Assembly (NCBI GenBank): GCA_050246895.1
Contig: JBFWVE010000003.1
Location: 391,240-455,239, forward strand
DNA from: Vicinamibacteria bacterium
GTDB lineage: Bacteria > Acidobacteriota > Vicinamibacteria > Fen-336
Reading direction: 5' to 3'
Length of the DNA stretch: 64,000 bases
In this document: one piece after another, positions 1 through 64,000 of the stretch
Layout of the letters: each line of letters begins with the position of its first letter
Position numbering within the stretch: the stretch's first letter is position 1
The notes under the pieces: model-generated
Told to the model about the DNA's origin: nothing
The model's database searches: none
Seen by the model: only the letters and a program-made list of their open reading frames with translations
Translations under genes and position numbers: made by a program

Positions 1-1959
1 CACGACGCCGGCATCCTGCGCGACCTCGTGGTCATCTTCTCCGCGGCTCTCGCGGTCGTGCTGGTGCTCAGCCGGCTGCGCCTGCCCACGATCGCAGGCT
101 TCATCGTCGCGGGGGCCCTGCTCGGCCCCGGCGGGCTGCGCGCCGTCCGCGACGTCGACCAGGTCGAGCGCCTGGCCGAGATCGGCGTGGCGCTGCTGCT
201 CTTCACGATCGGCCTCGAGTTCTCGCTGGACGAGCTGCGCCGCCTCGGCCGCGTGCTCTCGGTGGGTGGAGGGCTGCAGGTCGGTCTGACGACAGCCCTG
301 GTCGCGGCGCTCGCCGTCCTGATCGGGACGCCTGCCGAGAAGGGCGTCTTCTTCGGGTTCCTGATCGCGCTGTCGAGCACGGCCATCGTGCTGAAGGGCC
401 TCGCCGAGCGCGGCGAGATCGACGCCCCCCACGGAAAGCTGATCGTGGGCGTGCTGCTGTTCCAGGACCTCTGCGTCGTGCCGATGATGCTGCTGGCTCC
501 GGCCCTCGCCGGGCAGGGCGGCGGCGCCTGGGCGCTGCTGCGCCCGATGCTCACCGCGGCCGGCGTCGTGGCCGGGGCGCTCGCCCTCGCCCGAGTGGTG
601 GTGCCTCGCGCGCTGCACCTCGTCGCCTCCACGCGCCGGCGCGACCTGTTCGTGATCGCCGTCGCGCTCGTCGGCGCCGGCATCGCCTGGCTCACCTCCC
701 TCGTCGGCCTGTCGCTGGCGCTCGGCGCCTTCCTGGCGGGCGTCGTGCTCGCGGGCTCCGACTACGGCCACCAGGCCCTGGCCGATACGCGCTCGCTGCG
801 CGACATCTTCACCAGCCTCTTCTTCGTCTCGGTGGGCATGCTGCTCGATCCCTTCGTGATCGTGACCGAGGGCGGGGCGGTGCTCGGCCTGGTGACGGTG
901 GTGCTGTTCGGCAAGGCGCTGGTGGCGACGCTCGCCGGCCTCGCGATGCGCTTCCCCTTGCGCGTGGCGATCCTGGCCGGCCTCGGTCTCGCCCAGATCG
1001 GGGAGTTCTCCTTCGTGCTGGCCGGCCTCGGCCGCCAGCTCGGCCTGCTCGACACCCGCGAGCTGCGGATCTTCTTCGCCGCCAGCGTCGTCACGATGCT
1101 GGTGACTCCGCTCGCTCTGCGCTTCGGCCCCGGCGTCGCCGCCGGCGCTGCACGGTTGCGGGCGCTGGAGCGCCTGCTCGGCCGCCCGCACCTCGACGAG
1201 GCTCCCCCCGCCGAGCGGCCCTCGGGGCACGTGATCGTGCTCGGATACGGAGTGGGCGGCGAGATGCTGGCCGAGGTGCTGGCCGAGGCCGGGGAGCCGT
1301 TCCTGGTGCTCGATCTCAACGTCGAGCGGGTGCGCGACGCCCGTCGCCGGCGGCTCCCCGTGTACTACGGGGACGTCACCAGCCGCGACCTGCTCGAGCA
1401 CGCGGGCGTCGCCGCAGCGCGGCAGGTCGTGGCGCTGCTGAACGATCCCGACGCCACGCTGCGCGCGGTGCGCGCCGCCCGCGCGGCATCCGCGGGAGCC
1501 GTGATCACCGCCCGCGCCCGCTACGTCGCCGACGTGCCGGCGCTGCTGCGGGCCGGCGCGGACGAAGCCGTGGCCCAGGAGTTCGAGGCGTCGCTCACGA
1601 TCATCGAGCGCGTCACCCGCGAGGCGAGGGCCCCGCGCCCCGCACGCGCCGAGCTGCGCGCGCGGCTGGGGCTCGAGCCGCCGCCGGCGGCCGGCGCGCG
1701 CCTGCCGCAGGGCCTCGCCGTCCAGAGCGTGTCGGTGGCGGCGGACGCCTGGGTGGCCGGCCGCACACTGGCCGAGTCGAGCCTGCGCCGGCGCACCGGC
1801 GCCACGCTCGTCGCGGTGAGCCGGGGCGAGGCGACGGCGACCCACCCGTCGCCGGCGGACCGGCTCGAGGCGGGCGACGTGCTCTGCCTCGTCGGCGACG
1901 ACCGCCAGATCGCGGCCGCTCGCGAGCTGCTCGCCTCGGGGCCGGCGGCGGAGGCCTAG
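1..1959 (+). CDS. Kef-type monovalent cation:proton antiporter (CPA2) with C-terminal TrkA-N/TrkA-C (RCK) domains. It is 5' partial: the reading frame is open from base 1 (HDAGILRDLVV... precedes the first listed Met).
   Basis: The N-terminal TM region IAGFIVAGALLGPGGL is typical of KefB/KefC. It has a GYGxxG Rossmann motif (VIVLGYGVGGEMLA) and a C-terminal TrkA-C-like region. The frame is open to the window edge. Confidence 0.85.
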   Translation, partial: HDAGILRDLVVIFSAALAVVLVLSRLRLPTIAGFIVAGALLGPGGLRAVRDVDQVERLAEIGVALLLFTIGLEFSLDELRRLGRVLSVGGGLQVGLTTALVAALAVLIGTPAEKGVFFGFLIALSSTAIVLKGLAERGEIDAPHGKLIVGVLLFQDLCVVPMMLLAPALAGQGGGAWALLRPMLTAAGVVAGALALARVVVPRALHLVASTRRRDLFVIAVALVGAGIAWLTSLVGLSLALGAFLAGVVLAGSDYGHQALADTRSLRDIFTSLFFVSVGMLLDPFVIVTEGGAVLGLVTVVLFGKALVATLAGLAMRFPLRVAILAGLGLAQIGEFSFVLAGLGRQLGLLDTRELRIFFAASVVTMLVTPLALRFGPGVAAGAARLRALERLLGRPHLDEAPPAERPSGHVIVLGYGVGGEMLAEVLAEAGEPFLVLDLNVERVRDARRRRLPVYYGDVTSRDLLEHAGVAAARQVVALLNDPDATLRAVRAARAASAGAVITARARYVADVPALLRAGADEAVAQEFEASLTIIERVTREARAPRPARAELRARLGLEPPPAAGARLPQGLAVQSVSVAADAWVAGRTLAESSLRRRTGATLVAVSRGEATATHPSPADRLEAGDVLCLVGDDRQIAAARELLASGPAAEA

Positions 1960-1971
1960 ACCCGGCTCCGG

Positions 1972-3447
1972 TTACGCCCGAGCCGCCGCGCTCGCTTCCA
2001 CCGCGGCCTGGGCGGCGGTCATGTGCGCTTCGAGCGCGCGTCGCGCCTGGCGCTTCGCGAGCCACGGCTTCAGGTAGAACATCCAGGCCGAGCCCAGGCT
2101 GATCAGCAGCGTGCCGAGGTAGACGAGCGGCAGTCCGGGCGCGCGCACGACGGAGAAGATCGACAGCATCGGCTCGCCCTCGACGAACGAGGACTGGAAG
2201 AAGACGTAGCCGCGGTAGTGCAGCGGGCGGTTCATCGCGATCAGGTGCTCGCTCACGCCGCGCTCGGGGTCCTCGACGCGCACACGGCTTTCGTAGCTCG
2301 CCGGCCGGTTCGAGCCCGGGTACTTCTCGGAGCGGAACTCCAGCAGCGTGACGCGGAACGGCACGGTCAGCTCGCTGGGGCGGAACGCGAGCGTCGCCTC
2401 GCCGCCGGCGTACGCCACGTGAAGCAGGTCGTTCCAGGCGAGCCAGAACGAGTCGCTGCGCCGGCCCTGCCCCTCGAGGTGCGCGCGGATCGCCGGGTTC
2501 TGCTGCTCCTCCTTGACCGGCGCCGGGGCCGGCTCGACGCTGCGCCGCCTGGTCGCGCGGGGCAGGAAGCGGTCGACGCTGATCGAGATCCCCATCCAGG
2601 GCGTGGGGATCGGCTGGTCGAGCACGACGCTGCCCTCGGAGGCCGAGCCGCCGGCGCTGGAGATCGCCCACGCGAGGCCGCCGTTCGGCCCCGCCACGAA
2701 GCGCATCTCGTTCCGCCCGGCCGCCTGCGGCCTCAGCAGCTCCTGCGCGTGCTCGGGGGTCTCGGCGCGCGCCAGCGTGAACGCCACGGGCCCGAAGTCC
2801 ATGCGGGCCGCATCGGGCGACTCGAGCGAGAGCCAGGCGTCCTGATGCAGCGTCGGATGGGCCAGCTGGAGGTGGAGCGTCGGCCAGCCGCCCTGCGCGG
2901 CCTCGACCAGCTCCTCGCCCACGACGGCGTGCGCAGCGACCTCCTCGATCACCAGCGTGTCGCCGGCCTCGCCGATCGGCAGCCGCTGCGGCCCGGCGCC
3001 TGCGGCCGGCGAGTCGAAGCTCGCGTGGACCGCGCCCGGCAGCGCCACGTGCAGCGAGCGGTCGCGCAGGCTGACGCGATCCGTGGTCTCGCGCTCGTAG
3101 ATGCCCATCGAGCCGTCGATCCCGCGATGCAGCGAGATCAGCGAGCCCAGCAGCAGGATCAGGATGCCGGCGTGAGCCAGCAGGAAGCCCGCGTTGTGCC
3201 GGCTCCAAGGAAAGCGCAGCAGCATCGAGGCGGTGATGTTGACGGCCAGCGCGAGCAGCAGCGCCGTGAACCAGGGCGCCTGGTAGAAGAGACGCTGGGC
3301 CGAGGCGGTGCCGTAGGAGGCTTCGTGGAAGGTCGCCCAGGCGCAGGCGACGCCCAGGGCGGTCATGATGACGACCGCCAGCCGCAGCGACCCGAGGCGC
3401 CGCAGCCACAGGTCGGCGAAGGCGTCGGCCCGTGTCTCGATGCTCAT
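1972..3447 (-). CDS. resB: Cytochrome c biogenesis protein ResB/Ccs1 (System II). I take the start as the internal Met (MSIETRADAFADLWLRRLGS...), not the upstream extension of the 533-aa ORF.
   Basis: ResB-like N-terminus with a TM helix, a large periplasmic domain, and C-terminal TM helices (LPLVYLGTLLISLGSAWMFY). Length is about 490 aa. Confidence 0.75.
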   Translation of the reverse strand: MSIETRADAFADLWLRRLGSLRLAVVIMTALGVACAWATFHEASYGTASAQRLFYQAPWFTALLLALAVNITASMLLRFPWSRHNAGFLLAHAGILILLLGSLISLHRGIDGSMGIYERETTDRVSLRDRSLHVALPGAVHASFDSPAAGAGPQRLPIGEAGDTLVIEEVAAHAVVGEELVEAAQGGWPTLHLQLAHPTLHQDAWLSLESPDAARMDFGPVAFTLARAETPEHAQELLRPQAAGRNEMRFVAGPNGGLAWAISSAGGSASEGSVVLDQPIPTPWMGISISVDRFLPRATRRRSVEPAPAPVKEEQQNPAIRAHLEGQGRRSDSFWLAWNDLLHVAYAGGEATLAFRPSELTVPFRVTLLEFRSEKYPGSNRPASYESRVRVEDPERGVSEHLIAMNRPLHYRGYVFFQSSFVEGEPMLSIFSVVRAPGLPLVYLGTLLISLGSAWMFYLKPWLAKRQARRALEAHMTAAQAAVEASAAARA

Positions 3448-3580
3448 CACCCGGCCCTCCCCGCGGCCCGCGACCTCGTCGGACAGGTCGATCCGCTCGG
3501 CTGCTTCGAGGAGCAAGGGACGTTCCAGGCCCAATGGCCCATAGAGGGGGCTAGGCGGGGGCTTGGCGCGCAAAGGACGA

Positions 3581-3611
3581 CCCGGACGCGCAACTGTTGC
3601 GCACCCCCGGG
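3581..3611 (-). terminator. GC-rich inverted repeat (cccgg-ACGCGCAAC-tg-TTGCGC-acccccggg) in the gap between pntB and resB, followed on the minus strand by a short T tract. Possible intrinsic terminator or operator.
   Basis: A perfect 7-bp-arm palindrome GCGCAACtGTTGCGC, extended by imperfect CCCGG/CCGGG arms, was read directly from the sequence. Confidence 0.3.
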
Positions 3612-3634
3612 CCTCGGCGCTCGACCGGAAGAGG

Positions 3635-5017
3635 CTAGCTCTCCTTCAGCGCCGCGATCAGCTCGAGCAGCCCCTTCTTGGCGTCCGCGAAGAGCATCAG
3701 CGTGTTGGGCAGCGCGAAGAGCGGGTTCGGGATGCCCGCGAAGCCGGGGCTCAGGCTGCGCTTCATCACGATCACGGTCCGCGCCTTGTCGACGTCGAGG
3801 ATCGGCATGCCGGCGATCGGGCAGTTGGGGTCCGTGCGCGCGAGCGGGTTCACCACGTCGTTCGCGCCGATCACGATCGCGACGTCGGTCTCGGGGAAGG
3901 ACGGATTCGCCTCGTCCATCTCCTTGACCTTGTCGTAGGGGATGTTGGCCTCGGCGAGCAGCACGTTCATGTGCCCGGGCATGCGGCCCGCGACCGGGTG
4001 GATCGCGTACTCGACGACGCAGCCCCGGCTCTCGATCAGGTTCGCGAGATCTCGCACCGCGTGCTGCGCCTGCGAGACGGCCAGGCCGTAGCCGGGCACG
4101 ACCACCACCCGGCGCGCGGAGTCGAACAGCATCGCCAGCTCTTCGGGCGAGGCCCCCTTCACCTTGCCGCCGTAGATCTTGTCCTCGGAGAGCTTCTCGC
4201 TTCCCGCCATCACGCCGAACAGCACGTTGGTCAGCGAGCGGTTCATCGCCACGCACATGATCTGCGTCAGGATCAGGCCCGAGGCGCCGACCAGCGAGCC
4301 CGCGATGATCAGCATGTTGTTGTTGAGCACGAAGCCCGTGGCCGCCGCGGCCAGCCCCGAGTAGGAGTTCAGCAGGCAGATCACGACCGGCATGTCGGCC
4401 CCGCCGATCGGCAGCACGCTGAGGACGCCGAGGATCGAGGCGGGCACGATCAGCGCCCAGTACCAGCCGGTCGCCTCCGGGTCGAGCCCGATCGGCACGC
4501 CGAGCCCGATCGCCGAGAGCAGCAGCACGCCGTTCAGCGCCTGCTGCCCGGGATAGTGCCGGGGCCGCAGCCACTTCCACTCCTCGAGCTTGCCGTAGGC
4601 GACCAGGCTGCCGAAGAAGGTGACGGCGCCGATGATGCCGCCGGCGATCGTGGCCACCACGAGCTGGCCCCGGGGGGCCTCGCTGACGACCCCGGCCTCG
4701 AGCAGCGCGGCGCCGGAGACCAGCACGGAAGCGCCGCCGCCGAAGCCGTTCAGCAGGCCCACCATCTGCGGCATCGCGGTCATCGGCACGCGGATCGCGA
4801 GCGCCGCGCCGATGCCGCCGCCGACCACGAGCCCGGCCAGGATCGCCTCGAAGCTGACGATGTGGCGGTCGAACAGCGTGATCACGACGGCGAGCAGCAT
4901 GCCGACCGCGCCGATCAGGTTGCCGCGCACGGCGCTGCGCGGGTGCGCCAGGCCCTTGAAGGCCAGCACGAAACAGACCGCCGCGACCAGGTAGACGAGG
5001 TTCTCGAGGCCTTCCAT
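3635..5017 (-). CDS. pntB: NAD(P) transhydrogenase subunit beta
   Basis: Strong similarity across the whole length to PntB (membrane N-terminal half and C-terminal NADP(H)-binding domain ...GYGLAVSQAQH...). It lies downstream of the two PntA genes. Confidence 0.9.
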   Translation of the reverse strand: MEGLENLVYLVAAVCFVLAFKGLAHPRSAVRGNLIGAVGMLLAVVITLFDRHIVSFEAILAGLVVGGGIGAALAIRVPMTAMPQMVGLLNGFGGGASVLVSGAALLEAGVVSEAPRGQLVVATIAGGIIGAVTFFGSLVAYGKLEEWKWLRPRHYPGQQALNGVLLLSAIGLGVPIGLDPEATGWYWALIVPASILGVLSVLPIGGADMPVVICLLNSYSGLAAAATGFVLNNNMLIIAGSLVGASGLILTQIMCVAMNRSLTNVLFGVMAGSEKLSEDKIYGGKVKGASPEELAMLFDSARRVVVVPGYGLAVSQAQHAVRDLANLIESRGCVVEYAIHPVAGRMPGHMNVLLAEANIPYDKVKEMDEANPSFPETDVAIVIGANDVVNPLARTDPNCPIAGMPILDVDKARTVIVMKRSLSPGFAGIPNPLFALPNTLMLFADAKKGLLELIAALKES

Positions 5018-5036
5018 GATGCCTTGCCCGCTCCCT

Positions 5037-5315
5037 CTAGGACTTGCTCTTGAACATCCGGAGCATGCGGTGGGTGACCATGAAGCCCCCCACCACGTTG
5101 ATCGTGGCGAACACCACCGCGAAGAAGCCGAGCACGGTCGTGACCTGGTTCTCGGTGCCGGCCGACACCAGAGCGCCCACCAGCGTGATCCCCGAGATCG
5201 CGTTGGAGCCGGAGGTGAGCGGGGTGTGCAGCGTGGGCGGGACCTTGCGGATCACCTCGAAACCCACGAAGACGGCCAGCACGAAGATGGTGAGCGCGAT
5301 GACGAAGGTCTCCAT
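5037..5315 (-). CDS. pntA: NAD(P) transhydrogenase subunit alpha part 2 (small membrane subunit)
   Basis: A 92-aa protein with 3 TM helices, positioned between the PntAA and PntB genes as in split PntAA/PntAB systems. Confidence 0.85.
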   Translation of the reverse strand: METFVIALTIFVLAVFVGFEVIRKVPPTLHTPLTSGSNAISGITLVGALVSAGTENQVTTVLGFFAVVFATINVVGGFMVTHRMLRMFKSKS

Positions 5316-5324
5316 TGCCTCCTC

Positions 5325-6470
<1,146 letters not shown>

Positions 6471-6486
6471 GGTGGTTCCATCCTAA

Positions 6487-8046
<1,560 letters not shown>

Positions 8047-8127
8047 CCTTCGCGCTCCGGGCGCCTCGACGTTCTGGTCGTCTCCAGCGGAGACGGCGCG
8101 GGGCTAAGCTTCCCCGCGCCGCCTCCC

Positions 8128-11073
8128 ATGCCGCTGCATCCCTCGTCTCCCGCGCGCCGCCGGCCCGACTTCCACGACCTGATGCGCTTCCGCATCTGGG
8201 ACGTGCTGCTGGTGGCGCGCCCCTACGACTCCTTCATCCTGGAGGAGGCGGGCCAGCTCGCCGAGCGCATGCTGGGCGAGTTCCGCAACCTGGACCTGCA
8301 CTACGCGCCGGGCCTGACGAACGTCGCGACCGGCGCCGAGGCGCTGGCGATCGCCCGCGAGCAGCCGCGCTTCAACCTGGTGGTCTCGGCGCTGCAGCTG
8401 CAGGACATGAACGGCGCCGAGCTCGCGCGGCGCATGCGCGCGGCCGGCCTCGACGTGCCGCTGGTGCTGCTGGCGTTCGACAACCGGGAGCTGAAGGACT
8501 TCGCCGCGCGCCACGACCTGGCGGACGTCGAGCGGCTGTTCCTCTGGCAGGGCGACGACCGCATCCTGCTGGCGATGGTGAAGACCATCGAGGACAGCCG
8601 CAACGTCGACCACGACACCGCCGCCGTCGGCGTGCAGGTGATCCTGCTGGTCGAGGACAACGTCCGCTACTACTCGTCGTTCCTGCCCGAGATCTACGCC
8701 GAGCTGCTGCACCACTCGCAGCGGCTGATCGCCGAGGGCGTCAACCTCTCGCAGAAGATCACGCGCATGCGCGCGCGCCCCAAGATCCTGCTGGCGGGCA
8801 GCTTCGAGGAGGCCTGGGAGCTGTTCACGCGCCACCAGCAGGACGTGCTGGGCGTCGTCTCCGACATCGAGTTCCCGCGCGAGGGCCGCTGGTCGGCGGA
8901 GGCGGGCCTCGAGCTCGCCCGGCTCGTCAAGCAGAGCTGGCCCGACGTGCCGGTGCTGCTGCAGTCCTCGCGGCCCGAGAACGAGGCGCCGGCGCTGGCG
9001 GCCGGGGCCGAGTTCGTGCTGAAGGGCTCGCCCCTGCTGCTGCAGGAGCTGCGCCGCTTCATGCTCGCGAACTTCGGCTTCGGCGACTTCGTGTTCCGCC
9101 GGCCGGATGGCAGCGAGGTGGCGCGCGCGGCGGATCTGCGCAGCCTGGAAGAGCAGCTCGGCAGGGCGCCCGCCGAGAGCATCGCCTATCACGCGGAGCG
9201 AAACCACTTCTCGAAGTGGCTGAAGGCGCGCACGGAATTCGAGCTGGCCGAGGAGCTGCGGCCCAAGCGGCTCTCGGACTACGACGGCATCGAGGCGCTG
9301 CGCGCGAGCCTGATCGGCGCCGTCGACTCCTACCGCCGGGCGCGCGCGCAGACCGTGGTGGCGGACTTCGATCGCGACAGCTTCGACCCCCTCGACTTCC
9401 ACCGCGTGGGCGGCGGCTCGCTGGGCGGCAAGGCGCGCGGGCTCGCCTTCATGCGGCAGCTGCTCGGCGAGTCACGGCTGGCCCAGGAGTTCCCGGGCGT
9501 GCGGCTGGCGGTGCCGCCCGCGGTCGTGCTGGGCACCGACGTCTTCGAGGCCTTCCTCGACGACAACGAGCTGCGCGATTTCGCGATCCAGGAGCGGGAC
9601 GACGCGCGCATCGTCGAGCGCTTCCTGGCCGCGCGGCTGCCGGAGCCGATCGTGGAGGACCTGAGCGCCTACCTGGAGCGCGTCAGCGTGCCGCTGGCGG
9701 TGCGTTCCTCCAGCCTGCTGGAGGACTCGCAGTACCAGCCGTTCACGGGCGTCTACGACACCTTCATGCTGCGCAACTCCGACGCCTTCCTCGGGCGCCG
9801 GCTGAGCGAGCTGCAGCACGCGATCAAGCGCGTCTACGCCTCGACCTTCAGGCGCCGCAGCAAGGACTACATCCGCGCGACGCCCTACCGCCTGGAGGAG
9901 GAGAAGATGGCGGTGATCGTGCAGCGCATCGTGGGCGCGCGGCGGGGCGCGCGCTTCTACCCCGACTTCGCGGGTGTCGCGCGCTCGCACAACTTCTACC
10001 CGACGCCTCCGCTCGAGGCCGGGGACGGCATCGCGGCCGTCGCGATCGGCCTCGGGCGCACGGTGGTCGAGGGCGGCAACTGCCTGCGCTTCAGCCCGCG
10101 CTACCCGCGCCACTCGCTCGGCTCGCGCGAGGCGGCCGACCTGGTGCGCGCCTCGCAGGGGTCGTTCTGGGCGCTGGCCCTCGAGGGGGCGGATGAGGCG
10201 GATCTGGGCGAGACCCGTTACGACCTCTCGGCGGCCGAGCAGGACGGCGTGCTCGCGCCGCTCGCCTCGACCTGGTCGGCCGAGAACGACGTGCTGACGG
10301 ACGGGATCGGGCGCAGCGGAGTGCGGGTGGTCACCTTCTCCGGCCTGCTGAAGCACGAGGGCTTCCCGCTGGCGCCGATCCTGCGCCGCCTGCTGGAGGT
10401 CGCCGAGTGGGGGCTCGGCGCACCGGTCGAGATCGAGTTCGCCGTCGACCTCTCGGCGGCCGCCGGTGAGGCCGAGTTCGGCTTCCTGCAGCTGCGCCCT
10501 CTGGCGCTCTCGCGGGAGGTCGAGGCGCTCGAGATCGGCGAGGTCGATCCCGCTCGCGTGCTGTGCCGCAGCTCGCACGTGCTCGGCCACGGCCGCATCG
10601 ACGACGTGCGCGACGTGGTGGTGGTCGACCATGCGAGCTTCGAGCGGATCCACAGCCGGCAGACCGCGCTCGAGCTGGCCCAGCTGAACGCGGAGCTGCT
10701 CGCCGAGGGCGCGCCCTACCTGCTCGTGGGCGTCGGCCGCTGGGGCTCGGCCGATCCCTGGCTCGGCATCCCGGTCGGCTGGGATCAGATCAACGGCGCG
10801 CGCGTGATCGTGGAGGCGGGCTTCCGCGACTTCAAGGTCACGCCCTCGCAGGGCACGCACTTCTTCCAGAACCTGACGTCGTTCAACGTCGGCTACTTCA
10901 CCGTCAATCCCGACGCCGGCGACGGCAGTGTCGATTGGGACTGGCTGCGCGCCCAGCCCGCGCTGCGGCAGACCGAGCGCGTGCGCCGCATCCGGCTCGG
11001 GGCGCCGCTGGTCGTGCAGATGAACGGCCGCAAGGGCGAGGGCGTGATCCTCAAGCCGCCCCCCCACCCCTGA
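8128..11073 (+). CDS. Multidomain protein: two N-terminal receiver-like (CheY-like) domains followed by a PPDK_N-type PEP-utilising/ATP-grasp nucleotide-binding domain and a conserved C-terminal domain (RWGSADPWLGIP...PSQGTHFFQNL).
   Basis: Receiver-like stretch ILLVEDNVRYYSSF. PPDK_N-like motifs GGSLGGKARGLAFMRQL, LAVRSSSLLED, KMAVIVQRIV. The C-terminal domain is shared with the two downstream paralogs. Confidence 0.75.
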   Translation: MPLHPSSPARRRPDFHDLMRFRIWDVLLVARPYDSFILEEAGQLAERMLGEFRNLDLHYAPGLTNVATGAEALAIAREQPRFNLVVSALQLQDMNGAELARRMRAAGLDVPLVLLAFDNRELKDFAARHDLADVERLFLWQGDDRILLAMVKTIEDSRNVDHDTAAVGVQVILLVEDNVRYYSSFLPEIYAELLHHSQRLIAEGVNLSQKITRMRARPKILLAGSFEEAWELFTRHQQDVLGVVSDIEFPREGRWSAEAGLELARLVKQSWPDVPVLLQSSRPENEAPALAAGAEFVLKGSPLLLQELRRFMLANFGFGDFVFRRPDGSEVARAADLRSLEEQLGRAPAESIAYHAERNHFSKWLKARTEFELAEELRPKRLSDYDGIEALRASLIGAVDSYRRARAQTVVADFDRDSFDPLDFHRVGGGSLGGKARGLAFMRQLLGESRLAQEFPGVRLAVPPAVVLGTDVFEAFLDDNELRDFAIQERDDARIVERFLAARLPEPIVEDLSAYLERVSVPLAVRSSSLLEDSQYQPFTGVYDTFMLRNSDAFLGRRLSELQHAIKRVYASTFRRRSKDYIRATPYRLEEEKMAVIVQRIVGARRGARFYPDFAGVARSHNFYPTPPLEAGDGIAAVAIGLGRTVVEGGNCLRFSPRYPRHSLGSREAADLVRASQGSFWALALEGADEADLGETRYDLSAAEQDGVLAPLASTWSAENDVLTDGIGRSGVRVVTFSGLLKHEGFPLAPILRRLLEVAEWGLGAPVEIEFAVDLSAAAGEAEFGFLQLRPLALSREVEALEIGEVDPARVLCRSSHVLGHGRIDDVRDVVVVDHASFERIHSRQTALELAQLNAELLAEGAPYLLVGVGRWGSADPWLGIPVGWDQINGARVIVEAGFRDFKVTPSQGTHFFQNLTSFNVGYFTVNPDAGDGSVDWDWLRAQPALRQTERVRRIRLGAPLVVQMNGRKGEGVILKPPPHP

Positions 11074-14000
11074 CACCCCTCCCCCCTCCGCCGCCGAGCG
11101 GCAGCTCGCGCGCGGCGTCGGTGACGGCGTGGATCTTCGCGGCGTGCCCGCTCTGGGCCTCGACCTCGGCGTCGTCCACGAAGCGCACGTCGAGCAGCTC
11201 CGCCACGCGCTGGCCCGTGCGCAGGAAGTTGGCCTCCGCCAGCGCCTGGCTCCAGCCGTACAGCCAAGCGTCGAGGGCCGCGCGCTGCTCGGGGCTGCCC
11301 GAGAAGTGCACCAGCAGGTCGAGGTCGCTCGCGGGCCGCGCGCTGCCGCCGAGCGCGCTGCCGTAGACGTAGACCGCGCGCACGCCGAAGCGCGGGGCGT
11401 CCAGCGAGGCGGCCAGCCGCTCGGCCATGCCGAGTCGCCAGCGCGAGTGGTCGCCGGCCGGCAGCGCCGGAGCGGAGAAGCCGGACACCGCTTCGCCCGA
11501 GGCGTCCGCGGAGACCAGGTAGCCGAGCGCCTCGTCCTGCTCCGCGTTCATGGCTACCCGCAGCAGCTGGCCCTCGGTCGCCCGCGGGATCTCGATCACG
11601 CGCACGACGGGGGCGAGCGCCGCGTGTTCGGGCAGCAGCTCGGCGAGCAGGTTGGGAGCGCCCCGGAAGAACTCCTCGCGGAAGGCGACGCCAGGGTCGT
11701 CGGGATACAGCGGCAGGTAGCGGATCTGCGACTCGACGAGGTCCTGGAAGAAGTGGGTGCCGAAAGAGAGATCAGGCACGTAGTGGCCTCGCTTGCGCGC
11801 GACCTCCACCAATAGCGCGGCGTTCGAGATGTCCGCGTAGGTCACGCCGACGCCGAGCCGGACGTCGCCGCGGCTGCCCCAGCGCCCGGGGCCCAGCAGC
11901 GCGAAACGCCGCTTCGGCAACAGCGCGTTCAGCCGGCCGACCGCGCGGCCGACGCTGCGCAGGTCCTGCAGCGAGGCAATGCCCGCGTAGCCGTCGGGAT
12001 CCACGTAGACGACGTGGCTGAGGTCGGGCAGCCGGCCGTTCGACACGTGCCGGTGCGCCGAGAACAGCACGCGCTCGGCCGGGAGGCCGCGCGGGATCGG
12101 GGCGGGCGCCGCATCGGCCGAGCGGCTCTGCGGCCGGCATTGCACCAGGTAGAGGTCGCGCCCGTCGTGCGCGAACTCGAGATCCACCGGCGTGGCGAGC
12201 GACTCGCGCAGCGCGTCGAGCAGCGCGCGCATGCCAGCCACGAAGGGGCTGCGCGAGACGAGCCCCTCGAAGTCGAAGACGAGCTCCGGGCCCTTGCCGT
12301 CGAGGTCGAGCCAGCCGGCGGGGCGGATGCGCTCGCTCTCGAACACGGAGACGAGCTCCGCGAGCAGCGGGTACGCGGTGCCCACCTCGCGCAGCAGCGC
12401 GGCCACCGGGAGCGTCTCGAAGCCGCCGCCCTCGAGATCGATCACGTCCACCATTCGCGGTGCATAGCGGCGAATGTCCTCGGCCGAGACGTTGACGCGC
12501 AGCCCCGGCTGGCCCGGTGCTACCAGCATCGGGTAGTCGTCCGCCAGCCGGTCGACGGCGCGCGTGCCGAGGCCCGGCACCAGGCGCAGCAGCCCGTCCT
12601 CCCGCCGGATGCGCGGTGACCAGCGCAGCTCGTTGTGGCTGAAGGCGACGCCCGAGAAAGCCGGCAGGAAGTAGCGGCCGACGCGGGTGCCGACCACCTC
12701 CTGGATCATCACGGCCATCTCCTCGTGGTGCTCGAGGAGCCCCCGCTCGCTGCGGTACTGGATGGGGTCGGGGCTGAACGTCGAGGCGTACACCTCGGCG
12801 ATCGCGTCGAGCAGCGCCGCGAGGCGCTCGCGCTTGTCGCCCCGGTTGGCCAGGAACAGGCTCTTGTACTTGCCCGAGAAGGCGGAGCCCGCCCGGTCCT
12901 CGAGCAGGCTCGAGCTGCGCACGATCAGCGGCCGGTCGCCGAGGTCGTCGAGGTCGTCGAGCGCGCGCGCGACGCCGTGCTCGATCTCGGGCGGGAAGCG
13001 CGAGTTCTTGAACAACTGCAGGACGTGCGGGTACTCCTGTCGGATCTGATCGACCTGCCGGTATTTCCAGGTGTAGACCTCGTCGAGATCGTTGTAGGCC
13101 ACGAAGTGCAGGATGCCGTCCGACGGTAGGTACCAGGTGCGCGGGAAGCGCACCTCCGCGTGCACGCCGGCGAGCTCGGGCGAGCGGCGCAGCACCTGGC
13201 GCGCCAGGAAGAGGCCGCTCGCCTTGCCGCCCAGGCGGCCGTGGCTGCGCGGCAGCTGGATCGTGCGCGCGATCAGCTCGAAGAAGTCCTCGACCTCGGC
13301 GAAGCGGCGCACCGCGGCGATCGAGTCCTGCTGCTCGGTCAGCAGGCGGCGCGCGAGCGCGCTCACGAGCCCGACCTGCGTCGCCTGCGGCAGCTCGCGC
13401 GAGTGGACCCCGGTGCGCTGGAAGCGCTCGACGGAGTTGCCGATCTCGACCAGCGAGGTGTAGGGCGTCTCGAGCGCCTGCACGAGGAACTCGACCCGGT
13501 CCTCGCGGATCCAGGCCTGCACCATCGAGAGGATCTCGGCCTCCGGCAGGTGGGTCGCGGCGATGTGGAAGGTGCGCTCGAGACTGGCCTCGTCCTGTGG
13601 CACCGCTCGCGCCAGCGGGCGGTTCTCGTCCTCGGGAGGGCTGCTGGCAGGCGGCTTCGGCGCCAGGCTCGCGAGCAGCTCGCGCGCCTCGGGGGCGCCC
13701 ATCCACGCCAGGTGGTTGAGCAGCCGCCGCGCGATGCGCCGGTAGAGGTTGCGGTCGGTGTTGCGGAGCAGGCCGAGGATCACCTCGACGTTCTCGCCGC
13801 GCCGCGCCGGCGCTTGCGGCGGCGCCAGCGGGCGCGCTTCGCGCCGCGCCAAGTGGTCCGACAGCCGCGCCGCGATGGTGTCGATCAGCCGGCGCTCCTC
13901 TTTCAGGAAGGGCCCCTCGTCGGCCGGCGGGAACCCGTGGACGTAGGTCGCCGTCACCACGCCGGCACGCCGGCCGGCCAGCACGATCGGCGCCGAAAGC

Positions 14001-14257
14001 TCCCACGGCGTCTCGACGAACTCGGGCGAGGTCCAGCTGCGCCCGCCCAGCGTGATGCGAGCCTGGCATGCGCCCGGGTGCTGCCAGCCCGGGGGAATGG
14101 CCTCCAGCACGCCCTGCAGCACCTCCTCGAGGGGGCGCTCCGGGTCGCGCAAGTGCTCCTCGACGCGATAGAGGCAGCTCAGCTCCTTGGCGCGCTCCTG
14201 CAGCGCCCACAGCACGCGGTCGAGCGGCTGGCCGCTGTCGTCCTGCGCGCTCGTCAT
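11051..14257 (-). CDS. Multidomain protein: N-terminal sensor-like (GAF/PAS-like) domain, PPDK_N-type ATP-grasp domain, conserved C-terminal domain (GPGRWGSRGDVRLGVGV...LSFGTHFFQDL), and a C-terminal pol-beta-superfamily minimal nucleotidyltransferase. The start is the ATG of MTSAQDD..., which overlaps the stop of the upstream gene as ATGA.
   Basis: PPDK_N motifs RLGGKASGLFLARQVL, LIVRSSSLLED, EMAVMIQEVVG. Nucleotidyltransferase motif VYVYGSALGGSARPASDLDLLVHF (GS-x9-DxD). The 5' 1.4 kb of the listed 1537-aa ORF overlaps the next gene in another frame and is RG-rich, so I treat it as spurious. Confidence 0.75.
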   Translation of the reverse strand: MTSAQDDSGQPLDRVLWALQERAKELSCLYRVEEHLRDPERPLEEVLQGVLEAIPPGWQHPGACQARITLGGRSWTSPEFVETPWELSAPIVLAGRRAGVVTATYVHGFPPADEGPFLKEERRLIDTIAARLSDHLARREARPLAPPQAPARRGENVEVILGLLRNTDRNLYRRIARRLLNHLAWMGAPEARELLASLAPKPPASSPPEDENRPLARAVPQDEASLERTFHIAATHLPEAEILSMVQAWIREDRVEFLVQALETPYTSLVEIGNSVERFQRTGVHSRELPQATQVGLVSALARRLLTEQQDSIAAVRRFAEVEDFFELIARTIQLPRSHGRLGGKASGLFLARQVLRRSPELAGVHAEVRFPRTWYLPSDGILHFVAYNDLDEVYTWKYRQVDQIRQEYPHVLQLFKNSRFPPEIEHGVARALDDLDDLGDRPLIVRSSSLLEDRAGSAFSGKYKSLFLANRGDKRERLAALLDAIAEVYASTFSPDPIQYRSERGLLEHHEEMAVMIQEVVGTRVGRYFLPAFSGVAFSHNELRWSPRIRREDGLLRLVPGLGTRAVDRLADDYPMLVAPGQPGLRVNVSAEDIRRYAPRMVDVIDLEGGGFETLPVAALLREVGTAYPLLAELVSVFESERIRPAGWLDLDGKGPELVFDFEGLVSRSPFVAGMRALLDALRESLATPVDLEFAHDGRDLYLVQCRPQSRSADAAPAPIPRGLPAERVLFSAHRHVSNGRLPDLSHVVYVDPDGYAGIASLQDLRSVGRAVGRLNALLPKRRFALLGPGRWGSRGDVRLGVGVTYADISNAALLVEVARKRGHYVPDLSFGTHFFQDLVESQIRYLPLYPDDPGVAFREEFFRGAPNLLAELLPEHAALAPVVRVIEIPRATEGQLLRVAMNAEQDEALGYLVSADASGEAVSGFSAPALPAGDHSRWRLGMAERLAASLDAPRFGVRAVYVYGSALGGSARPASDLDLLVHFSGSPEQRAALDAWLYGWSQALAEANFLRTGQRVAELLDVRFVDDAEVEAQSGHAAKIHAVTDAARELPLGGGGGRGVRGGGAA

Positions 14258-15981
14258 GGGGCCCCCCTCAGGATCAGGCCGCGACCGCTGCGGGCGTCGA
14301 CGCGCACCTCGAAGGCCCGATCGGCGCGCCCGTGGACCACGTGCTCGGTCTCGGCCTGTCGCGGGAGCGCCTCGAGCCAATCCCAGTCGACGCGCGAGCC
14401 GCCGCGCCGCGTGACGCTCAGATAGGCGACGCCGAAGCTCAGCAGGTTGTGGAAGAAGTGCGAGCCCTGGCTCGGCTCCACCTCCAGATCCGGCAGCCCG
14501 GCCTCGACGATCACGCGCGCCGAGGCGACGTCGCCCCAGGCGACCGGGATGCCCAGCCAGGGGTCGGCCGAGCCCCAGCGTCCGAACCCGATCAGCACGC
14601 AGGCGCGCCCAGCGGCCAGCAGGCCCGCGTTCAGCCGCTCGATCTCGCTCGCGACCTCGCGCATCTTCGCACGCTCGAAGCCCTGGCGCTTCACGAACAG
14701 CACGTCGCGCAGGTCCGGGTAGCGGCCGTGGCCGACGGCGCCGGTCGCCGCCACCACCGCGCGCGGGTCGCCGAGGTCCTGCTCGCCGACCGGCTCGGGT
14801 TCGGCGCCGGTTCCCATCGGGCGCACCTGCAGGAAGCCGAGCCGCGCGCGCTCGGGCTCGATGGTGAGCGCGAGCTCGATCTCGACCGGCGCGCCCGCCC
14901 GAGCCTCGAACAGGCGCAGCAGGCCGTCCACGGCCTCGTGCAGCGGGAAGTCGGGGAACTCGCGCAGGGGCGCGAAATCGACGACCGGGCTGCCGCCGCG
15001 GCCGAGGCCGGGCGTCAGCCGGCCGGAGGCCGGGTCGTAGCTCGAGGCCACGGCCCCGAGCGTACCGTCGTCGGCCGCCAGCGTCAGGGGGCACTCGAGC
15101 AGGTACTCGGTCTCGGCCATCGGGTCCCAGTCCACCGGCTCGCCCATGTTGACCGCCCAGAAGCTGCGCTGCGCCGCGTCGAGGCGCTCGGCCGGCGTCG
15201 CGTAGGGCGGCACGGCGCGCGGATAGCGCGGGCAGTAGGTCCAGCAGCGGCCGCCGTCGACGATCGTCTTGCCGAGACCGAGCGCAAGGCTCGCCACCCC
15301 GTCCTCGGGTCGCGCGGGGCCGATCGGGTAGAAGCCGAGCGAGCGCGCGACCAGCGAGACGTCGGGATAGAAACGCGAGCCGTGCCGGCGGCCGACGACC
15401 TCCTGGACTACCACCGCCATCTTCTCGTCCGGCACGCCGCTGCCGAGCGCCGCCCGATACGCGCGGGCGGCTCGGAAGAACGTGGACGCGTAGACGAACT
15501 TGACCGCCTCGATCAACTTGCGAAAGCGCGTCTCGGCGCTCGACTGGTCGTTCGGCGTCAGCTTCGTCTCGTAGACGCCGGCGAAAGGGTGCGCCAGCGC
15601 GTCCTCGAGCCGGCTCGAGGAGCGGACCGCGAGAGGACGCGTGACGCCCGCCACCAGGGCCCACAGATCGCCCACGACCTCGGGCGGCAGCTCGGCCCGC
15701 TGGAACAGGAGCGCGATGCGGTGGTCCGGCAGCTCCGCCAGCTCAGCCTCGAGCAGGCCGCTGCGCTGCACGAACGAGTCGAAGACGTCGGTGCCGATCA
15801 CGGTGAGCGTCGGCACGTCGACCCCGAGCCGGCCGAGGCGCCTCGCCTCGCCGAAGCCCGCCAGCGCGCCGCGCGCCGCCTGCAGGCCTGCCGCCTTCCC
15901 GCCCACCTCCCCGGTCCCGATCGCGCTCAGAGGCTCGCCGGACCCGAAGAAGCGGCGCGGGAAGCGCGGCAGCGCGCTCAC
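14254..15981 (-). CDS. Stand-alone PPDK_N-type ATP-grasp protein with the same conserved C-terminal domain (paralog of the two preceding proteins). The likely GTG start overlaps the gdh stop as GTGA.
   Basis: Motifs GGKAAGLQAARGAL, LAVRSSSRLED, KMAVVVQEVVG, IGFGRWGSADPWLGIPVAWGDV, PSQGSHFFHNL. There is no ATG in frame; a GTG sits at 15981 immediately after the upstream stop. The rest of the listed 913-aa ORF overlaps gdh in another frame and is spurious. Confidence 0.7.
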   Translation of the reverse strand: MSALPRFPRRFFGSGEPLSAIGTGEVGGKAAGLQAARGALAGFGEARRLGRLGVDVPTLTVIGTDVFDSFVQRSGLLEAELAELPDHRIALLFQRAELPPEVVGDLWALVAGVTRPLAVRSSSRLEDALAHPFAGVYETKLTPNDQSSAETRFRKLIEAVKFVYASTFFRAARAYRAALGSGVPDEKMAVVVQEVVGRRHGSRFYPDVSLVARSLGFYPIGPARPEDGVASLALGLGKTIVDGGRCWTYCPRYPRAVPPYATPAERLDAAQRSFWAVNMGEPVDWDPMAETEYLLECPLTLAADDGTLGAVASSYDPASGRLTPGLGRGGSPVVDFAPLREFPDFPLHEAVDGLLRLFEARAGAPVEIELALTIEPERARLGFLQVRPMGTGAEPEPVGEQDLGDPRAVVAATGAVGHGRYPDLRDVLFVKRQGFERAKMREVASEIERLNAGLLAAGRACVLIGFGRWGSADPWLGIPVAWGDVASARVIVEAGLPDLEVEPSQGSHFFHNLLSFGVAYLSVTRRGGSRVDWDWLEALPRQAETEHVVHGRADRAFEVRVDARSGRGLILRGAP

Positions 15982-17258
15982 ACCCAGCCGCGCTCCCGGC
16001 AGGCCTGCGCCACCCGGCTGATCGCGATCACGTAGGCAGCGTCGCGCATCGGCAGCTTGCGCCGATCCGCCAGCTCGTGGACGGCGTGGAACGCCGAGGT
16101 CATCTTCACGTCGAGCTTGGCCAGGACCTCGTCCTTCTCCCAATAGTAGTTCGTGTTGCTCTGGACCTGCTCGAAGTAGCTGCAGGTCACACCACCGGCG
16201 TTGGCCAGGAAGTCGGGGATCACGTAGATCCCGCGCTGGCGCAGCACGGCGTCGCCGTCCGTGGTGGTCGGGCCGTTGGCGCCCTCGGCGATGATCTTCA
16301 CGCTGCCCGCGATGCGGCGGGCGCTCTCGCCGTCGATCTGGTTCTCGAGCGCCGCGGGGACCAGGATCTCGACCGGCTCCGCCAGCCAGGCGTCGCCGGG
16401 CAGCACCTCGTAGCCCAGCTCGCGCGCCTTCTCCTTGTCGATGCCGCCGAAGCGGTCGGCGATCCCGACCAGCGCGTCGGCGTCGACGCCGTCCTGCTTG
16501 CGGAACGAGTAGGCGCGCTGGTCCTGCTGGTCCCAGCAGGAGACGCAGGAGACCTTGCCGCCGATCCGCTGGAACAACCGGATCGCGTACTGCGCGACGT
16601 TGCCGAAGCCCTGCACGCTGGCCCGCGCGCCCTCGGGCTTGAGGTCCAGCTCGCGAAGCGCCTCGCGCAGGGCGAAGACGACGCCGTAGCCCGTGGCCTC
16701 GGTGCGCCCGAGCGAGCCGCCCATGCCGACCGGCTTGCCGGTGATGAAGCCCGGGAAGTGCCCGCCGCGGATGTGCTCGTACTCGTCGAGCATCCACAGC
16801 ATGTGCTGGGCGTTCGTCATCACGTCGGGCGCTGGCACGTCCGCCACCGGGCCCACGTTGCGGGCGATCTGGCGAACCCAGCCGCGGCACAGCTGCTCCT
16901 GCTCGCGCGGGCTCAGGTTGTGCGGGTCGCAGATGATGCCGCCCTTGGCGCCTCCGAGCGGAATGTCCACCACGGCGCACTTCCAGGTCATCCACATCGC
17001 CAGCGCGCGCACGGTGTCGAGCGTCTCCTGCGGATGGAAGCGGATGCCCCCCTTGCTCGGTCCGCGCGCATCGGAGTGCTGCACCCGGAAGCCGCGAAAC
17101 ACGTGCACGTTGCCGCCGTCCATGCGCACCGGTATCGCGAACGAGTACTCACGCAGGGGCCAGCGCAGCAACTCTCGCGACGCGGGGTCGAGCCCGAGCA
17201 GCTCCGCGACGTGGTCGAACTGGGCCTGGGCGATCTCGAACGAGTTGTAGGACTTCAT
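15978..17258 (-). CDS. gdh: Glutamate dehydrogenase, Bacillus/archaeal ~425-aa type (Glu/Leu/Phe/Val dehydrogenase family). The start is taken at MKSYNSFEIAQAQF.
   Basis: Motifs PLGGAKGGIICDPHNLS, GVTCSYFEQVQ and GFGNVAQYA. The upstream 37-aa extension in the ORF track is Arg-rich and unlikely. Confidence 0.85.
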   Translation of the reverse strand: MKSYNSFEIAQAQFDHVAELLGLDPASRELLRWPLREYSFAIPVRMDGGNVHVFRGFRVQHSDARGPSKGGIRFHPQETLDTVRALAMWMTWKCAVVDIPLGGAKGGIICDPHNLSPREQEQLCRGWVRQIARNVGPVADVPAPDVMTNAQHMLWMLDEYEHIRGGHFPGFITGKPVGMGGSLGRTEATGYGVVFALREALRELDLKPEGARASVQGFGNVAQYAIRLFQRIGGKVSCVSCWDQQDQRAYSFRKQDGVDADALVGIADRFGGIDKEKARELGYEVLPGDAWLAEPVEILVPAALENQIDGESARRIAGSVKIIAEGANGPTTTDGDAVLRQRGIYVIPDFLANAGGVTCSYFEQVQSNTNYYWEKDEVLAKLDVKMTSAFHAVHELADRRKLPMRDAAYVIAISRVAQACRERGWV

Positions 17259-17354
17259 GGTCGTGTGGCTCCTTCGTGGCGACGCGCGGCGGCGCCCGCT
17301 CGCGATCCGTCTCAGGGGCGCCTGGGCGCCGGAGCGCCTCCCGTGGCGGCTCCA

Positions 17355-17407
17355 TGCTAGGACTAGCAAGGCTGGTGCCTTGGCCGCCTGAGCCCGATGG
17401 CTCAGGC
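17355..17407. promoter_or_regulatory. Divergent gdh/uspA regulatory region containing a palindrome TGCTAG-ga-CTAGCA (17355-17368) and a 9-bp-arm hairpin GCCTGAGCC-cgat-GGCTCAGGC (17386-17407).
   Basis: The inverted repeats were read directly. They sit about 50-100 bp upstream of the uspA ATG (which has an AGGAGG Shine-Dalgarno) and about 100-150 bp upstream of the gdh start on the other strand. Confidence 0.35.
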
Positions 17408-17458
17408 CGGGCCTGCCGGCGCGCGCTTTGCAGCGACCGGGGCCAGAGGAGGTGGCGC

Positions 17459-17920
17459 ATGATCGTCCTGAAGCGCATCCTCGTCCCCACGGACTTCTCG
17501 GAGCCTTCCGAGCGCGCGCTCGACTACGCCCGGGCGCTGGCGCCCGCCCTGGGCTGCTCGCTGGACGTCCTCCACGTGATCGAAGAGCCTTTCGTCCACG
17601 GCTGGACCGTCGAGGGCTACGTGGCCAACCTCCCCGAGTTTCGCCGCTCTCTCGAGGCCCGAGCGCGCGAGGAGCTGGCGAAGGCGGTTCCCGAGGCCGG
17701 CGAGGAGCACTCGCGCTACTGCGTTGCCGTCCGCTTCGGCAATCCCTTCACCGAGATCGCCCGCTACGCCGAGGAGGCGCGCATCGATCTCGTGGTGATG
17801 GGCACCCATGGCCGCGGCGGCGTCGCGCATCTGCTGCTCGGCAGCGTCGCCGAGCGCGTGGTGCGCACGGCGCCCTGCCCGGTGCTGACGGTGCGCGCGC
17901 CTCGCCCGGTGAAGCCGTGA
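17459..17920 (+). CDS. uspA: Universal stress protein (UspA family)
   Basis: MIVLKRILVPTDFSEPSERALDYA...DLVVMGTHGRGGVAHLLLGSVAERVVRTAPCPVLTV. There is an AGGAGG 7 nt upstream of the ATG. Confidence 0.85.
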   Translation: MIVLKRILVPTDFSEPSERALDYARALAPALGCSLDVLHVIEEPFVHGWTVEGYVANLPEFRRSLEARAREELAKAVPEAGEEHSRYCVAVRFGNPFTEIARYAEEARIDLVVMGTHGRGGVAHLLLGSVAERVVRTAPCPVLTVRAPRPVKP

Positions 17921-17943
17921 AGGCCGCGGCGCTGGGCTCGCTG

Positions 17944-18402
17944 ATGGCCGGGGCCCGGGCCGAGCTGGCGCAGGCCGTCTCCGAGCGGCTGGGCTCGAGC
18001 GACACGCCCCACTACCGCGCGCTCACGAGCGACGAGCTGCGCTCCCGCGTCGCGCAACTGGTGGAGGCCTTCGTCGGGGGCTTCACGGACCCGGAGGCGC
18101 TCGGGCTGCACGTGCGCCAGCTCGCCGACGAACGCCAGCACGAAGGCTTCCGCCTGGAAGAGCTGCAGGTCGCGCTGAGCGCCCTGGAAGAGTGCGCCTG
18201 GCGCGTCGCCGAGCGCGCGGTCACCGACGTCGCGGTCCTGGTCCCGCGCCTGGCCGCCGTCAGCGGCAGCCTGGGCCGTGCCAAGGACGAGCTGGCCCGC
18301 GCCTTCCTCGACCGCTCCCTCGCCGCCGAACGCCACGCCAAAGCCCTCGAGCTCCGCCTCGCCGACCTGTTCAAGGGCACGGAAGAAGCGCCGATCGATT
18401 GA
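17944..18402 (+). CDS. Hypothetical alpha-helical protein (~150 aa) directly following uspA. A GTG start near 17912 is also possible.
   Basis: Its composition is non-RG-rich and protein-like (…LEELQVALSALEECAWRVAERAV…), and it is co-directional and contiguous with uspA. I recognised no domain. Confidence 0.4.
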   Translation: MAGARAELAQAVSERLGSSDTPHYRALTSDELRSRVAQLVEAFVGGFTDPEALGLHVRQLADERQHEGFRLEELQVALSALEECAWRVAERAVTDVAVLVPRLAAVSGSLGRAKDELARAFLDRSLAAERHAKALELRLADLFKGTEEAPID

Positions 18403-18413
18403 GCCGGGGGGCT

Positions 18414-18662
18414 CGCAGACGCAGCGGGTCGCGACGCCCCGCCAGGTCGCGGCGCGACCCGCGAGTGATTTCCCCTCCCCCGTATGTGGGGAGGGGATAG
18501 GGGTGGGGGGTCGATGATGACGCAGGCTTGTGCGTGCGGTTGGGGGCCCGCAGACGCAGCGGGTCGCGACGCCCCTTCAGGTCGCGGCGCGACCCGCGAG
18601 TGATTCCCCCTCCCCCGTATGTGGGGAGGGGATAGGGGTGGGGGGTCGATGATGACGCAGGC
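18414..18662. repeat. Tandem direct repeat of a 114-bp intergenic element (copy 1 at 18414-18527, copy 2 at 18549-18662, with 3 mismatches and a 21-bp spacer). Each copy contains two strong hairpins: GGGTCGCG…CGCGACCC and CCCCTCCCC-gtatgt-GGGGAGGGG.
   Basis: Read directly from the sequence. It lies between convergent genes (hypothetical + and hypB −). The 114-aa ORF through it (18371..18715 −) translates the repeat (…STPHPYPLPTYGGG… twice) and is spurious. Confidence 0.85.
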
Positions 18663-19391
18663 CTAGTGCCCGTGGCTGTGCGCGTGCGCGTGCACGTCCT
18701 TGGCTTGAGCGGCACGCTTCGCCTCGAGCCAGGCGACGAACGCGTCGATGCCGGCGCCGGTCGTCGCCGAGACGTGCAGCGCCTCGAAGCACGGCATCAC
18801 CCGGCGCAGCGAGTCCTCGTAGGCGGCGAGCGAGATGCCCGGCAGGTGCGGCAGCAGGTCGATCTTCGTCAGCAGCACGAGGTCGGCCCCATGGAACATC
18901 GCGGGGTACTTGAGGGGCTTGTCGACGCCCTCGGTCATCGACAGCGCGACCACGTTGGCCGCCTGGCCCAGGTCGTACACCGCCGGGCAGACCAGGTTGC
19001 CGACGTTCTCGACGAACAGCAGGTCCAGCGAGCGCGAGTCGAAGCGGTGCAGCGCCTCGTGCACCATGTCGGCGTCGAGATGGCAGGCGGAGCCGGTGGT
19101 GATCGCCAGCGAGGGCACGCCGGCGGCGCGCAGGCGGTCCGCGTCGTTCTCGGTCGCGAGGTCGCCGGCCAGCGCTCCCAGCCGGCGGCGGCCGGCGAGG
19201 CGCCGAGCGACCGCCTCCAGCACGGCCGTCTTGCCGGATCCCGGCGAGCCCATCAGGTTGACGGCCAGCACGCCCTGCTCGCGGAAGTGCGCGCGGTTGT
19301 GCGCGGCCTGGCGATCGTTGGCGGCCAGCACGCGCTCCTGCACCTCGACGGGCACGATCTTCGTGTCGCCGCAGCCGCACGTATCGCACAT
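18663..19391 (-). CDS. hypB: Hydrogenase nickel incorporation GTPase HypB. The start is the internal Met MCDTCGCGD, whose ATG overlaps the hypA stop.
   Basis: N-terminal CxxCGC metal site, P-loop GSPGSGKT, and a C-terminal His-rich tail HAHAHSHGH. Confidence 0.9.
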   Translation of the reverse strand: MCDTCGCGDTKIVPVEVQERVLAANDRQAAHNRAHFREQGVLAVNLMGSPGSGKTAVLEAVARRLAGRRRLGALAGDLATENDADRLRAAGVPSLAITTGSACHLDADMVHEALHRFDSRSLDLLFVENVGNLVCPAVYDLGQAANVVALSMTEGVDKPLKYPAMFHGADLVLLTKIDLLPHLPGISLAAYEDSLRRVMPCFEALHVSATTGAGIDAFVAWLEAKRAAQAKDVHAHAHSHGH

Positions 19392-19732
19392 CACGCCACC
19401 TCCAGCTCCAGACGCTCCAGCAGGATCTCGTCGCCCGACACGAGCCGGGCCGCCTCGCCGCAGGCCGGGCAGCGCAGCGGCCCGCCCGTCGCGATCTCGG
19501 CGCCGCAGGCGCGGCAGGCCCAGCGAGCCTTCACGCTGACGACGCGCAGCTCGGCGTTCTCGCACACCGTCTTCGCGCGGAACAGGTCGTAGGCCGTCTT
19601 CAGCAGGCCGACCTCGACGCCCGACAGCTCGCCGATGCGCAGCTCGAGCGCGTGCACGGCGCTCGCCTGGTGCTTGCGCGCCTGTTGCTCCACCTGCGTC
19701 ACCAGTGCCTGGACGATCGAGTACTCGTGCAC
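19391..19732 (-). CDS. hypA: Hydrogenase nickel insertion protein HypA
   Basis: MHEYSIVQALV… and a C-terminal zinc site CRACG…CPACG. Confidence 0.9.
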   Translation of the reverse strand: MHEYSIVQALVTQVEQQARKHQASAVHALELRIGELSGVEVGLLKTAYDLFRAKTVCENAELRVVSVKARWACRACGAEIATGGPLRCPACGEAARLVSGDEILLERLELEVA

Positions 19733-19739
19733 GGGCGCC

Positions 19740-20573
19740 TCAGCGCCCGCCGAAGCGGGGCGGCCGCTTCTCGAAGAAGGCGGCGATGCCCTCGGCGCAG
19801 TCCGGCGTGTCGGCGATGCGGGCGAGCTCCTCCAGCTCGCGGTCGAGGTGGACGTCGAGCCGGTCGCTGGCCGAGGCGGCGTGCAGCAGCGCCTTGGTGA
19901 CGGCGTAGGAGCGCGTCGGTCCGGCGGCGAGCGTCGCGGCCACGCGCCGCACCTCGGCCTCGAAGGCGTGCTCGGGGATCACCTCGCTGACGAGACCCAT
20001 CCGCCAGGCGCGCGCGGCGTCGAGCCGCGGGTTCAGGAACGCGAGATCGAAGGCGCGGCGCAGGCCGACGAGCCGCGGCAGGAAGAAGGTCGAGCTTTCG
20101 GCGCCGGTCAGCGCCGTCTTGGGATAGGCCCACTCGAAGCTCGCGCGCGAGGACGCGAGCACCAGGTCGCAGGCCATCGCCAGGCCGAAGCCGCCCGCGG
20201 CCGCGACGCCGTCGACCGCCGCCAGCACCGGCTTCGGCGCGCGCTTCAGCTCGGAGATCGTGGAGTGCAGGTACTCCAGGATCTGCTTGAAGCGCTCCCC
20301 GTAGCCGGCGGGGATCTCGCGCGAAGCGGGCTGCAGGTAGCCGAGGTCGGCGCTCTCGCCGCCCGAGCGGATGTACTTGAGGTCGGCGCCGCTGCAGAAG
20401 ACGCCGTTCGTGCCCTGCAGCACCACGCAGCGCACGCTCTCGTCGCGGCAGAGCGCGAGTCCGGCCTGGCGCAGGTCCTGGGCGGTGGCGACGTCGAGCG
20501 AGTTGAAGCGCTCGGGCCGGGCGATCGTCAGCCAGCCGACGCCGTCCTCGCGCGAGACGCGGATGTGGCGCAT
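19740..20573 (-). CDS. Enoyl-CoA hydratase/isomerase (crotonase-fold) protein embedded in the hyp operon. Its ATG overlaps the hypE stop.
   Basis: Crotonase oxyanion-hole motifs VVLQGTNGVFCSGADL and AAVDGVAAAGGFGLAMACD. It is 277 aa and starts at MRHIRVSREDG. The 5' 1.5 kb of the listed 767-aa ORF is a spurious out-of-frame overlap of hypE and hypD. Confidence 0.8.
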   Translation of the reverse strand: MRHIRVSREDGVGWLTIARPERFNSLDVATAQDLRQAGLALCRDESVRCVVLQGTNGVFCSGADLKYIRSGGESADLGYLQPASREIPAGYGERFKQILEYLHSTISELKRAPKPVLAAVDGVAAAGGFGLAMACDLVLASSRASFEWAYPKTALTGAESSTFFLPRLVGLRRAFDLAFLNPRLDAARAWRMGLVSEVIPEHAFEAEVRRVAATLAAGPTRSYAVTKALLHAASASDRLDVHLDRELEELARIADTPDCAEGIAAFFEKRPPRFGGR

Positions 20574-21616
20574 CAGCAGATCCTCGGCAGAGGCTCGCCT
20601 TCGATCTCGACCAGCAGCCGCCGCCCGAAGCCGGTGTCGAGCACGACCTGCCCCACCCGCTCGGCCACGCACTCGCCGACGATCGCGGCGTGCTGCCCCT
20701 GCGGCTGGCCGCGCAGCGCCGCCAGCACGGCGCCGGCCACGTGCGGCCGCACGCCGAGGAGCGCCTTGCCCTCGTTGGCGATCACGAGCGGATCGATGCC
20801 GAGCAACTCGGACGCCGCCCGCACCGCGGGCGTCACGGGCACGCTCGGCTCGTCGAGCACGATGCCGACGCCGCTCTTCTCGGCCATCTCGTGGAGCGCG
20901 CTCGCGAGCCCGCCGCGCGTGGGGTCCTTCAGCGTCACGACGCCGTCGCCGCCGGCGCGCAGCGCGGCCCTCACCAGCGCGTTGATCGGCGCCACGTCGG
21001 AGCGCAGGTCGCCGGAGAGCTCGAGCTTGTGGCGCGCCGCCATCACCGCGCAGCCGTGGTCGCCGACGCTGCCGCTGACGATCAGGCGGTCGCCGGGCCG
21101 CAGGCCGCTGTCGCGCACGACGCGGGCGGCCATGCCGATGCCCGTGGTGTTGAGCATCACGCCGTCGAGCTGCCCCCGGCCCATCACCTTGGTGTCGCCG
21201 GTGACGATCGTGGTGCCCGCCTCGCGACAGGCCTCGACCATCGAGGCGTGGATCCGTTCGAGGTCGGCGCGCGAGAAGCCCTCCTCCACCACCACGGCGC
21301 AGGTCAGCGCCAGCGGCTCGGTGGCGCCCATCATCGCGAGGTCGTTGACGGTGCCCGAGACCGCCAGCCGCCCGATGTCGCCGCCCGCGAAGAAGGCCGG
21401 CGAGACCACGTGCGAGTCCGTGGTGATCACCAGGAAGCCGTCGCCCAGCGGCAGCGCGGCGCCGTCGTCCATCGCGTCGAGACCGTAGAGTCCGGCGGGC
21501 CCCTCGGGGAAGCCGCCCGTCAGGACCTCGCGCACGAGCTGGCGCATGGCGCGCCCGCCCGCGCCGTGCTTCAGCAGGACCTTGTCCTCGAGCAGCGCCA
21601 GCCGCAGCGTCGTCAT
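20573..21616 (-). CDS. hypE: Hydrogenase maturation factor HypE (carbamoyl dehydratase). The start is taken at MTTLRLALLEDK.
   Basis: AIR-synthase-like fold and the conserved C-terminal ...PRIC. Confidence 0.9.
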   Translation of the reverse strand: MTTLRLALLEDKVLLKHGAGGRAMRQLVREVLTGGFPEGPAGLYGLDAMDDGAALPLGDGFLVITTDSHVVSPAFFAGGDIGRLAVSGTVNDLAMMGATEPLALTCAVVVEEGFSRADLERIHASMVEACREAGTTIVTGDTKVMGRGQLDGVMLNTTGIGMAARVVRDSGLRPGDRLIVSGSVGDHGCAVMAARHKLELSGDLRSDVAPINALVRAALRAGGDGVVTLKDPTRGGLASALHEMAEKSGVGIVLDEPSVPVTPAVRAASELLGIDPLVIANEGKALLGVRPHVAGAVLAALRGQPQGQHAAIVGECVAERVGQVVLDTGFGRRLLVEIEGEPLPRIC

Positions 21617-22773
21617 CGGCCTGCCTCCGCGAGCGAACCCGCCGCCAGATCGGGGTGGCCTCCGTAGAGGTGCCAGATCTTGCAGGTGCCCTCGCTCGAC
21701 ACCATGCAGGCGCCGACCGGCGTCTCGGGCAGGCACTCGCGCCCGAACAGCTTGCACTGCGGGGGCGAGGCGATCCCCGCCATGATGTCGCCGCAGATGC
21801 AGTCCTGCACCAGCGCCGGCGGCGCGTACTGCCACAGCGACTCGAGGTCGATCTCGAAGCGGCGGCGGGCGTCGAGCGGCGCCCACTCGTCGCGCAAGCG
21901 CAGGTTCCCGTTCGGCACGTGCGCGATGCCGCGCCAGCGGCCGCCGGCCGGGCGGAAGACGTGGAACAGCTGCTCGAGCGCGTTGCGGTTGCCCTCGCGG
22001 CTGACGCAGCGCGGGAACATGTTGACGACCTGCGGCCGGCCATCGCGCACGAGCTCGACGAGGCGCAGCAGGGCCGCCAGGATGTCGAGCGGCTCGAAGC
22101 CCGCGACCACCACCGGCAGGCGGTGGCGCAGGGCGAAGCCCTCGAAGATGCCCCAGCCCGTGATGGCGGCGGCGTGGCCGGCGGCCAGGAAGCCCTCGAC
22201 GCGCGACCCGGGCATCTCCGCCACGATCTCCATCACGGGCGGGATGTACTTGTGGGCCGAGAGCACCGAGAAGTTCGGCGGCACGCCGGCGAGCACGGCC
22301 GCCGCGGTCGCGACCGCCGTGGTCTCGAAGCCGGTCGCGAAGAAGACGACCTCGTCGCGCGAGCCGCGCGCCAGCTCGACCGCCTGGTTCACGCTGTAGA
22401 CGACCTCGACGCGCGCGCCTTCGGCCTGGACGTCGCCGAGCGACAGCACGCTGCCGGGGACCTTCAGCATGTCGCCGTAGGTGGCGATCGTCAGGCCCTG
22501 GCGCGCGAGCGCCACGCCCTCGTCCACCTCGGGCACGTCGGTGATGCAGACCGGGCAGCCGGGCCCCATGATCACGTCGAGCGACTTCGGGAAGGACGCG
22601 CGCAGGCCGTAGCGCGCGATCGCCTGCTCGTGGCTGCCGCAGACGTGCATCAGCGAGACGCGGCGGCCGAGCGCGTCGGCGGCCCCGCGCAGCGCGTCCG
22701 CCAGCGCGCGGGCCTGCTTCGGATCGCGGAACTTCATTTCCGCGGCGCCGGCGGGCAGCGACTCAGGCTTCAC
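21613..22773 (-). CDS. hypD: Hydrogenase maturation factor HypD. An alternative start at MKFRDP (22737) is possible.
   Basis: Motifs CGSHE, GPGCPVC and FETTA, with a C-terminal cysteine cluster CxxxC…C. Confidence 0.9.
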   Translation of the reverse strand: MKPESLPAGAAEMKFRDPKQARALADALRGAADALGRRVSLMHVCGSHEQAIARYGLRASFPKSLDVIMGPGCPVCITDVPEVDEGVALARQGLTIATYGDMLKVPGSVLSLGDVQAEGARVEVVYSVNQAVELARGSRDEVVFFATGFETTAVATAAAVLAGVPPNFSVLSAHKYIPPVMEIVAEMPGSRVEGFLAAGHAAAITGWGIFEGFALRHRLPVVVAGFEPLDILAALLRLVELVRDGRPQVVNMFPRCVSREGNRNALEQLFHVFRPAGGRWRGIAHVPNGNLRLRDEWAPLDARRRFEIDLESLWQYAPPALVQDCICGDIMAGIASPPQCKLFGRECLPETPVGACMVSSEGTCKIWHLYGGHPDLAAGSLAEAGR

Positions 22774-23053
22774 GGGGCTTCTCCCCCGCCTCGATCTCGC
22801 CGCGCACGTCGGCGGCCATCAGGTCGCCCTCGGCACCCTCCCCGAGCAGCGACTCGTAGAGGTCGAGCGTGCCCTGGATGTCCTCGGGCGGGATGCGCCG
22901 GATCGCGAAGCCGACATGGTTGAGCACGTAGTCGCCGGGCTGCACCGGCTGGTCGACGAGGTCGAGCCGGACGGCCCGCCGCACGCCCCAGAAGTCCACG
23001 GTGGCGACGATCCCGTCGACCGACACCACCCGTCCCGGCACACCCAGGCACAT
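22763..23053 (-). CDS. hypC: Hydrogenase maturation factor HypC
   Basis: The N-terminal MCLGVPGRVV motif is diagnostic; the protein is 96 aa. Confidence 0.85.
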   Translation of the reverse strand: MCLGVPGRVVSVDGIVATVDFWGVRRAVRLDLVDQPVQPGDYVLNHVGFAIRRIPPEDIQGTLDLYESLLGEGAEGDLMAADVRGEIEAGEKPREA

Positions 23054-23072
23054 GCGCGCCTCCCTTGGTCTC

Positions 23073-25358
23073 CTAGAGCGATTTCCGTGCCACGGCGTCC
23101 GCCACGACCGCCTGGCCGAGGGCGATCCCGCCGTCGCCCGGCGGCGCCTGGCGGTGGCGCAGCACCACGAAGTCCGATCCCAGGGCCGCGACCACCTGCT
23201 CGACGAGCAGCGGGTTCTGGAAGCAGCCGCCCGACAGGCCCACGGCGAGCCGTCCCACGCGCTCCGCCACCAGCCGCACGGCCTCGGCGGTCGCGGCCGC
23301 GAGCGTCCGGTGGAAGCGGGCCGAGACGACGCCTGCGCCCCGACACGCGACGAGATCGTCGACCGCCTGCCGCACGGCGGGCCGCAGGTCGATCTCACAG
23401 GGCGTCGCTTGCACGTCGAGCCGGTAGTCGTAGCGCTGCGTCTCGCACGGATCGGCCGCGAGGTTCCAGAGCAGCGCGATCTGGCCCTCGTGCGCGGAGC
23501 GCGCCCGGCCGAGGCCCAGCGCGCCGAACGCGTCGAAGTAGCGGCCGACGCCGCGCGCGCGCGGGCAGTTGAGCCCCTGGGCCTGCATCTGCCGCACCAC
23601 CGCGATCTCCGCGGGCGGAACGCTGGCGAAGAGGGGCAGGCGCCCGAGGGGGGGATCGCCGGCGTAGGCGTCGTCGAGCAGCGCCAGCGCCGTCCGCCAG
23701 ACCTCGCGGATGGCGCGCTCGCCGCCGGGCAGCGCGAGGCTGCGGAAGCTCGCGACCCGCTCGTAGCCCTCGAGCGTCGCGAGCAGGATCTCTCCGCCCC
23801 AGAGCGTGCCGTCGGTGCCGAAGCCGGTTCCGTCGTAGGCGACCCCCAGGATCGGCCCCGGCAGCCCGTGCTCGGCGAGCAGCGAGGCCACGTGCGCGTG
23901 GTGGTGCTGGACGCCGATCTTGACGGGCTCCGGCCGCTCGAGCGCATAGCGGGTCGAGAGGTAGCCGGGGTGCAGGTCGTAAGCGACCAGCTCCGGCCGC
24001 ACGCGCAGGAAGCGGAGCTGGCGCTCGATCGCGGCGCGGTAGGCGTCCTCGGTCGCGAGGTTCTCGAGGTCCCCGACGTGGGGACCGAGTTGGGCCTCGT
24101 CGCCGCTGCCGACGCAGAAGGTGTTCTTCAGGTGCGCGCCGCAGGCGAGCACGGGCCGCGCGAAGCGGCGCTCGAACGGGAGCGCCCGCGGCACGTGGCC
24201 GCGCGCGCGGCGCAGCAGCGTCGGCACGCCTGCGATCACGCGCGCCACCGAGTCGTCGCAGGGAGCCTCGATCTCGCGGTCGTGGACCAGCAGCAGGTCG
24301 GCGATGCCGCCGAGCCGCGCGAGCGCCTCGTCGTTGCGCCAGGCGAGCGGCTCCTCCGAGAGGTTGCCCGAGGTCATCACCAGCGGGGCGCCCACCTCGT
24401 CGAGCAGCAGGTGGTGCAGCGGGGCGTAGGCGAGCAGCAGGCCGACGAGCGGGTTGTCCGGGGCCACCGCCCGCGCCAGCGGGCTCGGGACCCGGCGGCG
24501 CGCCAGCACGATCGGCCGCTCGACCGAAACCAGCAGCTGGCGCTCCGCGTCCGAGAGCACGGCCAGGGCCTCGGCTTGCGGCAGCTCCGCGACCATCACC
24601 GCGAAGGGCTTCTCGTCGCGCCGCTTGCGCTCGCGCAGCCTGCTCACCGCCGCCTCGGAGCGCGCGTCGCAGGCGAGATGGAACCCGCCGATGCCCTTGA
24701 GCGCGACGATGCTCCCGCCCGCGAGGGCGCGCGCGGCGGCGCGGATCTCGTCCTCCACCTCGATCCGCGTCCCGGCGGGCGAGACGAGCGCGAGGCGCGG
24801 GCCGCAGGCCGGGCAGGCGATCGGCTGCGCGTGGAAGCGGCGATCCGCCACCGACTCGTACTCGGCACGGCACTCCGCGCACATCTCGAAGCCGGCCATG
24901 GTCGTGGCGGCACGGTCGTACGGGACGTCGCGCGCGATCGTGAAGCGCGGACCGCAGCGCGTGCAGTTCGTGAAGGCATAGCGATGGCGGCGCGCCTTCG
25001 GGTCGCGGATCTCGGCGAGACATTCGGGACAGGTCGCCAGATCGGCCGGGATCGACACGCGGCGGGCCGCGGCGGCCGCGCTGCCGTCGATCGAGAAGCC
25101 GGACGGAGCCGGTGCCGCGATCTCCTGGCAGACGAGCGCGCGTATCTGGGCGGCAGCGGGCGCCTCGGCGCGCAGCCGCTCGAGGAAAACCTCGAGCGCC
25201 CCCCGCGGTGCGAACGCCTCGATCGTCACGCCGGCGGCGTCGTTGTAGACGCGGCCGGCGATTCCGCTTTCGCGCGCGAGCCGGTAGACGAAGGGACGGA
25301 ACCCCACGCCCTGCACGACGCCACGGATCGAGATGCGCCGCCCCGCGGGGGGCGCCAC
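23073..25358 (-). CDS. hypF: Carbamoyltransferase HypF. The start is probably a GTG just upstream of the acylphosphatase motif RISIRGVVQGVGFRPFVYRLA; the listed ORF start at 25547 would add an atypical ~63-aa extension.
   Basis: Acylphosphatase domain, two Zn-finger-like CxxC pairs, a YrdC-like domain (…GIGGFHLACDA…), and a Kae1-like carbamoyltransferase domain. The exact start is uncertain. Confidence 0.85.
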   Translation of the reverse strand: MAPPAGRRISIRGVVQGVGFRPFVYRLARESGIAGRVYNDAAGVTIEAFAPRGALEVFLERLRAEAPAAAQIRALVCQEIAAPAPSGFSIDGSAAAAARRVSIPADLATCPECLAEIRDPKARRHRYAFTNCTRCGPRFTIARDVPYDRAATTMAGFEMCAECRAEYESVADRRFHAQPIACPACGPRLALVSPAGTRIEVEDEIRAAARALAGGSIVALKGIGGFHLACDARSEAAVSRLRERKRRDEKPFAVMVAELPQAEALAVLSDAERQLLVSVERPIVLARRRVPSPLARAVAPDNPLVGLLLAYAPLHHLLLDEVGAPLVMTSGNLSEEPLAWRNDEALARLGGIADLLLVHDREIEAPCDDSVARVIAGVPTLLRRARGHVPRALPFERRFARPVLACGAHLKNTFCVGSGDEAQLGPHVGDLENLATEDAYRAAIERQLRFLRVRPELVAYDLHPGYLSTRYALERPEPVKIGVQHHHAHVASLLAEHGLPGPILGVAYDGTGFGTDGTLWGGEILLATLEGYERVASFRSLALPGGERAIREVWRTALALLDDAYAGDPPLGRLPLFASVPPAEIAVVRQMQAQGLNCPRARGVGRYFDAFGALGLGRARSAHEGQIALLWNLAADPCETQRYDYRLDVQATPCEIDLRPAVRQAVDDLVACRGAGVVSARFHRTLAAATAEAVRLVAERVGRLAVGLSGGCFQNPLLVEQVVAALGSDFVVLRHRQAPPGDGGIALGQAVVADAVARKSL

Positions 25359-25789
25359 GAGGCCGTCCTGTGCCCCAGGAAACGATCCCACGGAGCAAAG
25401 CGCTCCACGTGGCGTGCCAGGGTCATTTGGCTCAGCGCGGGCCATGCCGGACCCGATCGGGCGCCGCAGGCCGAATCCCATGCGCTCGCGCAGTCTCCTC
25501 CCGCAAATGTTGCGGCTGGACGCTGGAAGCTGAGCCATCAGGGCCATTTACGGAACCCAGGGCCGGGCCGACAATCAGCTTGCCCGGGCTCTCGTCGGGG
25601 GGCACTGGGGCTCGACACGCCGAGTCCCGCTGCGGACGCCCGGAAGAGGCGCGCGACGCTTCCTCCACCCCCTGGCGCTGACGCTTCGATTCGGGGTCCG
25701 CACGGCGCGGCGCAAGTCCCGCCGAAGGCGAGGGTCCGGGCCCTCCCGCGCAAGCTGGCGCGCGCCCGCGCGCGAGCGCGGCCGATGGT

Positions 25790-26203
25790 CTAGCCCAGGA
25801 CGAGCTCCGCGCCCTCGATGCGGACGGGGAGCTGCCGCAGGGGCCGCGGAGGAGGACCTTGGAGCACGCGGCCGTTTGCGTCGAAGCGGCCGTCGTGGCA
25901 CGGGCACTGGTAGCGGCCCTCCGCCTCGCGCCACGCCACCGCGCAACCGAAGTGCGAGCACGACAGCAGCAAAGCGCGCGGCCGACCGTCGGCGGAACGC
26001 AGCAGCTCGACGGGCTCGCCGTCCCAGGTCACCACCAGCCTGCGCCCTGGCGGGAGCTCGCGCAGCGGCACGCGCACGACCCGCGGGCCGGGCGCCGCCC
26101 GCCGGCCCCGCGCGCAGGAGGGGCCGAGCGCGGCGGCCGCGAGCGCCGAGGCCCCGGCGAGGCCGATGCGCCGGAGCGCCGCGCGGCGCGGCGTCAGGCG
26201 CAC
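25790..26203 (-). CDS. Small Rieske [2Fe-2S] protein with a probable Tat signal peptide (…TPRRAALRRIGLAGASALAAAALG…). There is no ATG in frame, so a GTG/other start is inferred.
   Basis: Rieske boxes CSHFGC and CPCHDG. It is in frame with the 3' end of the listed 387-aa ORF, whose 5' part overlaps the protease gene and is spurious. Confidence 0.6.
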   Translation of the reverse strand: MRLTPRRAALRRIGLAGASALAAAALGPSCARGRRAAPGPRVVRVPLRELPPGRRLVVTWDGEPVELLRSADGRPRALLLSCSHFGCAVAWREAEGRYQCPCHDGRFDANGRVLQGPPPRPLRQLPVRIEGAELVLG

Positions 26204-26736
26204 GGCGGCCGCTCCCACCAGATGTGCGGGCGCGCGGGCGCCGGGCAGGGCGTGGGCAGCGCACCCAGCCGCTTCAGCTCCGCCAGCACCTCCGCCACCA
26301 CCCGCGGCACCGCCGCGCGCACGCGCTCGGAGAGCCCGGCGCGCGTCGCGACGCTCTCCGGGACGACGCCGATCAGCAGCACGTCCTTCGGCCCGCGCCC
26401 GAGCGTCTGGGCGAGCAGCAGCGACTCGGCCAGCGCCGGATCGTGAGGCGTCAGGCGCGGGCCCGGCTTCATCCGCATCAGCGCGTCGCGCCGCCAGCAG
26501 CGCACGTCGCCCGGCTGGCCGTCGCTCTTCACGCTGTCGACCAGGATCAGCGCCTCGCGGTCGAGCACGAAGGGCGCCAGGTCGAGCCCTGGCGTGCCCA
26601 GGTCCTGAACCGCGACCCGGCGCGGAAAGGCGTATTCGGCGCGCAGCGTCTCGATCACGTAGGGACCGAGCGCGTCGTCGCCCATCAGCACGTTGCCGAG
26701 CCCCAGCACTGCGATCGGCGCTTCCGGCGCGTCCAT
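26194..26736 (-). CDS. hybD: [NiFe] hydrogenase maturation endopeptidase (HyaD/HybD/HoxM family)
   Basis: N-terminus IAVLGLGNVLMGDDALG, which is typical of these proteases. Confidence 0.85.
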   Translation of the reverse strand: MDAPEAPIAVLGLGNVLMGDDALGPYVIETLRAEYAFPRRVAVQDLGTPGLDLAPFVLDREALILVDSVKSDGQPGDVRCWRRDALMRMKPGPRLTPHDPALAESLLLAQTLGRGPKDVLLIGVVPESVATRAGLSERVRAAVPRVVAEVLAELKRLGALPTPCPAPARPHIWWERPPCA

Positions 26737-26757
26737 TCGCCCTCCTCGGCGCCCCCC

Positions 26758-28296
26758 TCAGCGGGCGGCCGTCTCCCCGCGCCGCGACTCGGACGCGGCC
26801 TCCAGCTTCTCGAAGGTGTGCTGCGCCTGGTCGCAGCCGAAGCGCAGCGTCATGGTGATGTGGTCCTGCATCTCGCGGCGCAGCCCGTTCGACTCGGGGT
26901 CCCGGCGCAGCACCTTGAAGCAGATGCGGTTCAGCTCCTCCAGCGCGCCGCACACCTCGTGGGAGCCGTAGCCCTGCTGGAAGCGGCGCCGTGCCAGATC
27001 GTCACAGTACGCCATCAGCGTGCCCTTCTCGCGCGTGCGCACGGCCGACGTCAGGTGGTTGAAGATCAGCCGCTGGTTCCAGCGGAGCTCCTCGAGCGGC
27101 ACGCCCTGGTAGGTCGGGAAGCGTCGGGCGCCCTCCTCGCCGCGCAGGCATTCGGTGTACTCGCGCGCGATCTCGGCCTCGTGCTTCTTCAGCAGCCGGA
27201 AGATCCGCAGGTTCGCGTGCAGCTGCACCTGCTTCATGGCGGCGCGGTTGGCGCGATTCCACTCGTGCGGCGAGGTCTTGCGGTGCTCGATCAGGAACGG
27301 CAGCCGGCGCAGCATCTCGAGCCGCGGGCGTGGCTGCCAGCCGAGCCGCTCGCGGGTGCGCCGGGCGTCGATGTTCATCTGCAGGTCGATGTAGTCGGCC
27401 ATCCACGGCCGCTCGAAGGGGCGCTCGCCCAGCAGGCGGCCGGCGACGTCGCGCGCGTGCAGCCCCGGCAGGCAGAGGGCCTTCGGCAGGAACAGCGGCT
27501 GCCGCCGCAGCCCGAACCACAGCAGCGTCGCGGCCTCGTGCAGCTCTCGGTGCGACACCGAGCCGTCGGGGCTGGCGATCAGCAGCTCTCCCGGCGGAAC
27601 CTGCGGCAGCCGCCCGAGCAGCCTCTCGAGGAACATCACCAGGTCCTCGACGTGCAGGTACGGGATCGCCGACTCGCCGCGCCCGGCCAGCAGGTTCCGG
27701 TTCCACGCCCGCGACAGCCAGGTCTCCAGGAACATGAAGAGCGGCGGGTACTCGCACCAGTCGGAGAACAGCGCCGCGAAGCGCACGATCGTCGACGGCA
27801 CCCGCGCGCGGTACTCCTGCAGCATCTGCTCGCCGATGCGCTTGGTGCGCGCGTAGACGTGCTCGCCGTCGGGGGGGCTCGTCTCGTCGAGCACGTGCCC
27901 GGGCGGCGGCAGCCGGCAGGCCGCCACCGAGCTCGAGAAGACGAAGCGCTCGAGCCCGAGCTCGGCGGAGAGGTCGAGCACGTTGCGCAGCCCGTCGACG
28001 TTGGTGCGCCAGTACTCGGGATGCTCGTCCCCGGTGAAGTCGTAGTGGGCCGCCAGGTGCAGCAGCATGCGGGCGCCGCCCCGCGCGCGCACCTGCGCGA
28101 AGGCCTGCTCCAGCGGCTGGCGATCGCCGATGTCGACCTGCCACCAGGTGATGTTGGGGTGGACGGGCGCGCCGGACTCGGCCTGCGAGCGGCGCGCCAT
28201 GCCGAAGATGCGGTAGCGGTCCTTGAGCGCGTCGAGCAGGTGCCGGCCGACGAAGCCCGACGCCCCGGTGACGATCAGCCCGGGCAGCGCCGTCAT
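26758..28296 (-). CDS. NAD-dependent epimerase/dehydratase (extended SDR) family protein with a ~200-aa C-terminal extension of unknown function. The start is taken at MTALPGLIVTGASGFVGRHLL.
   Basis: SDR glycine motif TGASGFVG and an active-site YxxxK region (…HVYARTKRIGE…). It is located inside the hydrogenase operon. Confidence 0.7.
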   Translation of the reverse strand: MTALPGLIVTGASGFVGRHLLDALKDRYRIFGMARRSQAESGAPVHPNITWWQVDIGDRQPLEQAFAQVRARGGARMLLHLAAHYDFTGDEHPEYWRTNVDGLRNVLDLSAELGLERFVFSSSVAACRLPPPGHVLDETSPPDGEHVYARTKRIGEQMLQEYRARVPSTIVRFAALFSDWCEYPPLFMFLETWLSRAWNRNLLAGRGESAIPYLHVEDLVMFLERLLGRLPQVPPGELLIASPDGSVSHRELHEAATLLWFGLRRQPLFLPKALCLPGLHARDVAGRLLGERPFERPWMADYIDLQMNIDARRTRERLGWQPRPRLEMLRRLPFLIEHRKTSPHEWNRANRAAMKQVQLHANLRIFRLLKKHEAEIAREYTECLRGEEGARRFPTYQGVPLEELRWNQRLIFNHLTSAVRTREKGTLMAYCDDLARRRFQQGYGSHEVCGALEELNRICFKVLRRDPESNGLRREMQDHITMTLRFGCDQAQHTFEKLEAASESRRGETAAR

Positions 28297-28300
28297 CGAG

Positions 28301-28667
28301 CTAGCCTGCCAGCCATCCTCCGGGCTCCCCCCGGACGAGCCGTGCATGCACGCCCCAGGCCAGCGCCAGCATGGCGGCGTCGACCAGCCCGGAGACGGGG
28401 ACCACCCAGGGCACGCCGCCGATCGCCGTCGTCACGCCCAGGAACCCGACCGCGATCGCCTTCGTCGCCAGCATCACGCGCACGCCGCGGTAGCGGAAGT
28501 ACTCGATGAGGTAGGCGCTCGCGACGACCAGGTGGAAGGCGCCGGCCTGCCGCGCGAAGAAGGGCGGCTGCAGCGTCCCGAAGCCGCCCAGGGCGGCCCC
28601 CCACTCGGTCAGGAAGAGCAGGCAGAGCCCGACGCCTAGGCTGTGGGCGGCGACCAGGACGACGAAG
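28301..28667 (-). CDS. Possible small hydrophobic membrane protein between the hydrogenase large-subunit gene and the SDR gene. There is no canonical start codon close to the upstream stop.
   Basis: The in-frame 3' end of the listed 663-aa ORF (…FFARQAGAFHLVVASAYLIEYFRY…MLATKAIAVGFLG…) looks membrane-protein-like. The rest of that ORF is antisense or out of frame to the large subunit. Confidence 0.3.
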
Positions 28668-28683
28668 ACCGACTCGGGCCGCC

Positions 28684-30381
28684 TCAGAGGGCCTTGACCT
28701 TCGCGATCTCGCGGCCGTCGGGGTCGAGCGTATGGACGGCGCAGGCGAGGCAGGGGTCGAACGAGTGCACCGTGCGCAGTACCTCGAGCGGGCGCTCCGC
28801 GTCCGCCACGGGGTTGCCGACGAGCGACGCCTCGTACGGTCCCTTCACCTGCTTCTCGTCGCGCGGGCTGGCGTTCCAGGTGGTCGGGACCACGGCCTGG
28901 TAGTTCTTGATCTTGCCGGCCTCGATCACCACCCAGTGCGACAGCGTTCCGCGCGGGGCCTCGTGGAAGCCGAAGCCGCGGATCTCCCCCGCCGGGAACT
29001 TGGGCTCGTTGAAGATCGCGGTGTCGCCCGAGGCGATGTTGTCCACCAGCAGCTTCCAGTGCTTGAGCGCCAGCTCGGCGATCACGGCGGTGCGCACCGC
29101 GCGCGCCGCGTGGCGGCCGAGCGTCGACTGCAGCATCGCGGGCGTCACCTGCACCTTGGCGACCGCGGACACCTTGGCGAGCGCCGCGTCCGCCCACTTG
29201 CGCGTCAGCTCGTGGCCGCCCACGTAGCCGATCAACACCTGCGCCAGCGGGCCCACCTGCATCGGCTTGCCCTGGAAGCGCGGCGACTTCACCCAGGAGT
29301 ACTTGCCGTCGTCCTCGAACTTCGTGTACTTGGGGACGGTCTCCTCGTCGTACGGGTGCCTGGTCCAGCTGCCGTCGTACCAGGCGTGCGCGATGCCTTC
29401 GGTGATGTTGTCCTTGAAATAGGGGTCGTCGAAGCTCTCGATCGGCTTGAAGGTCTTGAAGTCGCCGTCCATGATGGTGCCGCCCGGCAGGTCGAACTGG
29501 GTGCCCTTGGTGTCGGTCGGCAGGTCGGGCACCGCCAGGTAGTTCTTCACGCCCGCGCCGTAGCCGAGCCACTCGGGGTACATGCCGCCGATCGCGCAGA
29601 CGTCGGGGATGTAGACCTGCTCCACGAAGCGGGTCACCTCGTCCAGCAGCTCCTTGATCGCGTACAGCTTCGCCATGTTGAGCGTGGCCTGGTTGTCCAG
29701 GTTGATCGCGTTGGCGACGCCGCCCACGGCCAGGTTCTGGATGTTGGGGGTCTTGCTGCCCAGGATCGCGACCACCTGGTTGGCCTTGCGCTGATACTCG
29801 AGCGCCTGCAGGTAGTGAGACACCGCCAGCAGGTTCACCTCGGGCGACAGCTTCATCGCCGGGTGGCCCCAGTAGCCGTTCGCGAAGATGCCGAGCTGAC
29901 CCGCCTCGACGAAACCCGCCAGCCTGTCCTTGGTCGCCTGCAGGTCGACCCGTCCGTTGTGCGGCCAGGGCGAGAGCGACTCCGCCAGCGCGGCGGCCTT
30001 GGCGGGGTCGGCCTTCAGCGCCGACACCACGTCCACCCAGTCGAGCGCGGACAGGTGGTAGAAGTGCACGATGTGGTCGTGCAGCGCGTGCGCGATCACC
30101 AGCAGGTTGCGGATGTACTGGGCGTTCTTCGGGATCTCGAGCTGCAGCGCGTTCTCGACCGCGCGCACCGAGGCGATCGCGTGCACGGTGGTGCAGACGC
30201 CGCAGAAACGCTGGGTGAACAGCCAGGCCTCGCGCGGGTCCCGCCCGAGCAGGATGTTCTCGATCCCGCGCCACATCTGACCGGAGGCCCACGCGTTGCG
30301 GACGGCGCCCCCTTCCACCTCGACGTCGATCCGCAGGTGACCCTCGATCCGAGTGATCGGGTCGATGACGATCCGTGCCAT
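28684..30381 (-). CDS. hybC: [NiFe] hydrogenase large subunit (group 1, uptake type)
   Basis: N-terminal RIEGH and RxCGVC motifs and a C-terminal DPCLACAVH. It is 565 aa. Confidence 0.95.
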   Translation of the reverse strand: MARIVIDPITRIEGHLRIDVEVEGGAVRNAWASGQMWRGIENILLGRDPREAWLFTQRFCGVCTTVHAIASVRAVENALQLEIPKNAQYIRNLLVIAHALHDHIVHFYHLSALDWVDVVSALKADPAKAAALAESLSPWPHNGRVDLQATKDRLAGFVEAGQLGIFANGYWGHPAMKLSPEVNLLAVSHYLQALEYQRKANQVVAILGSKTPNIQNLAVGGVANAINLDNQATLNMAKLYAIKELLDEVTRFVEQVYIPDVCAIGGMYPEWLGYGAGVKNYLAVPDLPTDTKGTQFDLPGGTIMDGDFKTFKPIESFDDPYFKDNITEGIAHAWYDGSWTRHPYDEETVPKYTKFEDDGKYSWVKSPRFQGKPMQVGPLAQVLIGYVGGHELTRKWADAALAKVSAVAKVQVTPAMLQSTLGRHAARAVRTAVIAELALKHWKLLVDNIASGDTAIFNEPKFPAGEIRGFGFHEAPRGTLSHWVVIEAGKIKNYQAVVPTTWNASPRDEKQVKGPYEASLVGNPVADAERPLEVLRTVHSFDPCLACAVHTLDPDGREIAKVKAL

Positions 30382-31586
30382 TACCTCACCCCCTCAATGA
30401 CCGCTCCCGCGCCCGAAGGCGCCTCGGCGCCCGCCAGGATCGGGAACGTCCTCACGGCCCAGAGGTACAGCGCGATCTCGAGGGCCACGATCCCGAACGT
30501 GATCAGCAGCTCCGGCACCGCCGGAAAGTACGACCACTGCGGACCCGGATCGAACGCGATCCAGTAGCTGTTCAGGCGGAACAGCGTGCCCGCCACGACC
30601 AGCAGGATCGCCGCCCGCGCCTGCACGCCGGGCCGGCTGCGCGCCGCCGCCGGGTACAGCAGCACGATCGCCGCCAGGTGCAGCCCGACTTCCAGCACGA
30701 AGAAGAAGCCCGCGATCGACGCGAGCGAGCCGAGATCGCCCGCCAGCGCGACCTCCAGCAGCCGGAAGGCGACCCAGAAGCCGGCCACCCACAGCGCGAC
30801 GGCGGACAGCTTCGCGAGCATCGCGTCCTCGCGCTGACGCCCGAAGGCGCGCGCCGACCACGACGCCTCGATCACCACGATCGCGTAGCCCATCACCACG
30901 CAGTTGACGAGGAACAGGAAGGGCAGCCAGGGCGTGAACCACAGCGGGTGCAGCCGCGGCCCCGCCAGCAGCATCATGGTGCCGAGCGAGGACTGGTGCA
31001 TCGTCGGCAGCAGCATGCCGAGCGCCAGGATCCAGACCAGCCCGCGATCCATCATCCGCGCGCCGCTCGCGCAGAAGGAGCGCAGCGCGGGGTTGTCGCT
31101 GTCGCGCCACTTCTCGAAGGCGGCGGGCGACAGCTCGACCGCCAGCACCAGCACGTAGGCGGCCACGCACAGCGCGACCTCGAGCTGCGGCGAGCCCGTC
31201 CAGCGCCAGAAGAAGAGCGGCACCTTCCACAGCTCCCAAGGCCGGCCCAGGTCGATGCCGACAGCCAGCACGGCCAGGCCGTAGCCGAGCAGGCTGGTCA
31301 GCACCGCCGGCCGGACCAGCGGGTGGTACTCGCCCTTGTTGAGCACGTAGACGAGCAGGGCGACGGCGTAGCCGCCGCAGCCGAGCGCCGTGCCGGTGAC
31401 GACGTCGAAGGCGATCCAGATGCCCCAGGGGTAGCCGTCGTTCAGGTTGCTCACGCCGCCGAGGCCGGTCGCGAAGCGGTAGAAGGCCGAGATCGCGCCC
31501 AGCGCGATCGCGGCCAGCAGCAGGCGGTAGGAACGGGTCAGCAGCTCGCCGCCGACCGGGGTGTGCACGACGGCGTGGCTGCTCAC
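30381..31586 (-). CDS. hybB: Hydrogenase-associated integral membrane protein of the NrfD/PsrC (HybB) family. It probably starts at a GTG overlapping the stop of the ferredoxin gene.
   Basis: About 400 aa with many TM helices. There is no ATG in frame after the upstream stop. Its position between the HybA-like and large-subunit genes matches the hybOABC order. Confidence 0.8.
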   Translation of the reverse strand: MSSHAVVHTPVGGELLTRSYRLLLAAIALGAISAFYRFATGLGGVSNLNDGYPWGIWIAFDVVTGTALGCGGYAVALLVYVLNKGEYHPLVRPAVLTSLLGYGLAVLAVGIDLGRPWELWKVPLFFWRWTGSPQLEVALCVAAYVLVLAVELSPAAFEKWRDSDNPALRSFCASGARMMDRGLVWILALGMLLPTMHQSSLGTMMLLAGPRLHPLWFTPWLPFLFLVNCVVMGYAIVVIEASWSARAFGRQREDAMLAKLSAVALWVAGFWVAFRLLEVALAGDLGSLASIAGFFFVLEVGLHLAAIVLLYPAAARSRPGVQARAAILLVVAGTLFRLNSYWIAFDPGPQWSYFPAVPELLITFGIVALEIALYLWAVRTFPILAGAEAPSGAGAVIEGVR

Positions 31587-32518
31587 GAGCCCGCCTCCTC
31601 CGGCTTCGGCGCCTCGGGCGGCGCGCCCTGCCGGTTGCGCAGCATCACCGCCGCCAGCGCCCCGTAGAGCGCGATCGGCGCGATGAAGCCCTTGTAGATG
31701 CCCTCCTGCACCGAGTAGGCGACCTGCGGCACGCCGCGCGCGCCCAGGCTGGGCAGCCCCAGCTTCTCGAAGGGCACGTGCGAGAGGTAGAGCACCTGCG
31801 TGCCGCCGGCCTCGGTCTCGCCGTAGACGCGATCCTCGAAGTAGCGGCCCGGCGACTCGGCGATGCGCCGTTTCGCCTCCGTCAGCAGCTCCGTGCGCTT
31901 GCCGTAGATCACGGCCTCGCGCGGGCAGACCTCGCAGCAGGCGGGGCCCATTCCCGCCGGGTAGCGGCTGAAGCCGGCGGCGTCCGAGAGCGAAGCACCC
32001 GCGGCCACCCGGTGCCGGCACAGCTCGCACTTCACGATCTTCGGCGCCGCCTTGGCGAACTCGAACTTCGGCACCCCGAACGGGCAGGCCATCTGGCAGT
32101 AGCGGCAGCCCACGCAGTAGGTGGGGTCGTAGCCGACGATGCCGGTCTTCTCGTCCTTGTGCAGCGAGCCCAGCATGCACGCGGCCGAGCAGGCCGGGTC
32201 GACGCAGTGCATGCACTGCGCCTTGACGTAGGAGATGCGGCTGCCTTCCTTGTAGAGCTTGATCACGTTCTTGGTGCGGCCGTTCAAGTCGAGCGGCGCC
32301 TGGTGCAGCCCGTCGCGGCTCGTGTCCGGCTCGAGCCCGTTCGCCTCGCGACAGGCGACGACGCAGGCCTTGCAGCCGATGCAGCGCGTGGTGTCGTAGA
32401 GCATGCCGAGCGCTTCGGGTGGAGCCTGCTGGGTCTCGCGGGCCCCGACGGCGCTGGCCGCCGCGACGCCGCCGCTGCCGGCGAGCGCCCTGAGCGCAGT
32501 ACGGCGACTGAGGGCCAC
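31583..32518 (-). CDS. hybA: Tat-exported 4Fe-4S ferredoxin-type subunit (HybA-like)
   Basis: Tat motif SRRTALRALAGSG. Multiple CxxCxxCxxxCP clusters (CIGCKACVVAC, CMHCVDPAC, CVGCRYCQMACP). There is a C-terminal TM anchor. Confidence 0.85.
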   Translation of the reverse strand: MALSRRTALRALAGSGGVAAASAVGARETQQAPPEALGMLYDTTRCIGCKACVVACREANGLEPDTSRDGLHQAPLDLNGRTKNVIKLYKEGSRISYVKAQCMHCVDPACSAACMLGSLHKDEKTGIVGYDPTYCVGCRYCQMACPFGVPKFEFAKAAPKIVKCELCRHRVAAGASLSDAAGFSRYPAGMGPACCEVCPREAVIYGKRTELLTEAKRRIAESPGRYFEDRVYGETEAGGTQVLYLSHVPFEKLGLPSLGARGVPQVAYSVQEGIYKGFIAPIALYGALAAVMLRNRQGAPPEAPKPEEAGS

Positions 32519-32520
32519 CG

Positions 32521-33672
32521 CTAGGCCCCCTCTCCACCCTTCGGCGGCCCCGGCAGCTCCGTCCCGCCGGGCTTCTCGCCGTCCAGGGACTTGGCGAACT
32601 TCCAGCCGGCTCCCAGCGCGGCGCCGGCGGCCAGGCCCGCGAGGCCCGCGGCGATCGCCGAGATCGAGCCCTGCGGCTCACGCACGCCCGGGTAGGTGTC
32701 GGGCGGCGTCGGCCGCTCGATGTCCACCGTGTCGTGCAGGGGAACCTTGAAGGCCAGCTTCTCCTCGGTGCAGCCGAAGCAGGGATGGCCCAGGCCGATC
32801 GGCCAGGCGTCGGTGACCTCGCCGAACGTCAGCGTCGAGCAGCTCGCGTGCGTCGCCGGGCCCTTGCAGCCGAGGCGGTACAGGCAGTGGCCCTGGCGGT
32901 GCCCCTCGTCGCCGAACTTCAGCGCGAAGCGGCCGGCGTCGAAGTGGGCGCGCCGCGGGCAGTGCTCGTGGATCGTGCGTCCGTAGCCGAACTTCGGCCG
33001 GCCCAGCTCGTCGAGCTCGGGCAGCTTGCCGAGCGCGACGAACTGCAGCGCCGTGCCGAGGAAGATGTACGGGTTGGCCGGGCAGCCCGGCAGCGTGACG
33101 ACCGTCTTGCCCTTCAGGATCATCGGCGCCCCGGTGGCGCCGGTCGGGTTGGGCGGCGAGGACGGGATGCCGCCCCAGGAGGCGCACGAGCCGATCGCGA
33201 TCACGGCGCCGGCCTTGCCGGCGACCTCGTTGGCGATCTCGACCGCCGTGCGGCCGCCGATCTGGCAGTAGATGCCGCCCTCCTTCTCGGGGATGGCGCC
33301 CTCGATCACGCAGATGTACTTGCCCTCGTTGGCGGCCATCGCGTCCTTCAGGCACTTCTCCGCCTGATGGCCGGCGGCGGCCAGCAGCGTCTCGTGATAG
33401 TCGAGCGACACGAGGTCGAGGATCAGCTCCGCGAGGCCGGGGTGCGAGGTGCGCAGCAGCGACTCGGTGCAGCCCGTGCACTCCTGGAAGTGGAGCCAGA
33501 TCACCGACGGCTTCAGGCCCTTGCCGGCGGCCTCCACGATGCGGGCCGTGGCGGCCGAGCTGAGGCCGATCGAGGCCGCCGCCATCGTGACGATCTGCAC
33601 GAACCCGCGGCGGTCGATCCCGTCGCGCGTCCGGGTCTCACCGAGCGACGGCGCAAAAAAGGGCACGCTCAT
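32521..33672 (-). CDS. hybO: [NiFe] hydrogenase small subunit with a Tat signal and a C-terminal TM anchor. The start is taken at MSVPFF.
   Basis: Tat motif DRRGFV. Small-subunit cysteine motifs (ECTGCTES, GSCASWGG, …CPANP…). It has a C-terminal hydrophobic tail. Confidence 0.9.
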   Translation of the reverse strand: MSVPFFAPSLGETRTRDGIDRRGFVQIVTMAAASIGLSSAATARIVEAAGKGLKPSVIWLHFQECTGCTESLLRTSHPGLAELILDLVSLDYHETLLAAAGHQAEKCLKDAMAANEGKYICVIEGAIPEKEGGIYCQIGGRTAVEIANEVAGKAGAVIAIGSCASWGGIPSSPPNPTGATGAPMILKGKTVVTLPGCPANPYIFLGTALQFVALGKLPELDELGRPKFGYGRTIHEHCPRRAHFDAGRFALKFGDEGHRQGHCLYRLGCKGPATHASCSTLTFGEVTDAWPIGLGHPCFGCTEEKLAFKVPLHDTVDIERPTPPDTYPGVREPQGSISAIAAGLAGLAAGAALGAGWKFAKSLDGEKPGGTELPGPPKGGEGA

Positions 33673-33741
33673 CCCCCACCTCCTGACGACGACCTCATGC
33701 GGCACGACCCGCCCGACGACCCTCTGGACCTCGCGACGGCC

Positions 33742-34671
33742 TCAGACCACCAGCACCGGACACGGCGCGTGCCGGACCACCCGCTCCGCGTGGCTGCCCA
33801 CCACGCGGTCGGCCAGGCTGTCGTGCCCGTGCGTCGACATCACGACGAGGTCGGCGCGCTCGACGCGGGCCGTCTCGACGATGCGGTCCCAGGCCGAGCC
33901 GAGGAACACACGCGGCAGCACGCGCAGCCCGTCGAACTGCGGGCCCAGGAAGGCGCGCAGCTTCTCGTCGGACGGCACGTTCGCGTCCACGTACTCGACG
34001 CCTGCCGTGTCCGACGCGATCGCGGCCGGCGGCGGCGGCGCGGCGTGCACGCCGACCACGTCGGCCCCGAAAGTGCGGGCCAGCAGCGCCGCCCACGGGA
34101 AGGCCCGCCTCGAGCGCTGCGACAGGTCGGTCGGCAGCAGGATGCGGCGGTAGGGCAGCGCCACCCCGTGGTCGGGCTCGCGCACGAACAGGACGGGCGC
34201 CGGACTGCGCTGGAGCAGCGCCTCGGCCACGCTGCCGAGGACGAAGTGCGCGAAGCCGGCGTTGCCGTGGGTCGCCATCACCACCAGATCGGGCCGCAGC
34301 GACGCCTGAGCCTTGATCAGGCTGCTGGCGACGGACGGCCCGCGGGTGACGAGCGGCTCGAACCCGTCGCCGAGACCGGCGACGTGGCGCTCGAAGTGCT
34401 CGCGCGCCTGCACCTCGGCGCGGCGCGCGGACTCGAGCTGGGGGTCTGCCGGGTCGGACGGCTCCTGCTTGAAGCGCACCGGCACCACGTGGCACAGCGT
34501 CACGTGCGCGCCCGTCGCCTGGGCGAGCAGAGCCGCGTGCTCGAAGGCACGGTCCGACTCGGGGCTCAGGTCGGAAGGAAAGAAGATGGAACGGAGGGCG
34601 ACGGCGTCGGCGGCGCGCGCGGAGGGCGCGGCGTCGGCCTGGGCGTCCCGGAAGGTCGTTGCGTTCTGCAT
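33742..34671 (-). CDS. Tandem universal stress protein (two UspA domains)
   Basis: Two repeats of the …ATHG…LGSVAE…PVL… Usp signature. Confidence 0.8.
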   Translation of the reverse strand: MQNATTFRDAQADAAPSARAADAVALRSIFFPSDLSPESDRAFEHAALLAQATGAHVTLCHVVPVRFKQEPSDPADPQLESARRAEVQAREHFERHVAGLGDGFEPLVTRGPSVASSLIKAQASLRPDLVVMATHGNAGFAHFVLGSVAEALLQRSPAPVLFVREPDHGVALPYRRILLPTDLSQRSRRAFPWAALLARTFGADVVGVHAAPPPPAAIASDTAGVEYVDANVPSDEKLRAFLGPQFDGLRVLPRVFLGSAWDRIVETARVERADLVVMSTHGHDSLADRVVGSHAERVVRHAPCPVLVV

Positions 34672-34974
34672 CGACTGCCTCCTGCCCGTCAGTCCCTACA
34701 ACGAGACTTGGCGACCGGTGCAAACAAAGGCCGTGCCAGGCTTCCAGAGCGGGCAAACGGGGCGATCGGGACCGCGCGCATGCAAATCCATCGTGAACGA
34801 GGCGCTGCGCGCCGCAAGCGTTTCGCGCGGCGCGCGGCGCGCCCTCCGCGGCGCCCGCCGCCTCGCCCATACGGGACCGCGCGCGCGCGCGTGCCAGCCG
34901 CGACGCGCTGGCGCGGATCGTGCAAATCGACCAGCGTCAGAGATATCGCGGGGGTTGCATTGAGCACGCCGAAC

Positions 34975-38616
<3,642 letters not shown>

Positions 38617-38617
38617 C

Positions 38618-39625
<1,008 letters not shown>

Positions 39626-39643
39626 GCCGGATGCACTATCCAT

Positions 39644-39700
39644 TTGAACAATCTGACTCGTTTACAATGACCAAGGCGCTCATATAGCTTTCGGTCATCA
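39644..39700 (+). promoter_or_regulatory. Relatively AT-rich segment upstream of the HTH gene. It has sigma70-like elements (TTTACA-N16-TATAGC) and an ATGACC…GGTCAT inverted repeat.
   Basis: This is the only AT-rich stretch in the neighbourhood. The hexamers and their spacing were read directly; the match to consensus is partial. Confidence 0.3.
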
Positions 39701-39714
39701 TGGAGGGTGCTGTG

Positions 39715-39960
39715 ATGCACGCCGTCATCAAGGGCCAGGGCGCAGCAGCCGAGCCAGACGCGTTGTTGACCCGCTCGGAGGTGGCGCGCCTGCTGGGCGT
39801 CTCGCCGACGACGGTGACCCGCTGGGCGCGGGAAGGACGCCTCGCCTGCCGAGTCACCCTGGGCGGTCATCATCGGTTCGAGCGTGGGCTCGTCGAGGAG
39901 GTCCGGGAGCACATGGAGCGCGGGACCACCCGAACGGAAGCGGGAGCCCAGAAGAAGTAG
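39715..39960 (+). CDS. Small helix-turn-helix DNA-binding protein (MerR/excisionase-like HTH_17, BldC-like).
   Basis: LLTRSEVARLLGVSPTTVTRWAREGRL. There is a GGAGGG Shine-Dalgarno upstream of the ATG at 39715. Confidence 0.6.
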   Translation: MHAVIKGQGAAAEPDALLTRSEVARLLGVSPTTVTRWAREGRLACRVTLGGHHRFERGLVEEVREHMERGTTRTEAGAQKK

Positions 39961-39988
39961 GAACTTCCGAGAAGGAGCGGTGCCGAAC

Positions 39989-40261
39989 ATGAGGAGAATG
40001 CTGGCCGTTCTGGCGGGATGCGCGGTGCTGGCCGGGTTCGCCGTGGCTCCCAGCGCTCGGGCCACCATGGACCTGCAGAAGAAGGCGAAGGCCGCCGGCT
40101 TCCCAGCGACCAACTGCGCATACTGCCACAATGAGAAGCTGCCGAAGAAGGGCGCGGCGACGAGCAACGACCGCGGCAAGTTCCTCGAAGAGCAGAAGGC
40201 CAAGAAGGCCGCGAAGGAAATCGACGTCTCCTGGCTGAAGGAGTACGTCGAGAAGAAGTAG
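39989..40261 (+). CDS. Small secreted Lys-rich protein with a single CxxCH haem-binding motif (putative mini c-type cytochrome).
   Basis: Signal peptide MRRMLAVLAGCAVLAGFAVAPSARA. Motif NCAYCH. There is a GAAGGAG Shine-Dalgarno upstream. Confidence 0.5.
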   Translation: MRRMLAVLAGCAVLAGFAVAPSARATMDLQKKAKAAGFPATNCAYCHNEKLPKKGAATSNDRGKFLEEQKAKKAAKEIDVSWLKEYVEKK

Positions 40262-40280
40262 CTCCCCCCGCGCTGCCTTG

Positions 40281-40320
40281 GCGCCCCCCGGCCCCACGGC
40301 CCCGGGGGCGCTTTTTTTTC
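40281..40320 (+). terminator. Rho-independent terminator
   Basis: GCGCCCCCCGGCC-ccac-GGCCCCGGGGGCGC followed by TTTTTTTT. Confidence 0.85.
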
Positions 40321-40336
40321 GCCAAAGGGGGCGGGC

Positions 40337-42337
40337 GTGGAACGTGCAATCCGATCGCTCGTGACCCTCGAGCGTGGCGCCGCCGCAACGGCGGAGATCG
40401 GATCGCACGCCGGCGTGCCCCACCGGCCTCGCGGGCCGGTCATCCTGGTCGGCTCCCCCAACGTCGGCAAGAGCGCGCTCTTCGGGGCCCTGACCGGCAC
40501 CTACGTCGCCGTCTCCAACTACCCCGGCACCACCGTCGAGATCGCGCGCGGAAGCCTCGCGCTCGAGGGCGCCCGCGCCGAGATCATCGACACGCCGGGG
40601 GTCGGCTCGCTGATCCCCTCGTCCGAGGACGAGCGCGTCAGCCGCGACATCCTGCTGGCCGAGCCCGCTCCACGCGCGGTGGTGGTGGTCGGCGACGCGA
40701 AGAACCTGGAGCGCAGCCTGGCGCTGGCGCTCGAGGTCGGCGAGACCGGCCTGCCGCTGGTGTTCGCCCTCAACATGATGGACGAGGCTTCCACGCGCGG
40801 TCTGGGCGTCGACACCGTGGCGCTGTCCGCCTGCCTCGGCGTGCCGGTGGTGCCGACCGTGGCCGTGCTGCACCAGGGCCTGCGGGAGCTGGTGTCCGCG
40901 CTGCCCGCGGCGAGGCCGATCGAAGCGCGCCCGAGCTACCCGCCGGCGCTGGAGCAGGCGATCGCGGCGGCGAGCGCCGGCGCCGGCGCGCGTGCCGGGA
41001 CGCGGACGCGTGCGATCGACGCGCTGTGCCGCCGCGCGGCTCCGGCCAGCGCGGGCGCGCCCGCCTCGCCGGACCCGCTGGCGCTTCGGCTCGGCGAGCC
41101 GGTGGCCGCGGCTGTCGTCGCGGCGCGCTTCCGCGAGGCCGCCCGCATCGCCGCGCGGGTCCGCCAGGCCAACGGGCGCCCGCGCTCGGGCCGCCGGCTC
41201 TCGCGCGGACTCGAGCGGGCCACCACCCACCCTCGGATCGGCCTGCTGCTGCTGGCGGCCGTGCTGTTCCTGACCTACGAGTTCGTCGGCGTCTTCGGCG
41301 CCGGCACCTTGGTCGGCCTCTTCGAGGACCGCCTCTTCGGCGCGTGGATCAACCCCGCGGCGATCGCCCTGGCTGACCGCCTGCTGGGGCCCGGAGTGGT
41401 GCGCGACCTGCTGGTGGGCCCCTACGGCCTGATCACGATGGCGCTCACCTACTCGCTGGCGCTGGTGCTGCCGATCGTGGGCACCTTCTTCATCGCCTTC
41501 GGCGCGCTCGAGGACTCGGGCTACCTGCCGCGTCTCGCCGTGATGGCCAACCGCGGCTTCCGCGTGCTGGGCCTGAACGGCAAGGCGGTGCTGCCGATGG
41601 TGCTCGGGCTCGGCTGCGACACCATGGCGACGCTCACGACACGCGTGCTGGAAACGCCGAAAGAGCGCCTGATCGTGATCCTGCTGCTGGCGCTCGGCGT
41701 GCCGTGCTCGGCCCAGCTCGCCGTCTCGCTCGCGCTGCTGCAGCCGCTCGGGCCGTCGGCGCTGCTGATCTGGGGCGGTGTGGTTGCAGCCGTGATCGTG
41801 GTCGCCGGCCGGCTGGCGGCGCTCGTGCTGCCCGGGCACGGCAGCGACTTCGTGCTCGAGCTGCCGCCGTTGCGGGTGCCGCGGCTCGGCAACATCGCGG
41901 TCAAGACTCTCGCGCGCATCGAGTGGTACCTGCGCGAGGCGGTGCCGCTGTTCGTGCTCGGCACGCTGCTGCTGTTCTTCGGCGACCGCCTGGGCGCCCT
42001 GCGCTTCATCGAGCGGCTGGCGGCGCCCCTGGTGGTGGGCGGGCTGGGACTGCCGGCCGAGGCGGCCCAGGCCTTCGTGATCGGCTTCCTGCGCCGCGAC
42101 TTCGGCGCGGCGGGGCTGTTCCGCCTGGTCGAGGAGGGACGCCTGAGCCCGGCCCAGGTGCTGGTCGCGACCGTGACGATGACGCTGTTCATCCCCTGCA
42201 TCGCGAACTTCTTCATGATCGTGAAGGAGCGCGGAGCGCGCACCGCCTTCGCGATCGCGGCCGTGATCTTCCCGCTGGCCTTCGGCGTGGGCGCCGCGCT
42301 GCACGCGACGCTCCACGCGCTGGAGCTGTTCCGGTGA
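40337..42337 (+). CDS. feoB: Ferrous iron transporter FeoB (GTPase domain plus membrane permease), with a GTG start.
   Basis: G1 motif GSPNVGKSALF and G-domain DTPG, then a long polytopic membrane region. Confidence 0.9.
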   Translation: MERAIRSLVTLERGAAATAEIGSHAGVPHRPRGPVILVGSPNVGKSALFGALTGTYVAVSNYPGTTVEIARGSLALEGARAEIIDTPGVGSLIPSSEDERVSRDILLAEPAPRAVVVVGDAKNLERSLALALEVGETGLPLVFALNMMDEASTRGLGVDTVALSACLGVPVVPTVAVLHQGLRELVSALPAARPIEARPSYPPALEQAIAAASAGAGARAGTRTRAIDALCRRAAPASAGAPASPDPLALRLGEPVAAAVVAARFREAARIAARVRQANGRPRSGRRLSRGLERATTHPRIGLLLLAAVLFLTYEFVGVFGAGTLVGLFEDRLFGAWINPAAIALADRLLGPGVVRDLLVGPYGLITMALTYSLALVLPIVGTFFIAFGALEDSGYLPRLAVMANRGFRVLGLNGKAVLPMVLGLGCDTMATLTTRVLETPKERLIVILLLALGVPCSAQLAVSLALLQPLGPSALLIWGGVVAAVIVVAGRLAALVLPGHGSDFVLELPPLRVPRLGNIAVKTLARIEWYLREAVPLFVLGTLLLFFGDRLGALRFIERLAAPLVVGGLGLPAEAAQAFVIGFLRRDFGAAGLFRLVEEGRLSPAQVLVATVTMTLFIPCIANFFMIVKERGARTAFAIAAVIFPLAFGVGAALHATLHALELFR

Positions 42338-42591
42338 GCGCCGCCGGGCCGCTCGGGGGGCCGCTTCTCGACGAGCCCTTCGTGCCCGCCGGCGACGGGA
42401 CCGGGGCGAGCGTCTTCCAGTGCGGCCTGTGCGGCCTGCGCTTCAGCCACGGCGAGCGGGCCTGCGGCTCCTGCGCGCTCGGCGCGGGCTGCGACCTGGT
42501 GCGCTGCCCGGGGTGCGGCTACCAGTTCCCGCGCGAGTCGCGCCTGCTGCGCTGGCTCCAGCGCGTGGCCGGCGGACGGAGGGGACGATGA
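42334..42591 (+). CDS. Small Cys-rich (zinc-ribbon-like) protein. Its GTG start overlaps the feoB stop, and its stop overlaps the feoA start.
   Basis: …FQCGLCGLRFSHGERACGSCALGAGCDLVRCPGCGYQF… It lies in the same frame as the 3' end of the listed ORF 41704..42591. Confidence 0.45.
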   Translation: MSAAGPLGGPLLDEPFVPAGDGTGASVFQCGLCGLRFSHGERACGSCALGAGCDLVRCPGCGYQFPRESRLLRWLQRVAGGRRGR

Positions 42592-42842
42592 CGGCGAGCG
42601 TGCTGCCGCTTGGGGAGCTGCTGCCGGGCCAGCGGGCCCGCGTGCTCCACGTCCGGCACGGCGGGCACGAGCGGCTGGTGCGGCTGGCGATGCTCGGGCT
42701 GGTGCCCGGCGCCGTGGTCGAGGTCGAGCAGGCCTGGCCCGCGCTGGTGGTGCACGTCGGCGAGACGACGCTGGCGCTGGACGCGGTGGTGGCGGACGCC
42801 GTCTGCGTCGAGCCGATCGAGCCGGAGGATGAAAGGCCCTGA
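42588..42842 (+). CDS. feoA: FeoA-domain protein
   Basis: …LGELLPGQRARVLHV…RLAMLGLVPGAVVEV… with an SH3-like FeoA signature. It starts at MTASVL. Confidence 0.75.
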   Translation: MTASVLPLGELLPGQRARVLHVRHGGHERLVRLAMLGLVPGAVVEVEQAWPALVVHVGETTLALDAVVADAVCVEPIEPEDERP

Positions 42843-42843
42843 A

Positions 42844-42875
42844 GCCGGCGCCGCGGGGCGCCGGGCGGCTTTCGC
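42844..42875. terminator. GC-rich hairpin between convergent feoA (+) and the LuxR-family gene (−). Possible bidirectional terminator.
   Basis: GCCGGCGCC-gcgg-GGCGCCGGG followed by CTTTCG. It sits immediately after the feoA stop. Confidence 0.35.
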
Positions 42876-43589
42876 CTACTCGCGCACCCAGCCGTTGCGG
42901 AACGCCAGGCTGACGGCCTCGAGCTTGGAGTGCACGCCGAGCTTGTCGAGGATGTTGTGGATGTGGTTGCGCACGGTGGCGACGCTCAGCTCCAGCCGCT
43001 GCGCGACCTCCTTGTTCTGCAACCCCTGCGCGACCAGTTGCAGGATCTCGGTCTCGCGCGGCGTGAGCGGCGGTGTCGCCACTTCCGCCGGGCAGCTCTC
43101 TTGCGCCGGCAGCGTCCCGTCCTGCGGCAGGCTCACGCCGAGGTCGCGCAGCAGCCGCAGCACGCCCTGGCGCTCGTCGCAGGGCCGCAGGATGTGGACG
43201 AGCGTGAAGGAGTTCGGCGCGCCGCCGCGGAGCGTCAGCGTCGTCACGGACAGCGTGCGCTTCTCGCCGCTCTTCGACTCGCGCTGGAGGTCGAAGGCCA
43301 GCGGGCTCTCGCCCTTCTTGAGCGTCGCGTGCACCGGGCAGCGCTCGTAGCAGTAGCGGTTGCCGAAGAGATCCCGCCCCGCGAGCACCTCGTAGCAGGG
43401 GCGGCCGAGCACCTCGGACGCCTTGACGCCCAGCACGCGCTCGGCGCCGCGGTTGAACAGCGTGATCCGGTGCGACGCATCGGCCGCGAAGGCCGGCGGA
43501 TCCCCGCTCGCGAACAGCTCGGCGAGCTCCGCGAGGCGCGACTCGCCAAGGGCGTTGCGCGCACGGCCCAGCTCGAAAACGGTCGCCAT
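42876..43589 (-). CDS. PAS-domain / LuxR-type HTH transcriptional regulator. The start is MATVFELG; the upstream portion of the listed 818-aa ORF is spurious.
   Basis: C-terminal LuxR HTH: LTPRETEILQLVAQGLQNKEVAQRLELSVATVRNHIHNILDKLGV. Confidence 0.75.
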   Translation of the reverse strand: MATVFELGRARNALGESRLAELAELFASGDPPAFAADASHRITLFNRGAERVLGVKASEVLGRPCYEVLAGRDLFGNRYCYERCPVHATLKKGESPLAFDLQRESKSGEKRTLSVTTLTLRGGAPNSFTLVHILRPCDERQGVLRLLRDLGVSLPQDGTLPAQESCPAEVATPPLTPRETEILQLVAQGLQNKEVAQRLELSVATVRNHIHNILDKLGVHSKLEAVSLAFRNGWVRE

Positions 43590-43600
43590 CGCGTCCTCCT

Positions 43601-45274
43601 TCAATGCGCCGTGCGCAGACGATCGGGAAGGGCCACGCCAGCCGGCGCGCGGCCGCGGTAGCGCAGGCTGGCGAATCCCACCAGCGCCGCCTCCACCAAC
43701 ACGAACGCCGCCGCGTAGCCGCCGCCGCCCGCCCCGAATCCGTAGGAATGCAGCCCGGTGCCCAGCACGTAGTTCACGCCGTACCAGGCCATCATCACGA
43801 GCAGAAAGCCGCCGATCGAGCCGACCGCCATGCCGAAGTCCTTGAACCAGCCGGCGAAGCGGCCGTGCAGGATGGCCAGGTAGCCGAGCAGCGCGATCAG
43901 CGCCCAGGTCTCCTTGGGATCCCAGCCCCAGAAGCGGCCCCAGGAGTACGAGGCCCAGACGCCGCCCAGCAGCGTGCCGATCGCCAGGAACAGCGTGCCG
44001 ACCTGCAGCGAGCGATAGAGAAAGCTCGACAGCGTGCGGATCAGCCCGGCGCGGCCCGGCGCGAACGAGAACAGGCCCAGGCTCACGTGGGCGAGGCCCG
44101 CCGCCAGCAGGTAGGCCGCGTAGCCGAGCATGATCGTGAGCACGTGCAGCGTGAGCCAGGTGTTGTCGCGCAGCACGGGGACCAGCGGCTCGATCGAGCC
44201 GTCCAGGATCGGCACGTTGTCGGCGAGCACCAGGCAGACCGAGCCCAGCAGCGCGGCGCAGGCCGCCACCCAGCGCACGCGCGAGAAGGCCTCGAAGGCG
44301 AGCGCCACGGCCACGGCGCCCCAGGCCACGAACACGACCGACTCGTACATGTTCGTGACCGGCGCGCGGCCGGAGATCAGCGTGCGCAGCAACAGGCCGT
44401 AGCCGTTCAGCAGGAAGCCCGCGATGACCAGCACGAAGCCGGCGCCGCCCAGCACGCGCGGCGCGGCGACCAGGCTCGACAGCAGCAGCAGCGAGCCCGT
44501 CAGCAGCAGCACCCAGGCCCAGCGGAACGGCTTCAGGCGGTTGTAGCGCACCTCGCGCGCGAGCGCCGCGCGGTCGGCGGCGGGCGACAGGCGCGCCGCA
44601 GCCAGCGCGAAATCGCGCGCGGCTGACGCGGCAGCCAGCTCGTCGCCGCGCGCGTAGGCGGCCAGCAGGCCGCCGAGCGTCTCGCGGGCCCGCCGGCCCT
44701 CCGCCGTCTCGAGCCGGTCGAGAGCGGAGATCGGCAGCCAGGCCCCGGCCTGGTCGGCGCCCTGCGCGGCGATCCGGATCGCCTCCCCCGAGGCGATGCC
44801 CGCCAGCACCGACAGCGTCTCGTAGAGCGAGAGGATCTCGCCGTCGATCGGCTGCAGCTGCGCCTCCGGGTCCCGGCGCACGCGCGACATCAGCCGCTCG
44901 GCCGCCTCCATGAACGCGCGGTTGCCGACGAGCTCGTCGAACGAGTAGCGGTCGCGATCGGCAGCGAGGCCCAGCTTCCCCCGCAGCTCGGCGTGCACCA
45001 CGCGGACGATCGGCTTCGCCTTCCAGCCCTCGGGGTCGGCCATCGACGCGAGCGCCCACTCGACCGCATCGAGGCCCTCCACGCTCTCCCCGCCCGTGAA
45101 GGGCCGGGCCCCCGAGATGCGCCGGGCCGACTCGCGCGCGAAGGTGTCCAGCGGCTTCACGCGTCCGCCGTCCTGGACCGCGACCTCGCGCAGCGCGCCG
45201 GCGACGTCGGCGCCGGCGCGGCTCGCCCACCCCACGACCGTCAGGGCGGCGAGCGCCAGGATGCCCGTCTTCAT
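43601..45274 (-). CDS. ccsA: Cytochrome c biogenesis protein CcsA/ResC (System II haem-handling membrane protein). The start is taken at MKTGIL.
   Basis: WWD-type region …SWGRFWGWDPKETWAL…, a signal peptide, and multiple TM helices. Confidence 0.85.
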   Translation of the reverse strand: MKTGILALAALTVVGWASRAGADVAGALREVAVQDGGRVKPLDTFARESARRISGARPFTGGESVEGLDAVEWALASMADPEGWKAKPIVRVVHAELRGKLGLAADRDRYSFDELVGNRAFMEAAERLMSRVRRDPEAQLQPIDGEILSLYETLSVLAGIASGEAIRIAAQGADQAGAWLPISALDRLETAEGRRARETLGGLLAAYARGDELAAASAARDFALAAARLSPAADRAALAREVRYNRLKPFRWAWVLLLTGSLLLLSSLVAAPRVLGGAGFVLVIAGFLLNGYGLLLRTLISGRAPVTNMYESVVFVAWGAVAVALAFEAFSRVRWVAACAALLGSVCLVLADNVPILDGSIEPLVPVLRDNTWLTLHVLTIMLGYAAYLLAAGLAHVSLGLFSFAPGRAGLIRTLSSFLYRSLQVGTLFLAIGTLLGGVWASYSWGRFWGWDPKETWALIALLGYLAILHGRFAGWFKDFGMAVGSIGGFLLVMMAWYGVNYVLGTGLHSYGFGAGGGGYAAAFVLVEAALVGFASLRYRGRAPAGVALPDRLRTAH

Positions 45275-45539
45275 GCCGTCTTCCTCCACCCCCGGACGAA
45301 CCCGCGGCCCGCCGGCGCCGGGGGAGCTTCAAACCCCGTGCCGCTCTCGAACACGTTCAAATGCACCACGGGATGCGCCATTTGAAGCAGAAGCTGCGGT
45401 TGCTCGCGAGCCCGACCGCAAAACGTTCGCCGCGCCCGAAACGCCGAGAATCGCCAAGCTTCTCCCTCCCCGGCACCCGGGCGGCGACGATTCCGAAGTA
45501 TCCTTGGCCCCTCGTCGCGTCCCTCCTGGGAGGACGGCC

Positions 45540-46754
45540 ATGCCTCGTGCGGGCTTCGCGTTTGCCGACCGGCTCTTCGTCAGGATCATCGCCCTCGCCC
45601 TGGCAGGGGCCGGTCTGGCCGCTCCGGCGGCGGCGACGGACCTCGCCCTGCTCCTGGACACCTCGGGCAGCATCGGTGCGCAGGGGTCGGCGCAGCGACA
45701 GCGCGCGGTCGAGGGCCTGATCCAGGCCCTGCCCGCCGGCACGGCCGTCACGCTCTACGCCTTCGACGACACCCCCCGCCTCGTGCTCGAGCGGACCAGC
45801 GACCTCGCCGCCGTGGCGAGCGCCGCGGCGGCCCTGACGAACCAGGGCCACTTCACGGCGCTCAACGACGCGATCTTCGACGCCGCCCGCGCGCTGGCCG
45901 AGGGCCCGAGCCTCCAGCGGGCGATCGTCGTGGTGAGCGACGGCTTCGACGAGAACAGCGCGCTGGTGCCCGAAGACGGCGTCACCGAGGCCCGGCGCGG
46001 CCACATCCCCGTCTTCACGCTCGGCATCGCCCGGGTGCGCGAGCAGCCGCTGCGGCGGATCGCCAAGCTGTCCGGCGGGGAGTACTTCGCTCCGGGCGCC
46101 GACCCGGGCGAGGTCGTGAAGGCGATCGCCCTGCGCACGCCGAAGGTCCTCCCCATGCCGTCGCCGGCCGCCGCACCGGCGCCGGCGCAGGGGCAGGCCG
46201 CGTCGGCAGCCGTGGCCGCCCGGCAGCCGCCCACGCCCGCCCTGGGCAACTGGGCGGTCGCAGTCGTCGTCGGCCTGGTCGCGGCGCTCGCGCTCAGCGG
46301 GCTCGCCTTCGTCGTGCTGCGGCGCGGCGCTGCCGCGGGCCCCTCCGCCACGCTCGGCGCCGTCGAGGACGAGGTCGAAGACGTCACGCTGATGGCGAAG
46401 CGCGAGGACATCGAGGAGCCCGGCTCCTCCACGCTGGTGCTGACGTTGAAGCCGCTGCTGCACGTCACGCGCGGGCCCAACTTCGGGCGCTTCTTCGAGG
46501 TCAAGCTCGAGAGCGCGACCTCGATCGGGCGCGCCAAGGGCAACGACGTCGTGCTCGACGACCGCGCGGTCTCCAGCCAGCACTGCCGCGTGCGCCGTGG
46601 CGACGGCGGCATCTACGAGCTGGTGGACCTGCGCAGCACGAACGGCACCTACCTCAACGAGCGCCGCGTCTCGCGCTCGACGCTGTCGGCCGGCGACGTG
46701 ATCAAGGTCGGCGAGACGAACCTGCAGTTCCGCATGGACCACCTCAAGAGCTGA
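45540..46754 (+). CDS. vWA-domain / transmembrane / FHA-domain protein
   Basis: N-terminal vWA MIDAS motif DTSGS. A TM helix (…WAVAVVVGLVAALALSGLAFVVL…). A C-terminal FHA domain (…GRAKGNDVVLDDRAVSSQHCRV…STNGTYLN…). There is a GGGAGGA Shine-Dalgarno upstream. Confidence 0.75.
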   Translation: MPRAGFAFADRLFVRIIALALAGAGLAAPAAATDLALLLDTSGSIGAQGSAQRQRAVEGLIQALPAGTAVTLYAFDDTPRLVLERTSDLAAVASAAAALTNQGHFTALNDAIFDAARALAEGPSLQRAIVVVSDGFDENSALVPEDGVTEARRGHIPVFTLGIARVREQPLRRIAKLSGGEYFAPGADPGEVVKAIALRTPKVLPMPSPAAAPAPAQGQAASAAVAARQPPTPALGNWAVAVVVGLVAALALSGLAFVVLRRGAAAGPSATLGAVEDEVEDVTLMAKREDIEEPGSSTLVLTLKPLLHVTRGPNFGRFFEVKLESATSIGRAKGNDVVLDDRAVSSQHCRVRRGDGGIYELVDLRSTNGTYLNERRVSRSTLSAGDVIKVGETNLQFRMDHLKS

Positions 46755-46985
46755 GGGGGAGGGATCCCGGGGCCCTCGGTGTGGCCCGGGATTCCAAGTG
46801 TGGGTCGGGGCCTGCCCTCCAGGGCCAGGCACGCGTGGTTTCGGCGCGGCTCGGCTCGGAGCGCGCTGGGCCCGCCAGCTCAGCGAGTTACGAGGCGCGC
46901 CCCGGCCGCGAAACGGTGGCGGCCCCTGCCTTGCAATTGTGCCGACCGCAACGACGGCACTATTTGGGGTGGGGAGGCACGTCCG

Positions 46986-47852
46986 ATGCGTTCGTTCGTG
47001 AGGGTGAGCCTGTTCCTGGTCTCGGGCTTCGCGGCCGTCGGCGCGTCCGCGCAGACGCCGATCAGCTTGACCGTCTCGGGCAACGAGGCGGTGGGGTCGA
47101 TCGATCTTCCGGGCGGCCTCCGCGCCGACCTGTCGATCAGCTTCGAGAACGCCGTCGGGCTGACACCGACGGCGCTCGACGTCACGGCGCGGGTGGTGAG
47201 CCCGCTCGACTCCGAGCTGCTGGCGCGCCTGCCGGCCGATACGACGGGCGGCCTGCTGGGCGGCCTGCTGCGGCTGGTCACGATCCCCGGCGCGTTGCCG
47301 GTGCTGATCGCCATCGAGCCGAGCGCCGCCAGCGCTCTCAGCTTCTCCGGCGTCGTCCACGTCGGCCTGCACACCTACAACCTCCACCTGACGCCCGTGA
47401 TCCCGCTGGCGCTCTACAAGGCCGCGGCGGGCCAGCCCTTCTACGACATCACGATCTCCGAGGCCACCGGCAGCTACCGCGTGTGCGGCTCGGGCGGGGA
47501 CTTCTCGGAGTTCCTGATCGTGGTGGACACGCGCCCGATCGACGAGATCATCACGGGCAAGTTCGACGCTTTGCAGGCGCAGCTCGACGCCGGCGCCGGT
47601 TCGATGCCGGCGTTGGTGGCCGCTGAACTGCAGCAGCAGCTCTCGAACGCGCGTTCCCTGTTCGAGACGGGCGCGACGCTGCCCGCGATCGCCGCGGTCT
47701 CGAGCCTGTCGCAGTACGTCCGCGACCACAGCGGCGCCGAGATCCCCGACGTCTGGCGGGCGCACGACGCGACCCACGTCAACGTCGCCGGCCGCCTGCG
47801 CTCCGCCGCCGACACGCTGCGGTTCAGCCTGATCCGCAAGAGCAACAACTGA
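46986..47852 (+). CDS. Secreted hypothetical protein with a signal peptide.
   Basis: MRSFVRVSLFLVSGFAAVGASAQ… with a GGGGAGG Shine-Dalgarno upstream. I recognised no domain. Confidence 0.5.
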   Translation: MRSFVRVSLFLVSGFAAVGASAQTPISLTVSGNEAVGSIDLPGGLRADLSISFENAVGLTPTALDVTARVVSPLDSELLARLPADTTGGLLGGLLRLVTIPGALPVLIAIEPSAASALSFSGVVHVGLHTYNLHLTPVIPLALYKAAAGQPFYDITISEATGSYRVCGSGGDFSEFLIVVDTRPIDEIITGKFDALQAQLDAGAGSMPALVAAELQQQLSNARSLFETGATLPAIAAVSSLSQYVRDHSGAEIPDVWRAHDATHVNVAGRLRSAADTLRFSLIRKSNN

Positions 47853-47861
47853 CCGGCGCGG

Positions 47862-48761
47862 ATGCCCGCCAAGCTGACGCTCTACCCTCCGCGGCGGGCG
47901 GCGCGCTTCCTCGTCCTGCGGGAGGGCGAGACGCTGGAGGTCGGGCGCGACCAGGGCTGCGGCCTCTCGCTCGACGACCCGCGCGTCTCGAAGCGCCACG
48001 CGCGCCTCGCCTGGACGGGCTTCGGCTGGCGGCTCGCCGACCTCGGGAGCAAGAACGGCACCACCGTCAACGGCCTGCCGCCGGGCGAGGAGGAGCTGCG
48101 CGACCAGGACTGGTTCAGCTTCGGCGGCCTGATGGGCCGCTTCGAGCGGCTGAGCGCCGCCCAGGCCGCGGAGCTCGAGTCGGAGCGCCTCGCGCGCATC
48201 CAGACGTCGATCGACATGCGCCGGCGGCTGAGCGCCGACCTCGAGCCGATCGACCTGCTGCTGCGCCTGCTGGAGGCCTCGCTGGAGGTGACCGGCACGG
48301 ATCGCGGCTTCATCCTGGTCGCCGGCACCGACTCCGCGCTGCGCGCGGAGGTGGCGGCCGGCTTCTCGACGGCGGACCTGCGCGACGAGCGCTTTCGCGG
48401 CAGCGTGGGCGCCGTGCGCCAGGCCTTCGAGAGCGGCACGCCGTTGCTGATCCCGGACGCCCAGGGCGACCCCCGCATGGCGCGGCGGCCGAGCGTCGTC
48501 GCCAACGGCATCAGCTCGCTCGCCTGCGTGCCCCTCACCCACGACGGCAAGCCGCTCGGCGTCCTCTACGTCGACAGCCGCAAGCTGGTCCCCGCCTTCA
48601 GTGAGCTGGACCTCGAGATCCTCGAGGCGCTGGCGGATCATGCCGCGGGCATCCTGGCGGGCGCCCTGCGCGACGGCGGGCAGTACGAGCGGCCGAGTCC
48701 AGCCAGCCCTGTCGTGGCCCAGTTGCAGCAGCGCATCGAAGAGCTGTTCCCGGCGGTATGA
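47862..48761 (+). CDS. FHA-domain / GAF-domain protein
   Basis: N-terminal FHA (…GRDQGCGLSLDDPRVSKRHARL…SKNGTTVNG…) and a C-terminal GAF-like region (…GFILVAGTD…LLIPDAQGDPR…PLGVLYVDS…). Confidence 0.7.
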   Translation: MPAKLTLYPPRRAARFLVLREGETLEVGRDQGCGLSLDDPRVSKRHARLAWTGFGWRLADLGSKNGTTVNGLPPGEEELRDQDWFSFGGLMGRFERLSAAQAAELESERLARIQTSIDMRRRLSADLEPIDLLLRLLEASLEVTGTDRGFILVAGTDSALRAEVAAGFSTADLRDERFRGSVGAVRQAFESGTPLLIPDAQGDPRMARRPSVVANGISSLACVPLTHDGKPLGVLYVDSRKLVPAFSELDLEILEALADHAAGILAGALRDGGQYERPSPASPVVAQLQQRIEELFPAV

Positions 48762-51700
48762 GCCTCGCTCCCGAGCCGCGCGCCGCGACGTCCGCCCCCC
48801 GCAGCGACACGCTCTCGGGCGTGGACCTCGCCCAGCGCTTCGCGCCGGGGACGCTGATCGCAGGGCGCTACCGGATCCTGAGCCAGCTCGGCATCGGCGG
48901 CATGGGCGTCGTGTACAAGGCGCGGGACACGGAGCTCGACCTCGAGGTGGCGCTCAAGGTGCTGCGCCCGGACCTCGGCGCCGACCCCGAGTGGCTGGAG
49001 CGCTTCCGGCGCGAGCTGCTGCTGGCGCGCGAGGTCAGCCACAAGAACGTGGTCCGCATCCACGACATCGGCGAGAGCGACGGCCTGCGCTTCCTGAGCA
49101 TGGCTTTCGTCGCGGGCCGTCCGCTGTGCGACGTGCTCGCCGACGAGGGACCGCTGCCCCCCGCGCGGGCGCAGCGCATCCTGCGCCAGCTGGCCGCCGC
49201 GCTCGGCGAGGCGCACGCGGCCGGCGTGGTGCACCGCGACCTGAAGCCCGGCAACATCCTGCTGGGCCCTGACGACACCGCATTCGTCACGGACTTCGGG
49301 GTGGCCCGCTCGTTGAGCCACGCCGCGCTGACGGCCACCGGCGTCGTGGTGGGCACGCTCGACTACCTCTCGCCGGAGCAGGCGGCTGGCGAGCAGGTCG
49401 ACTCGCGCAGCGACCTCTACGCGCTCGGCATCGTGTTGTTCGAGATGCTCACGGGCGAGCTGCCGTTCCGCTCGACCTCCCACGCCGAAGCGCTGGCGCA
49501 GCGCCTCGGCAGCCGACCGCGCGACGTCGCCGCGACCGGGGCTCGCGTGCCGCCCCACCTGAGACGGGTGCTGCGGCGCTGTCTCGAGCGCAGCCCGCTC
49601 CGCCGCTACCAGAGCGCGCAGGAGCTGCTGGCCGACCTCGACGCGGAGCGCGCCGGCGTCTTCGACCGCTTCCCGCGGGCGGCGCGCCTCGCGCTCTCGG
49701 TGCTGGCGCTCGCCGCGGTCTCGGGCGGCGCGTATCGGCTCTGGCCGCGGCACTTCACGGGCCCGGCCCCGACGGCGCCGGCAGCCGTCACGTCGGTCGC
49801 GGTGCTGCCGCTCAGGGACGAAACGGCCGATGCCTCGCTCGCCTGGGCCTCGGCGGGAGTCGCCGAGATGCTCTCCGGGGAGCTCGCCGAGGCCGAGCGT
49901 CTGAGGGTGCTCGACCCGGCGCGCGTGCGTCGCACGCTGAGCGACCTGAAGCTCGGCGACGCCGCCGGTGAGCCCGAGCTGCGGCGGCTGTGCGAGCTGA
50001 TCGACGTGGGACGGCTGGTGACGGGCAGCGTCCGTCGCGCGGGCAGCGCCCTGCGCGTCGACCTGCGCCTGGTGGCGGTCGAGGGCGGACGCGTCGACTC
50101 GCTGCCGCTCTCCGCGGAGACCGCCTCTGCGAGCGGCCTGTTCGAAGTGATCGAGGAGCTGGCCGACCGGCTGCGCCGCGAGCTGCACGCCCCGCCGCGC
50201 CCGGATCGCGGCCCGCCCGCGCGCGCGACCACGTCGGTGAAGGCCGCCGCCGCCTACCGCCAGGGCCGCCAGCGCCTGCTGATGGGAGACTCGCTCGGCG
50301 CGGCGCCCGAGTTCGAACGGGCGATCCGCGCCGACCCCGAGTTCGCGGCGGCGCTGCTGGATCTCAGCCAGGCTCGCCAGGCGCTCGGCCAGCAGGCGGC
50401 GGCGCAGGACGCCGCCGAGCGGGCGGCGGCGCTGCTGGAGGCGAGCGACCGGCGGCTGGCCTGGCGCGCACGGGCCCGCCGCGCCCAGCTGCGCGGCGAC
50501 CTGGCGACCGCGGAGCGCTCCTACGCGGAGCTGGTGGAGCGCTACCCGCACGACACCGAGGCGCTGCTCGACCTGGCGGCGGCACAGGCCGCCCAGGGCG
50601 CCAACGCCAGGGCCGTCGCCAGCCTGCGGCGGGTGACGCAGCTCGATGCCGCGGATCCGCGTGGCTGGCTGTTGCTCGGCCGTCACATGATCCTCGAAGG
50701 CGAGGCGCGCAAGGCGATCGAGAACCCGCTGGTCCGCGCGCTGGCGCTGATGACCCAGCTCGGCAACGAGCAGGGTCGCGGCGACGTGTTGAACGCGATG
50801 GGCGTCGCCCATCAGCGGCTCGGGGAGTACCCCGCCGCGCTCGCGCGCTATGGGGAGGCGGCCGCCGTCAGGGACCGGATCGGCGACAGGCGCGGCGCGG
50901 CGGTCAGCCGCAAGAACCGAGGCAGCGTCCACGTGTCGATGGGGCGGCTGGCGGACGCGGAGACGGACTTGAGGGCGGCGCGCCTGCTGTTCGAGGGCGT
51001 CGGGGACCGCAAGGGCCTCGCAGAGGTGTGGAACGACACGGGAGGGCTGCTCGAGGCGCGCGGCGAGTACCCCGCCGCACGCCGGGCCTACCAGGAAGCG
51101 CTGCGCCTGCGCCGCGAGCTGGGGAACGAGCAGCAGCTCGCGCAGAGTTACGACAACGTCGGCTACATCTTCTTCCTGGAGGGCGAGCGCGACAACGCGC
51201 TCGTCTACTGGCGCCAGGCCCTGGATCTGCGGCGGCGGCTCGGCGACAAGGGCGGCATCGTCCTCTCCACGCAGAACCTCGGCTTCCTGCAGGCCGCCGA
51301 GGGCCGCTGGCCCGACGCGATGCGCTCCTTCCTCGACGCGCTCCAGTTGGGCCGCGAGATCGACTTCAAGAACGCGATGGCGGTCTCGCATGGCAACATC
51401 GCGCTGCTCCACCAGTACGAGGGCCGCTACGAGCCCGCGCTCGCTTCGTTCGGCGAGGCGCTGGAGCTGCTGAGCCGACTCGGCGACAAGCGCGGGCTCG
51501 CCGAGTTCACGATCAAGCACGCCATGGCCCTGCTCGAGCTGGGGCGCCCGGCGGAGGCGGCGCGCAAGCTCGCCCAGGCCGAGCCCTGGGTGCGAGCCAC
51601 CGGCAACCGCGAGCAGGCCTCCGACCTGGAGCTCGGGTTCGGGGAGTGGCGGCTCGCACGCGGAGAGGCGGATGCCGCGCTGCAGCGCTTCGAGCAGGCC

Positions 51701-52186
51701 TTCAGCCTGGCCGTTGCCAGCCACAGCGCGGCGGCGACGCTGCGCGCCCGCATCGCGCGGGCCCAGGCCCGCGGCCTCGCCGGAGACGCCGCCGCGGCCG
51801 AGCTGCAGGCGGCCGCCCGGCAGGCCGACCGCTCCGGCGACGTCCTGTTGCGCCTGCGGGCGGCCGAGGCTCTGGCGCAGGCCGAGCTGCTGCGAGGCCG
51901 CCCCGCTCAGGCTGCCCGCTGGGCAGCCCACGCGATCGGGCTCGCCGAGCGCTGCGGCTGGCAGGCGGGCCTGTACCGGCTGCACGCCCTGCTCGGCCGC
52001 AGCCGCCAGGCGGAGGGCGACGCCAAGGGAGCGGCGGCGGCGTACCGCGAGAGCGCGCGCGTGGCGGGCCGTCTGCGCCAGGGCCTGAGCGACGAGCTGC
52101 GCCGCTCCTTCGACACGCTGCCGGCCGTGCGCGAGGCCGGCGAGCGGGAGACCGGGCGCGCACGCGCGGCCGCGCCCGCGCGCTGA
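48758..52186 (+). CDS. Ser/Thr protein kinase with a long C-terminal TPR-repeat region (1142 aa)
   Basis: Kinase subdomains GIGGMGVVYKA, HRDLKPGNILL, DFGVA, and SPEQ, followed by many TPR-like repeats. Confidence 0.85.
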   Translation: MSLAPEPRAATSAPRSDTLSGVDLAQRFAPGTLIAGRYRILSQLGIGGMGVVYKARDTELDLEVALKVLRPDLGADPEWLERFRRELLLAREVSHKNVVRIHDIGESDGLRFLSMAFVAGRPLCDVLADEGPLPPARAQRILRQLAAALGEAHAAGVVHRDLKPGNILLGPDDTAFVTDFGVARSLSHAALTATGVVVGTLDYLSPEQAAGEQVDSRSDLYALGIVLFEMLTGELPFRSTSHAEALAQRLGSRPRDVAATGARVPPHLRRVLRRCLERSPLRRYQSAQELLADLDAERAGVFDRFPRAARLALSVLALAAVSGGAYRLWPRHFTGPAPTAPAAVTSVAVLPLRDETADASLAWASAGVAEMLSGELAEAERLRVLDPARVRRTLSDLKLGDAAGEPELRRLCELIDVGRLVTGSVRRAGSALRVDLRLVAVEGGRVDSLPLSAETASASGLFEVIEELADRLRRELHAPPRPDRGPPARATTSVKAAAAYRQGRQRLLMGDSLGAAPEFERAIRADPEFAAALLDLSQARQALGQQAAAQDAAERAAALLEASDRRLAWRARARRAQLRGDLATAERSYAELVERYPHDTEALLDLAAAQAAQGANARAVASLRRVTQLDAADPRGWLLLGRHMILEGEARKAIENPLVRALALMTQLGNEQGRGDVLNAMGVAHQRLGEYPAALARYGEAAAVRDRIGDRRGAAVSRKNRGSVHVSMGRLADAETDLRAARLLFEGVGDRKGLAEVWNDTGGLLEARGEYPAARRAYQEALRLRRELGNEQQLAQSYDNVGYIFFLEGERDNALVYWRQALDLRRRLGDKGGIVLSTQNLGFLQAAEGRWPDAMRSFLDALQLGREIDFKNAMAVSHGNIALLHQYEGRYEPALASFGEALELLSRLGDKRGLAEFTIKHAMALLELGRPAEAARKLAQAEPWVRATGNREQASDLELGFGEWRLARGEADAALQRFEQAFSLAVASHSAAATLRARIARAQARGLAGDAAAAELQAAARQADRSGDVLLRLRAAEALAQAELLRGRPAQAARWAAHAIGLAERCGWQAGLYRLHALLGRSRQAEGDAKGAAAAYRESARVAGRLRQGLSDELRRSFDTLPAVREAGERETGRARAAAPAR

Positions 52187-52255
52187 GCCGCGCGGCCCGG
52201 TGCTAGCATGCGGGATCTCCGCAACCCAAGCCAGCCTCGGTGGGAGGCGCTGAGC

Positions 52256-53731
<1,476 letters not shown>

Positions 53732-53853
53732 GGCGGATTCCCGAGTATCGCCGCCGCGGCCGCCTGCGTACCCTCGTCGTGTGCGAGCGCACGAGGGAAC
53801 GCGTGGCCTCTAGGCTTCCCTGGCCGTCGGTGGCGGCAGCGGCGCGGCGGCTC

Positions 53854-54522
53854 TCACTCCACGCCGTCGACGACCGGCACCCGGATCAGCTTGCGCTGGA
53901 TCGCGTACTTGACCAGCGCGGCCCGGTCGTGAAGCTCGAGCTTGCGCATCAGGTTCGACTTGTGGACGTCGACGGTCTTGACGCTGAGCTCCAGGCGGAC
54001 GGCGATCTCCTTGATCGAGAAGCCGTCGGCGAGCAGCTTGAGGACCTCGCGCTCGCGGCCCGTGAGCAGCGCGTAGCGGGTCTTCGCCCGCCGCCCGACC
54101 GACGCGTATTCGACGATCTTGGTCAGCGCGCGCGGGCTCATGTAGCGGTTGCCGCCGTGTACCGCCTCGATCGCCGCGATCAGCTGGGCCGACGGGCCGT
54201 CCTTCAGCACGTACCCCGCGGCGCCCGCGTCCAGGCAGCCGGCGACGATGTCCTCGTCGTCGTAGAGCGTCAGGACGACGACGCGCGATCCGACGCCTGA
54301 GGCCGCGATCCGGCGCGTCGCCTCGAGGCCGCTGAGCTCCGGCAGCTCCAGGTCCATCAGCACCACGTCGGGCCGCAGCCGCAGGACCTGCTCGACCGCG
54401 CTGCGCCCGTCGCCCGCCTCGCCCACGACCTGAAGCTCGGGCCGCTCGCGCAAGATGGCGCGCAGACCCTCGCGAAACAGCGCGTGATCGTCGCAGATGA
54501 ACACGCTCGCCTTGCCCGTCAT
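53854..54522 (-). CDS. NarL/FixJ-family response regulator (receiver + LuxR HTH)
   Basis: ICDDHALFREGL…VVLMDLELP… and the C-terminal LTGREREVLKLLADGFSIKEIAVRLELSVKTVDVH. Confidence 0.9.
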   Translation of the reverse strand: MTGKASVFICDDHALFREGLRAILRERPELQVVGEAGDGRSAVEQVLRLRPDVVLMDLELPELSGLEATRRIAASGVGSRVVVLTLYDDEDIVAGCLDAGAAGYVLKDGPSAQLIAAIEAVHGGNRYMSPRALTKIVEYASVGRRAKTRYALLTGREREVLKLLADGFSIKEIAVRLELSVKTVDVHKSNLMRKLELHDRAALVKYAIQRKLIRVPVVDGVE

Positions 54523-55676
54523 GCCGGAACCGGCTCGATCGGCAGGTCCACCTCGATCCGCGTCCCGCTCCGCCCCCCGGCCCCGGCGCCGCGCGACTCG
54601 ATGTGCAGCCGCCCTCCGAGCGACTCGATGCGGTCGCGCATCGCCGTCAGGCCGTAGGCGGCGCGCGCGCTCTGCCGCCCCACGTCGAAACCGACGCCGT
54701 CGTCCTCGATCACCATCACCAGCACCCTGCGGCGCAGGCAGCCGAGCGTGACGTTCACGGCGCGGGCCCGCGAGTGCTTGGCCACGTTCGAGAGCGCCCC
54801 CTGCAGGACCCGATAGAGCGTCGTCTGATGCGCCGCCGGCAGGACGTCGGGCACGTCGGCGTCGACGACCCTGAGCGCCACGCCCGTGCGCGCAGAGAAG
54901 TGCCGGCAGTAGAGCTTGGCCGCCGTGAGCAGCCCGACCTTCTCGAGGATGGCGGGCCCCAGGTCGAGCGTCAGGCGCCGCACGGAGTCGAGCGCGTGCG
55001 CCACCAGCGCCAGCGCCTCCTCGAGCTTGTGGCGGGCCAGCTCGAGCCGGCTCCTGCCCAGCTCCAGCAGGATCATCTCGATGTAGAGCTTCAGCACGAT
55101 CAGGTCGCCGCCGATCTCGTCGTGGAGGTCCCGCGAGAGCCGCTTGCGCTCCTCCTCGTCGCTGCGCTGCCAGCCGGCCGCGCGGGCGCGTGCGTAACCG
55201 GCCAGCACGAAGCGCTGGATCGCCGCCGTCAGCCGGACCAGAGCGAGCGCCATCTCTCGCTCGTCACGCTGGTGGCAGAGCAGCTGCTGCAGGCAGCCCT
55301 CGAGGTTGAACGCCAGCGCCAGCACCGCGTGTTCCTCGGGGATGCCCCGCAGCGCGAGCGCGTGCCCCTGGCGCTCGACGACCTCGGCGTAGTGGTCGAG
55401 GTCGGCGTCCCGCGGAATCCGCAGCCGGGTGCGCGCGTCGAGGGCGCTCAGCGCGTCGAACTCGGCGCGGCCGGGCGAGAGCCGGCGCAGCCGCCGCAGC
55501 CACCTCCCCCGCACCCGCTGCGAGGCCGGCGCCAGCCGCTTCAGCGCGAGCTCGAGCGGGACCGCGATCCCCGCCAGCAGCGACGTGCGTGCTCCCCGGC
55601 GCAGCAGCAGCCGCCCCGAGTGCGTGCGTCTCCTCTCCCGCGTCGCGCTCCGAGGCGCCGGGCCTCGCGCGGCCAT
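54519..55676 (-). CDS. Histidine kinase (HisKA_3/NarX-type dimerisation plus HATPase_c), apparently cytoplasmic. The start is MAARGPAP, which overlaps the upstream GT2 stop.
   Basis: H-box LSRDLHDEIGGDL. ATPase motifs …LSNVAKHSRA…IEDDGVGFD…GLTAMRDRIESLGG… It overlaps the response-regulator gene by 4 bp. Confidence 0.75.
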   Translation of the reverse strand: MAARGPAPRSATRERRRTHSGRLLLRRGARTSLLAGIAVPLELALKRLAPASQRVRGRWLRRLRRLSPGRAEFDALSALDARTRLRIPRDADLDHYAEVVERQGHALALRGIPEEHAVLALAFNLEGCLQQLLCHQRDEREMALALVRLTAAIQRFVLAGYARARAAGWQRSDEEERKRLSRDLHDEIGGDLIVLKLYIEMILLELGRSRLELARHKLEEALALVAHALDSVRRLTLDLGPAILEKVGLLTAAKLYCRHFSARTGVALRVVDADVPDVLPAAHQTTLYRVLQGALSNVAKHSRARAVNVTLGCLRRRVLVMVIEDDGVGFDVGRQSARAAYGLTAMRDRIESLGGRLHIESRGAGAGGRSGTRIEVDLPIEPVPA

Positions 55677-56902
55677 CAGCCCGCGATCCGGGGCTCGCTG
55701 GCTCGCTCCCAGGTGGCAGCCTGCCCGCCCGACAGGAACCGGTGGAAGCCCACCAGCGTGGCCAACGCCAGCAGGCACACGACGTGCGCCGCCGCCGTGG
55801 CTCGACGCAGCGACGACGGCGCCCACTCGCGCCGCTCGCGCCCGAGCCAGGCCGCCGCGTAGAAGGCCAGCTGGCCGGCGAGGCTCGCCCGATAGAACGG
55901 GGCGCCGGAGGCGGCGAGCGCGACGTTCGACGCGAGCGCGCAGCCGAGCAGCAGCGGCATCGCCAGGCGCAGCAGCTTGTGGGAGACGGTCTGCAGCCAG
56001 AGCCGGTTGGCGCGCGGAGAGAGCAGCCAGCGTTCGCGCGCGAAGAGCTGGAAGTTGCCGGCGATCGTGCGCGCCTTGCGCCGAAACTCCTGCCGCGCGC
56101 CGGCGACTGCGTCGAAGGCGCGCGCGCCGGCCTCGAACACGACGCGATAGCCGCGCCGCGCGATGCGCAGGGGAATCACGACGTCGTCGAGGATCGTGTC
56201 GGGCGGGATCGGCTCGAACAGCTCCCGCCGCAGCGCATAGATGGCGCCCGTCGCTCCGACGCACGAGTCGAGGCGGCTCTCCTGCGCCCGCAGCGCCTTC
56301 TCGAGGCGCCAGTAGAGGCCGACGCCCGCCCCCGCCGCGGATCCCTGCGTGCCCTCGAGCACCAGCTCCCCGCTCACGGCGCCCACCGCCGGGTCCGCGA
56401 AGGCTGCCGCCAGCGCGCGCAGCGCGCCGGCGTCGAAGCGCTGGCGGGCGTCGGCCAGCACCACGACCTCGCCGCGGCAGGCCGGGATCGCCTGGTTGAG
56501 CACCGACGGCTTGCCCCGGCGCACCGGGAACGCGAGCACGCGCACGCCCCTCGCCTCGTAGCGACGCGCCCTCTCGACCGTGTCGTCGCTCGAGCCGTCC
56601 GAGGCCAGCACCACCTCCAGCCGCTCGCGCGGGTAGTCGAGAGCCAGCGCGTTCGCGAGACGCGCGTCGATGCGGCTTCCCTCGTCGTGCGCGACGATCA
56701 ACAGGCTCAAGCCGGGCGTGCTCTGCGCGCGCCGATACGGCCGCGGCCGCAGGCGCGCCAGCAGCAGCAGGCCGGCCGGGTAGCCGAGCTGGCCGTAGCA
56801 GAGCAGGCCCACGCAGGACCAGAACAGGGCGGCCGGGCCCGCCAGCTCCGCGGCCGCTGCCAGCAGCAACGACACGCCGGCGAGCGCGGCCGCGCTCCTC
56901 AC
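55676..56902 (-). CDS. Family 2 glycosyltransferase (GT-A, processive synthase-like with a C-terminal membrane region). It probably starts at a GTG overlapping the ugd stop.
   Basis: Motifs …LSLLIVAHDE…DGSSDDT…VLADARQRF…QEFRRKARTIAGN… The 5' part of the listed 624-aa ORF overlaps ugd out of frame. Confidence 0.7.
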   Translation of the reverse strand: MRSAAALAGVSLLLAAAAELAGPAALFWSCVGLLCYGQLGYPAGLLLLARLRPRPYRRAQSTPGLSLLIVAHDEGSRIDARLANALALDYPRERLEVVLASDGSSDDTVERARRYEARGVRVLAFPVRRGKPSVLNQAIPACRGEVVVLADARQRFDAGALRALAAAFADPAVGAVSGELVLEGTQGSAAGAGVGLYWRLEKALRAQESRLDSCVGATGAIYALRRELFEPIPPDTILDDVVIPLRIARRGYRVVFEAGARAFDAVAGARQEFRRKARTIAGNFQLFARERWLLSPRANRLWLQTVSHKLLRLAMPLLLGCALASNVALAASGAPFYRASLAGQLAFYAAAWLGRERREWAPSSLRRATAAAHVVCLLALATLVGFHRFLSGGQAATWERASEPRIAG

Positions 56903-58212
56903 GCGGCCGCGCCGGGCCTTTCGGCCCCGGCGGCCGCAGCCAGCGCGCCGCGCGTCAGGTCGACCAGGCTGTGCTCGGGGCCGAGACCTGCCAGCACCGC
57001 CTCGGCGTCGGGCCCGGCGTGGCCGAGCACGACCACTTCCGCGTGTGCCAGCAGCTGTTCCGGCGTGTCGCACATCAGCGATGCGATGTGGGGGATCTGT
57101 TGCGCGATATAGCGCTGGTTCGCGCCCACCAGGCGGGCCAGCGCCACGTCGCGATCGAGCACGAGCAGCTCGCGGCCCTTGCCGATCAGCGCCTCGGCCA
57201 GCGCGACCAGCGGGCTCTCGCGCAGGTCGTCCGTGCCCGGCTTGAAGGCGAGGCCGACCAGGCCGACGCGACGCTTGCCGAGCGCCAGCACGGCGTCCAG
57301 GCCGCGGCGCTGCTGGGCCTCGTTCGAGGGCAGGATCGCGTGGAGCAGGGGCGGCAGCTCGTCGTGCGCGCGCGCCACGTAGGCGAGAGCCCGCAGGTCC
57401 TTGGGCAGGCACGAGCCGCCGAACGCGAAACCGGGCTTCAGGTAGGCGTCCGACACGCTGAGCTTGCGGTCGAGCGCGAACACCCGCAGCACCTCGCGCG
57501 CGTCGGCGCCGACCGCCGTGCAGACGTCGGCCACCTCGTTCGCGAAGCACACCTTCAACGCGTGGAATGCGTTCGCCACGTACTTCACCATCTCCGCGGT
57601 GCGCAGCGAGGTGTGGACGAACGGGGCGGCCACCTCCGCGTAGAGCGTCCTCAGCAGCGCCGCCGTGGCGGGCTCCTCGCAGCCGACGAGCGTGAAGGGC
57701 GGCCGCGAGAAGTCGGCGAGCGACGATCCCTCGCGCATGAACTCGGGGTTGACCGCCAGCCGCAGTCTCGCGGCCGCGTCCGCGCCCGCCCCCTCCAGCA
57801 GCTGCCCTCGCACGACCGACTCGACGGTGCCCGGCAGCACGGTGCTGCGCACGACGACGGTGAACGGCGGCCGCCTCGCCCGCAGCGCCTCTCCCAGCTC
57901 GCGGCTCACGGCCTCCAGGGCGCTCACGTCGAGCGCCCCGTTGCGACGGCCCGGGGTGCCTACGCAGACGAGCCCGATCTCGCTGTCGCCCAGAGCCTCG
58001 CTGGCGGAGCTGGTCGCCCGCAGCCGGCCCGCCCGCGCCATCTGGGAGACGAGCTCGCCGAGCCCGGGCTCGCGCACCGGCGCGCAGCCGTCGTTGATCG
58101 AGGCCACCTTGTCGGGGTTGACGTCGACGCCGACCACCTCGTGGCCGTCGCGCGCCAGGCAGGCGGCGGTCACGCTTCCGACGTAGCCCAGCCCGAAGAC
58201 GCTCACGCGCAT
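56899..58212 (-). CDS. ugd: UDP-glucose/GDP-mannose 6-dehydrogenase family nucleotide-sugar dehydrogenase
   Basis: MRVSVFGLGYVGSVTAACLA…GFAFGGSCLPKD…. Confidence 0.85.
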   Translation of the reverse strand: MRVSVFGLGYVGSVTAACLARDGHEVVGVDVNPDKVASINDGCAPVREPGLGELVSQMARAGRLRATSSASEALGDSEIGLVCVGTPGRRNGALDVSALEAVSRELGEALRARRPPFTVVVRSTVLPGTVESVVRGQLLEGAGADAAARLRLAVNPEFMREGSSLADFSRPPFTLVGCEEPATAALLRTLYAEVAAPFVHTSLRTAEMVKYVANAFHALKVCFANEVADVCTAVGADAREVLRVFALDRKLSVSDAYLKPGFAFGGSCLPKDLRALAYVARAHDELPPLLHAILPSNEAQQRRGLDAVLALGKRRVGLVGLAFKPGTDDLRESPLVALAEALIGKGRELLVLDRDVALARLVGANQRYIAQQIPHIASLMCDTPEQLLAHAEVVVLGHAGPDAEAVLAGLGPEHSLVDLTRGALAAAAGAERPGAAA

Positions 58213-59408
58213 GCAGCCACCTCCGCGAGACAGCGCTCCACCTCTCGCCCCACCTGGCGCCAGGAGTGGCGCTCCTCGACCAGCCGCCGCCCCGCCTGGC
58301 CGAGCGCGGCGGCCCGCGCGGGGTCGCGCAGCAGCGAGACCACCGCCCCGGCGAAGTCGGACGGGGCGTCGGCCCGCAGGTAGTGCTCGCCCGGCACCAG
58401 CGGCAGGCCCTCCGCGGCGAGGCTGGTCGCCACCACCGGCTTCGCCATCGCGAGCGCTTCCAGCAGCTTCAGCCGCGTACCGCCGCCCACGCGCAGCGGG
58501 GCCACATAGACGGCGGCGGCGTCGACGAAAGGCCGCACGTCGTCGACCGTGCCCGTCACCCGGACCCCGCCGGCCCGGCGCGCTTCGTCCCGCAGCCGCG
58601 GGGACGGATCCCGCCCGACCGCCGTGAACGAGGTCGCGGGCAGCTCGGCGCGGATCGTCGGCAGGACCTGGCGCAGGAAGCGGAGCACCCCGTCCTCGTT
58701 CGGATACCAGTCGAGCGAGCCGCTGAAGACGAGCTCGCGGGCCGCGCGAGGCGCGTCGGCGGGCCGGAAGTAGTCGGCGTCCACCCCGGTCGGAATCGCT
58801 TCCACGCGCGCGCCCGGGCTGAGCGACCGCAGGGCCGCCCGATCGACCTCGGAGACGGCCAGCGTGAGCCCCACGTCCCGGCAGGCGCGCGCCTCGAAGC
58901 GGCGCAGCTTGCGCCACTCGATCTCGAGCAGCGCGCGGCGCCAGGATCCGGCCTCCGCCTCGGCCAGCCGCCGCCAGATCAGGTGCTCGACGTTGTGCTC
59001 GAAGAGCACCTGCGGCAACGGCGCGCGCCGCGGAACGTTGGGGGCGGCGACCAGGAAGTCGGTCAGGCACAGGTCGTAGTCGCCGGTCGCCAGCCGGCGC
59101 TCGGCCTCGGCCCGCAGCGCCGGCACGCGCCAGCGCCACAGGTCCACCGGCAGCGCGCTCAGCCAGGACCGCGCGAGCGCCGCAGCGAAGCGGGCGCTGT
59201 CACGCTTCGGCGCCGCGTGCGGGAACGAGTGGATCTCGCACTCGGGCAGCGATGCGGCCAGGCCCGGCGCGTCGTCGCCCGGGCCGTGCGTGGTCAGGAC
59301 GCTCAGCCGGTGGCGTCGCGACAGCTCCCGGATGATGTGGAAGCTGCGCAGCCGCCCGCCCGAGCGCAGCGGCCACAGCCCCCCTACCTTCACCCACAGG
59401 ATTCGCAT
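58203..59408 (-). CDS. Family 4 (GT-B, GT1-like) glycosyltransferase
   Basis: MRILWVK… and a C-terminal GT-B motif …EGLPLVPGEH…. Confidence 0.8.
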   Translation of the reverse strand: MRILWVKVGGLWPLRSGGRLRSFHIIRELSRRHRLSVLTTHGPGDDAPGLAASLPECEIHSFPHAAPKRDSARFAAALARSWLSALPVDLWRWRVPALRAEAERRLATGDYDLCLTDFLVAAPNVPRRAPLPQVLFEHNVEHLIWRRLAEAEAGSWRRALLEIEWRKLRRFEARACRDVGLTLAVSEVDRAALRSLSPGARVEAIPTGVDADYFRPADAPRAARELVFSGSLDWYPNEDGVLRFLRQVLPTIRAELPATSFTAVGRDPSPRLRDEARRAGGVRVTGTVDDVRPFVDAAAVYVAPLRVGGGTRLKLLEALAMAKPVVATSLAAEGLPLVPGEHYLRADAPSDFAGAVVSLLRDPARAAALGQAGRRLVEERHSWRQVGREVERCLAEVAACA

Positions 59409-59414
59409 GCGCTC

Positions 59415-60320
59415 TCACGGCACGACGTCGAAGGCGTCGAGCCAGACCCAGCGCTGCAGCGCGTCGGCGTTGCGGTCGTGGGTCGCCTCGACCGCGATCG
59501 TGTGCGGGCCCGGAGCCAGCCGTGGCGCCGAGAAGAGGACCGCCCGCGCCTCGAACGAGGGCCGGTACAGGTCGACGTAGGCGACCAGGCTGCCGTCGAG
59601 ATAGACCCGCCCGATGCCCGACCACTCGTCGCGGTACCCGATCCAGCGGACGGCCCCGCCGGTGAAGGAGAACGTCGCGCGGGCGCCCGCGTCGAGCGCC
59701 AGCGTGGCGCTGCCCCCGCTGTGGTGCTCGCTGTCGCTCCCGAACCACTTGCCGGCGTAGGCGACAGACGGCTGGTCCTGCTCGCTGCGCACGGCGCCCG
59801 CCCAGGGATCGGGAGGCGCCGCCGCCGAGCCGTCGGTCAGCACCTCGATCGCGTCGACCCAGACCCAGGCTCCGCCGGAGGGCCCGCTCCGCGTGTCGAG
59901 CACCTGCAGCGTCAGGTGATGGGTACCGGGGGGCAGGTCGTTCCGCTCGAGCACGATCGCCTGGTACTGCGCCGGAGAGGCGTAGGTGTCGACGGTCGTC
60001 AGGAACTGGCCGTCGACGAACACGGCGGCGATCCCGGACCACTCGTCGCGAAAGCCGATCCAGCGGAAGCCCGTGCCGACGAAGCTCAGCTCGAGCGTGG
60101 CCCCGGGCTCGGTGGACTGGGTCGCGCTGAGCCCGCTGTGGCGCTCGCTGAGGTTCGAATGCCAGGTGCCGCGGTACTCCAGGAAGAGGACGTTGTTCTC
60201 CTCCAGCCAGCCCCCGCCCGCCGTCAGCGGCTGGGCGCCGGCGCCCGCCGCCACGAGCGCGAGCAGCCCCCCGAGCAGCCAGCCCGGCGGTCCGATGCGA
60301 CGACGGATCGAGTTCGCCAT
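59415..60320 (-). CDS. Secreted protein with two tandem ~95-aa beta-sandwich-like repeats (carbohydrate-binding-like). The start is taken at MANSIRRRIGPPGW (signal peptide).
   Basis: Internal repeat: …HSGLSATQ…RWIGFRDEWSGI…VDGQF… // …HSGGSATL…RWIGYRDEWSGI…LDGSL…. Confidence 0.55.
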   Translation of the reverse strand: MANSIRRRIGPPGWLLGGLLALVAAGAGAQPLTAGGGWLEENNVLFLEYRGTWHSNLSERHSGLSATQSTEPGATLELSFVGTGFRWIGFRDEWSGIAAVFVDGQFLTTVDTYASPAQYQAIVLERNDLPPGTHHLTLQVLDTRSGPSGGAWVWVDAIEVLTDGSAAAPPDPWAGAVRSEQDQPSVAYAGKWFGSDSEHHSGGSATLALDAGARATFSFTGGAVRWIGYRDEWSGIGRVYLDGSLVAYVDLYRPSFEARAVLFSAPRLAPGPHTIAVEATHDRNADALQRWVWLDAFDVVP

Positions 60321-60528
60321 CCCGTCAATCTCCTGCGCCACAAGCTAGGGGCCGCGCGCCGGGCACGGCAATCGCCGCGAAACTGAATGAGGGCTCAGGG
60401 TTTCCCCGAAAGGCCGTGCCGGCCTCGGAGTGCCGCGGGCCGGGCGCGCCGTGAGCCGGATCACAGTTCGGCGCCCGGCGGCGGCTCAGATTGGGAAGGT
60501 CGCCGTGTGCTGCGACGGCAAGGAGCGT

Positions 60529-61377
60529 GCGATGCTGCGACCTCCATCCACGATGACCCGACGGGCGCTGCGCTGGCTGAGCCTGCTGGCGCTCTCGCTG
60601 GTGCTCGGCCTTTCTGTTGCCGTGATCGCGCGGGGCGACCGCTTCGACCTGAAGGACATCGGCGCGACCCTCACCTCGGTGCGTGACAGTTCCCTCGACG
60701 CCGCGCTGCTCGGCAGGGTCCGCAGCGCGCTGGCGCTCTCGCGGCGCGTCTCCGGACTGAGGTTCGAGCTGGACGCGCGTTCGGGGGTCGTCACCCTCTC
60801 GGGCCGCGTCCCCACCCGCGAGGCGCGCTCGATCATCGAGGCCATCGTCGGGGACACCCCGGGCGTGCTCGAGGTGCACAACCGGCTGCAGGTCGATGCC
60901 AGCGTCGCGGCCGGCTACGAGCGGACGCTGCTGCAGCGGATCGCCGATCTCGAGACCGAGGTGGCGGTCCAGGAGCGCCTGCGCCTGGAGCCGCGCCTCG
61001 TGCACTCGGGCCTGCGGGTCAGCGTGGAGCGCGGCGTGACGGTGCTGCGGGGCGAGGTCGAGAGCGACGCGGAGCGGGCCGAGGCACAGCGGATCGTGCA
61101 GGCGGCGGTCGGCGCCGACCAGGTCCGCAACGAGCTGCGCTCGCTCGGGCTCTCCGCCAGCGGCGAGGATCGCCTGGCGCGGCTCGTCGAGTTCGAGCTC
61201 TACACGGCCGGCGCCTTCGACCTGGTGCGGATCCAGGTGACGAGCATGGGGGGCCGGGTCACGCTGCACGGCGACGTTCGCACGCCCGCCGAGCGGCTGC
61301 TGGCCGAGCGCGTCGCGCAGGACGTGCCCGGCGTGATCGAGGTCGTCAACGAGCTGACGCTCGAACGGGCCTCCTGA
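60529..61377 (+). CDS. BON-domain protein (three OsmY-like BON repeats) with an N-terminal TM/signal region
   Basis: Repeated …VTLSGRVPT…A…A… / …VTVLRGEVES… / …RVTLHGDVRT… modules. Confidence 0.7.
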   Translation, partial: AMLRPPSTMTRRALRWLSLLALSLVLGLSVAVIARGDRFDLKDIGATLTSVRDSSLDAALLGRVRSALALSRRVSGLRFELDARSGVVTLSGRVPTREARSIIEAIVGDTPGVLEVHNRLQVDASVAAGYERTLLQRIADLETEVAVQERLRLEPRLVHSGLRVSVERGVTVLRGEVESDAERAEAQRIVQAAVGADQVRNELRSLGLSASGEDRLARLVEFELYTAGAFDLVRIQVTSMGGRVTLHGDVRTPAERLLAERVAQDVPGVIEVVNELTLERAS

Positions 61378-61423
61378 GCCCGCCCGCCCGCCCGCCGCGC
61401 GGCCGGCGGGCGGGGGGCCGAGG

Positions 61424-62050
61424 TCACTCGACGACCTTGATCACGACGCGGCGGTTCTGCGCGCGGTTGGCCAGCGTCCGGTTGTCCACCAGCGGCTTGC
61501 TCGAGCCGTAGGAGATCACCGCCATCCGGTTGAGGGCGATCCCGAGCTGGTCGTGCAGGTAATCGCGCACCGCCAGCGCTCGCTGTTCGCCGAGCCTGCG
61601 GTTGTAGCTCTCGGGCCCCGTCGCGTCGGTGTGCCCCTCGAGCTCGAGGAAGACCCCGCGGTTGTCGGCGACCAGCGGCGCGAGGTACTCGTCCAGCAGG
61701 CGCTTGGCGCCGTCGTCGAGGCTCGCGCCCGCGAAGCCGAAGCGCAGCTCGTCGCTCGACAGGCTGAGCGTGTAGAGCAGCTTGCCCCTCGCCTGCCGCT
61801 CGGCGTCCGCGGCGCGCAGCGCCGCCTCGCGGGCGCTGCCCTGGGCGGCCCTGACGCCGGCGCTGGCGCTGCGGTCGACCTCCTCGATCCGCGCCTCGTT
61901 CAGCGTGGTTCGCGCCTGGGTCCGCTCGACGTCGGCGGACAGCGTCGCCACGCGCTCGCTGACCTCACCGATCTCGCGGCCCACGTGCTTCTTGGTGGCG
62001 CAGCCCAGGGGCACGAGCGCCACGAACGCCAGCAGGAGAGCTGATCTCAT
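61424..62050 (-). CDS. OmpA/MotB-domain lipoprotein (peptidoglycan-associated)
   Basis: Lipobox LGCATKK. OmpA-like C-terminus …LELEGHTDATGPESYNRRLGEQRALAVRDYL…. Confidence 0.85.
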   Translation of the reverse strand: MRSALLLAFVALVPLGCATKKHVGREIGEVSERVATLSADVERTQARTTLNEARIEEVDRSASAGVRAAQGSAREAALRAADAERQARGKLLYTLSLSSDELRFGFAGASLDDGAKRLLDEYLAPLVADNRGVFLELEGHTDATGPESYNRRLGEQRALAVRDYLHDQLGIALNRMAVISYGSSKPLVDNRTLANRAQNRRVVIKVVE

Positions 62051-62143
62051 GAGACACCTCCTGATCGGGAGGGCGAGCGCCCTCCAGTTCCCGAAGCTAG
62101 GAGGACGGGCCGGCCCGAACCGTGATCCAGCGCACTTCGCAGC

Positions 62144-63670
62144 TCAGCGCTGCCGTGCGTCCGGGACGCTGCCCAGGGCGTCGAAGTCCACGCCGACGTC
62201 CCTGCCGTCGCTGGCGGCGCGCTTGTAAGGGCTCGTCTCGCGCAGCCGATAGTCGCCGCCGCGCAGGTCGACGAAGCCCACCTGCTCGAACGAGGCGGCC
62301 ACGAAGTTGTCGTCCGAGCTGAAGCCCGCCGGGGCGCCGACGATGACGTTGCGCCGGAACAGCGCTCCCGGGAAGAACCGCCGGAGCGCGTCGGCGCCCG
62401 GCGCGCTTCCGCTGCCGACGACGCCGTACTCGTTGTGGGCGGCGATGTTGTCGCGAAACACGAAGCCCGCGTGCGGGCGTCCGTCGGCGGTGACCAGGTT
62501 GCCCGTGTGGAACGCGGTGTTGTGCTCGAAGACGACCTCCGAGGTGGCGTCGAGCAGCTGCAGCAGGCGGCCGCCTCCCCCCCAGCGCGGCCCCCCGACG
62601 TCCTCGAACAGGTTGTTGCGGATCGTGATGCGGCGGGCCTGCCCGCTGGGGTGGTTGTCGTCGAAGCCGAGGACGTTGATCCCGGACGCGGTGTGGCGGA
62701 CGCGGTTGCCTTCGAAGCGCACGTCCTCGACGCAGGACCAGGGAGCCCCGCCGTCCTGGTTGCGCACGGTGAACAGCACGGCGAACCCGGCCTGGGCCTC
62801 GACCCAGTTGTGCTCGAGCAGGTTGCCCTCGATCACCACGCGCCGGGCGTTCTTCAGCTCGAGCAGGTTCTTGACGCTCCAGCGCGTCGCCGCGTAGCCC
62901 GGCTCCCCGCGCTTCCATGCGAGGGGCTTCGCCAGCCGGTTCCGCCGCAGCGTGATGTCGGCCGGGACGAGCCCGGCTATGCTCGGATCGGCGCCGCCGA
63001 ACATCACGTTCTCGCCCGCCGCCTCCAGGGAGTTGTTCTCGATCAGGAACGGGCCCGGGCCGTTCCAACCCGCGATGGCCTGCGAGTCGGCTCCCACTTC
63101 CTTGAAGTCCGCGAGATAGGAGTCGACGATCGAGCTCTCGCCCGAGTTGAGCGCGATCCCGCGACGGCTGCCGCGACGCGCGTCGCCGTGGATGTAGCAG
63201 CGCTCGACGACGAGGTGGTGCGGGATCTCCTCCGCAGTGCCGTCGCTCGAGCCGAGCTCCACCAGGTTGGCGAGAAAGCTGCCGGCCACGGGCCGGATCT
63301 CGAGTCCCGAGAGGCGGTAGTGATGCGCGCCCGGCGCCGCGACGATCACGGAGCCCGACGCGGCCTCCAGCGCCGCCATCGCGCTCGCGTCCTGCGGGCC
63401 GACCCGAGTCCCGGCGGGCGGCAGCCTGCCGTCGCTGCGAAGGGTGACCCAGTCGTCGCCGGCCTTTGCGGGCAGCGTGAAAGGGCCTCGGAACACGGCG
63501 CCTGCGGCGAGCACGATCACGTCGCCAGGGGCCGCGGCGTCGAGCGCCGCTTGCAGGTCGCCGCCCGCGGCGACGTAGGTGAGCCGCCCGGGGCTCCTGG
63601 CCTGGGAGGCGGCGTTCCTGCAGCCGGCGCCGAGGCTCGCCAGCAGCATGGCCGCGACCAGGGCCCTCAA
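62144..63670 (-). CDS. Right-handed parallel beta-helix (pectate-lyase-like) lipoprotein, probably a polysaccharide lyase/hydrolase
   Basis: Lipobox LASLGAGC. Repeated short beta-helix-like segments (…NNSLE…GNLLEHN…RNNLFEDV…). Confidence 0.65.
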   Translation of the reverse strand: MRALVAAMLLASLGAGCRNAASQARSPGRLTYVAAGGDLQAALDAAAPGDVIVLAAGAVFRGPFTLPAKAGDDWVTLRSDGRLPPAGTRVGPQDASAMAALEAASGSVIVAAPGAHHYRLSGLEIRPVAGSFLANLVELGSSDGTAEEIPHHLVVERCYIHGDARRGSRRGIALNSGESSIVDSYLADFKEVGADSQAIAGWNGPGPFLIENNSLEAAGENVMFGGADPSIAGLVPADITLRRNRLAKPLAWKRGEPGYAATRWSVKNLLELKNARRVVIEGNLLEHNWVEAQAGFAVLFTVRNQDGGAPWSCVEDVRFEGNRVRHTASGINVLGFDDNHPSGQARRITIRNNLFEDVGGPRWGGGGRLLQLLDATSEVVFEHNTAFHTGNLVTADGRPHAGFVFRDNIAAHNEYGVVGSGSAPGADALRRFFPGALFRRNVIVGAPAGFSSDDNFVAASFEQVGFVDLRGGDYRLRETSPYKRAASDGRDVGVDFDALGSVPDARQR

Positions 63671-64000
63671 GCCGCCCTCACGCCCGCGAAGCTGTCACCG
63701 TCCAGGAACACGCGCTGCCAGATCTCGAGGTTCAGCAGCAGCCAGAGGCGGTCGCCGTGGTCCTCGCGGCCGGAACGGTGCGCCTCGGCCAGCCGGCGCA
63801 CCTCCCCGGCGTCGAGCAGCCCGCGCTCGAGGGCGCGCGGCGACAGCACCAGCTCGCGCACCGCGCTCCAGAACGGCCCGCGCAGCCAGCGCCCCACCGG
63901 CACCGGAAAGCCCATCTTGCGCCGGCTCAGGATCGGCCGCGGAACGAGATCGCGCAGTGCCGAGCGCAGCAGCAGCTTCGTCGTCAGGCCGCGCAGCTTG
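63667..64000 (-). CDS. 3' end of an asparagine synthase (glutamine-hydrolysing)-like gene. The gene continues beyond the window end (5' partial in this window).
   Basis: C-terminal AsnB-like sequence …KMGFPVPVGRWL…DRLWLLLNLEIWQR… The frame stays open up to base 64000. Confidence 0.55.
   Translation of the reverse strand, partial: KLRGLTTKLLLRSALRDLVPRPILSRRKMGFPVPVGRWLRGPFWSAVRELVLSPRALERGLLDAGEVRRLAEAHRSGREDHGDRLWLLLNLEIWQRVFLDGDSFAGVRAA

Follow-up and report, generated by a model that had tools for sequence, protein, structure and literature searches.

The window analysed here, 64,000 nucleotides of a Vicinamibacteria genome, carries two glutamate dehydrogenase (GDH) genes, each with a partner from one set of paralogues, and three copies in all of a core made up of an ATP-grasp domain and a C-domain. 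The gene under study (11051–14257, minus strand), hereafter the target, encodes from an ATG start a protein of 1068 aa whose modules follow in the order GAF-like, helical, PPDK_N ATP-grasp, C-domain and minimal nucleotidyltransferase. Its operon runs GDH1, short paralogue, target, and neighbouring genes share 4 nt each: the GTG start of the short paralogue falls on the GDH1 stop (GTGA), and its own stop falls on the target ATG (ATGA). GDH1 (15978–17258, minus strand; Pfam ELFV_dehydrog_N and ELFV_dehydrog) is a Thermococcus-type glutamate dehydrogenase matching PDB entries 8i83 and 1euz (E 1e-116). The short paralogue (14254–15981, minus strand, 575 aa) consists of PPDK_N (Pfam E 1e-29) and the C-domain alone. 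On the opposite strand, GDH2 (6631–8046, plus strand, start position uncertain; Pfam ELFV_dehydrog) resembles 5gud and 5ijz, which were deposited as NADP-specific GDH (E 1e-177), and it precedes the third paralogue, a 981-aa REC-REC-PPDK_N-C-domain protein (8128–11073, plus strand; Pfam Response_reg, PPDK_N and a weak DUF5752) that converges on the target.

The first-pass annotation had described the target as an unusual fusion of a sensor-like N-domain, a PPDK_N ATP-grasp domain and a pol-beta-type nucleotidyltransferase, and had raised the possibility that two separate genes were joined by a frameshift or assembly error. The fusion is real. Since GC content at third codon positions keeps to the same frame from 11051 to ~14250, the target holds no frameshift and is a single unbroken ORF. 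More than 100 homologues of ~1060 aa span the whole protein (98% coverage), and one ORF of the same kind is present at genomic loci of at least 80 species. An artefact, in favour of which nothing speaks except the odd length and mix of domains, is therefore rejected; the continuous frame and the conservation of the full architecture in many genomes leave it practically no probability. All three domain calls were borne out by Pfam, Foldseek, motif conservation and an AlphaFold2 model (pLDDT 83, pTM 0.69). What that reading had overlooked were the helical domain, the C-domain with its invariant His, a Rosetta-stone fusion and the linkage to GDH.

The first ~140 aa of the target form an alpha/beta domain in the predicted model, with the topology helix-helix-four strands-helix. 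We regard this region (residues 11–141; 13835–14227, minus strand) as a divergent GAF-like domain: of 51 orthologous N-domains, 25 are recognised by Pfam GAF, with E values down to 2e-5, the copy in the window itself falls under the cut-off (E 0.15, 13 bits), and Foldseek finds a weak match to a bacteriophytochrome. Its conserved motifs are ERAKEL.CLY and GPFLKEE, and a database search with the domain returned fragments of the same family only, with no other architecture. An all-helical domain follows (residues 156–335; 13253–13792, minus strand), modelled as ten helices with high pLDDT. A Pfam search with it gave no match and no family could be assigned; its second half persists in relatives of 765–782 aa (P0211 and P0238).

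The PPDK_N domain (residues 341–720; 12098–13237, minus strand) is recognised by Pfam (PF01326, E 4e-54, 184.5 bits). Its best structural match by Foldseek is rifampin phosphotransferase (5hv3/5hv1, E 3e-13), accompanied by PEP synthase (2ols), HpeI (9goj) and PPDK. The motifs that bind ATP and Mg, GGK345, VRSSS447-450, D692xE694 and Q706xR708, are invariant among homologues, 82 of which were full-length in the conservation check. Profile searches of the target and of 50 diverse family members gave no match to PEP-utilizers_C or another substrate domain, and the NCBIfam dikinase-type models score at most 50 bits on the target against cut-offs of at least 600 bits. On both grounds we assign it neither to the PEP synthases nor to PPDK or rifampin phosphotransferase.

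Directly after PPDK_N comes a domain that Pfam does not know (residues 725–916; 11510–12085, minus strand). The coupling is obligate, the C-domain taking this place in 10 of 10 and 50 of 50 proteins scanned, and a canonical PEP-utilizers domain was absent from all of these. Its motif S-x-G-[TS]-H-F-F is near-invariant in the family and reads S-F-G-T-H-F-F in the target, where the codon of His835 lies at 11753–11755 (minus strand). Counted over 150 representatives clustered at 50% identity, which contain 151 instances of the domain, the His is kept in 150 and [TS]834 in 148; it is also common to all three paralogues of the window. The C-domain is probably a divergent phospho-histidine carrier. 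Homology to PEP-utilizers is undemonstrated, because a profile of the domain found chance hits only among PDB sequences, hhalign against a mini-alignment of the swivel domains of E. coli PpsA and PtsI gave a probability of 0.3, and Foldseek against the PDB returned nothing at E ≤0.001.

The target ends in a minimal (MNT-type) pol-beta nucleotidyltransferase (residues 934–1055; 11093–11458, minus strand; Pfam NTP_transf_2 and Polbeta). The assignment to NTP_transf_2 (PF01909, residues 957–991) withstood scrutiny at a marginal score, 23.4 bits against a gathering cut-off of 21, and the same model matches 10 of 50 diverse family members (best E 2e-8). In Foldseek the domain pairs with 2rff (probability 1.0), MntA (7bxo_E/6m6u_F, 0.85) and AadA (5luh). 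Across 82 full-length homologues G966, S967 and D978 never vary, while conservation of D980 and D1023 is at least 90%; the DxD motif reads D978-L-D980, with D1023 as the third carboxylate. Judged by these residues, the nucleotidyltransferase appears catalytically intact. It is nevertheless optional, some orthologues (915–932 aa) and the related 765–782-aa class lacking it.

The paralogues share more than the ATP-grasp domain. The short paralogue is 30% identical to the core of the target and has the motifs GRWGS and GSHFF; it was found in 48 of 66 related loci, and in P0096 and P0079 it is fused to the N-terminus of target-like proteins, a Rosetta-stone fusion. The REC-REC paralogue has the C-domain motifs too, and, by eye, its second receiver domain (REC2) retains the acceptor Asp. 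A 23-bp convergent overlap between this gene and the target (11051–11073), reported earlier together with the idea of antisense interference, does exist. It touches only the non-conserved tails of the two C-termini, is not kept in related loci and contains no terminator-like or promoter-like site, so that antisense interference as a designed feature is unlikely.

Of 66 loci from at least 10 phyla, 65 have an orthologue of GDH1 (counted at ≥55% identity; median 73%) directly upstream of the target relative, and 62 have it in the same orientation. This tie is about as tight as that of any operon partner. It extends to the other members of the group: orthologues of GDH2 (66–82% identity) adjoin REC-PPDK_N genes at other loci, the REC paralogue having a GDH2 orthologue beside it in 9 of the 10 loci where it occurs near the target, and the 765–782-aa relatives, without GAF and nucleotidyltransferase, likewise adjoin genes for ELFV dehydrogenases. 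GDH1 and GDH2 are themselves only ~32% identical. No fusion to GDH occurs among 50 diverse family members. Downstream, 39 of 67 loci have a Metallophos gene as the immediate neighbour, which usually lies on the other strand; tblastn over the whole 64-kb window found no metallophosphoesterase. Apart from this phosphoesterase and GDH, the conserved neighbours at 82 loci include no pathway gene, no HEPN-like partner and no defence gene.

Sensor domains such as the GAF of the target and the RECs of the convergent paralogue are typical of signalling enzymes, and the linkage to GDH genes suggests a new control of a central nitrogen enzyme. Since no domain for PEP, pyruvate or another small molecule is present and GDH is co-encoded almost without exception, we propose that the target is a metabolite-sensing, PEP-synthase-like phosphotransfer enzyme combined with an AMPylase, which covalently regulates the co-encoded GDH; we put the probability of this reading at about 0.4. 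The GAF-like domain would sense a metabolite. The near-invariant [TS]-His of the C-domain would take a phosphoryl group from ATP, as in PPDK, PEP synthase and rifampin phosphotransferase, and the ATP-grasp/His unit would then phosphorylate GDH or a partner bound to it. MntA is a protein adenylyltransferase and MNT domains can AMPylate proteins; the nucleotidyltransferase may provide a second layer, for example AMPylation of GDH or of the target itself. The short paralogue could serve as an auxiliary phosphotransfer unit, and the metallophosphoesterase encoded downstream in many genomes as an eraser. More speculatively, the PPDK_N and C-domain core could represent a new class of ATP-driven, phospho-His-based protein-modifying enzymes of dikinase type, which with the AMPylase and the metallophosphoesterase would make up a GDH switch comparable to that of GlnE and glutamine synthetase, with separate sensor-equipped paralogues for each type of GDH.

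Against the proposal count the absence of GDH fusions among the 50 family members, the strand of most of the metallophosphoesterase genes and their absence from this window, and the marginal Pfam score of the nucleotidyltransferase; gene adjacency, moreover, fits a metabolic role equally well. The core may phosphorylate a small metabolite tied to the GDH reaction or to amino-acid catabolism and gluconeogenesis, such as a 2-oxo acid, much as PEP synthase phosphorylates pyruvate; co-transcription with GDH would then reflect one common pathway, and the GAF and nucleotidyltransferase domains would do no more than tune activity. Small molecules or glucans are the substrates of all characterised PPDK_N matches (PEP synthase, PPDK, rifampin phosphotransferase and HpeI), pathway enzymes are usually joined in operons, and both types of GDH have a partner, having substrates in common at so low an identity. 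We nevertheless consider such a dikinase rather unlikely: a domain for binding the substrate is absent from the Pfam matches, the short paralogue has an ATP-grasp and a C-domain and nothing more, REC domains would be unusual on a pathway enzyme, and no further pathway gene is conserved nearby beyond the phosphoesterase. Those same REC domains, and an invariant His on a putatively mobile domain, could instead point to an unorthodox phosphorelay, with the core acting as a non-canonical histidine kinase on the REC of the convergent paralogue or on another response regulator and GDH being merely co-regulated. The paralogue stands tail-to-tail with the target here and at several other loci, and by eye the acceptor Asp of its REC2 is in place. 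It is found near the target in just 10 of 82 loci, however, against 65 of 66 for GDH, and it owns an ATP-grasp/His core and a GDH of its own, which makes a relay of this kind improbable.

We also considered that the nucleotidyltransferase might be the centre of a defence module or one of toxin-antitoxin type, after the manner of MntA/HepT, as PADLOC PDC-S09 models match that domain (E 4e-6), as does the NCBIfam MntA model below its cut-off (E 1e-5). The PADLOC matches are limited to the short core of the nucleotidyltransferase, ~35 residues around G-S and DxD, and we rejected a defence system on this ground; the context is of a conserved, housekeeping kind across phyla, HEPN partners and defence genes are missing from it, and part of the family dispenses with the nucleotidyltransferase, all of which makes this reading very improbable.

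With the PEP-utilising dikinases (5hv1/5hv3, 2ols, PPDK 1dik and HpeI 9goj), its best structural matches, the target shares PPDK_N with GGK, RSSS, DxE and QxRP, and its [TS]-His, with which a helix begins in the domain after the ATP-grasp, may be likened to the T-S-H of PPDK. In contrast to these enzymes, it has no PEP-utilizers swivel domain recognisable by sequence or profile and lacks both the PEP/pyruvate TIM-barrel and a rifampin-binding domain, and it adds GAF-like, helical and nucleotidyltransferase modules and the genomic linkage to GDH. With MNTs (MntA of the type VII toxin-antitoxin system, 7bxo/6m6u; Sulfolobus 2rff; AadA) it has in common the G-S, the DxD, the third Asp and the fold. 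Unlike them, the domain does not stand alone but forms the C-terminal extension of a ~930-aa enzyme; it also differs from type VII MntA in having no HEPN partner at the 82 loci and in scoring far under the cut-offs of the NCBIfam MntA and ANT models (NF047752, 25 bits against 60).

GlnE (glutamine synthetase adenylyltransferase) and GlnD (PII uridylyltransferase) are pol-beta-fold enzymes that covalently regulate central nitrogen assimilation in response to glutamine and 2-oxoglutarate. As nitrogen-regulatory nucleotidyltransferases of this fold they are functional analogues only: the Pfam and NCBIfam matches of the target include none of their family domains, its domain make-up is different, and its presumed substrate is GDH, not glutamine synthetase or PII. 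Enzyme I-Ntr (PtsP) is similarly an analogy only: its N-terminal GAF domain, reported to respond to glutamine and 2-oxoglutarate, is joined to an enzyme that phosphorylates itself on the His of a swivel domain. PtsP draws on PEP through a TIM-barrel and passes the phosphate to NPr, whereas the target, without a PEP-binding domain, would use ATP through its ATP-grasp. Carbon and nitrogen metabolism meet at GDH, and to our knowledge no dedicated covalent-modification system for a bacterial GDH has been described so far. With its tie to GDH and its sensor, phosphotransfer and nucleotidyl-transfer modules, the family offers a candidate system of this kind that can be tested directly and which, if the proposal is correct, would be the GDH counterpart of the GlnE/glutamine synthetase system. 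Independently of any role in GDH control, it would add to the PEP-synthase/PPDK superfamily a branch in which a new carrier-type domain is present and a domain for a small-molecule substrate is missing.

We read the target as a signalling enzyme with five modules whose family has yet to be described; searches of the literature on nucleotidyltransferases joined to PPDK_N, on links of GDH to dikinases or AMPylation, on DUF5752 and on response-regulator outputs returned nothing on it. The earlier word "unusual" applies to the fusion in comparison with characterised proteins only and does not hold in nature, where the family is large: full-length relatives of 45–67% identity occur in the genomes of at least 547 species from at least 10 phyla, among them Acidobacteriota, Gemmatimonadota, Planctomycetota, Myxococcota and the FCB group. 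Many of the carriers are abundant, poorly studied bacteria of soils and sediments.

The open reading frame at 11051..14257 (minus strand) starts with ATG, runs for 1068 codons and encodes what we classify as a PEP-synthase-like phosphotransfer enzyme combined with a minimal nucleotidyltransferase. The first-pass annotation had proposed, from the sequence alone, that a sensor-like N-domain, PPDK_N and a pol-beta nucleotidyltransferase share this single chain, and had considered that a frameshift might have joined separate genes. Both catalytic assignments are supported by Pfam, with PPDK_N matching residues 341-720 (E 4e-54) and NTP_transf_2 matching residues 957-991 at 23.4 bits (gathering cut-off 21), the latter supported by a Polbeta match. 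In this window of ~72% G+C, third-position GC stays at 0.90-1.00 in one frame throughout 11051 to ~14250 and the frame changes at the start of the upstream gene; codon-position GC along this interval gives no sign of a frameshift. More than 100 database entries of ~1050-1070 aa align over 98% of the protein at 55-94% identity. The single frame and this near-full-length coverage effectively exclude an assembly or frameshift artefact.

Relatives of the protein occur in at least 547 of the genomes scanned, with each species represented once. The best 80 loci of these come from Acidobacteriota (including Thermoanaerobaculia, Holophagales, Terriglobia and Aminicenantes), Eisenbacteria, Krumholzibacteriota, Gemmatimonadota, Planctomycetota, Myxococcota, Calditrichota, Ignavibacteria/Bacteroidota, Zixibacteria, Fermentibacteria and Cloacimonadota. 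Given this number of relatives and of near-full-length homologues, the architecture is conserved and old, and it is not rare. Where homologues are named, the names are generic ("PEP/pyruvate-binding domain-containing protein", "nucleotidyltransferase domain-containing protein"). No curated NCBIfam family spanning the protein was found; the PEP synthase, rifampin phosphotransferase, PigC/RedH, MntA and aminoglycoside nucleotidyltransferase models match only locally, far under their cut-offs.

Five modules are delimited by alignments and by an AlphaFold2 model (pLDDT 83, pTM 0.69) computed with 82 homologues. The alpha/beta N-domain (residues 11-141) carries invariant ERAKEL.CLY and GPFLKEE motifs. 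The Pfam GAF profile matches 25 of 51 orthologous N-domains (best E 2e-5; the window copy falls below threshold), which supports the earlier "sensor-like" description and suggests, more specifically, a divergent GAF. An all-helical domain that matches no named family (residues 156-335) is followed by the ATP-grasp (residues 341-720), in which GGK345, VRSSS447-450, D692xE694 and Q706xR708 are invariant and whose top hits in structural comparison are rifampin phosphotransferase (E 3e-13), PEP synthase, HpeI and PPDK. The fourth module, absent from Pfam and here called the C-domain (residues 725-916), contains GPGRWGSRGD and SFGTH835FFQDL. After a disordered linker comes the minimal nucleotidyltransferase (residues 934-1055), with conserved G966-S967, D978xD980 and D1023, which in structural comparison resembles 2rff, MntA and AadA. 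The predicted active-site residues of both catalytic modules are intact in this conserved five-module enzyme.

The C-domain is common to all three PPDK_N proteins of the window, and its profile, searched against 1.84 billion representatives, matches 2392 representative clusters at E up to 1e-3 and 698 at 1e-30. It directly follows PPDK_N in 10/10 and 50/50 members scanned, and a canonical PEP-utilizers or PEP-utilizers_C domain is absent from all of them. Among 151 C-domain instances from 150 representatives, His835 is present in 150, a Thr or Ser before it in 148, and GxGRWG[ST] in ~99%. Since, to our knowledge, every characterised PPDK_N enzyme requires a His-carrier domain, the simplest reading is that the C-domain is such a carrier, strongly diverged, and that His835 is its putative phospho-acceptor.

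The genomic setting ties the family to glutamate dehydrogenase (GDH). The window holds two convergent operons, each led by a GDH gene and facing one another. On the minus strand the order is GDH1 (15978..17258; Thermococcus-type, matching PDB 8i83 and 1euz, E 1e-116), a short paralogue of 575 aa with ATP-grasp and C-domain only (14254..15981), and the fusion gene. The GDH1 stop overlaps the GTG start of the short paralogue (GTGA), whose own stop overlaps the ATG of the fusion gene (ATGA), so that the three genes look translationally coupled. On the plus strand, GDH2 (6631..8046; matching PDB 5gud and 5ijz, deposited as NADP-specific GDH, E 1e-177) is followed by a REC-REC-PPDK_N-C-domain protein (8128..11073). 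Judged by eye, the phospho-acceptor Asp is missing from the first receiver of this paralogue (…LVVSALQLQDMNG…) and retained in the second (…VVSDIEFP…); DUF5752 weakly matches the linker before its ATP-grasp (E 0.002; E 3e-5 in the homologue P0319).

When the window proteins were compared by tblastn with 82 related loci, a GDH1 orthologue (at least 55% identity; median identity to the window GDH1 73%) lay upstream of the fusion gene in 65 of the 66 loci whose sequence extends 3.3 kb or more in that direction, on the same strand in 62. The order GDH1, short paralogue, fusion gene was found in 47 loci, and GDH1 directly followed by the fusion gene in 15. The REC paralogue is near the fusion gene in 10 of the 82 loci, with a GDH2 orthologue adjoining in 9 of these 10. 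Each paralogue type is linked to its own GDH type, and this linkage is extreme. In two homologues of ~1630-1650 aa (P0096 and P0079) the short paralogue is fused onto the N-terminus of a protein like the one studied here; P0183-P0185 are also such natural fusions, the fusion proteins (1520-1650 aa) having two ATP-grasp/His cores per chain. A class of 765-782 aa (P0211, P0238), 39-48% identical to residues ~225-915, is without GAF and nucleotidyltransferase and still adjoins an ELFV dehydrogenase gene. At locus L089 (4950..7004), on the contig of the nucleotidyltransferase-less orthologue P0108, the gene calls give an upstream GDH fragment of 107 aa and a short paralogue of 459 aa; the cause may be pseudogenisation or indel errors from long reads.

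Clustering of all open reading frames of the loci gave one further recurrent neighbour, a ~290-aa metallophosphoesterase (Pfam Metallophos, 29 bits) immediately 3' of the fusion gene in 39/67 loci, mostly convergent (e.g. L001, 13173..14036, minus strand). It was not found in the 64-kb window, nor after the nucleotidyltransferase-less relatives in the four cases inspected, a sample too small to prove a link. This protein may act as an eraser.

Our tentative proposal, to which we give a probability of about 0.4, builds on the near-invariant His of a domain found without exception behind the ATP-grasp, on the sensor domains of two paralogues and on the GDH linkage. The ATP-grasp would load His835 with phosphate of ATP, and the phosphoryl group would go on to GDH or a GDH-associated site and not to a metabolite. 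The nucleotidyltransferase could place AMP or another NMP on GDH or on its own chain, the GAF domain may gate modification according to a metabolite that it senses, and the metallophosphoesterase would remove the modification. GlnE/GlnD and the GAF-containing Enzyme I-Ntr offer parallels, as functional analogies and not as relatives. The main rival, a metabolic dikinase whose small-molecule substrate is tied to the GDH reaction or amino-acid catabolism, would also suit the GDH linkage; no small-molecule substrate domain was detected in the family, and we consider this rather unlikely. A phosphorelay to the REC paralogue, of which the second receiver keeps its Asp, is improbable, fitting poorly with a REC paralogue near the fusion gene in only 10/82 loci. 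A toxin-antitoxin or defence role is effectively excluded.

If modification of GDH is indeed its function, the family could represent a new regulatory system for this enzyme. The literature searched yielded no paper on the family; its individual domain types are known, and the C-domain, the whole architecture, the paralogue set and the GDH linkage appear undescribed. Relative to 8i83, the closest solved GDH, the linked GDH1 clade has two small insertions at residues ~239-250 (…SCWDQQDQR…) and ~272-285 (…IDKEKARELGY…), and Trp243 is at least 98% conserved in 72 orthologues; this region could be a candidate docking or modification site.

The flanking genes look housekeeping-like, encoding a Na+/H+ exchanger with TrkA domains (28..1959, plus strand), a ResB-like cytochrome c biogenesis protein (1972..3573, minus strand) and an enoyl-CoA hydratase fusion (19740..22043, minus strand); none is conserved widely beside the fusion gene at related loci, the enoyl-CoA hydratase region alone recurring (5/83). 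Divergent from and upstream of GDH2 lie NAD(P) transhydrogenase genes (3635..5017 and 5325..6470, minus strand) for PntB and a PntA/AlaDH_PNT subunit, and on an unrelated contig (L086, 12874..14349) a PntA/PntB set is a few kb from a pair of GDH and a 782-aa PPDK_N protein, which may reflect a theme of NAD(P)H balance or coincidence. Finally, the fusion gene and the REC-REC paralogue do overlap at their 3' ends by 23 bp (11051-11073), as first noticed. The overlap encodes the non-conserved tails "…GGGGGRGVRGGGAA" and "…KPPPHP" and contains nothing resembling a terminator or a promoter. Other loci have their convergent genes end to end or separated by a gap, and we regard the overlap as incidental compaction.

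Follow-up and report, generated by a model that had tools for sequence, protein, structure and literature searches.

Two near-identical, hairpin-bearing units arranged in tandem fill the whole gap between a small hypothetical gene and the convergent hypB gene in a member of the Vicinamibacteria, and we favour, with moderate confidence, the reading that this array is an inserted, non-coding and structure-prone DNA repeat of the BoxC/PIT type, probably selfish, which was duplicated locally and acts as DNA. Judged by the order and composition of its blocks, the C-run/G-run part of the array is recognizable as the BoxC, PIT or intrastrand triplex motif, a known element and not a new system. Motifs of this kind have been known since the 1990s and, to our knowledge, have neither an accepted function nor an accepted mechanism of spread. 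The stretch of DNA analysed here, referred to as the window, is 64 kb long and belongs to a 1.04-Mb contig of a Vicinamibacteria MAG, and all coordinates are positions within it.

The array and its flanking genes

The forward-strand gene on the left of the array (17944–18402, +) is hypothetical and RsbRD_N-like; it was delimited by GC3 periodicity, and its homologues carry PF14361. It encodes 152 aa starting from MAGARAEL, the NCBI call being 161 aa (AB7O37_13025), and ends with the TGA at 18400–18402. Facing it is hypB (18663–19391, −), assigned by Pfam cobW/HypB and by a 100% match to an NCBI Vicinamibacteria HypB, with hypA (Pfam HypA) and an ECH-family gene upstream of it in the operon. 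Its stop codon (18663–18665) directly adjoins the second repeat copy, so that the array runs from one stop codon to the other, as an earlier note on this DNA had described; GC3 periodicity agrees with these limits, with a coding signal on either side of the array and none within it. The unit also holds a small open reading frame (MMTQACACGW...), which runs to 29 aa in the first copy and to 5 aa in the second; it was rejected as a gene, being without periodicity and not conserved as coding between the copies.

A repeat search and TRF (score 484) delimit a direct repeat of 121 nt at 18407–18527 (copy 1, +) and 18542–18662 (copy 2, +), with 97% identity, a period of 135 and a head-to-tail arrangement; of copy 1, the part that is missing from the empty site described below begins at about 18412. 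In this frame the copies differ by four mismatches, at 18413, 18441, 18442 and 18471, and the three mismatches reported previously for a 114-bp frame with the same 135-bp period were reproduced exactly. The two hairpins described for each copy were likewise recovered by inverted-repeat and pattern searches. Hairpin 1 (18424–18462, + in copy 1; 18559–18597, + in copy 2) has 14-nt arms that are 93% complementary and enclose an 11-nt loop, the arms lying at 18424–18437 and 18449–18462 and, at an offset of +135, at 18559–18572 and 18584–18597; that of copy 1 contains a perfect palindrome, GGTCGCG-G-CGCGACC, at 18445–18459. Hairpin 2, CCCCTCCCC-cgtatgt-GGGGAGGGG, is exact in both copies (18472–18496 and 18607–18631) and is followed by ATA-GGGGTGGGGGG; its chance expectation is 0 matches, and the pattern does not occur in shuffled sequence.

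Each copy is preceded by a run of five or six Gs. The 14-nt spacer between the copies, ttgtgcgtgcggtt (18528–18541, unstranded, delimited by reading the sequence), matches either flank poorly, and its last TT together with the following GGGGG (TTGGGGG before copy 2) would seem to resemble the TTGGGGGG of the empty site. A simple 135-bp tandem duplication carrying flank sequence is possible, as are two separate insertions or filler DNA; the simple duplication is not proven, because neither flank shows clear homology to the 14-nt spacer. According to the inverted-repeat search, the unit is not bounded by terminal inverted repeats; close to each end it carries only a direct GACGCAG. There is no clear target-site duplication, the flanks GCCGGGGGG and GGTTGGGGG agreeing at 6 of 9 positions, and neither GTAG nor CTAC occurs anywhere in the array. 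Short-read contigs with a 100% identical hypB stop 40 nt into the array, a break for which the tandem repeat alone suffices as an explanation. A HypB identical at 100% is present in SRR27751815 and SRR27751816.

Triplex and quadruplex potential of the core

In each unit, the C-arm, the G-arm and the G-tail together make up the three-block intrastrand triplex motif called BoxC, PIT or TMECO, which the earlier note had overlooked. The core of copy 1 (18472–18510, +) consists of a C-arm (18472–18480), a loop (18481–18487), a G-arm (18488–18496), an ATA spacer (18497–18499) and a third strand, GGGGTGGGG (18500–18508, +), with the G-run extending to 18510. That of copy 2 (18607–18645, +) has its C-arm at 18607–18615, its G-arm at 18623–18631 and its third strand at 18635–18643 (+), with the G-run extending to 18645. 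The layout CCCCTCCCC-N7-GGGGAGGGG-ATA-GGGGTGGGG (18472–18508 and 18607–18643) gives, in order, a pyrimidine arm, a loop, a purine arm, a second loop and a purine third strand. Watson–Crick pairing between the C-arm and the G-arm, CCCCTCCCC with GGGGAGGGG, is complete at 9 of 9 positions, the class II purine threshold being at least 8 nt. Placed antiparallel to the G-arm, the third block forms nine allowed triads out of nine, eight of them G*G-C and the central one T*A-T, under a rule that tolerates a single mismatch and otherwise requires G*G-C, A*A-T or T*A-T. The two loops measure 7 nt and 3 nt; set against the limits cited in PMC4666352, 0–10 nt in Hoyne's search and 1–6 nt in ITxF, the second loop lies within both, and the first lies within Hoyne's and exceeds that of ITxF by 1 nt. 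These two are the only triplex motifs in the 64-kb window, and none was found in 20 shuffles of it.

The G tract of the core, G4-A-G4-ATA-G4-T-G6, also has the form of a canonical G-quadruplex (four G-tracts of at least 3 nt, with loops of 1–7 nt). For the quadruplex motif G4-N1-G4-N3-G4-N1-G4 within this tract, the ViennaRNA G4 model predicts −40.8 kcal/mol, whereas hairpin 2 reaches −22.4 kcal/mol. The suggestion that the G-runs could form a quadruplex has thereby gained a textbook motif, and by analogy with related sequences that form quadruplexes in vitro (PMC8044849, PMC5100583) such folding may occur here as well.

A further sequence in the window, CCCCCCCACCCC-tgaca-CCCCTCCCCCC (11059–11086, +), is a probable degenerate relic of the same motif, comprising a C-tail and a C-arm without a G-arm. 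It scores 24, against at most 21 in shuffles, and sits where two other convergent genes overlap, so that the window holds two cores and one degenerate relic.

Relationship to known elements

The TMECO consensus (formerly BoxC or PIT, Hoyne et al. 2000) is CCCTCNCCC-N3-6-GGGNGAGGG-N3-GGGNGAGGG (Holder et al. 2015, PMC4666352), and the order of blocks is the same in Escherichia coli and here: a 9-nt C-rich arm, a loop, a 9-nt G-rich arm, a 3-nt spacer and a 9-nt G-rich block. The E. coli copy between the convergent genes tauD and hemB, CCCCTCGCCCCcttgGGGAGAGGGttaGGGTGAGGGGG, aligns block for block with the window core. Also shared with E. coli TMECO are the intergenic position, often between convergent genes, the occurrence of pairs and the variability of the locus. 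The blocks themselves differ, being C4TC4, G4AG4 and G4TG4 here but CCCTCNCCC and GGGNGAGGG in E. coli; by inspection and alignment, GGGGAGGGG and GGGGTGGGG do not fit GGGNGAGGG, which places the window core outside the strict consensus. The first loop has 7 nt instead of 3–6 nt, and the 3-nt spacer is ATA rather than the TTA or CCG of E. coli. An extra GC hairpin lies upstream in a unit of 116–121 nt, and the copies are arranged head-to-tail, whereas E. coli pairs are inverted; the host, unlike that of the E. coli BoxC/PIT elements, is an acidobacterium (Vicinamibacteria).

The isolated strand of the E. coli motif folds into a stable triplex in vitro, but a stable triplex was not detected by in vivo DMS footprinting (PMC4666352). 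TMECO elements are always intergenic, are without strand bias and are linked to local genome instability; their neighbouring genes do not fall into any prominent functional class, and Holder et al. saw no link to mobile elements (PMC4666352). In vitro, DNA polymerase is blocked by PIT elements; these had neither promoter nor terminator activity and left RNA polymerase unaffected (Hoyne & Maher 2002 in PMC4666352).

Near-identical blocks, G6TG5, G4AG5 and C5TC4, make up the repetitive PQS of the Methanomicrobiaceae (Chashchina et al. 2021, PMC8044849). These archaeal repeats are interspersed and intergenic, about 50% of them tail-to-tail and 11% head-to-head, with an orientation independent of the genes, and in vitro they exist in an equilibrium of hairpin, antiparallel triplex and G-quadruplex (PMC8044849). 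Their C tract lies 3′ of the G tracts, in contrast to the 5′ position seen here, which sets the present element outside the archaeal definition; according to Chashchina et al., bacteria have the form in which the C tract precedes the G tracts (PMC8044849). The E. coli HPG1 and HPG2 switch motifs are BoxC/PIT loci viewed as a quadruplex with an adjacent C tract (Kaplan et al. 2016, PMC5100583), and of 16 HPG1 copies, 6 are flanked by convergent genes and 1 by divergent ones (PMC5100583). They have three-G tracts where four-G tracts are present here; their regulatory role is a proposal only, and the element described here is downstream of both of its genes.

With REP/REPIN elements and MITEs, the array has in common that it is short, structured, intergenic, promoter-avoiding and present or absent between relatives, and in Nostoc the core even lies inside a genuine MITE-like element bearing terminal inverted repeats. 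The window unit differs in having no GTAG, no terminal inverted repeats and no clear target-site duplication, and the core is conserved across phyla, whereas REPs are lineage-specific. A CRISPR-like array was discarded on account of there being only two copies and a 14-nt spacer. In the literature, exact 21-mers of the array were unmatched and shorter strings matched published repeats.

A filled and an empty site

Three Logan contigs (L183, L184 and L185), reached through homologues of the small forward-strand gene, carry the same convergent pair with protein identities to the window of 84% for that gene and 78% for hypB. Their stop codons are only 12 nt apart, TGA-GCTTGGGGGGTG-CTA, and the window counterpart reads TGA-GCCGGGGGG-(about 250 nt)-CTA. 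The empty site is represented in SRR27422800. The remnant of the ancestral 12-nt spacer in the window, GCCGGGGGG (18403–18411, unstranded), ends in a run of six Gs (18406–18411), the apparent insertion point. The array is read as inserted DNA because no more than 12 nt separate the same stops in the orthologous site, and the whole array of about 250 nt, hairpin 1 included, is most simply interpreted as an insertion after the G6 run, with insertion preferred to deletion on the basis of two lineages only. Of the earlier proposal of a REP/MITE-like mobile intergenic element, the inserted intergenic repeat has survived, supported by the 12-nt empty site, and the assignment to MITEs or REPs, whose defining features the unit lacks, is unlikely. 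Hairpin 1 was also considered as a native terminator of the flanking gene and was dismissed, the empty site holding no hairpin at all.

Other relatives have kept the hyp operon with different neighbours and have no such element. In one further contig (L187), a different, partly related and scrambled sequence follows the same G6 run and shows only patchy similarity to the reverse-complemented unit. Given these array-less relatives with other neighbours and the scrambled sequence, the insertion site is hypervariable among relatives.

Conservation and distribution of the core

The sequences closest to the core form a subfamily with the ATA spacer, found in an Acidobacteriota MAG (L109) and in metagenomes (L176 and L180). 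Conservation among the three is confined to the segment from the C-arm through GGTCG(A/C)TGA, and they have in common TCGATGA (18511–18517, +), a conserved 3′ extension of the subfamily core. Since conservation stops outside this segment, the family-wide conserved module is, on comparison of these sequences, the triplex core of about 45–50 nt and not the 114-nt double hairpin. The hairpins upstream of the core in L109 and L176 are unrelated in sequence to hairpin 1 of the window, and in both of these the core adjoins start codons. When JGI metagenomes were scanned for the ATA-spacer core, the window's hairpin 1 did not turn up in a second copy, and BLAST searches with the 135-bp period returned one core-only match in plasmids and none in phages.

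The block pattern CCCCTCCCC-N7-GGGGAGGGG-N3-GGGGTGGGG fixes 27 bases, for which less than one chance match is estimated in 596 Gb. In the genome collection, the exact pattern has at least 121 matches in at least 112 stretches, spanning at least 12 phyla, and these frequently fall within repeats that resemble MITEs. Taxa among the matches listed are Nostocales and other cyanobacteria, Chloroflexota, Gemmatimonadota, Caulobacterales, Hyphomicrobiales, Rhodobacterales, Planctomycetota, Turneriella, Armatimonadota, Bacteroidota, Latescibacterota, Calditrichia, Dormibacterota, Clostridia and Acidobacteriota, and multicopy genomes among them are a Gemmatimonadales MAG, with at least 17 copies, and Nostoc linckia NIES-25, with at least 11. 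Viral contigs contain six matches to the block pattern against none to its mirror order, and a degenerate search for hairpin 2 in these contigs found the G4TG4 tail, 2–3 nt past the hairpin, recurring in unrelated sequences. The blocks are conserved near-exactly over phyla, even in genomes of 40% GC, which suggests selection on something, and the label ‘selfish and functionless’ may be too dismissive.

The surroundings of the core vary widely. In Nostocales a CCCCACCCC/GGGGTGGGG stem encloses it to form a three-way junction, the variable arm of which shows compensatory changes. The core is central in a 231-bp element of N. linckia with 43-nt terminal inverted repeats, and the same module is present in a second element with different ends. 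It lies inside dispersed repeats of 150–200 nt in a Chloroflexales MAG and in the Gemmatimonadales MAG, after a long, covarying hairpin in Anaerolineae, and downstream of the major capsid gene in a phage contig (L029). Tandem or alternating core arrays are found elsewhere as well (L180, L145, L125 and L136). A transposase between paired cores was looked for and discounted, the intervening genes being structural in L029 and the open reading frame in a Nostoc locus (L092) being unrelated. The right end of an IS200/IS605 or TnpB element, or an omega-RNA, was considered because in the Gemmatimonadales MAG a ‘~440-aa ORF’ keeps a constant distance to the core, and was abandoned; the length of this ORF is an artefact of the 1500-nt analysis window, and in one locus (L073) the ORF is an unrelated secreted protein.

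Gene context in low-GC genomes is biased, with 10 convergent, 5 + 6 co-directional and 2 divergent cases by crude ORF calls, and both core orientations are about equally frequent (5 + 6) in the co-directional contexts. Hairpin loops occur flipped, GATGAAC against GTTCATC and ATGCTTT against AAAGCAT; the loop sequence is therefore not read from one particular strand, and the existence of both loop orientations suggests that the hairpin recombines as DNA.

Terminator, promoter and RNA predictions

Neither terminator-like nor promoter-like sites were found by a scan of 17800–19400, and no T-tract is present: the hairpins are followed by GAGTGATT, ATAGGGG or AAATCAC instead of a T/U tract. A bidirectional terminator, one of the functions proposed earlier for the array, is disfavoured by this lack of a T-tract and by the absence of terminator activity of PIT elements in E. 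coli, as cited from Hoyne & Maher (2002) by PMC4666352. RNA folding, which the earlier note had called for, yields very stable predicted folds for either strand of the array (z-scores −3.9 and −4.7). Rfam gave no match at gathering score over the 64-kb window, the best by E-value being Pab91 (22.8 bits, the cutoff being 71), and the matches at the E-value threshold are at chance level only. At 17 loci bearing the motif, Rfam detected nothing but tRNAs, and the same scans removed tandem small RNAs of the Pxr type from consideration. The idea of a small structured RNA loses ground on this lack of an Rfam match and on the independence of motif orientation from the flanking genes. RNA is reported not to form triplexes of the purine-motif kind.

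Proposed explanation and alternatives

We favour a repeat acting at the DNA level because of the bias towards convergent genes, the flipped loops, the tandem core arrays and the lack of terminator, promoter and Rfam matches. The unit of about 116–121 nt comprises a GC hairpin followed by a C9 arm, a loop, a G9 arm, a 3-nt spacer and a G9 third strand. During replication, repair or transcription, the G-rich strand would become transiently single-stranded and could then fold into a hairpin, into a hairpin with an antiparallel G-rich third strand (a triplex) or into a four-layer G-quadruplex. Such folds would favour polymerase stalling, slippage or template switching, and slippage or template switching could in turn account for the second tandem copy, for the core arrays elsewhere and for the variability of the site among relatives. 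The array would have persisted between convergent stops as the least harmful position, and would have no dedicated role in hypB expression. Structure formation and instability at this locus are what we infer by analogy with the characterized motifs.

Two other accounts also treat the array as DNA. A conventional non-autonomous MITE or REPIN, in which the 116–121-nt unit is moved by a transposase encoded elsewhere and the copies represent two insertions or one insertion beside an earlier one, seems unlikely though credible. It would fit the absence of the entire unit, hairpin 1 included, from the orthologous empty site, the G5–6 run resembling a target before each copy, the break of assemblies within the array, and the residence of the core in the N. 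linckia element with terminal inverted repeats and in the dispersed repeats of the Chloroflexales and Gemmatimonadales MAGs. However, the unit itself lacks terminal inverted repeats, a clear target-site duplication and GTAG; hairpin 1 is not common to L109, L176 and L180; neither the plasmid and phage searches, beyond one core-only match, nor the JGI metagenome scan recovered a second copy bearing hairpin 1; and TMECO elements were not tied to mobile elements by Holder et al. (PMC4666352). In the other account, which we regard as unlikely, the core of about 45–50 nt would itself be a tiny, horizontally spreading module that travels within, or nests in, unrelated small repeats and MITEs of over 12 phyla and of their phages and settles at G-runs or at stop or start codons, through a structure-dependent mechanism (single-stranded DNA hairpin, triplex or G-quadruplex) involving neither terminal repeats nor a known transposase.

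The remaining explanations place the function in the transcripts or in the expression of the adjacent genes. An RNA 3′-end element of both convergent transcripts, that is, a U-tract-independent bidirectional terminator or stabilizer typical of high-GC bacteria, whose GC hairpins and, in the forward transcript, G-quadruplex would stop RNA polymerase or block 3′–5′ exonucleases, is distinctly unlikely: the position exactly between two stop codons, the very stable folds predicted on both strands, the enrichment of the core family between convergent genes and the core after the capsid gene in L029 speak for it, but they are set against the missing T-tract and terminator-like sites, the relatives with a 12-nt gap devoid of any hairpin, and the near-equal orientations in co-directional contexts. 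A regulatory hairpin/quadruplex switch, in DNA or RNA, whose response to K+, temperature or supercoiling tunes the adjacent genes draws on the four tracts of at least four Gs with loops of 1, 3 and 1 nt, on the predicted quadruplex outscoring hairpin 2, on the switch proposed by Kaplan et al. for the E. coli homologues (PMC5100583) and on the cores that adjoin start codons in L109 and L176. It is nevertheless very unlikely here, as the element is downstream of both genes instead of in a 5′ region, is missing from close relatives in which the operon is retained, and belongs to a class for which the literature records neither an effect on expression nor a distinct class of neighbouring genes (PMC4666352). 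Two small RNA genes, or some other structured non-coding RNA, would be in keeping with the stable folding and with the Nostocales three-way junction and the compensatory changes in its variable stem; the lack of an Rfam match above chance level and of any promoter-like site, the orientation independent of neighbouring genes and the loop flip-flops, which leave the loop without strand specificity, render it extremely improbable.

Significance

As an inserted DNA repeat of the BoxC/PIT type, the hypB locus adds to what has been described for such motifs a pair of filled and empty sites, with an array of about 250 nt in one lineage and 12 nt between the same genes in another. The cited literature on these motifs makes no mention of the Acidobacteriota, for which the motif is new. 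The breadth of distribution is also extended, one exact block variant being present in Cyanobacteria, Chloroflexota, Gemmatimonadota, Alphaproteobacteria, Planctomycetota, Bacteroidota and Spirochaetota and in phage contigs, and the core is embedded in dispersed repeats and in repeats bearing terminal inverted repeats, whereas earlier work in E. coli saw no link to mobile DNA. For genome annotation, such arrays break short-read assemblies and yield spurious G- or P-rich extensions of open reading frames, and terminator or small RNA labels are inappropriate for them. If the mobility is true, BoxC/PIT motifs would be selfish, structure-driven mobile DNA and not a regulatory signal.

Larger repeats and arrays carrying the core

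The core, a module of about 45-50 nt with an intrastrand triplex/G4 motif made of a C9 arm, a 7-nt loop, a G9 arm, a 3-nt spacer and a G9 third strand, also lies inside larger repeats. In Nostoc linckia NIES-25, a 231-bp MITE-like element (L092:4406-4636) with 43-nt terminal inverted repeats (TAGGGGTTTAGCAGTGCTCATACGTGTCAACTT...) has the triplex core at its centre, closed into a three-way junction, and at least 10 further matches are found in the genome and plasmid of this strain. The same module is present in another Nostocales element, whose ends differ (TAGACCTCTTGCA...). The Gemmatimonadales MAG CAVTCB01 holds at least 17 matches (L073, L080, L095, L099, L147 and others), and its dispersed repeat of about 200 nt, which terminates precisely with the core, starts 170-190 nt 3′ of the stop codon of a co-directional gene and is located mostly between convergent genes.

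Arrays of the core take three forms at other loci: units alternating between the + and - strands at a spacing of about 100 nt in a low-GC Bacteroidales MAG (L136:120-470), directly tandem 46-nt units (L145:62-365), and three copies with a 75-90-nt period between genes (L180:560-760).

In the C9/G9 hairpin, the 7-nt loop is seen both ways round inside single repeat families, as GATGAAC/GTTCATC, ATGCTTT/AAAGCAT and TTGCTAA/TTAGCAA, in comparisons of L175 with L178, of positions 4243 and 5145 of the phage contig L029, and among Nostocales loci. Such loop flip-flop is also described for chloroplast hairpins.

The array locus and its neighbours

The closest relative for the C-terminal half of the + gene upstream of the array (L187, 88% identity) carries, at 355-430, a G6 run after the stop codon of the homologue, then GGGGGG-CGCTGCGTCGCA-CCCCCC and, beyond it, fragments similar to portions of the window's repeat unit. 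No hypB was found within 450 nt downstream of this homologue, and the locus is rearranged. Two short-read contigs with an identical hypB (L001 and L002; Logan SRR27751815 and SRR27751816) stop 40 nt inside the array; such repeats break up assemblies.

On the hyp side, a gene of the enoyl-CoA hydratase/isomerase family (about 277-280 aa), presumably similar to the ECH-like part of HypX, lies between hypE and hypA in the window (19740-22043, - strand) and in L169, L172 and L173, a position in the hyp operon that these Vicinamibacteria-like genomes conserve. The longest window ORF there fuses it with its upstream gene.

The core in and beside coding sequences

A probable degenerate copy of the motif without the G-arm, reading CCCCCCCACCCC-tgaca-CCCCTCCCCCC, is found at 11051-11101, at the 23-nt overlap of another convergent gene pair, and supplies the odd C-terminal residues of the two gene products, ...KPPPHP* (+) and ...GGGGGRGVRGGGAA* (-). 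In Caulobacter radicis (L068) and C. hibisci (L074), the positions of the core are orthologous and covered by a long ORF (522 codons) of high GC3; the core may therefore be located inside a coding region or at its very start. At two unrelated loci, cores of the ATA-spacer subfamily (L109:6152-6218, - strand; L176:3706-3760, + strand) abut gene starts, their end ...GGGGTGGGGGGTCG standing directly 5′ of ATGAAGATC, whose ATG acts as start codon for an ETF-domain gene in L109 and for a B3/4-domain (PheT-like) gene in L176. The G-run of the element may serve these two genes as a ribosome-binding site, or the ATGA may be targeted or supplied by the element.

Follow-up and report, generated by a model that had tools for sequence, protein, structure and literature searches.

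A 2025 review ranks the metabolic origin of the carbonyl ligand as the most urgent unsolved problem in [NiFe]-cofactor biosynthesis (Sawers and colleagues, PMC12134894). The review speculates on free formyl-CoA as a precursor, lists candidate cellular sources and raises the question of its origin for the HypX-independent pathway. HypX (HoxX; C. necator, Rhizobium leguminosarum, Aquifex aeolicus; PDB 6J0P) is an N10-formyl-THF decarbonylase and the aerobic CO-ligand synthase, in which fused Formyl_trans_N and Formyl_trans_C domains accompany a crotonase-like C-terminal domain (HypX-C). The locus analyzed here carries a crotonase-fold gene between hypE and hypA that has ~30% identity to HypX-C and neither formyltransferase domain. 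What does such a protein contribute to hydrogenase maturation, and what would it use as a substrate? Our analysis indicates that it is very probably a hydrogenase-maturation factor. By analogy with HypX, we think it probable that the protein is a stand-alone formyl-CoA decarbonylase that gives CO for the Fe(CN)2CO cofactor of [NiFe]-hydrogenase.

A crotonase gene coupled to hypE and hypA

In the window, meaning the whole 64-kb stretch of DNA that we analyzed, genes for a Hyb-type [NiFe]-hydrogenase (small subunit, HybA, HybB, large subunit) are followed by a hyp operon. The features are given below in the order of transcription.

32521..33672, minus strand: [NiFe]-hydrogenase small subunit (ATG 33672, AGGAGG before the start)
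31583..32518, minus strand: HybA-like 4Fe-4S ferredoxin subunit
30381..31586, minus strand: NrfD/HybB-like membrane subunit
28684..30381, minus strand: [NiFe]-hydrogenase large subunit (PF00374, 1.4e-223)
26194..26757, minus strand: HycI/HybD-type maturation endopeptidase
23073..25358, minus strand: hypF (start approximate; the GC3 signal stops near 25350, and GTG 25358 is a candidate start)
22763..23053, minus strand: hypC (MCLGVPG from 23053)
21613..22773, minus strand: hypD (PF01924, 1e-118)
20573..21616, minus strand: hypE, 347 aa from ATG 21616 (AIRS and AIRS_C; stop TGA with 1 nt in common with the crotonase ATG)
19740..20573, minus strand: stand-alone crotonase-fold gene, HypX-C-like, 277 aa (Pfam ECH_1; Y150...G157-A158-E159; FCSGADL and AAAGGFG)
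19391..19732, minus strand: hypA, 113 aa, GTG start (PF01155, E=1.7e-29, aligned from residue 1)
18663..19391, minus strand: hypB, a cobW/HypB GTPase (ATG at 19391 overlaps the hypA stop, TGATG)

The gene order hypF-hypC-hypD-hypE-crotonase-hypA-hypB is held together throughout by overlaps or short spacers. The hypE stop (TGA, 20575-20573) and the crotonase ATG (20573-20571) have one nucleotide in common, so that the minus-strand junction reads CTGCTGATGCGC (TGATG). The same TGATG overlap recurs at hypA/hypB, and hypD and hypE have ATGA in common. At its other end, the crotonase frame closes with a TGA at 19742-19740 after 277 codons, and a spacer of 7 nt separates this stop from the GTG of hypA at 19732. 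An earlier note on this DNA had described a 277-aa enoyl-CoA hydratase/isomerase-fold frame whose ATG overlaps the hypE stop, with hypA 7 bp further on and with no N-terminal formyltransferase domain. The open reading frame, both junctions and the domain matches bear this description out, and we add that the gene lies on the minus strand.

Several observations establish that the gene is real and encodes a single domain. Pfam ECH_1 covers residues 9-276 (E=1.2e-45, 156 bits against a gathering cut-off of 27), and ECH_1 and ECH_2 are the only Pfam domains found, with no fused Formyl_trans_N or Formyl_trans_C. A GC3 frame plot marks 19726-20625 as coding in the crotonase frame (~73% GC window), and the closest homologues are up to 98% identical to the protein. 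A longer open frame of 767 aa over the crotonase is a high-GC artefact, since hypE fills its upstream part in another frame. The AF2 model has a crotonase fold (pLDDT 78, pTM 0.79) and reached TM-scores of up to 0.81/0.90 against crotonase structures in a fold search; the catalytic loop, residues 152-158, is poorly resolved in this model (pLDDT <50).

Upstream of hypF, the minus strand is read in the order Usp gene, small subunit, HybA-like subunit, NrfD/HybB-like subunit, large subunit, an SDR/epimerase-like ORF, the HycI-type protease and a small Rieske ORF. Hyb-like hydrogenases are a type without a classical tie to aerobic maturation, which counts against a HypX-like role for the crotonase. 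Elsewhere in the window are genes for a transhydrogenase, glutamate-type dehydrogenases, PPDK_N proteins, FeoB, cytochrome c assembly proteins, a Ser/Thr kinase, an FHA protein and sigma-54 regulators. We searched all 64 kb for formyltransferases, using a family HMM as well as PurN-like, Fmt-like and HypX-N queries in tblastn, and found none of any type; the best match (E=0.26, 18046-18162, minus strand) is spurious and lies in a frame of low complexity that is antisense to a gene on the plus strand. Among the genes of the window there is likewise no formate-THF ligase or obvious formyl-CoA enzyme, and no paa or beta-oxidation gene lies near the crotonase.

Conservation of the crotonase in hyp clusters

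A scan of GTDB with one genome per species revealed relatives of the crotonase in at least 553 genomes, of which we analyzed the best 80 loci. These 80 relatives are all from metagenome-assembled genomes (MAGs) and represent Acidobacteriota (Vicinamibacteria, Thermoanaerobaculia), Gemmatimonadota, Myxococcota (Polyangiales, Anaeromyxobacteraceae), Methylomirabilota/Rokubacteria, Binatota and Chloroflexota, or about six phyla altogether. They form one tight group with 62-81% identity across phyla. When the 80 loci were annotated with profiles of the window's own Hyp proteins, 77 were informative, and the crotonase was embedded among hyp genes in 76 of them. The positions found were as follows.

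56/80 loci: crotonase start at most 160 nt from the hypE stop, often 12 nt or overlapping
16/80 loci: formyltransferase gene present, in 15 between hypE and the crotonase and in 1 upstream where the contig ends
2/80 loci: insertion or gap after hypE (L017, an IS481 transposase; L071, 624 nt)
2/80 loci: hypD-crotonase-hypE (Chloroflexota L047, L057)
3/80 loci: no upstream sequence (L014, L054, L079; L054 still reads hypD fragment-crotonase-hypE)
1/80 loci: orphan crotonase surrounded by genes for efflux, Usp and sigma factors (L024)

The gene directly after the crotonase is hypA in 48 of the 80 loci, and the synteny spans Acidobacteriota, Gemmatimonadota, Myxococcota, Methylomirabilota, Binatota and Chloroflexota. 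Because these junctions are tight and reproducible, the stand-alone state of the family is not an artefact. The hydrogenases near family loci are of at least two types, one with the order small subunit-large subunit-cytochrome b and the other Hyb-like as in the window, so that the link of the crotonase is with the Hyp machinery and not with a single hydrogenase. In C. necator pHG1, Bradyrhizobium, Rhizobium and Sulfurovum, this slot after hypE belongs to bona fide hypX. In other loci a conserved gene for a His-rich membrane protein that resembles a Ni transporter follows hypB. We considered this gene as a missing partner of the crotonase and rejected it; it occurs with and without a formyltransferase and is absent from the window.

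The family is also sharply bounded. In a search of 5.8 billion proteins, the top 120 matches were all 274-298 aa long and 68-98% identical to the window crotonase. Against a 50%-clustered library, the family profile recovered essentially one full-length cluster (459 bits) plus fragments, followed by two divergent members at ~285 bits (P0221, P0222) and then by ordinary 260-aa crotonases at 219 bits or less. No formyltransferase was fused to the crotonase among the top 150 family representatives, where the long proteins that might have been such fusions are double crotonases, SnoaL fusions or chimeras. A plasmid collection held no family member at E<=1e-40. Within the family, the oxyanion-hole segments F59-C-S-G-A-D-L and A124-A-A-G-G-F-G are invariant (81/81 sequences), as are Y150, G157, A158, E159 and T162 (81/81).

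Likeness to HypX and to ordinary crotonases

In HypX, Tyr439 and Glu449 of the C. necator protein (Tyr416 and Glu426 in A. aeolicus) are the candidate bases for formyl-CoA decarbonylation; they are conserved in all HypX, and their mutation is reported to give a HypX-minus phenotype (Muraki et al. 2019, PMC6802093). BLASTP aligned residues 28-219 of the crotonase with residues 327-511 of C. necator HypX (31% identity over 200 aa, E=1e-9), and in this alignment Tyr439 falls on Y150 and Glu449 on E159. A comparison by hhalign of the family profile with the HypX sequence gave a probability of 96.6%. An alignment of 12 members of the family with 8 HypX C-domains (four phyla) and with the 105 generic crotonases closest to the family gave the following motifs around these residues.

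HypX: N-P-H-Y-K-x-M-G-(N)-L-Y-G-S-E-Y-W-T-Y-L-L-P
Family: F-E-W-A-Y-x-K-T-x-L-T-G-A-E-S-S-T-F-F-L-P
Generic crotonases: x-x-A-Y-x-x-x-G-L-x-P-D-G-G-S

HypX and the family have in common a crotonase fold and the catalytic Tyr and Glu within the motif Y-x(4-5)-L-x-G-[AS]-E-x-x-T-x-x-LP. The spacing between the two residues is one residue shorter in the family than in proteobacterial HypX and equals that in actinobacterial and cyanobacterial HypX. Only 1 of the 105 generic crotonases has the Tyr and Glu pair, whereas the others carry a PaaG-type Pro-Asp (L-x-P-D-G-G) one residue earlier. An HMM of HypX-C scored family members at a median of 80.6 bits (60-94), against 56.4 bits for generic crotonases (maximum 75.9). 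In neighbor-joining (NJ) trees HypX was always monophyletic, and a bipartition uniting the family with HypX appeared in only 60 of 100 bootstraps; the mean corrected distance to HypX in this data set is 2.03 for the family and 2.67 for generic crotonases. Among stand-alone relatives of the HypX C-domain, the family looks like the one that has diverged least.

Other measures place the family closer to ordinary crotonases. By raw score it is much nearer to PaaG-like crotonases (PDB 2ej5, 5e-39; PaaG, 1e-34) than to HypX (1e-9), and HypX was absent from the top 60 PDB sequence matches and from the top 50 fold matches returned by Foldseek, both of which held only generic crotonases. A generic-crotonase HMM scores HypX C-domains above what the family HMM gives them. 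The top matches in sequence and fold come from the PaaG/alternative oxepin-CoA hydrolase subgroup (PDB 4FZW_C, 6SLA, 2EJ5), which aligns over the full length at 32-36% identity; HypX, too, has its best matches in this subgroup, and NCBIfam contains no HypX model. The subgroup has Tyr or Phe at the position of Y150, but the family has G157-A158 where PaaG carries its catalytic Asp136 (P-D motif), with the Glu one residue later. The window crotonase misses all NCBIfam equivalog cut-offs, scoring 171 bits against 300 for oxepin-CoA hydrolase (alternative type) and 163 against 345 for PaaG (TIGR02280), about half of what is needed in each case, and it has no paa gene context. By motif alignment, the window crotonase has Gly and Tyr150 at the positions of the hydratase catalytic Glu pair (rat Glu144 and Glu164); the nearest generic crotonases in the 105-sequence alignment likewise lack both Glu residues.

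The family also differs from HypX in several ways. It has the canonical oxyanion motif GADL where HypX has G-I-H-L, and it carries an insertion of ~17 residues (positions 70-90) and an E147-W148 pair that have no HypX counterpart. In HypX, CoA is a constitutively bound, swinging prosthetic group that is tethered by residues of both the N-domain and the C-domain. Of the seven tethering residues (A. aeolicus R9, Q15, R131, S194, Q195, N306, R542), five lie in the N-domain and are absent here. With most of the tether missing, the stand-alone crotonase should bind and release CoA as ordinary crotonases do and should work on free formyl-CoA. The hosts are distinct as well, the family occurring in Acidobacteriota, Gemmatimonadota, Myxococcota and related phyla and HypX in Proteobacteria, Actinomycetota, Aquificota and Cyanobacteria. 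Lacking the defining fusion, the window crotonase falls outside HypX sensu stricto. Nor is the family simply a cut-off HypX half, judging from raw scores nearer to PaaG-like crotonases and from a usual partner that is PurN-like and not HypX-N-like. Short canonical HypX ORFs on long contigs that contain only the C-domain (L099, L100) might have represented a split HypX, but these proved to be frameshift fragments in long-read assemblies in which neighboring hyp genes are broken too.

The earlier note had suggested a split or minimal HypX-like CO-ligand factor and had proposed an alignment with HypX C-domains and canonical crotonases as a check. In that alignment HypX Tyr439 and Glu449 correspond to the invariant Y150 and E159 where generic crotonases have Pro-Asp. 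Together with the HypX-C HMM scores, the NJ grouping, the conserved hyp slot and the formyltransferase gene in 16 of 80 loci, this supports the suggestion, with activity put forward by analogy. The note had also allowed that the protein might group with housekeeping fatty-acid hydratases or that its position might not be conserved in related clusters; in fact, the protein does not fall with housekeeping hydratases, as the NJ trees group the family with HypX (60/100 bootstraps), and nearly every informative locus is hyp-embedded.

Formyltransferase partners and a proposed source of the CO ligand

Although the window encodes no formyltransferase, some of its relatives do. In L001, L005 and 14 other GTDB loci, a Formyl_trans_N protein of 200-300 aa lies between hypE and the crotonase, usually with a 4-nt overlap with the crotonase. 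This partner belongs to a family of ~78 clusters whose nearest relatives are PurN and not HypX; BLASTP of the partner against HypX gave only E=0.1, over the common catalytic-Asp motif. In three further members that we looked up independently, the partner again occupied the slot between hypE and the crotonase (3/3), and in one cluster with a PurN-like partner a formate-THF ligase adjoins hypC. The divergent member P0222 has a different arrangement, in which hypE is followed by an Fmt-like formyltransferase with N and C domains and then by the crotonase; this Fmt-like protein and the N-domain of HypX have 28% identity (E=8e-13). The two-gene pairs in related MAGs (L001, L005, L095-L098) have the same crotonase family, the same slot after hypE and the same 4-nt overlaps, but they carry a formyl-CoA-forming enzyme and the window does not. 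Association with formyl-group enzymes and a gene position straight after hypE are further features that the family and HypX have in common.

Partnership with a formyltransferase is variable. In about 70% of related loci no formyltransferase is fused to the crotonase or lies next to it, ~20% have the PurN-like one, and at least 60 loci have no formyltransferase within 10 kb on either side. Among the 80, all loci from Myxococcota, Binatota, Methylomirabilota and Chloroflexota are without one, while in the crotonase tree loci with and without a formyltransferase are interleaved within Acidobacteriota and Gemmatimonadota. This interleaving looks like repeated loss of the formyltransferase with retention of the crotonase. 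Crotonases without a partner keep every catalytic residue, so the crotonase is under selection even where no partner is encoded in cis.

These observations suggest a mechanism modeled on HypX. The backbone NH groups of FCSGADL and AAAGGFG would form an oxyanion hole that polarizes the formyl thioester of bound formyl-CoA, and Tyr150 and Glu159 would serve as the base, either themselves or by way of water, in the splitting of formyl-CoA into CO and CoA-SH. The CO might then be caught by the iron on HypC-HypD, products of the same coupled operon; this hand-over, the formyl-CoA substrate, the release of CO and any link to oxygen are all proposed by analogy with HypX. In the window and in the ~70% of loci without a fused or adjacent formyltransferase, formyl-CoA must then come either from the free metabolite pool or from an enzyme whose gene is unlinked. 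The PurN-like formyltransferase of the ~20% would instead supply it from N10-formyl-THF, a role that the Fmt-like protein may take in the one divergent member.

Alternatively, the crotonase could be half of a two-component HypX, in which a formyltransferase encoded elsewhere in the genome docks in trans and the pair converts N10-formyl-THF to formyl-CoA and then CO. The two-gene versions in 16 of 80 loci and in L095-L098 are in keeping with this idea, and our view of this genome spans 64 kb. However, every PurN-like partner that we located sits between hypE and the crotonase and none elsewhere, the ~78 clusters of the partner family compare with a crotonase found in at least 553 species, and the pattern of interleaved loci is that of repeated loss with the crotonase kept. 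Along with the lack of a formyltransferase within 10 kb in at least 60 loci and throughout the window, this makes docking in trans unlikely. A maturation factor with other acyl-CoA chemistry, be it thioester hydrolysis, isomerization or use of a different C1/C2 precursor, would accommodate the best profile matches, which are to oxepin-CoA hydrolase (alternative type) and PaaG, and also the ~17-residue insertion and E147-W148 pair. We regard this as rather improbable, given Ala158 in place of the PaaG Asp, the absence of both hydratase Glu residues, NCBIfam scores far under their cut-offs and the fact that only formyl-group enzymes recur as variable neighbors (formyltransferases of two types and a formate-THF ligase).

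The remaining alternatives dispense with a role in catalysis or with a role in maturation altogether. The protein could be a Hyp subunit that has no catalytic role and binds CoA or serves as a scaffold, such as an adaptor on HypCD. In favor of this, HypX is reported to form a complex with HypC and HypD (PMC6802093), and the coupled translation of the crotonase with hypE and hypA suggests that the three are made in stoichiometric amounts. Conservation of the oxyanion-hole motifs and of the Tyr and Glu pair in all 81 sequences points instead to catalysis, and we consider a pure scaffold very unlikely. An ordinary fatty-acid or phenylacetate-pathway crotonase that came to lie in the operon by chance would fit the full-length ECH_1 match and the name PaaG that JGI gives to many members. 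Yet synteny with hyp genes in 76 of 77 loci from about six phyla effectively refutes this explanation, and there is next to no room for it beside the missing hydratase and PaaG catalytic residues, the scores below all equivalog cut-offs and the lack of paa or beta-oxidation genes nearby in the window.

A stand-alone formyl-CoA decarbonylase would have consequences beyond this locus. The family is a conserved hyp-operon gene of abundant soil phyla, and it resembles the decarbonylase half of HypX, with the formyl-CoA-forming half missing. An active enzyme would mean that these organisms draw on free formyl-CoA or another donor for the synthesis of the CO ligand, and the 277-aa protein offers a simple handle for testing this. 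HypX-type maturation would then reach well beyond its known range in Proteobacteria, Actinomycetota and Aquificota. More speculatively, the CO ligand in many soil phyla could be made by a one-domain enzyme from free formyl-CoA, with the dedicated formyl-THF transferase an optional extra that was acquired, exchanged (for a PurN-like, an Fmt-like or, as in HypX, a fused version) and time and again lost. The general committed precursor of the carbonyl ligand might in that case be formyl-CoA in place of formyl-THF, and the family might even be ancestral, with HypX arising by fusion; we offer this broader scheme tentatively, as possible but doubtful.

HypX-type CO-ligand synthesis is itself known, whereas its stand-alone crotonase version is unrecognized in public annotation, and the literature that we searched yielded no description of a stand-alone or two-gene HypX-like system. 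The family is widespread in soil bacteria and so far unnamed. The top matches in public collections are unnamed, labeled as generic enoyl-CoA hydratases or given the JGI name PaaG [2-(1,2-epoxy-1,2-dihydrophenyl)acetyl-CoA isomerase]. Should the decarbonylase prove active, annotation as PaaG or generic enoyl-CoA hydratase would be a systematic mis-annotation, and surveys of aerobic H2 oxidizers would have a further marker gene.

Gene order and formyl-THF supply around the crotonase in related loci

Among relatives of the HypX-C-like crotonase, three Chloroflexota/Thermoflexus loci (L047, L054 and L057) carry the order hypD-crotonase-hypE instead of hypE-crotonase. The sole orphan member of the family lies in a Rokubacteria MAG (L024:9998-10828, numbered within the locus, as for all related loci here), where its neighbours encode efflux proteins (HlyD, OEP), a universal stress protein (Usp), OsmC and sigma-70, and no hyp genes were found within the available flank. 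On a complete Thermoanaerobaculia chromosome, an IS481-type transposase gene (rve, HTH; L017:8208-9479) splits hypE from the crotonase gene. In a Rokubacteria MAG, a called gene of 720 aa (L004/L007:7828-9990) fuses HypE to part of a large subunit and encloses a piece of HypD; the cluster upstream of the crotonase has here either suffered a deletion or been misassembled.

The L096 locus, which has both a PurN-like formyltransferase and the crotonase, also encodes a formate-tetrahydrofolate ligase (L096:1538-3205, minus strand; PF01268, 834 bits) that adjoins hypC in divergent orientation. This ligase fits a dedicated supply of formyl-THF. Canonical HypX appeared as separate short ORFs in two long-read assemblies (L099 and L100); these are frameshift errors, the adjacent hypD and hypE being broken as well, and we rejected them as split HypX proteins.

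Further genes within the hydrogenase/hyp cluster

Two further genes lie within the cluster of the window:

26758-28347, minus strand, ORF of 529 aa whose residues 25-248 form an NAD-dependent epimerase/SDR domain
~25790-26080, minus strand, small Rieske [2Fe-2S] domain ORF between the HycI-type protease gene and hypF

The epimerase/SDR ORF, which also gave a weak RsbRD_N match, sits between the hydrogenase large subunit and a maturation protease, and has no counterpart in L006, the closest related locus. The slot of the Rieske ORF is filled by a c-type cytochrome in the related locus L005, and the cluster of C. necator includes a rubredoxin. The Rieske ORF may be a variable small redox partner in maturation.

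A conserved membrane protein of ~216 aa is encoded 3' of hypB in L005 (11893-12543), L097 (8493-9152) and ~22 further loci, but not in the window. The protein carries a His-rich loop, HGHSHHHYDHVHD, and looks like a nickel transporter; no Pfam hit is recorded for it.

Genes at the cluster ends and beyond

A Usp gene stands at each end of the hydrogenase/hyp cluster, and two dehydrogenase paralogues and two PPDK_N proteins are encoded further out in the window:

33742-34695, minus strand, Usp gene at one end
17276-17920, plus strand, Usp gene at the other end
6487-8046, plus strand, Glu/Leu/Phe/Val dehydrogenase paralogue
15978-17369, minus strand, Glu/Leu/Phe/Val dehydrogenase paralogue
8047-11073, plus strand, very large PPDK_N (PEP-utilising, ATP-grasp) protein
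11051-15664, minus strand, very large PPDK_N (PEP-utilising, ATP-grasp) protein

Usp genes also occur near the crotonase in L024 and in a further related locus, L001. Very long overlapping open frames at 32734-38631 (1960 aa, plus strand; 1207 aa, minus strand) are candidate genes only; a Pfam scan of just the minus-strand frame (35008-38631) gave no hit. The two PPDK_N proteins differ in a further domain, which is a nucleotidyltransferase in one and a response-regulator receiver in the other.
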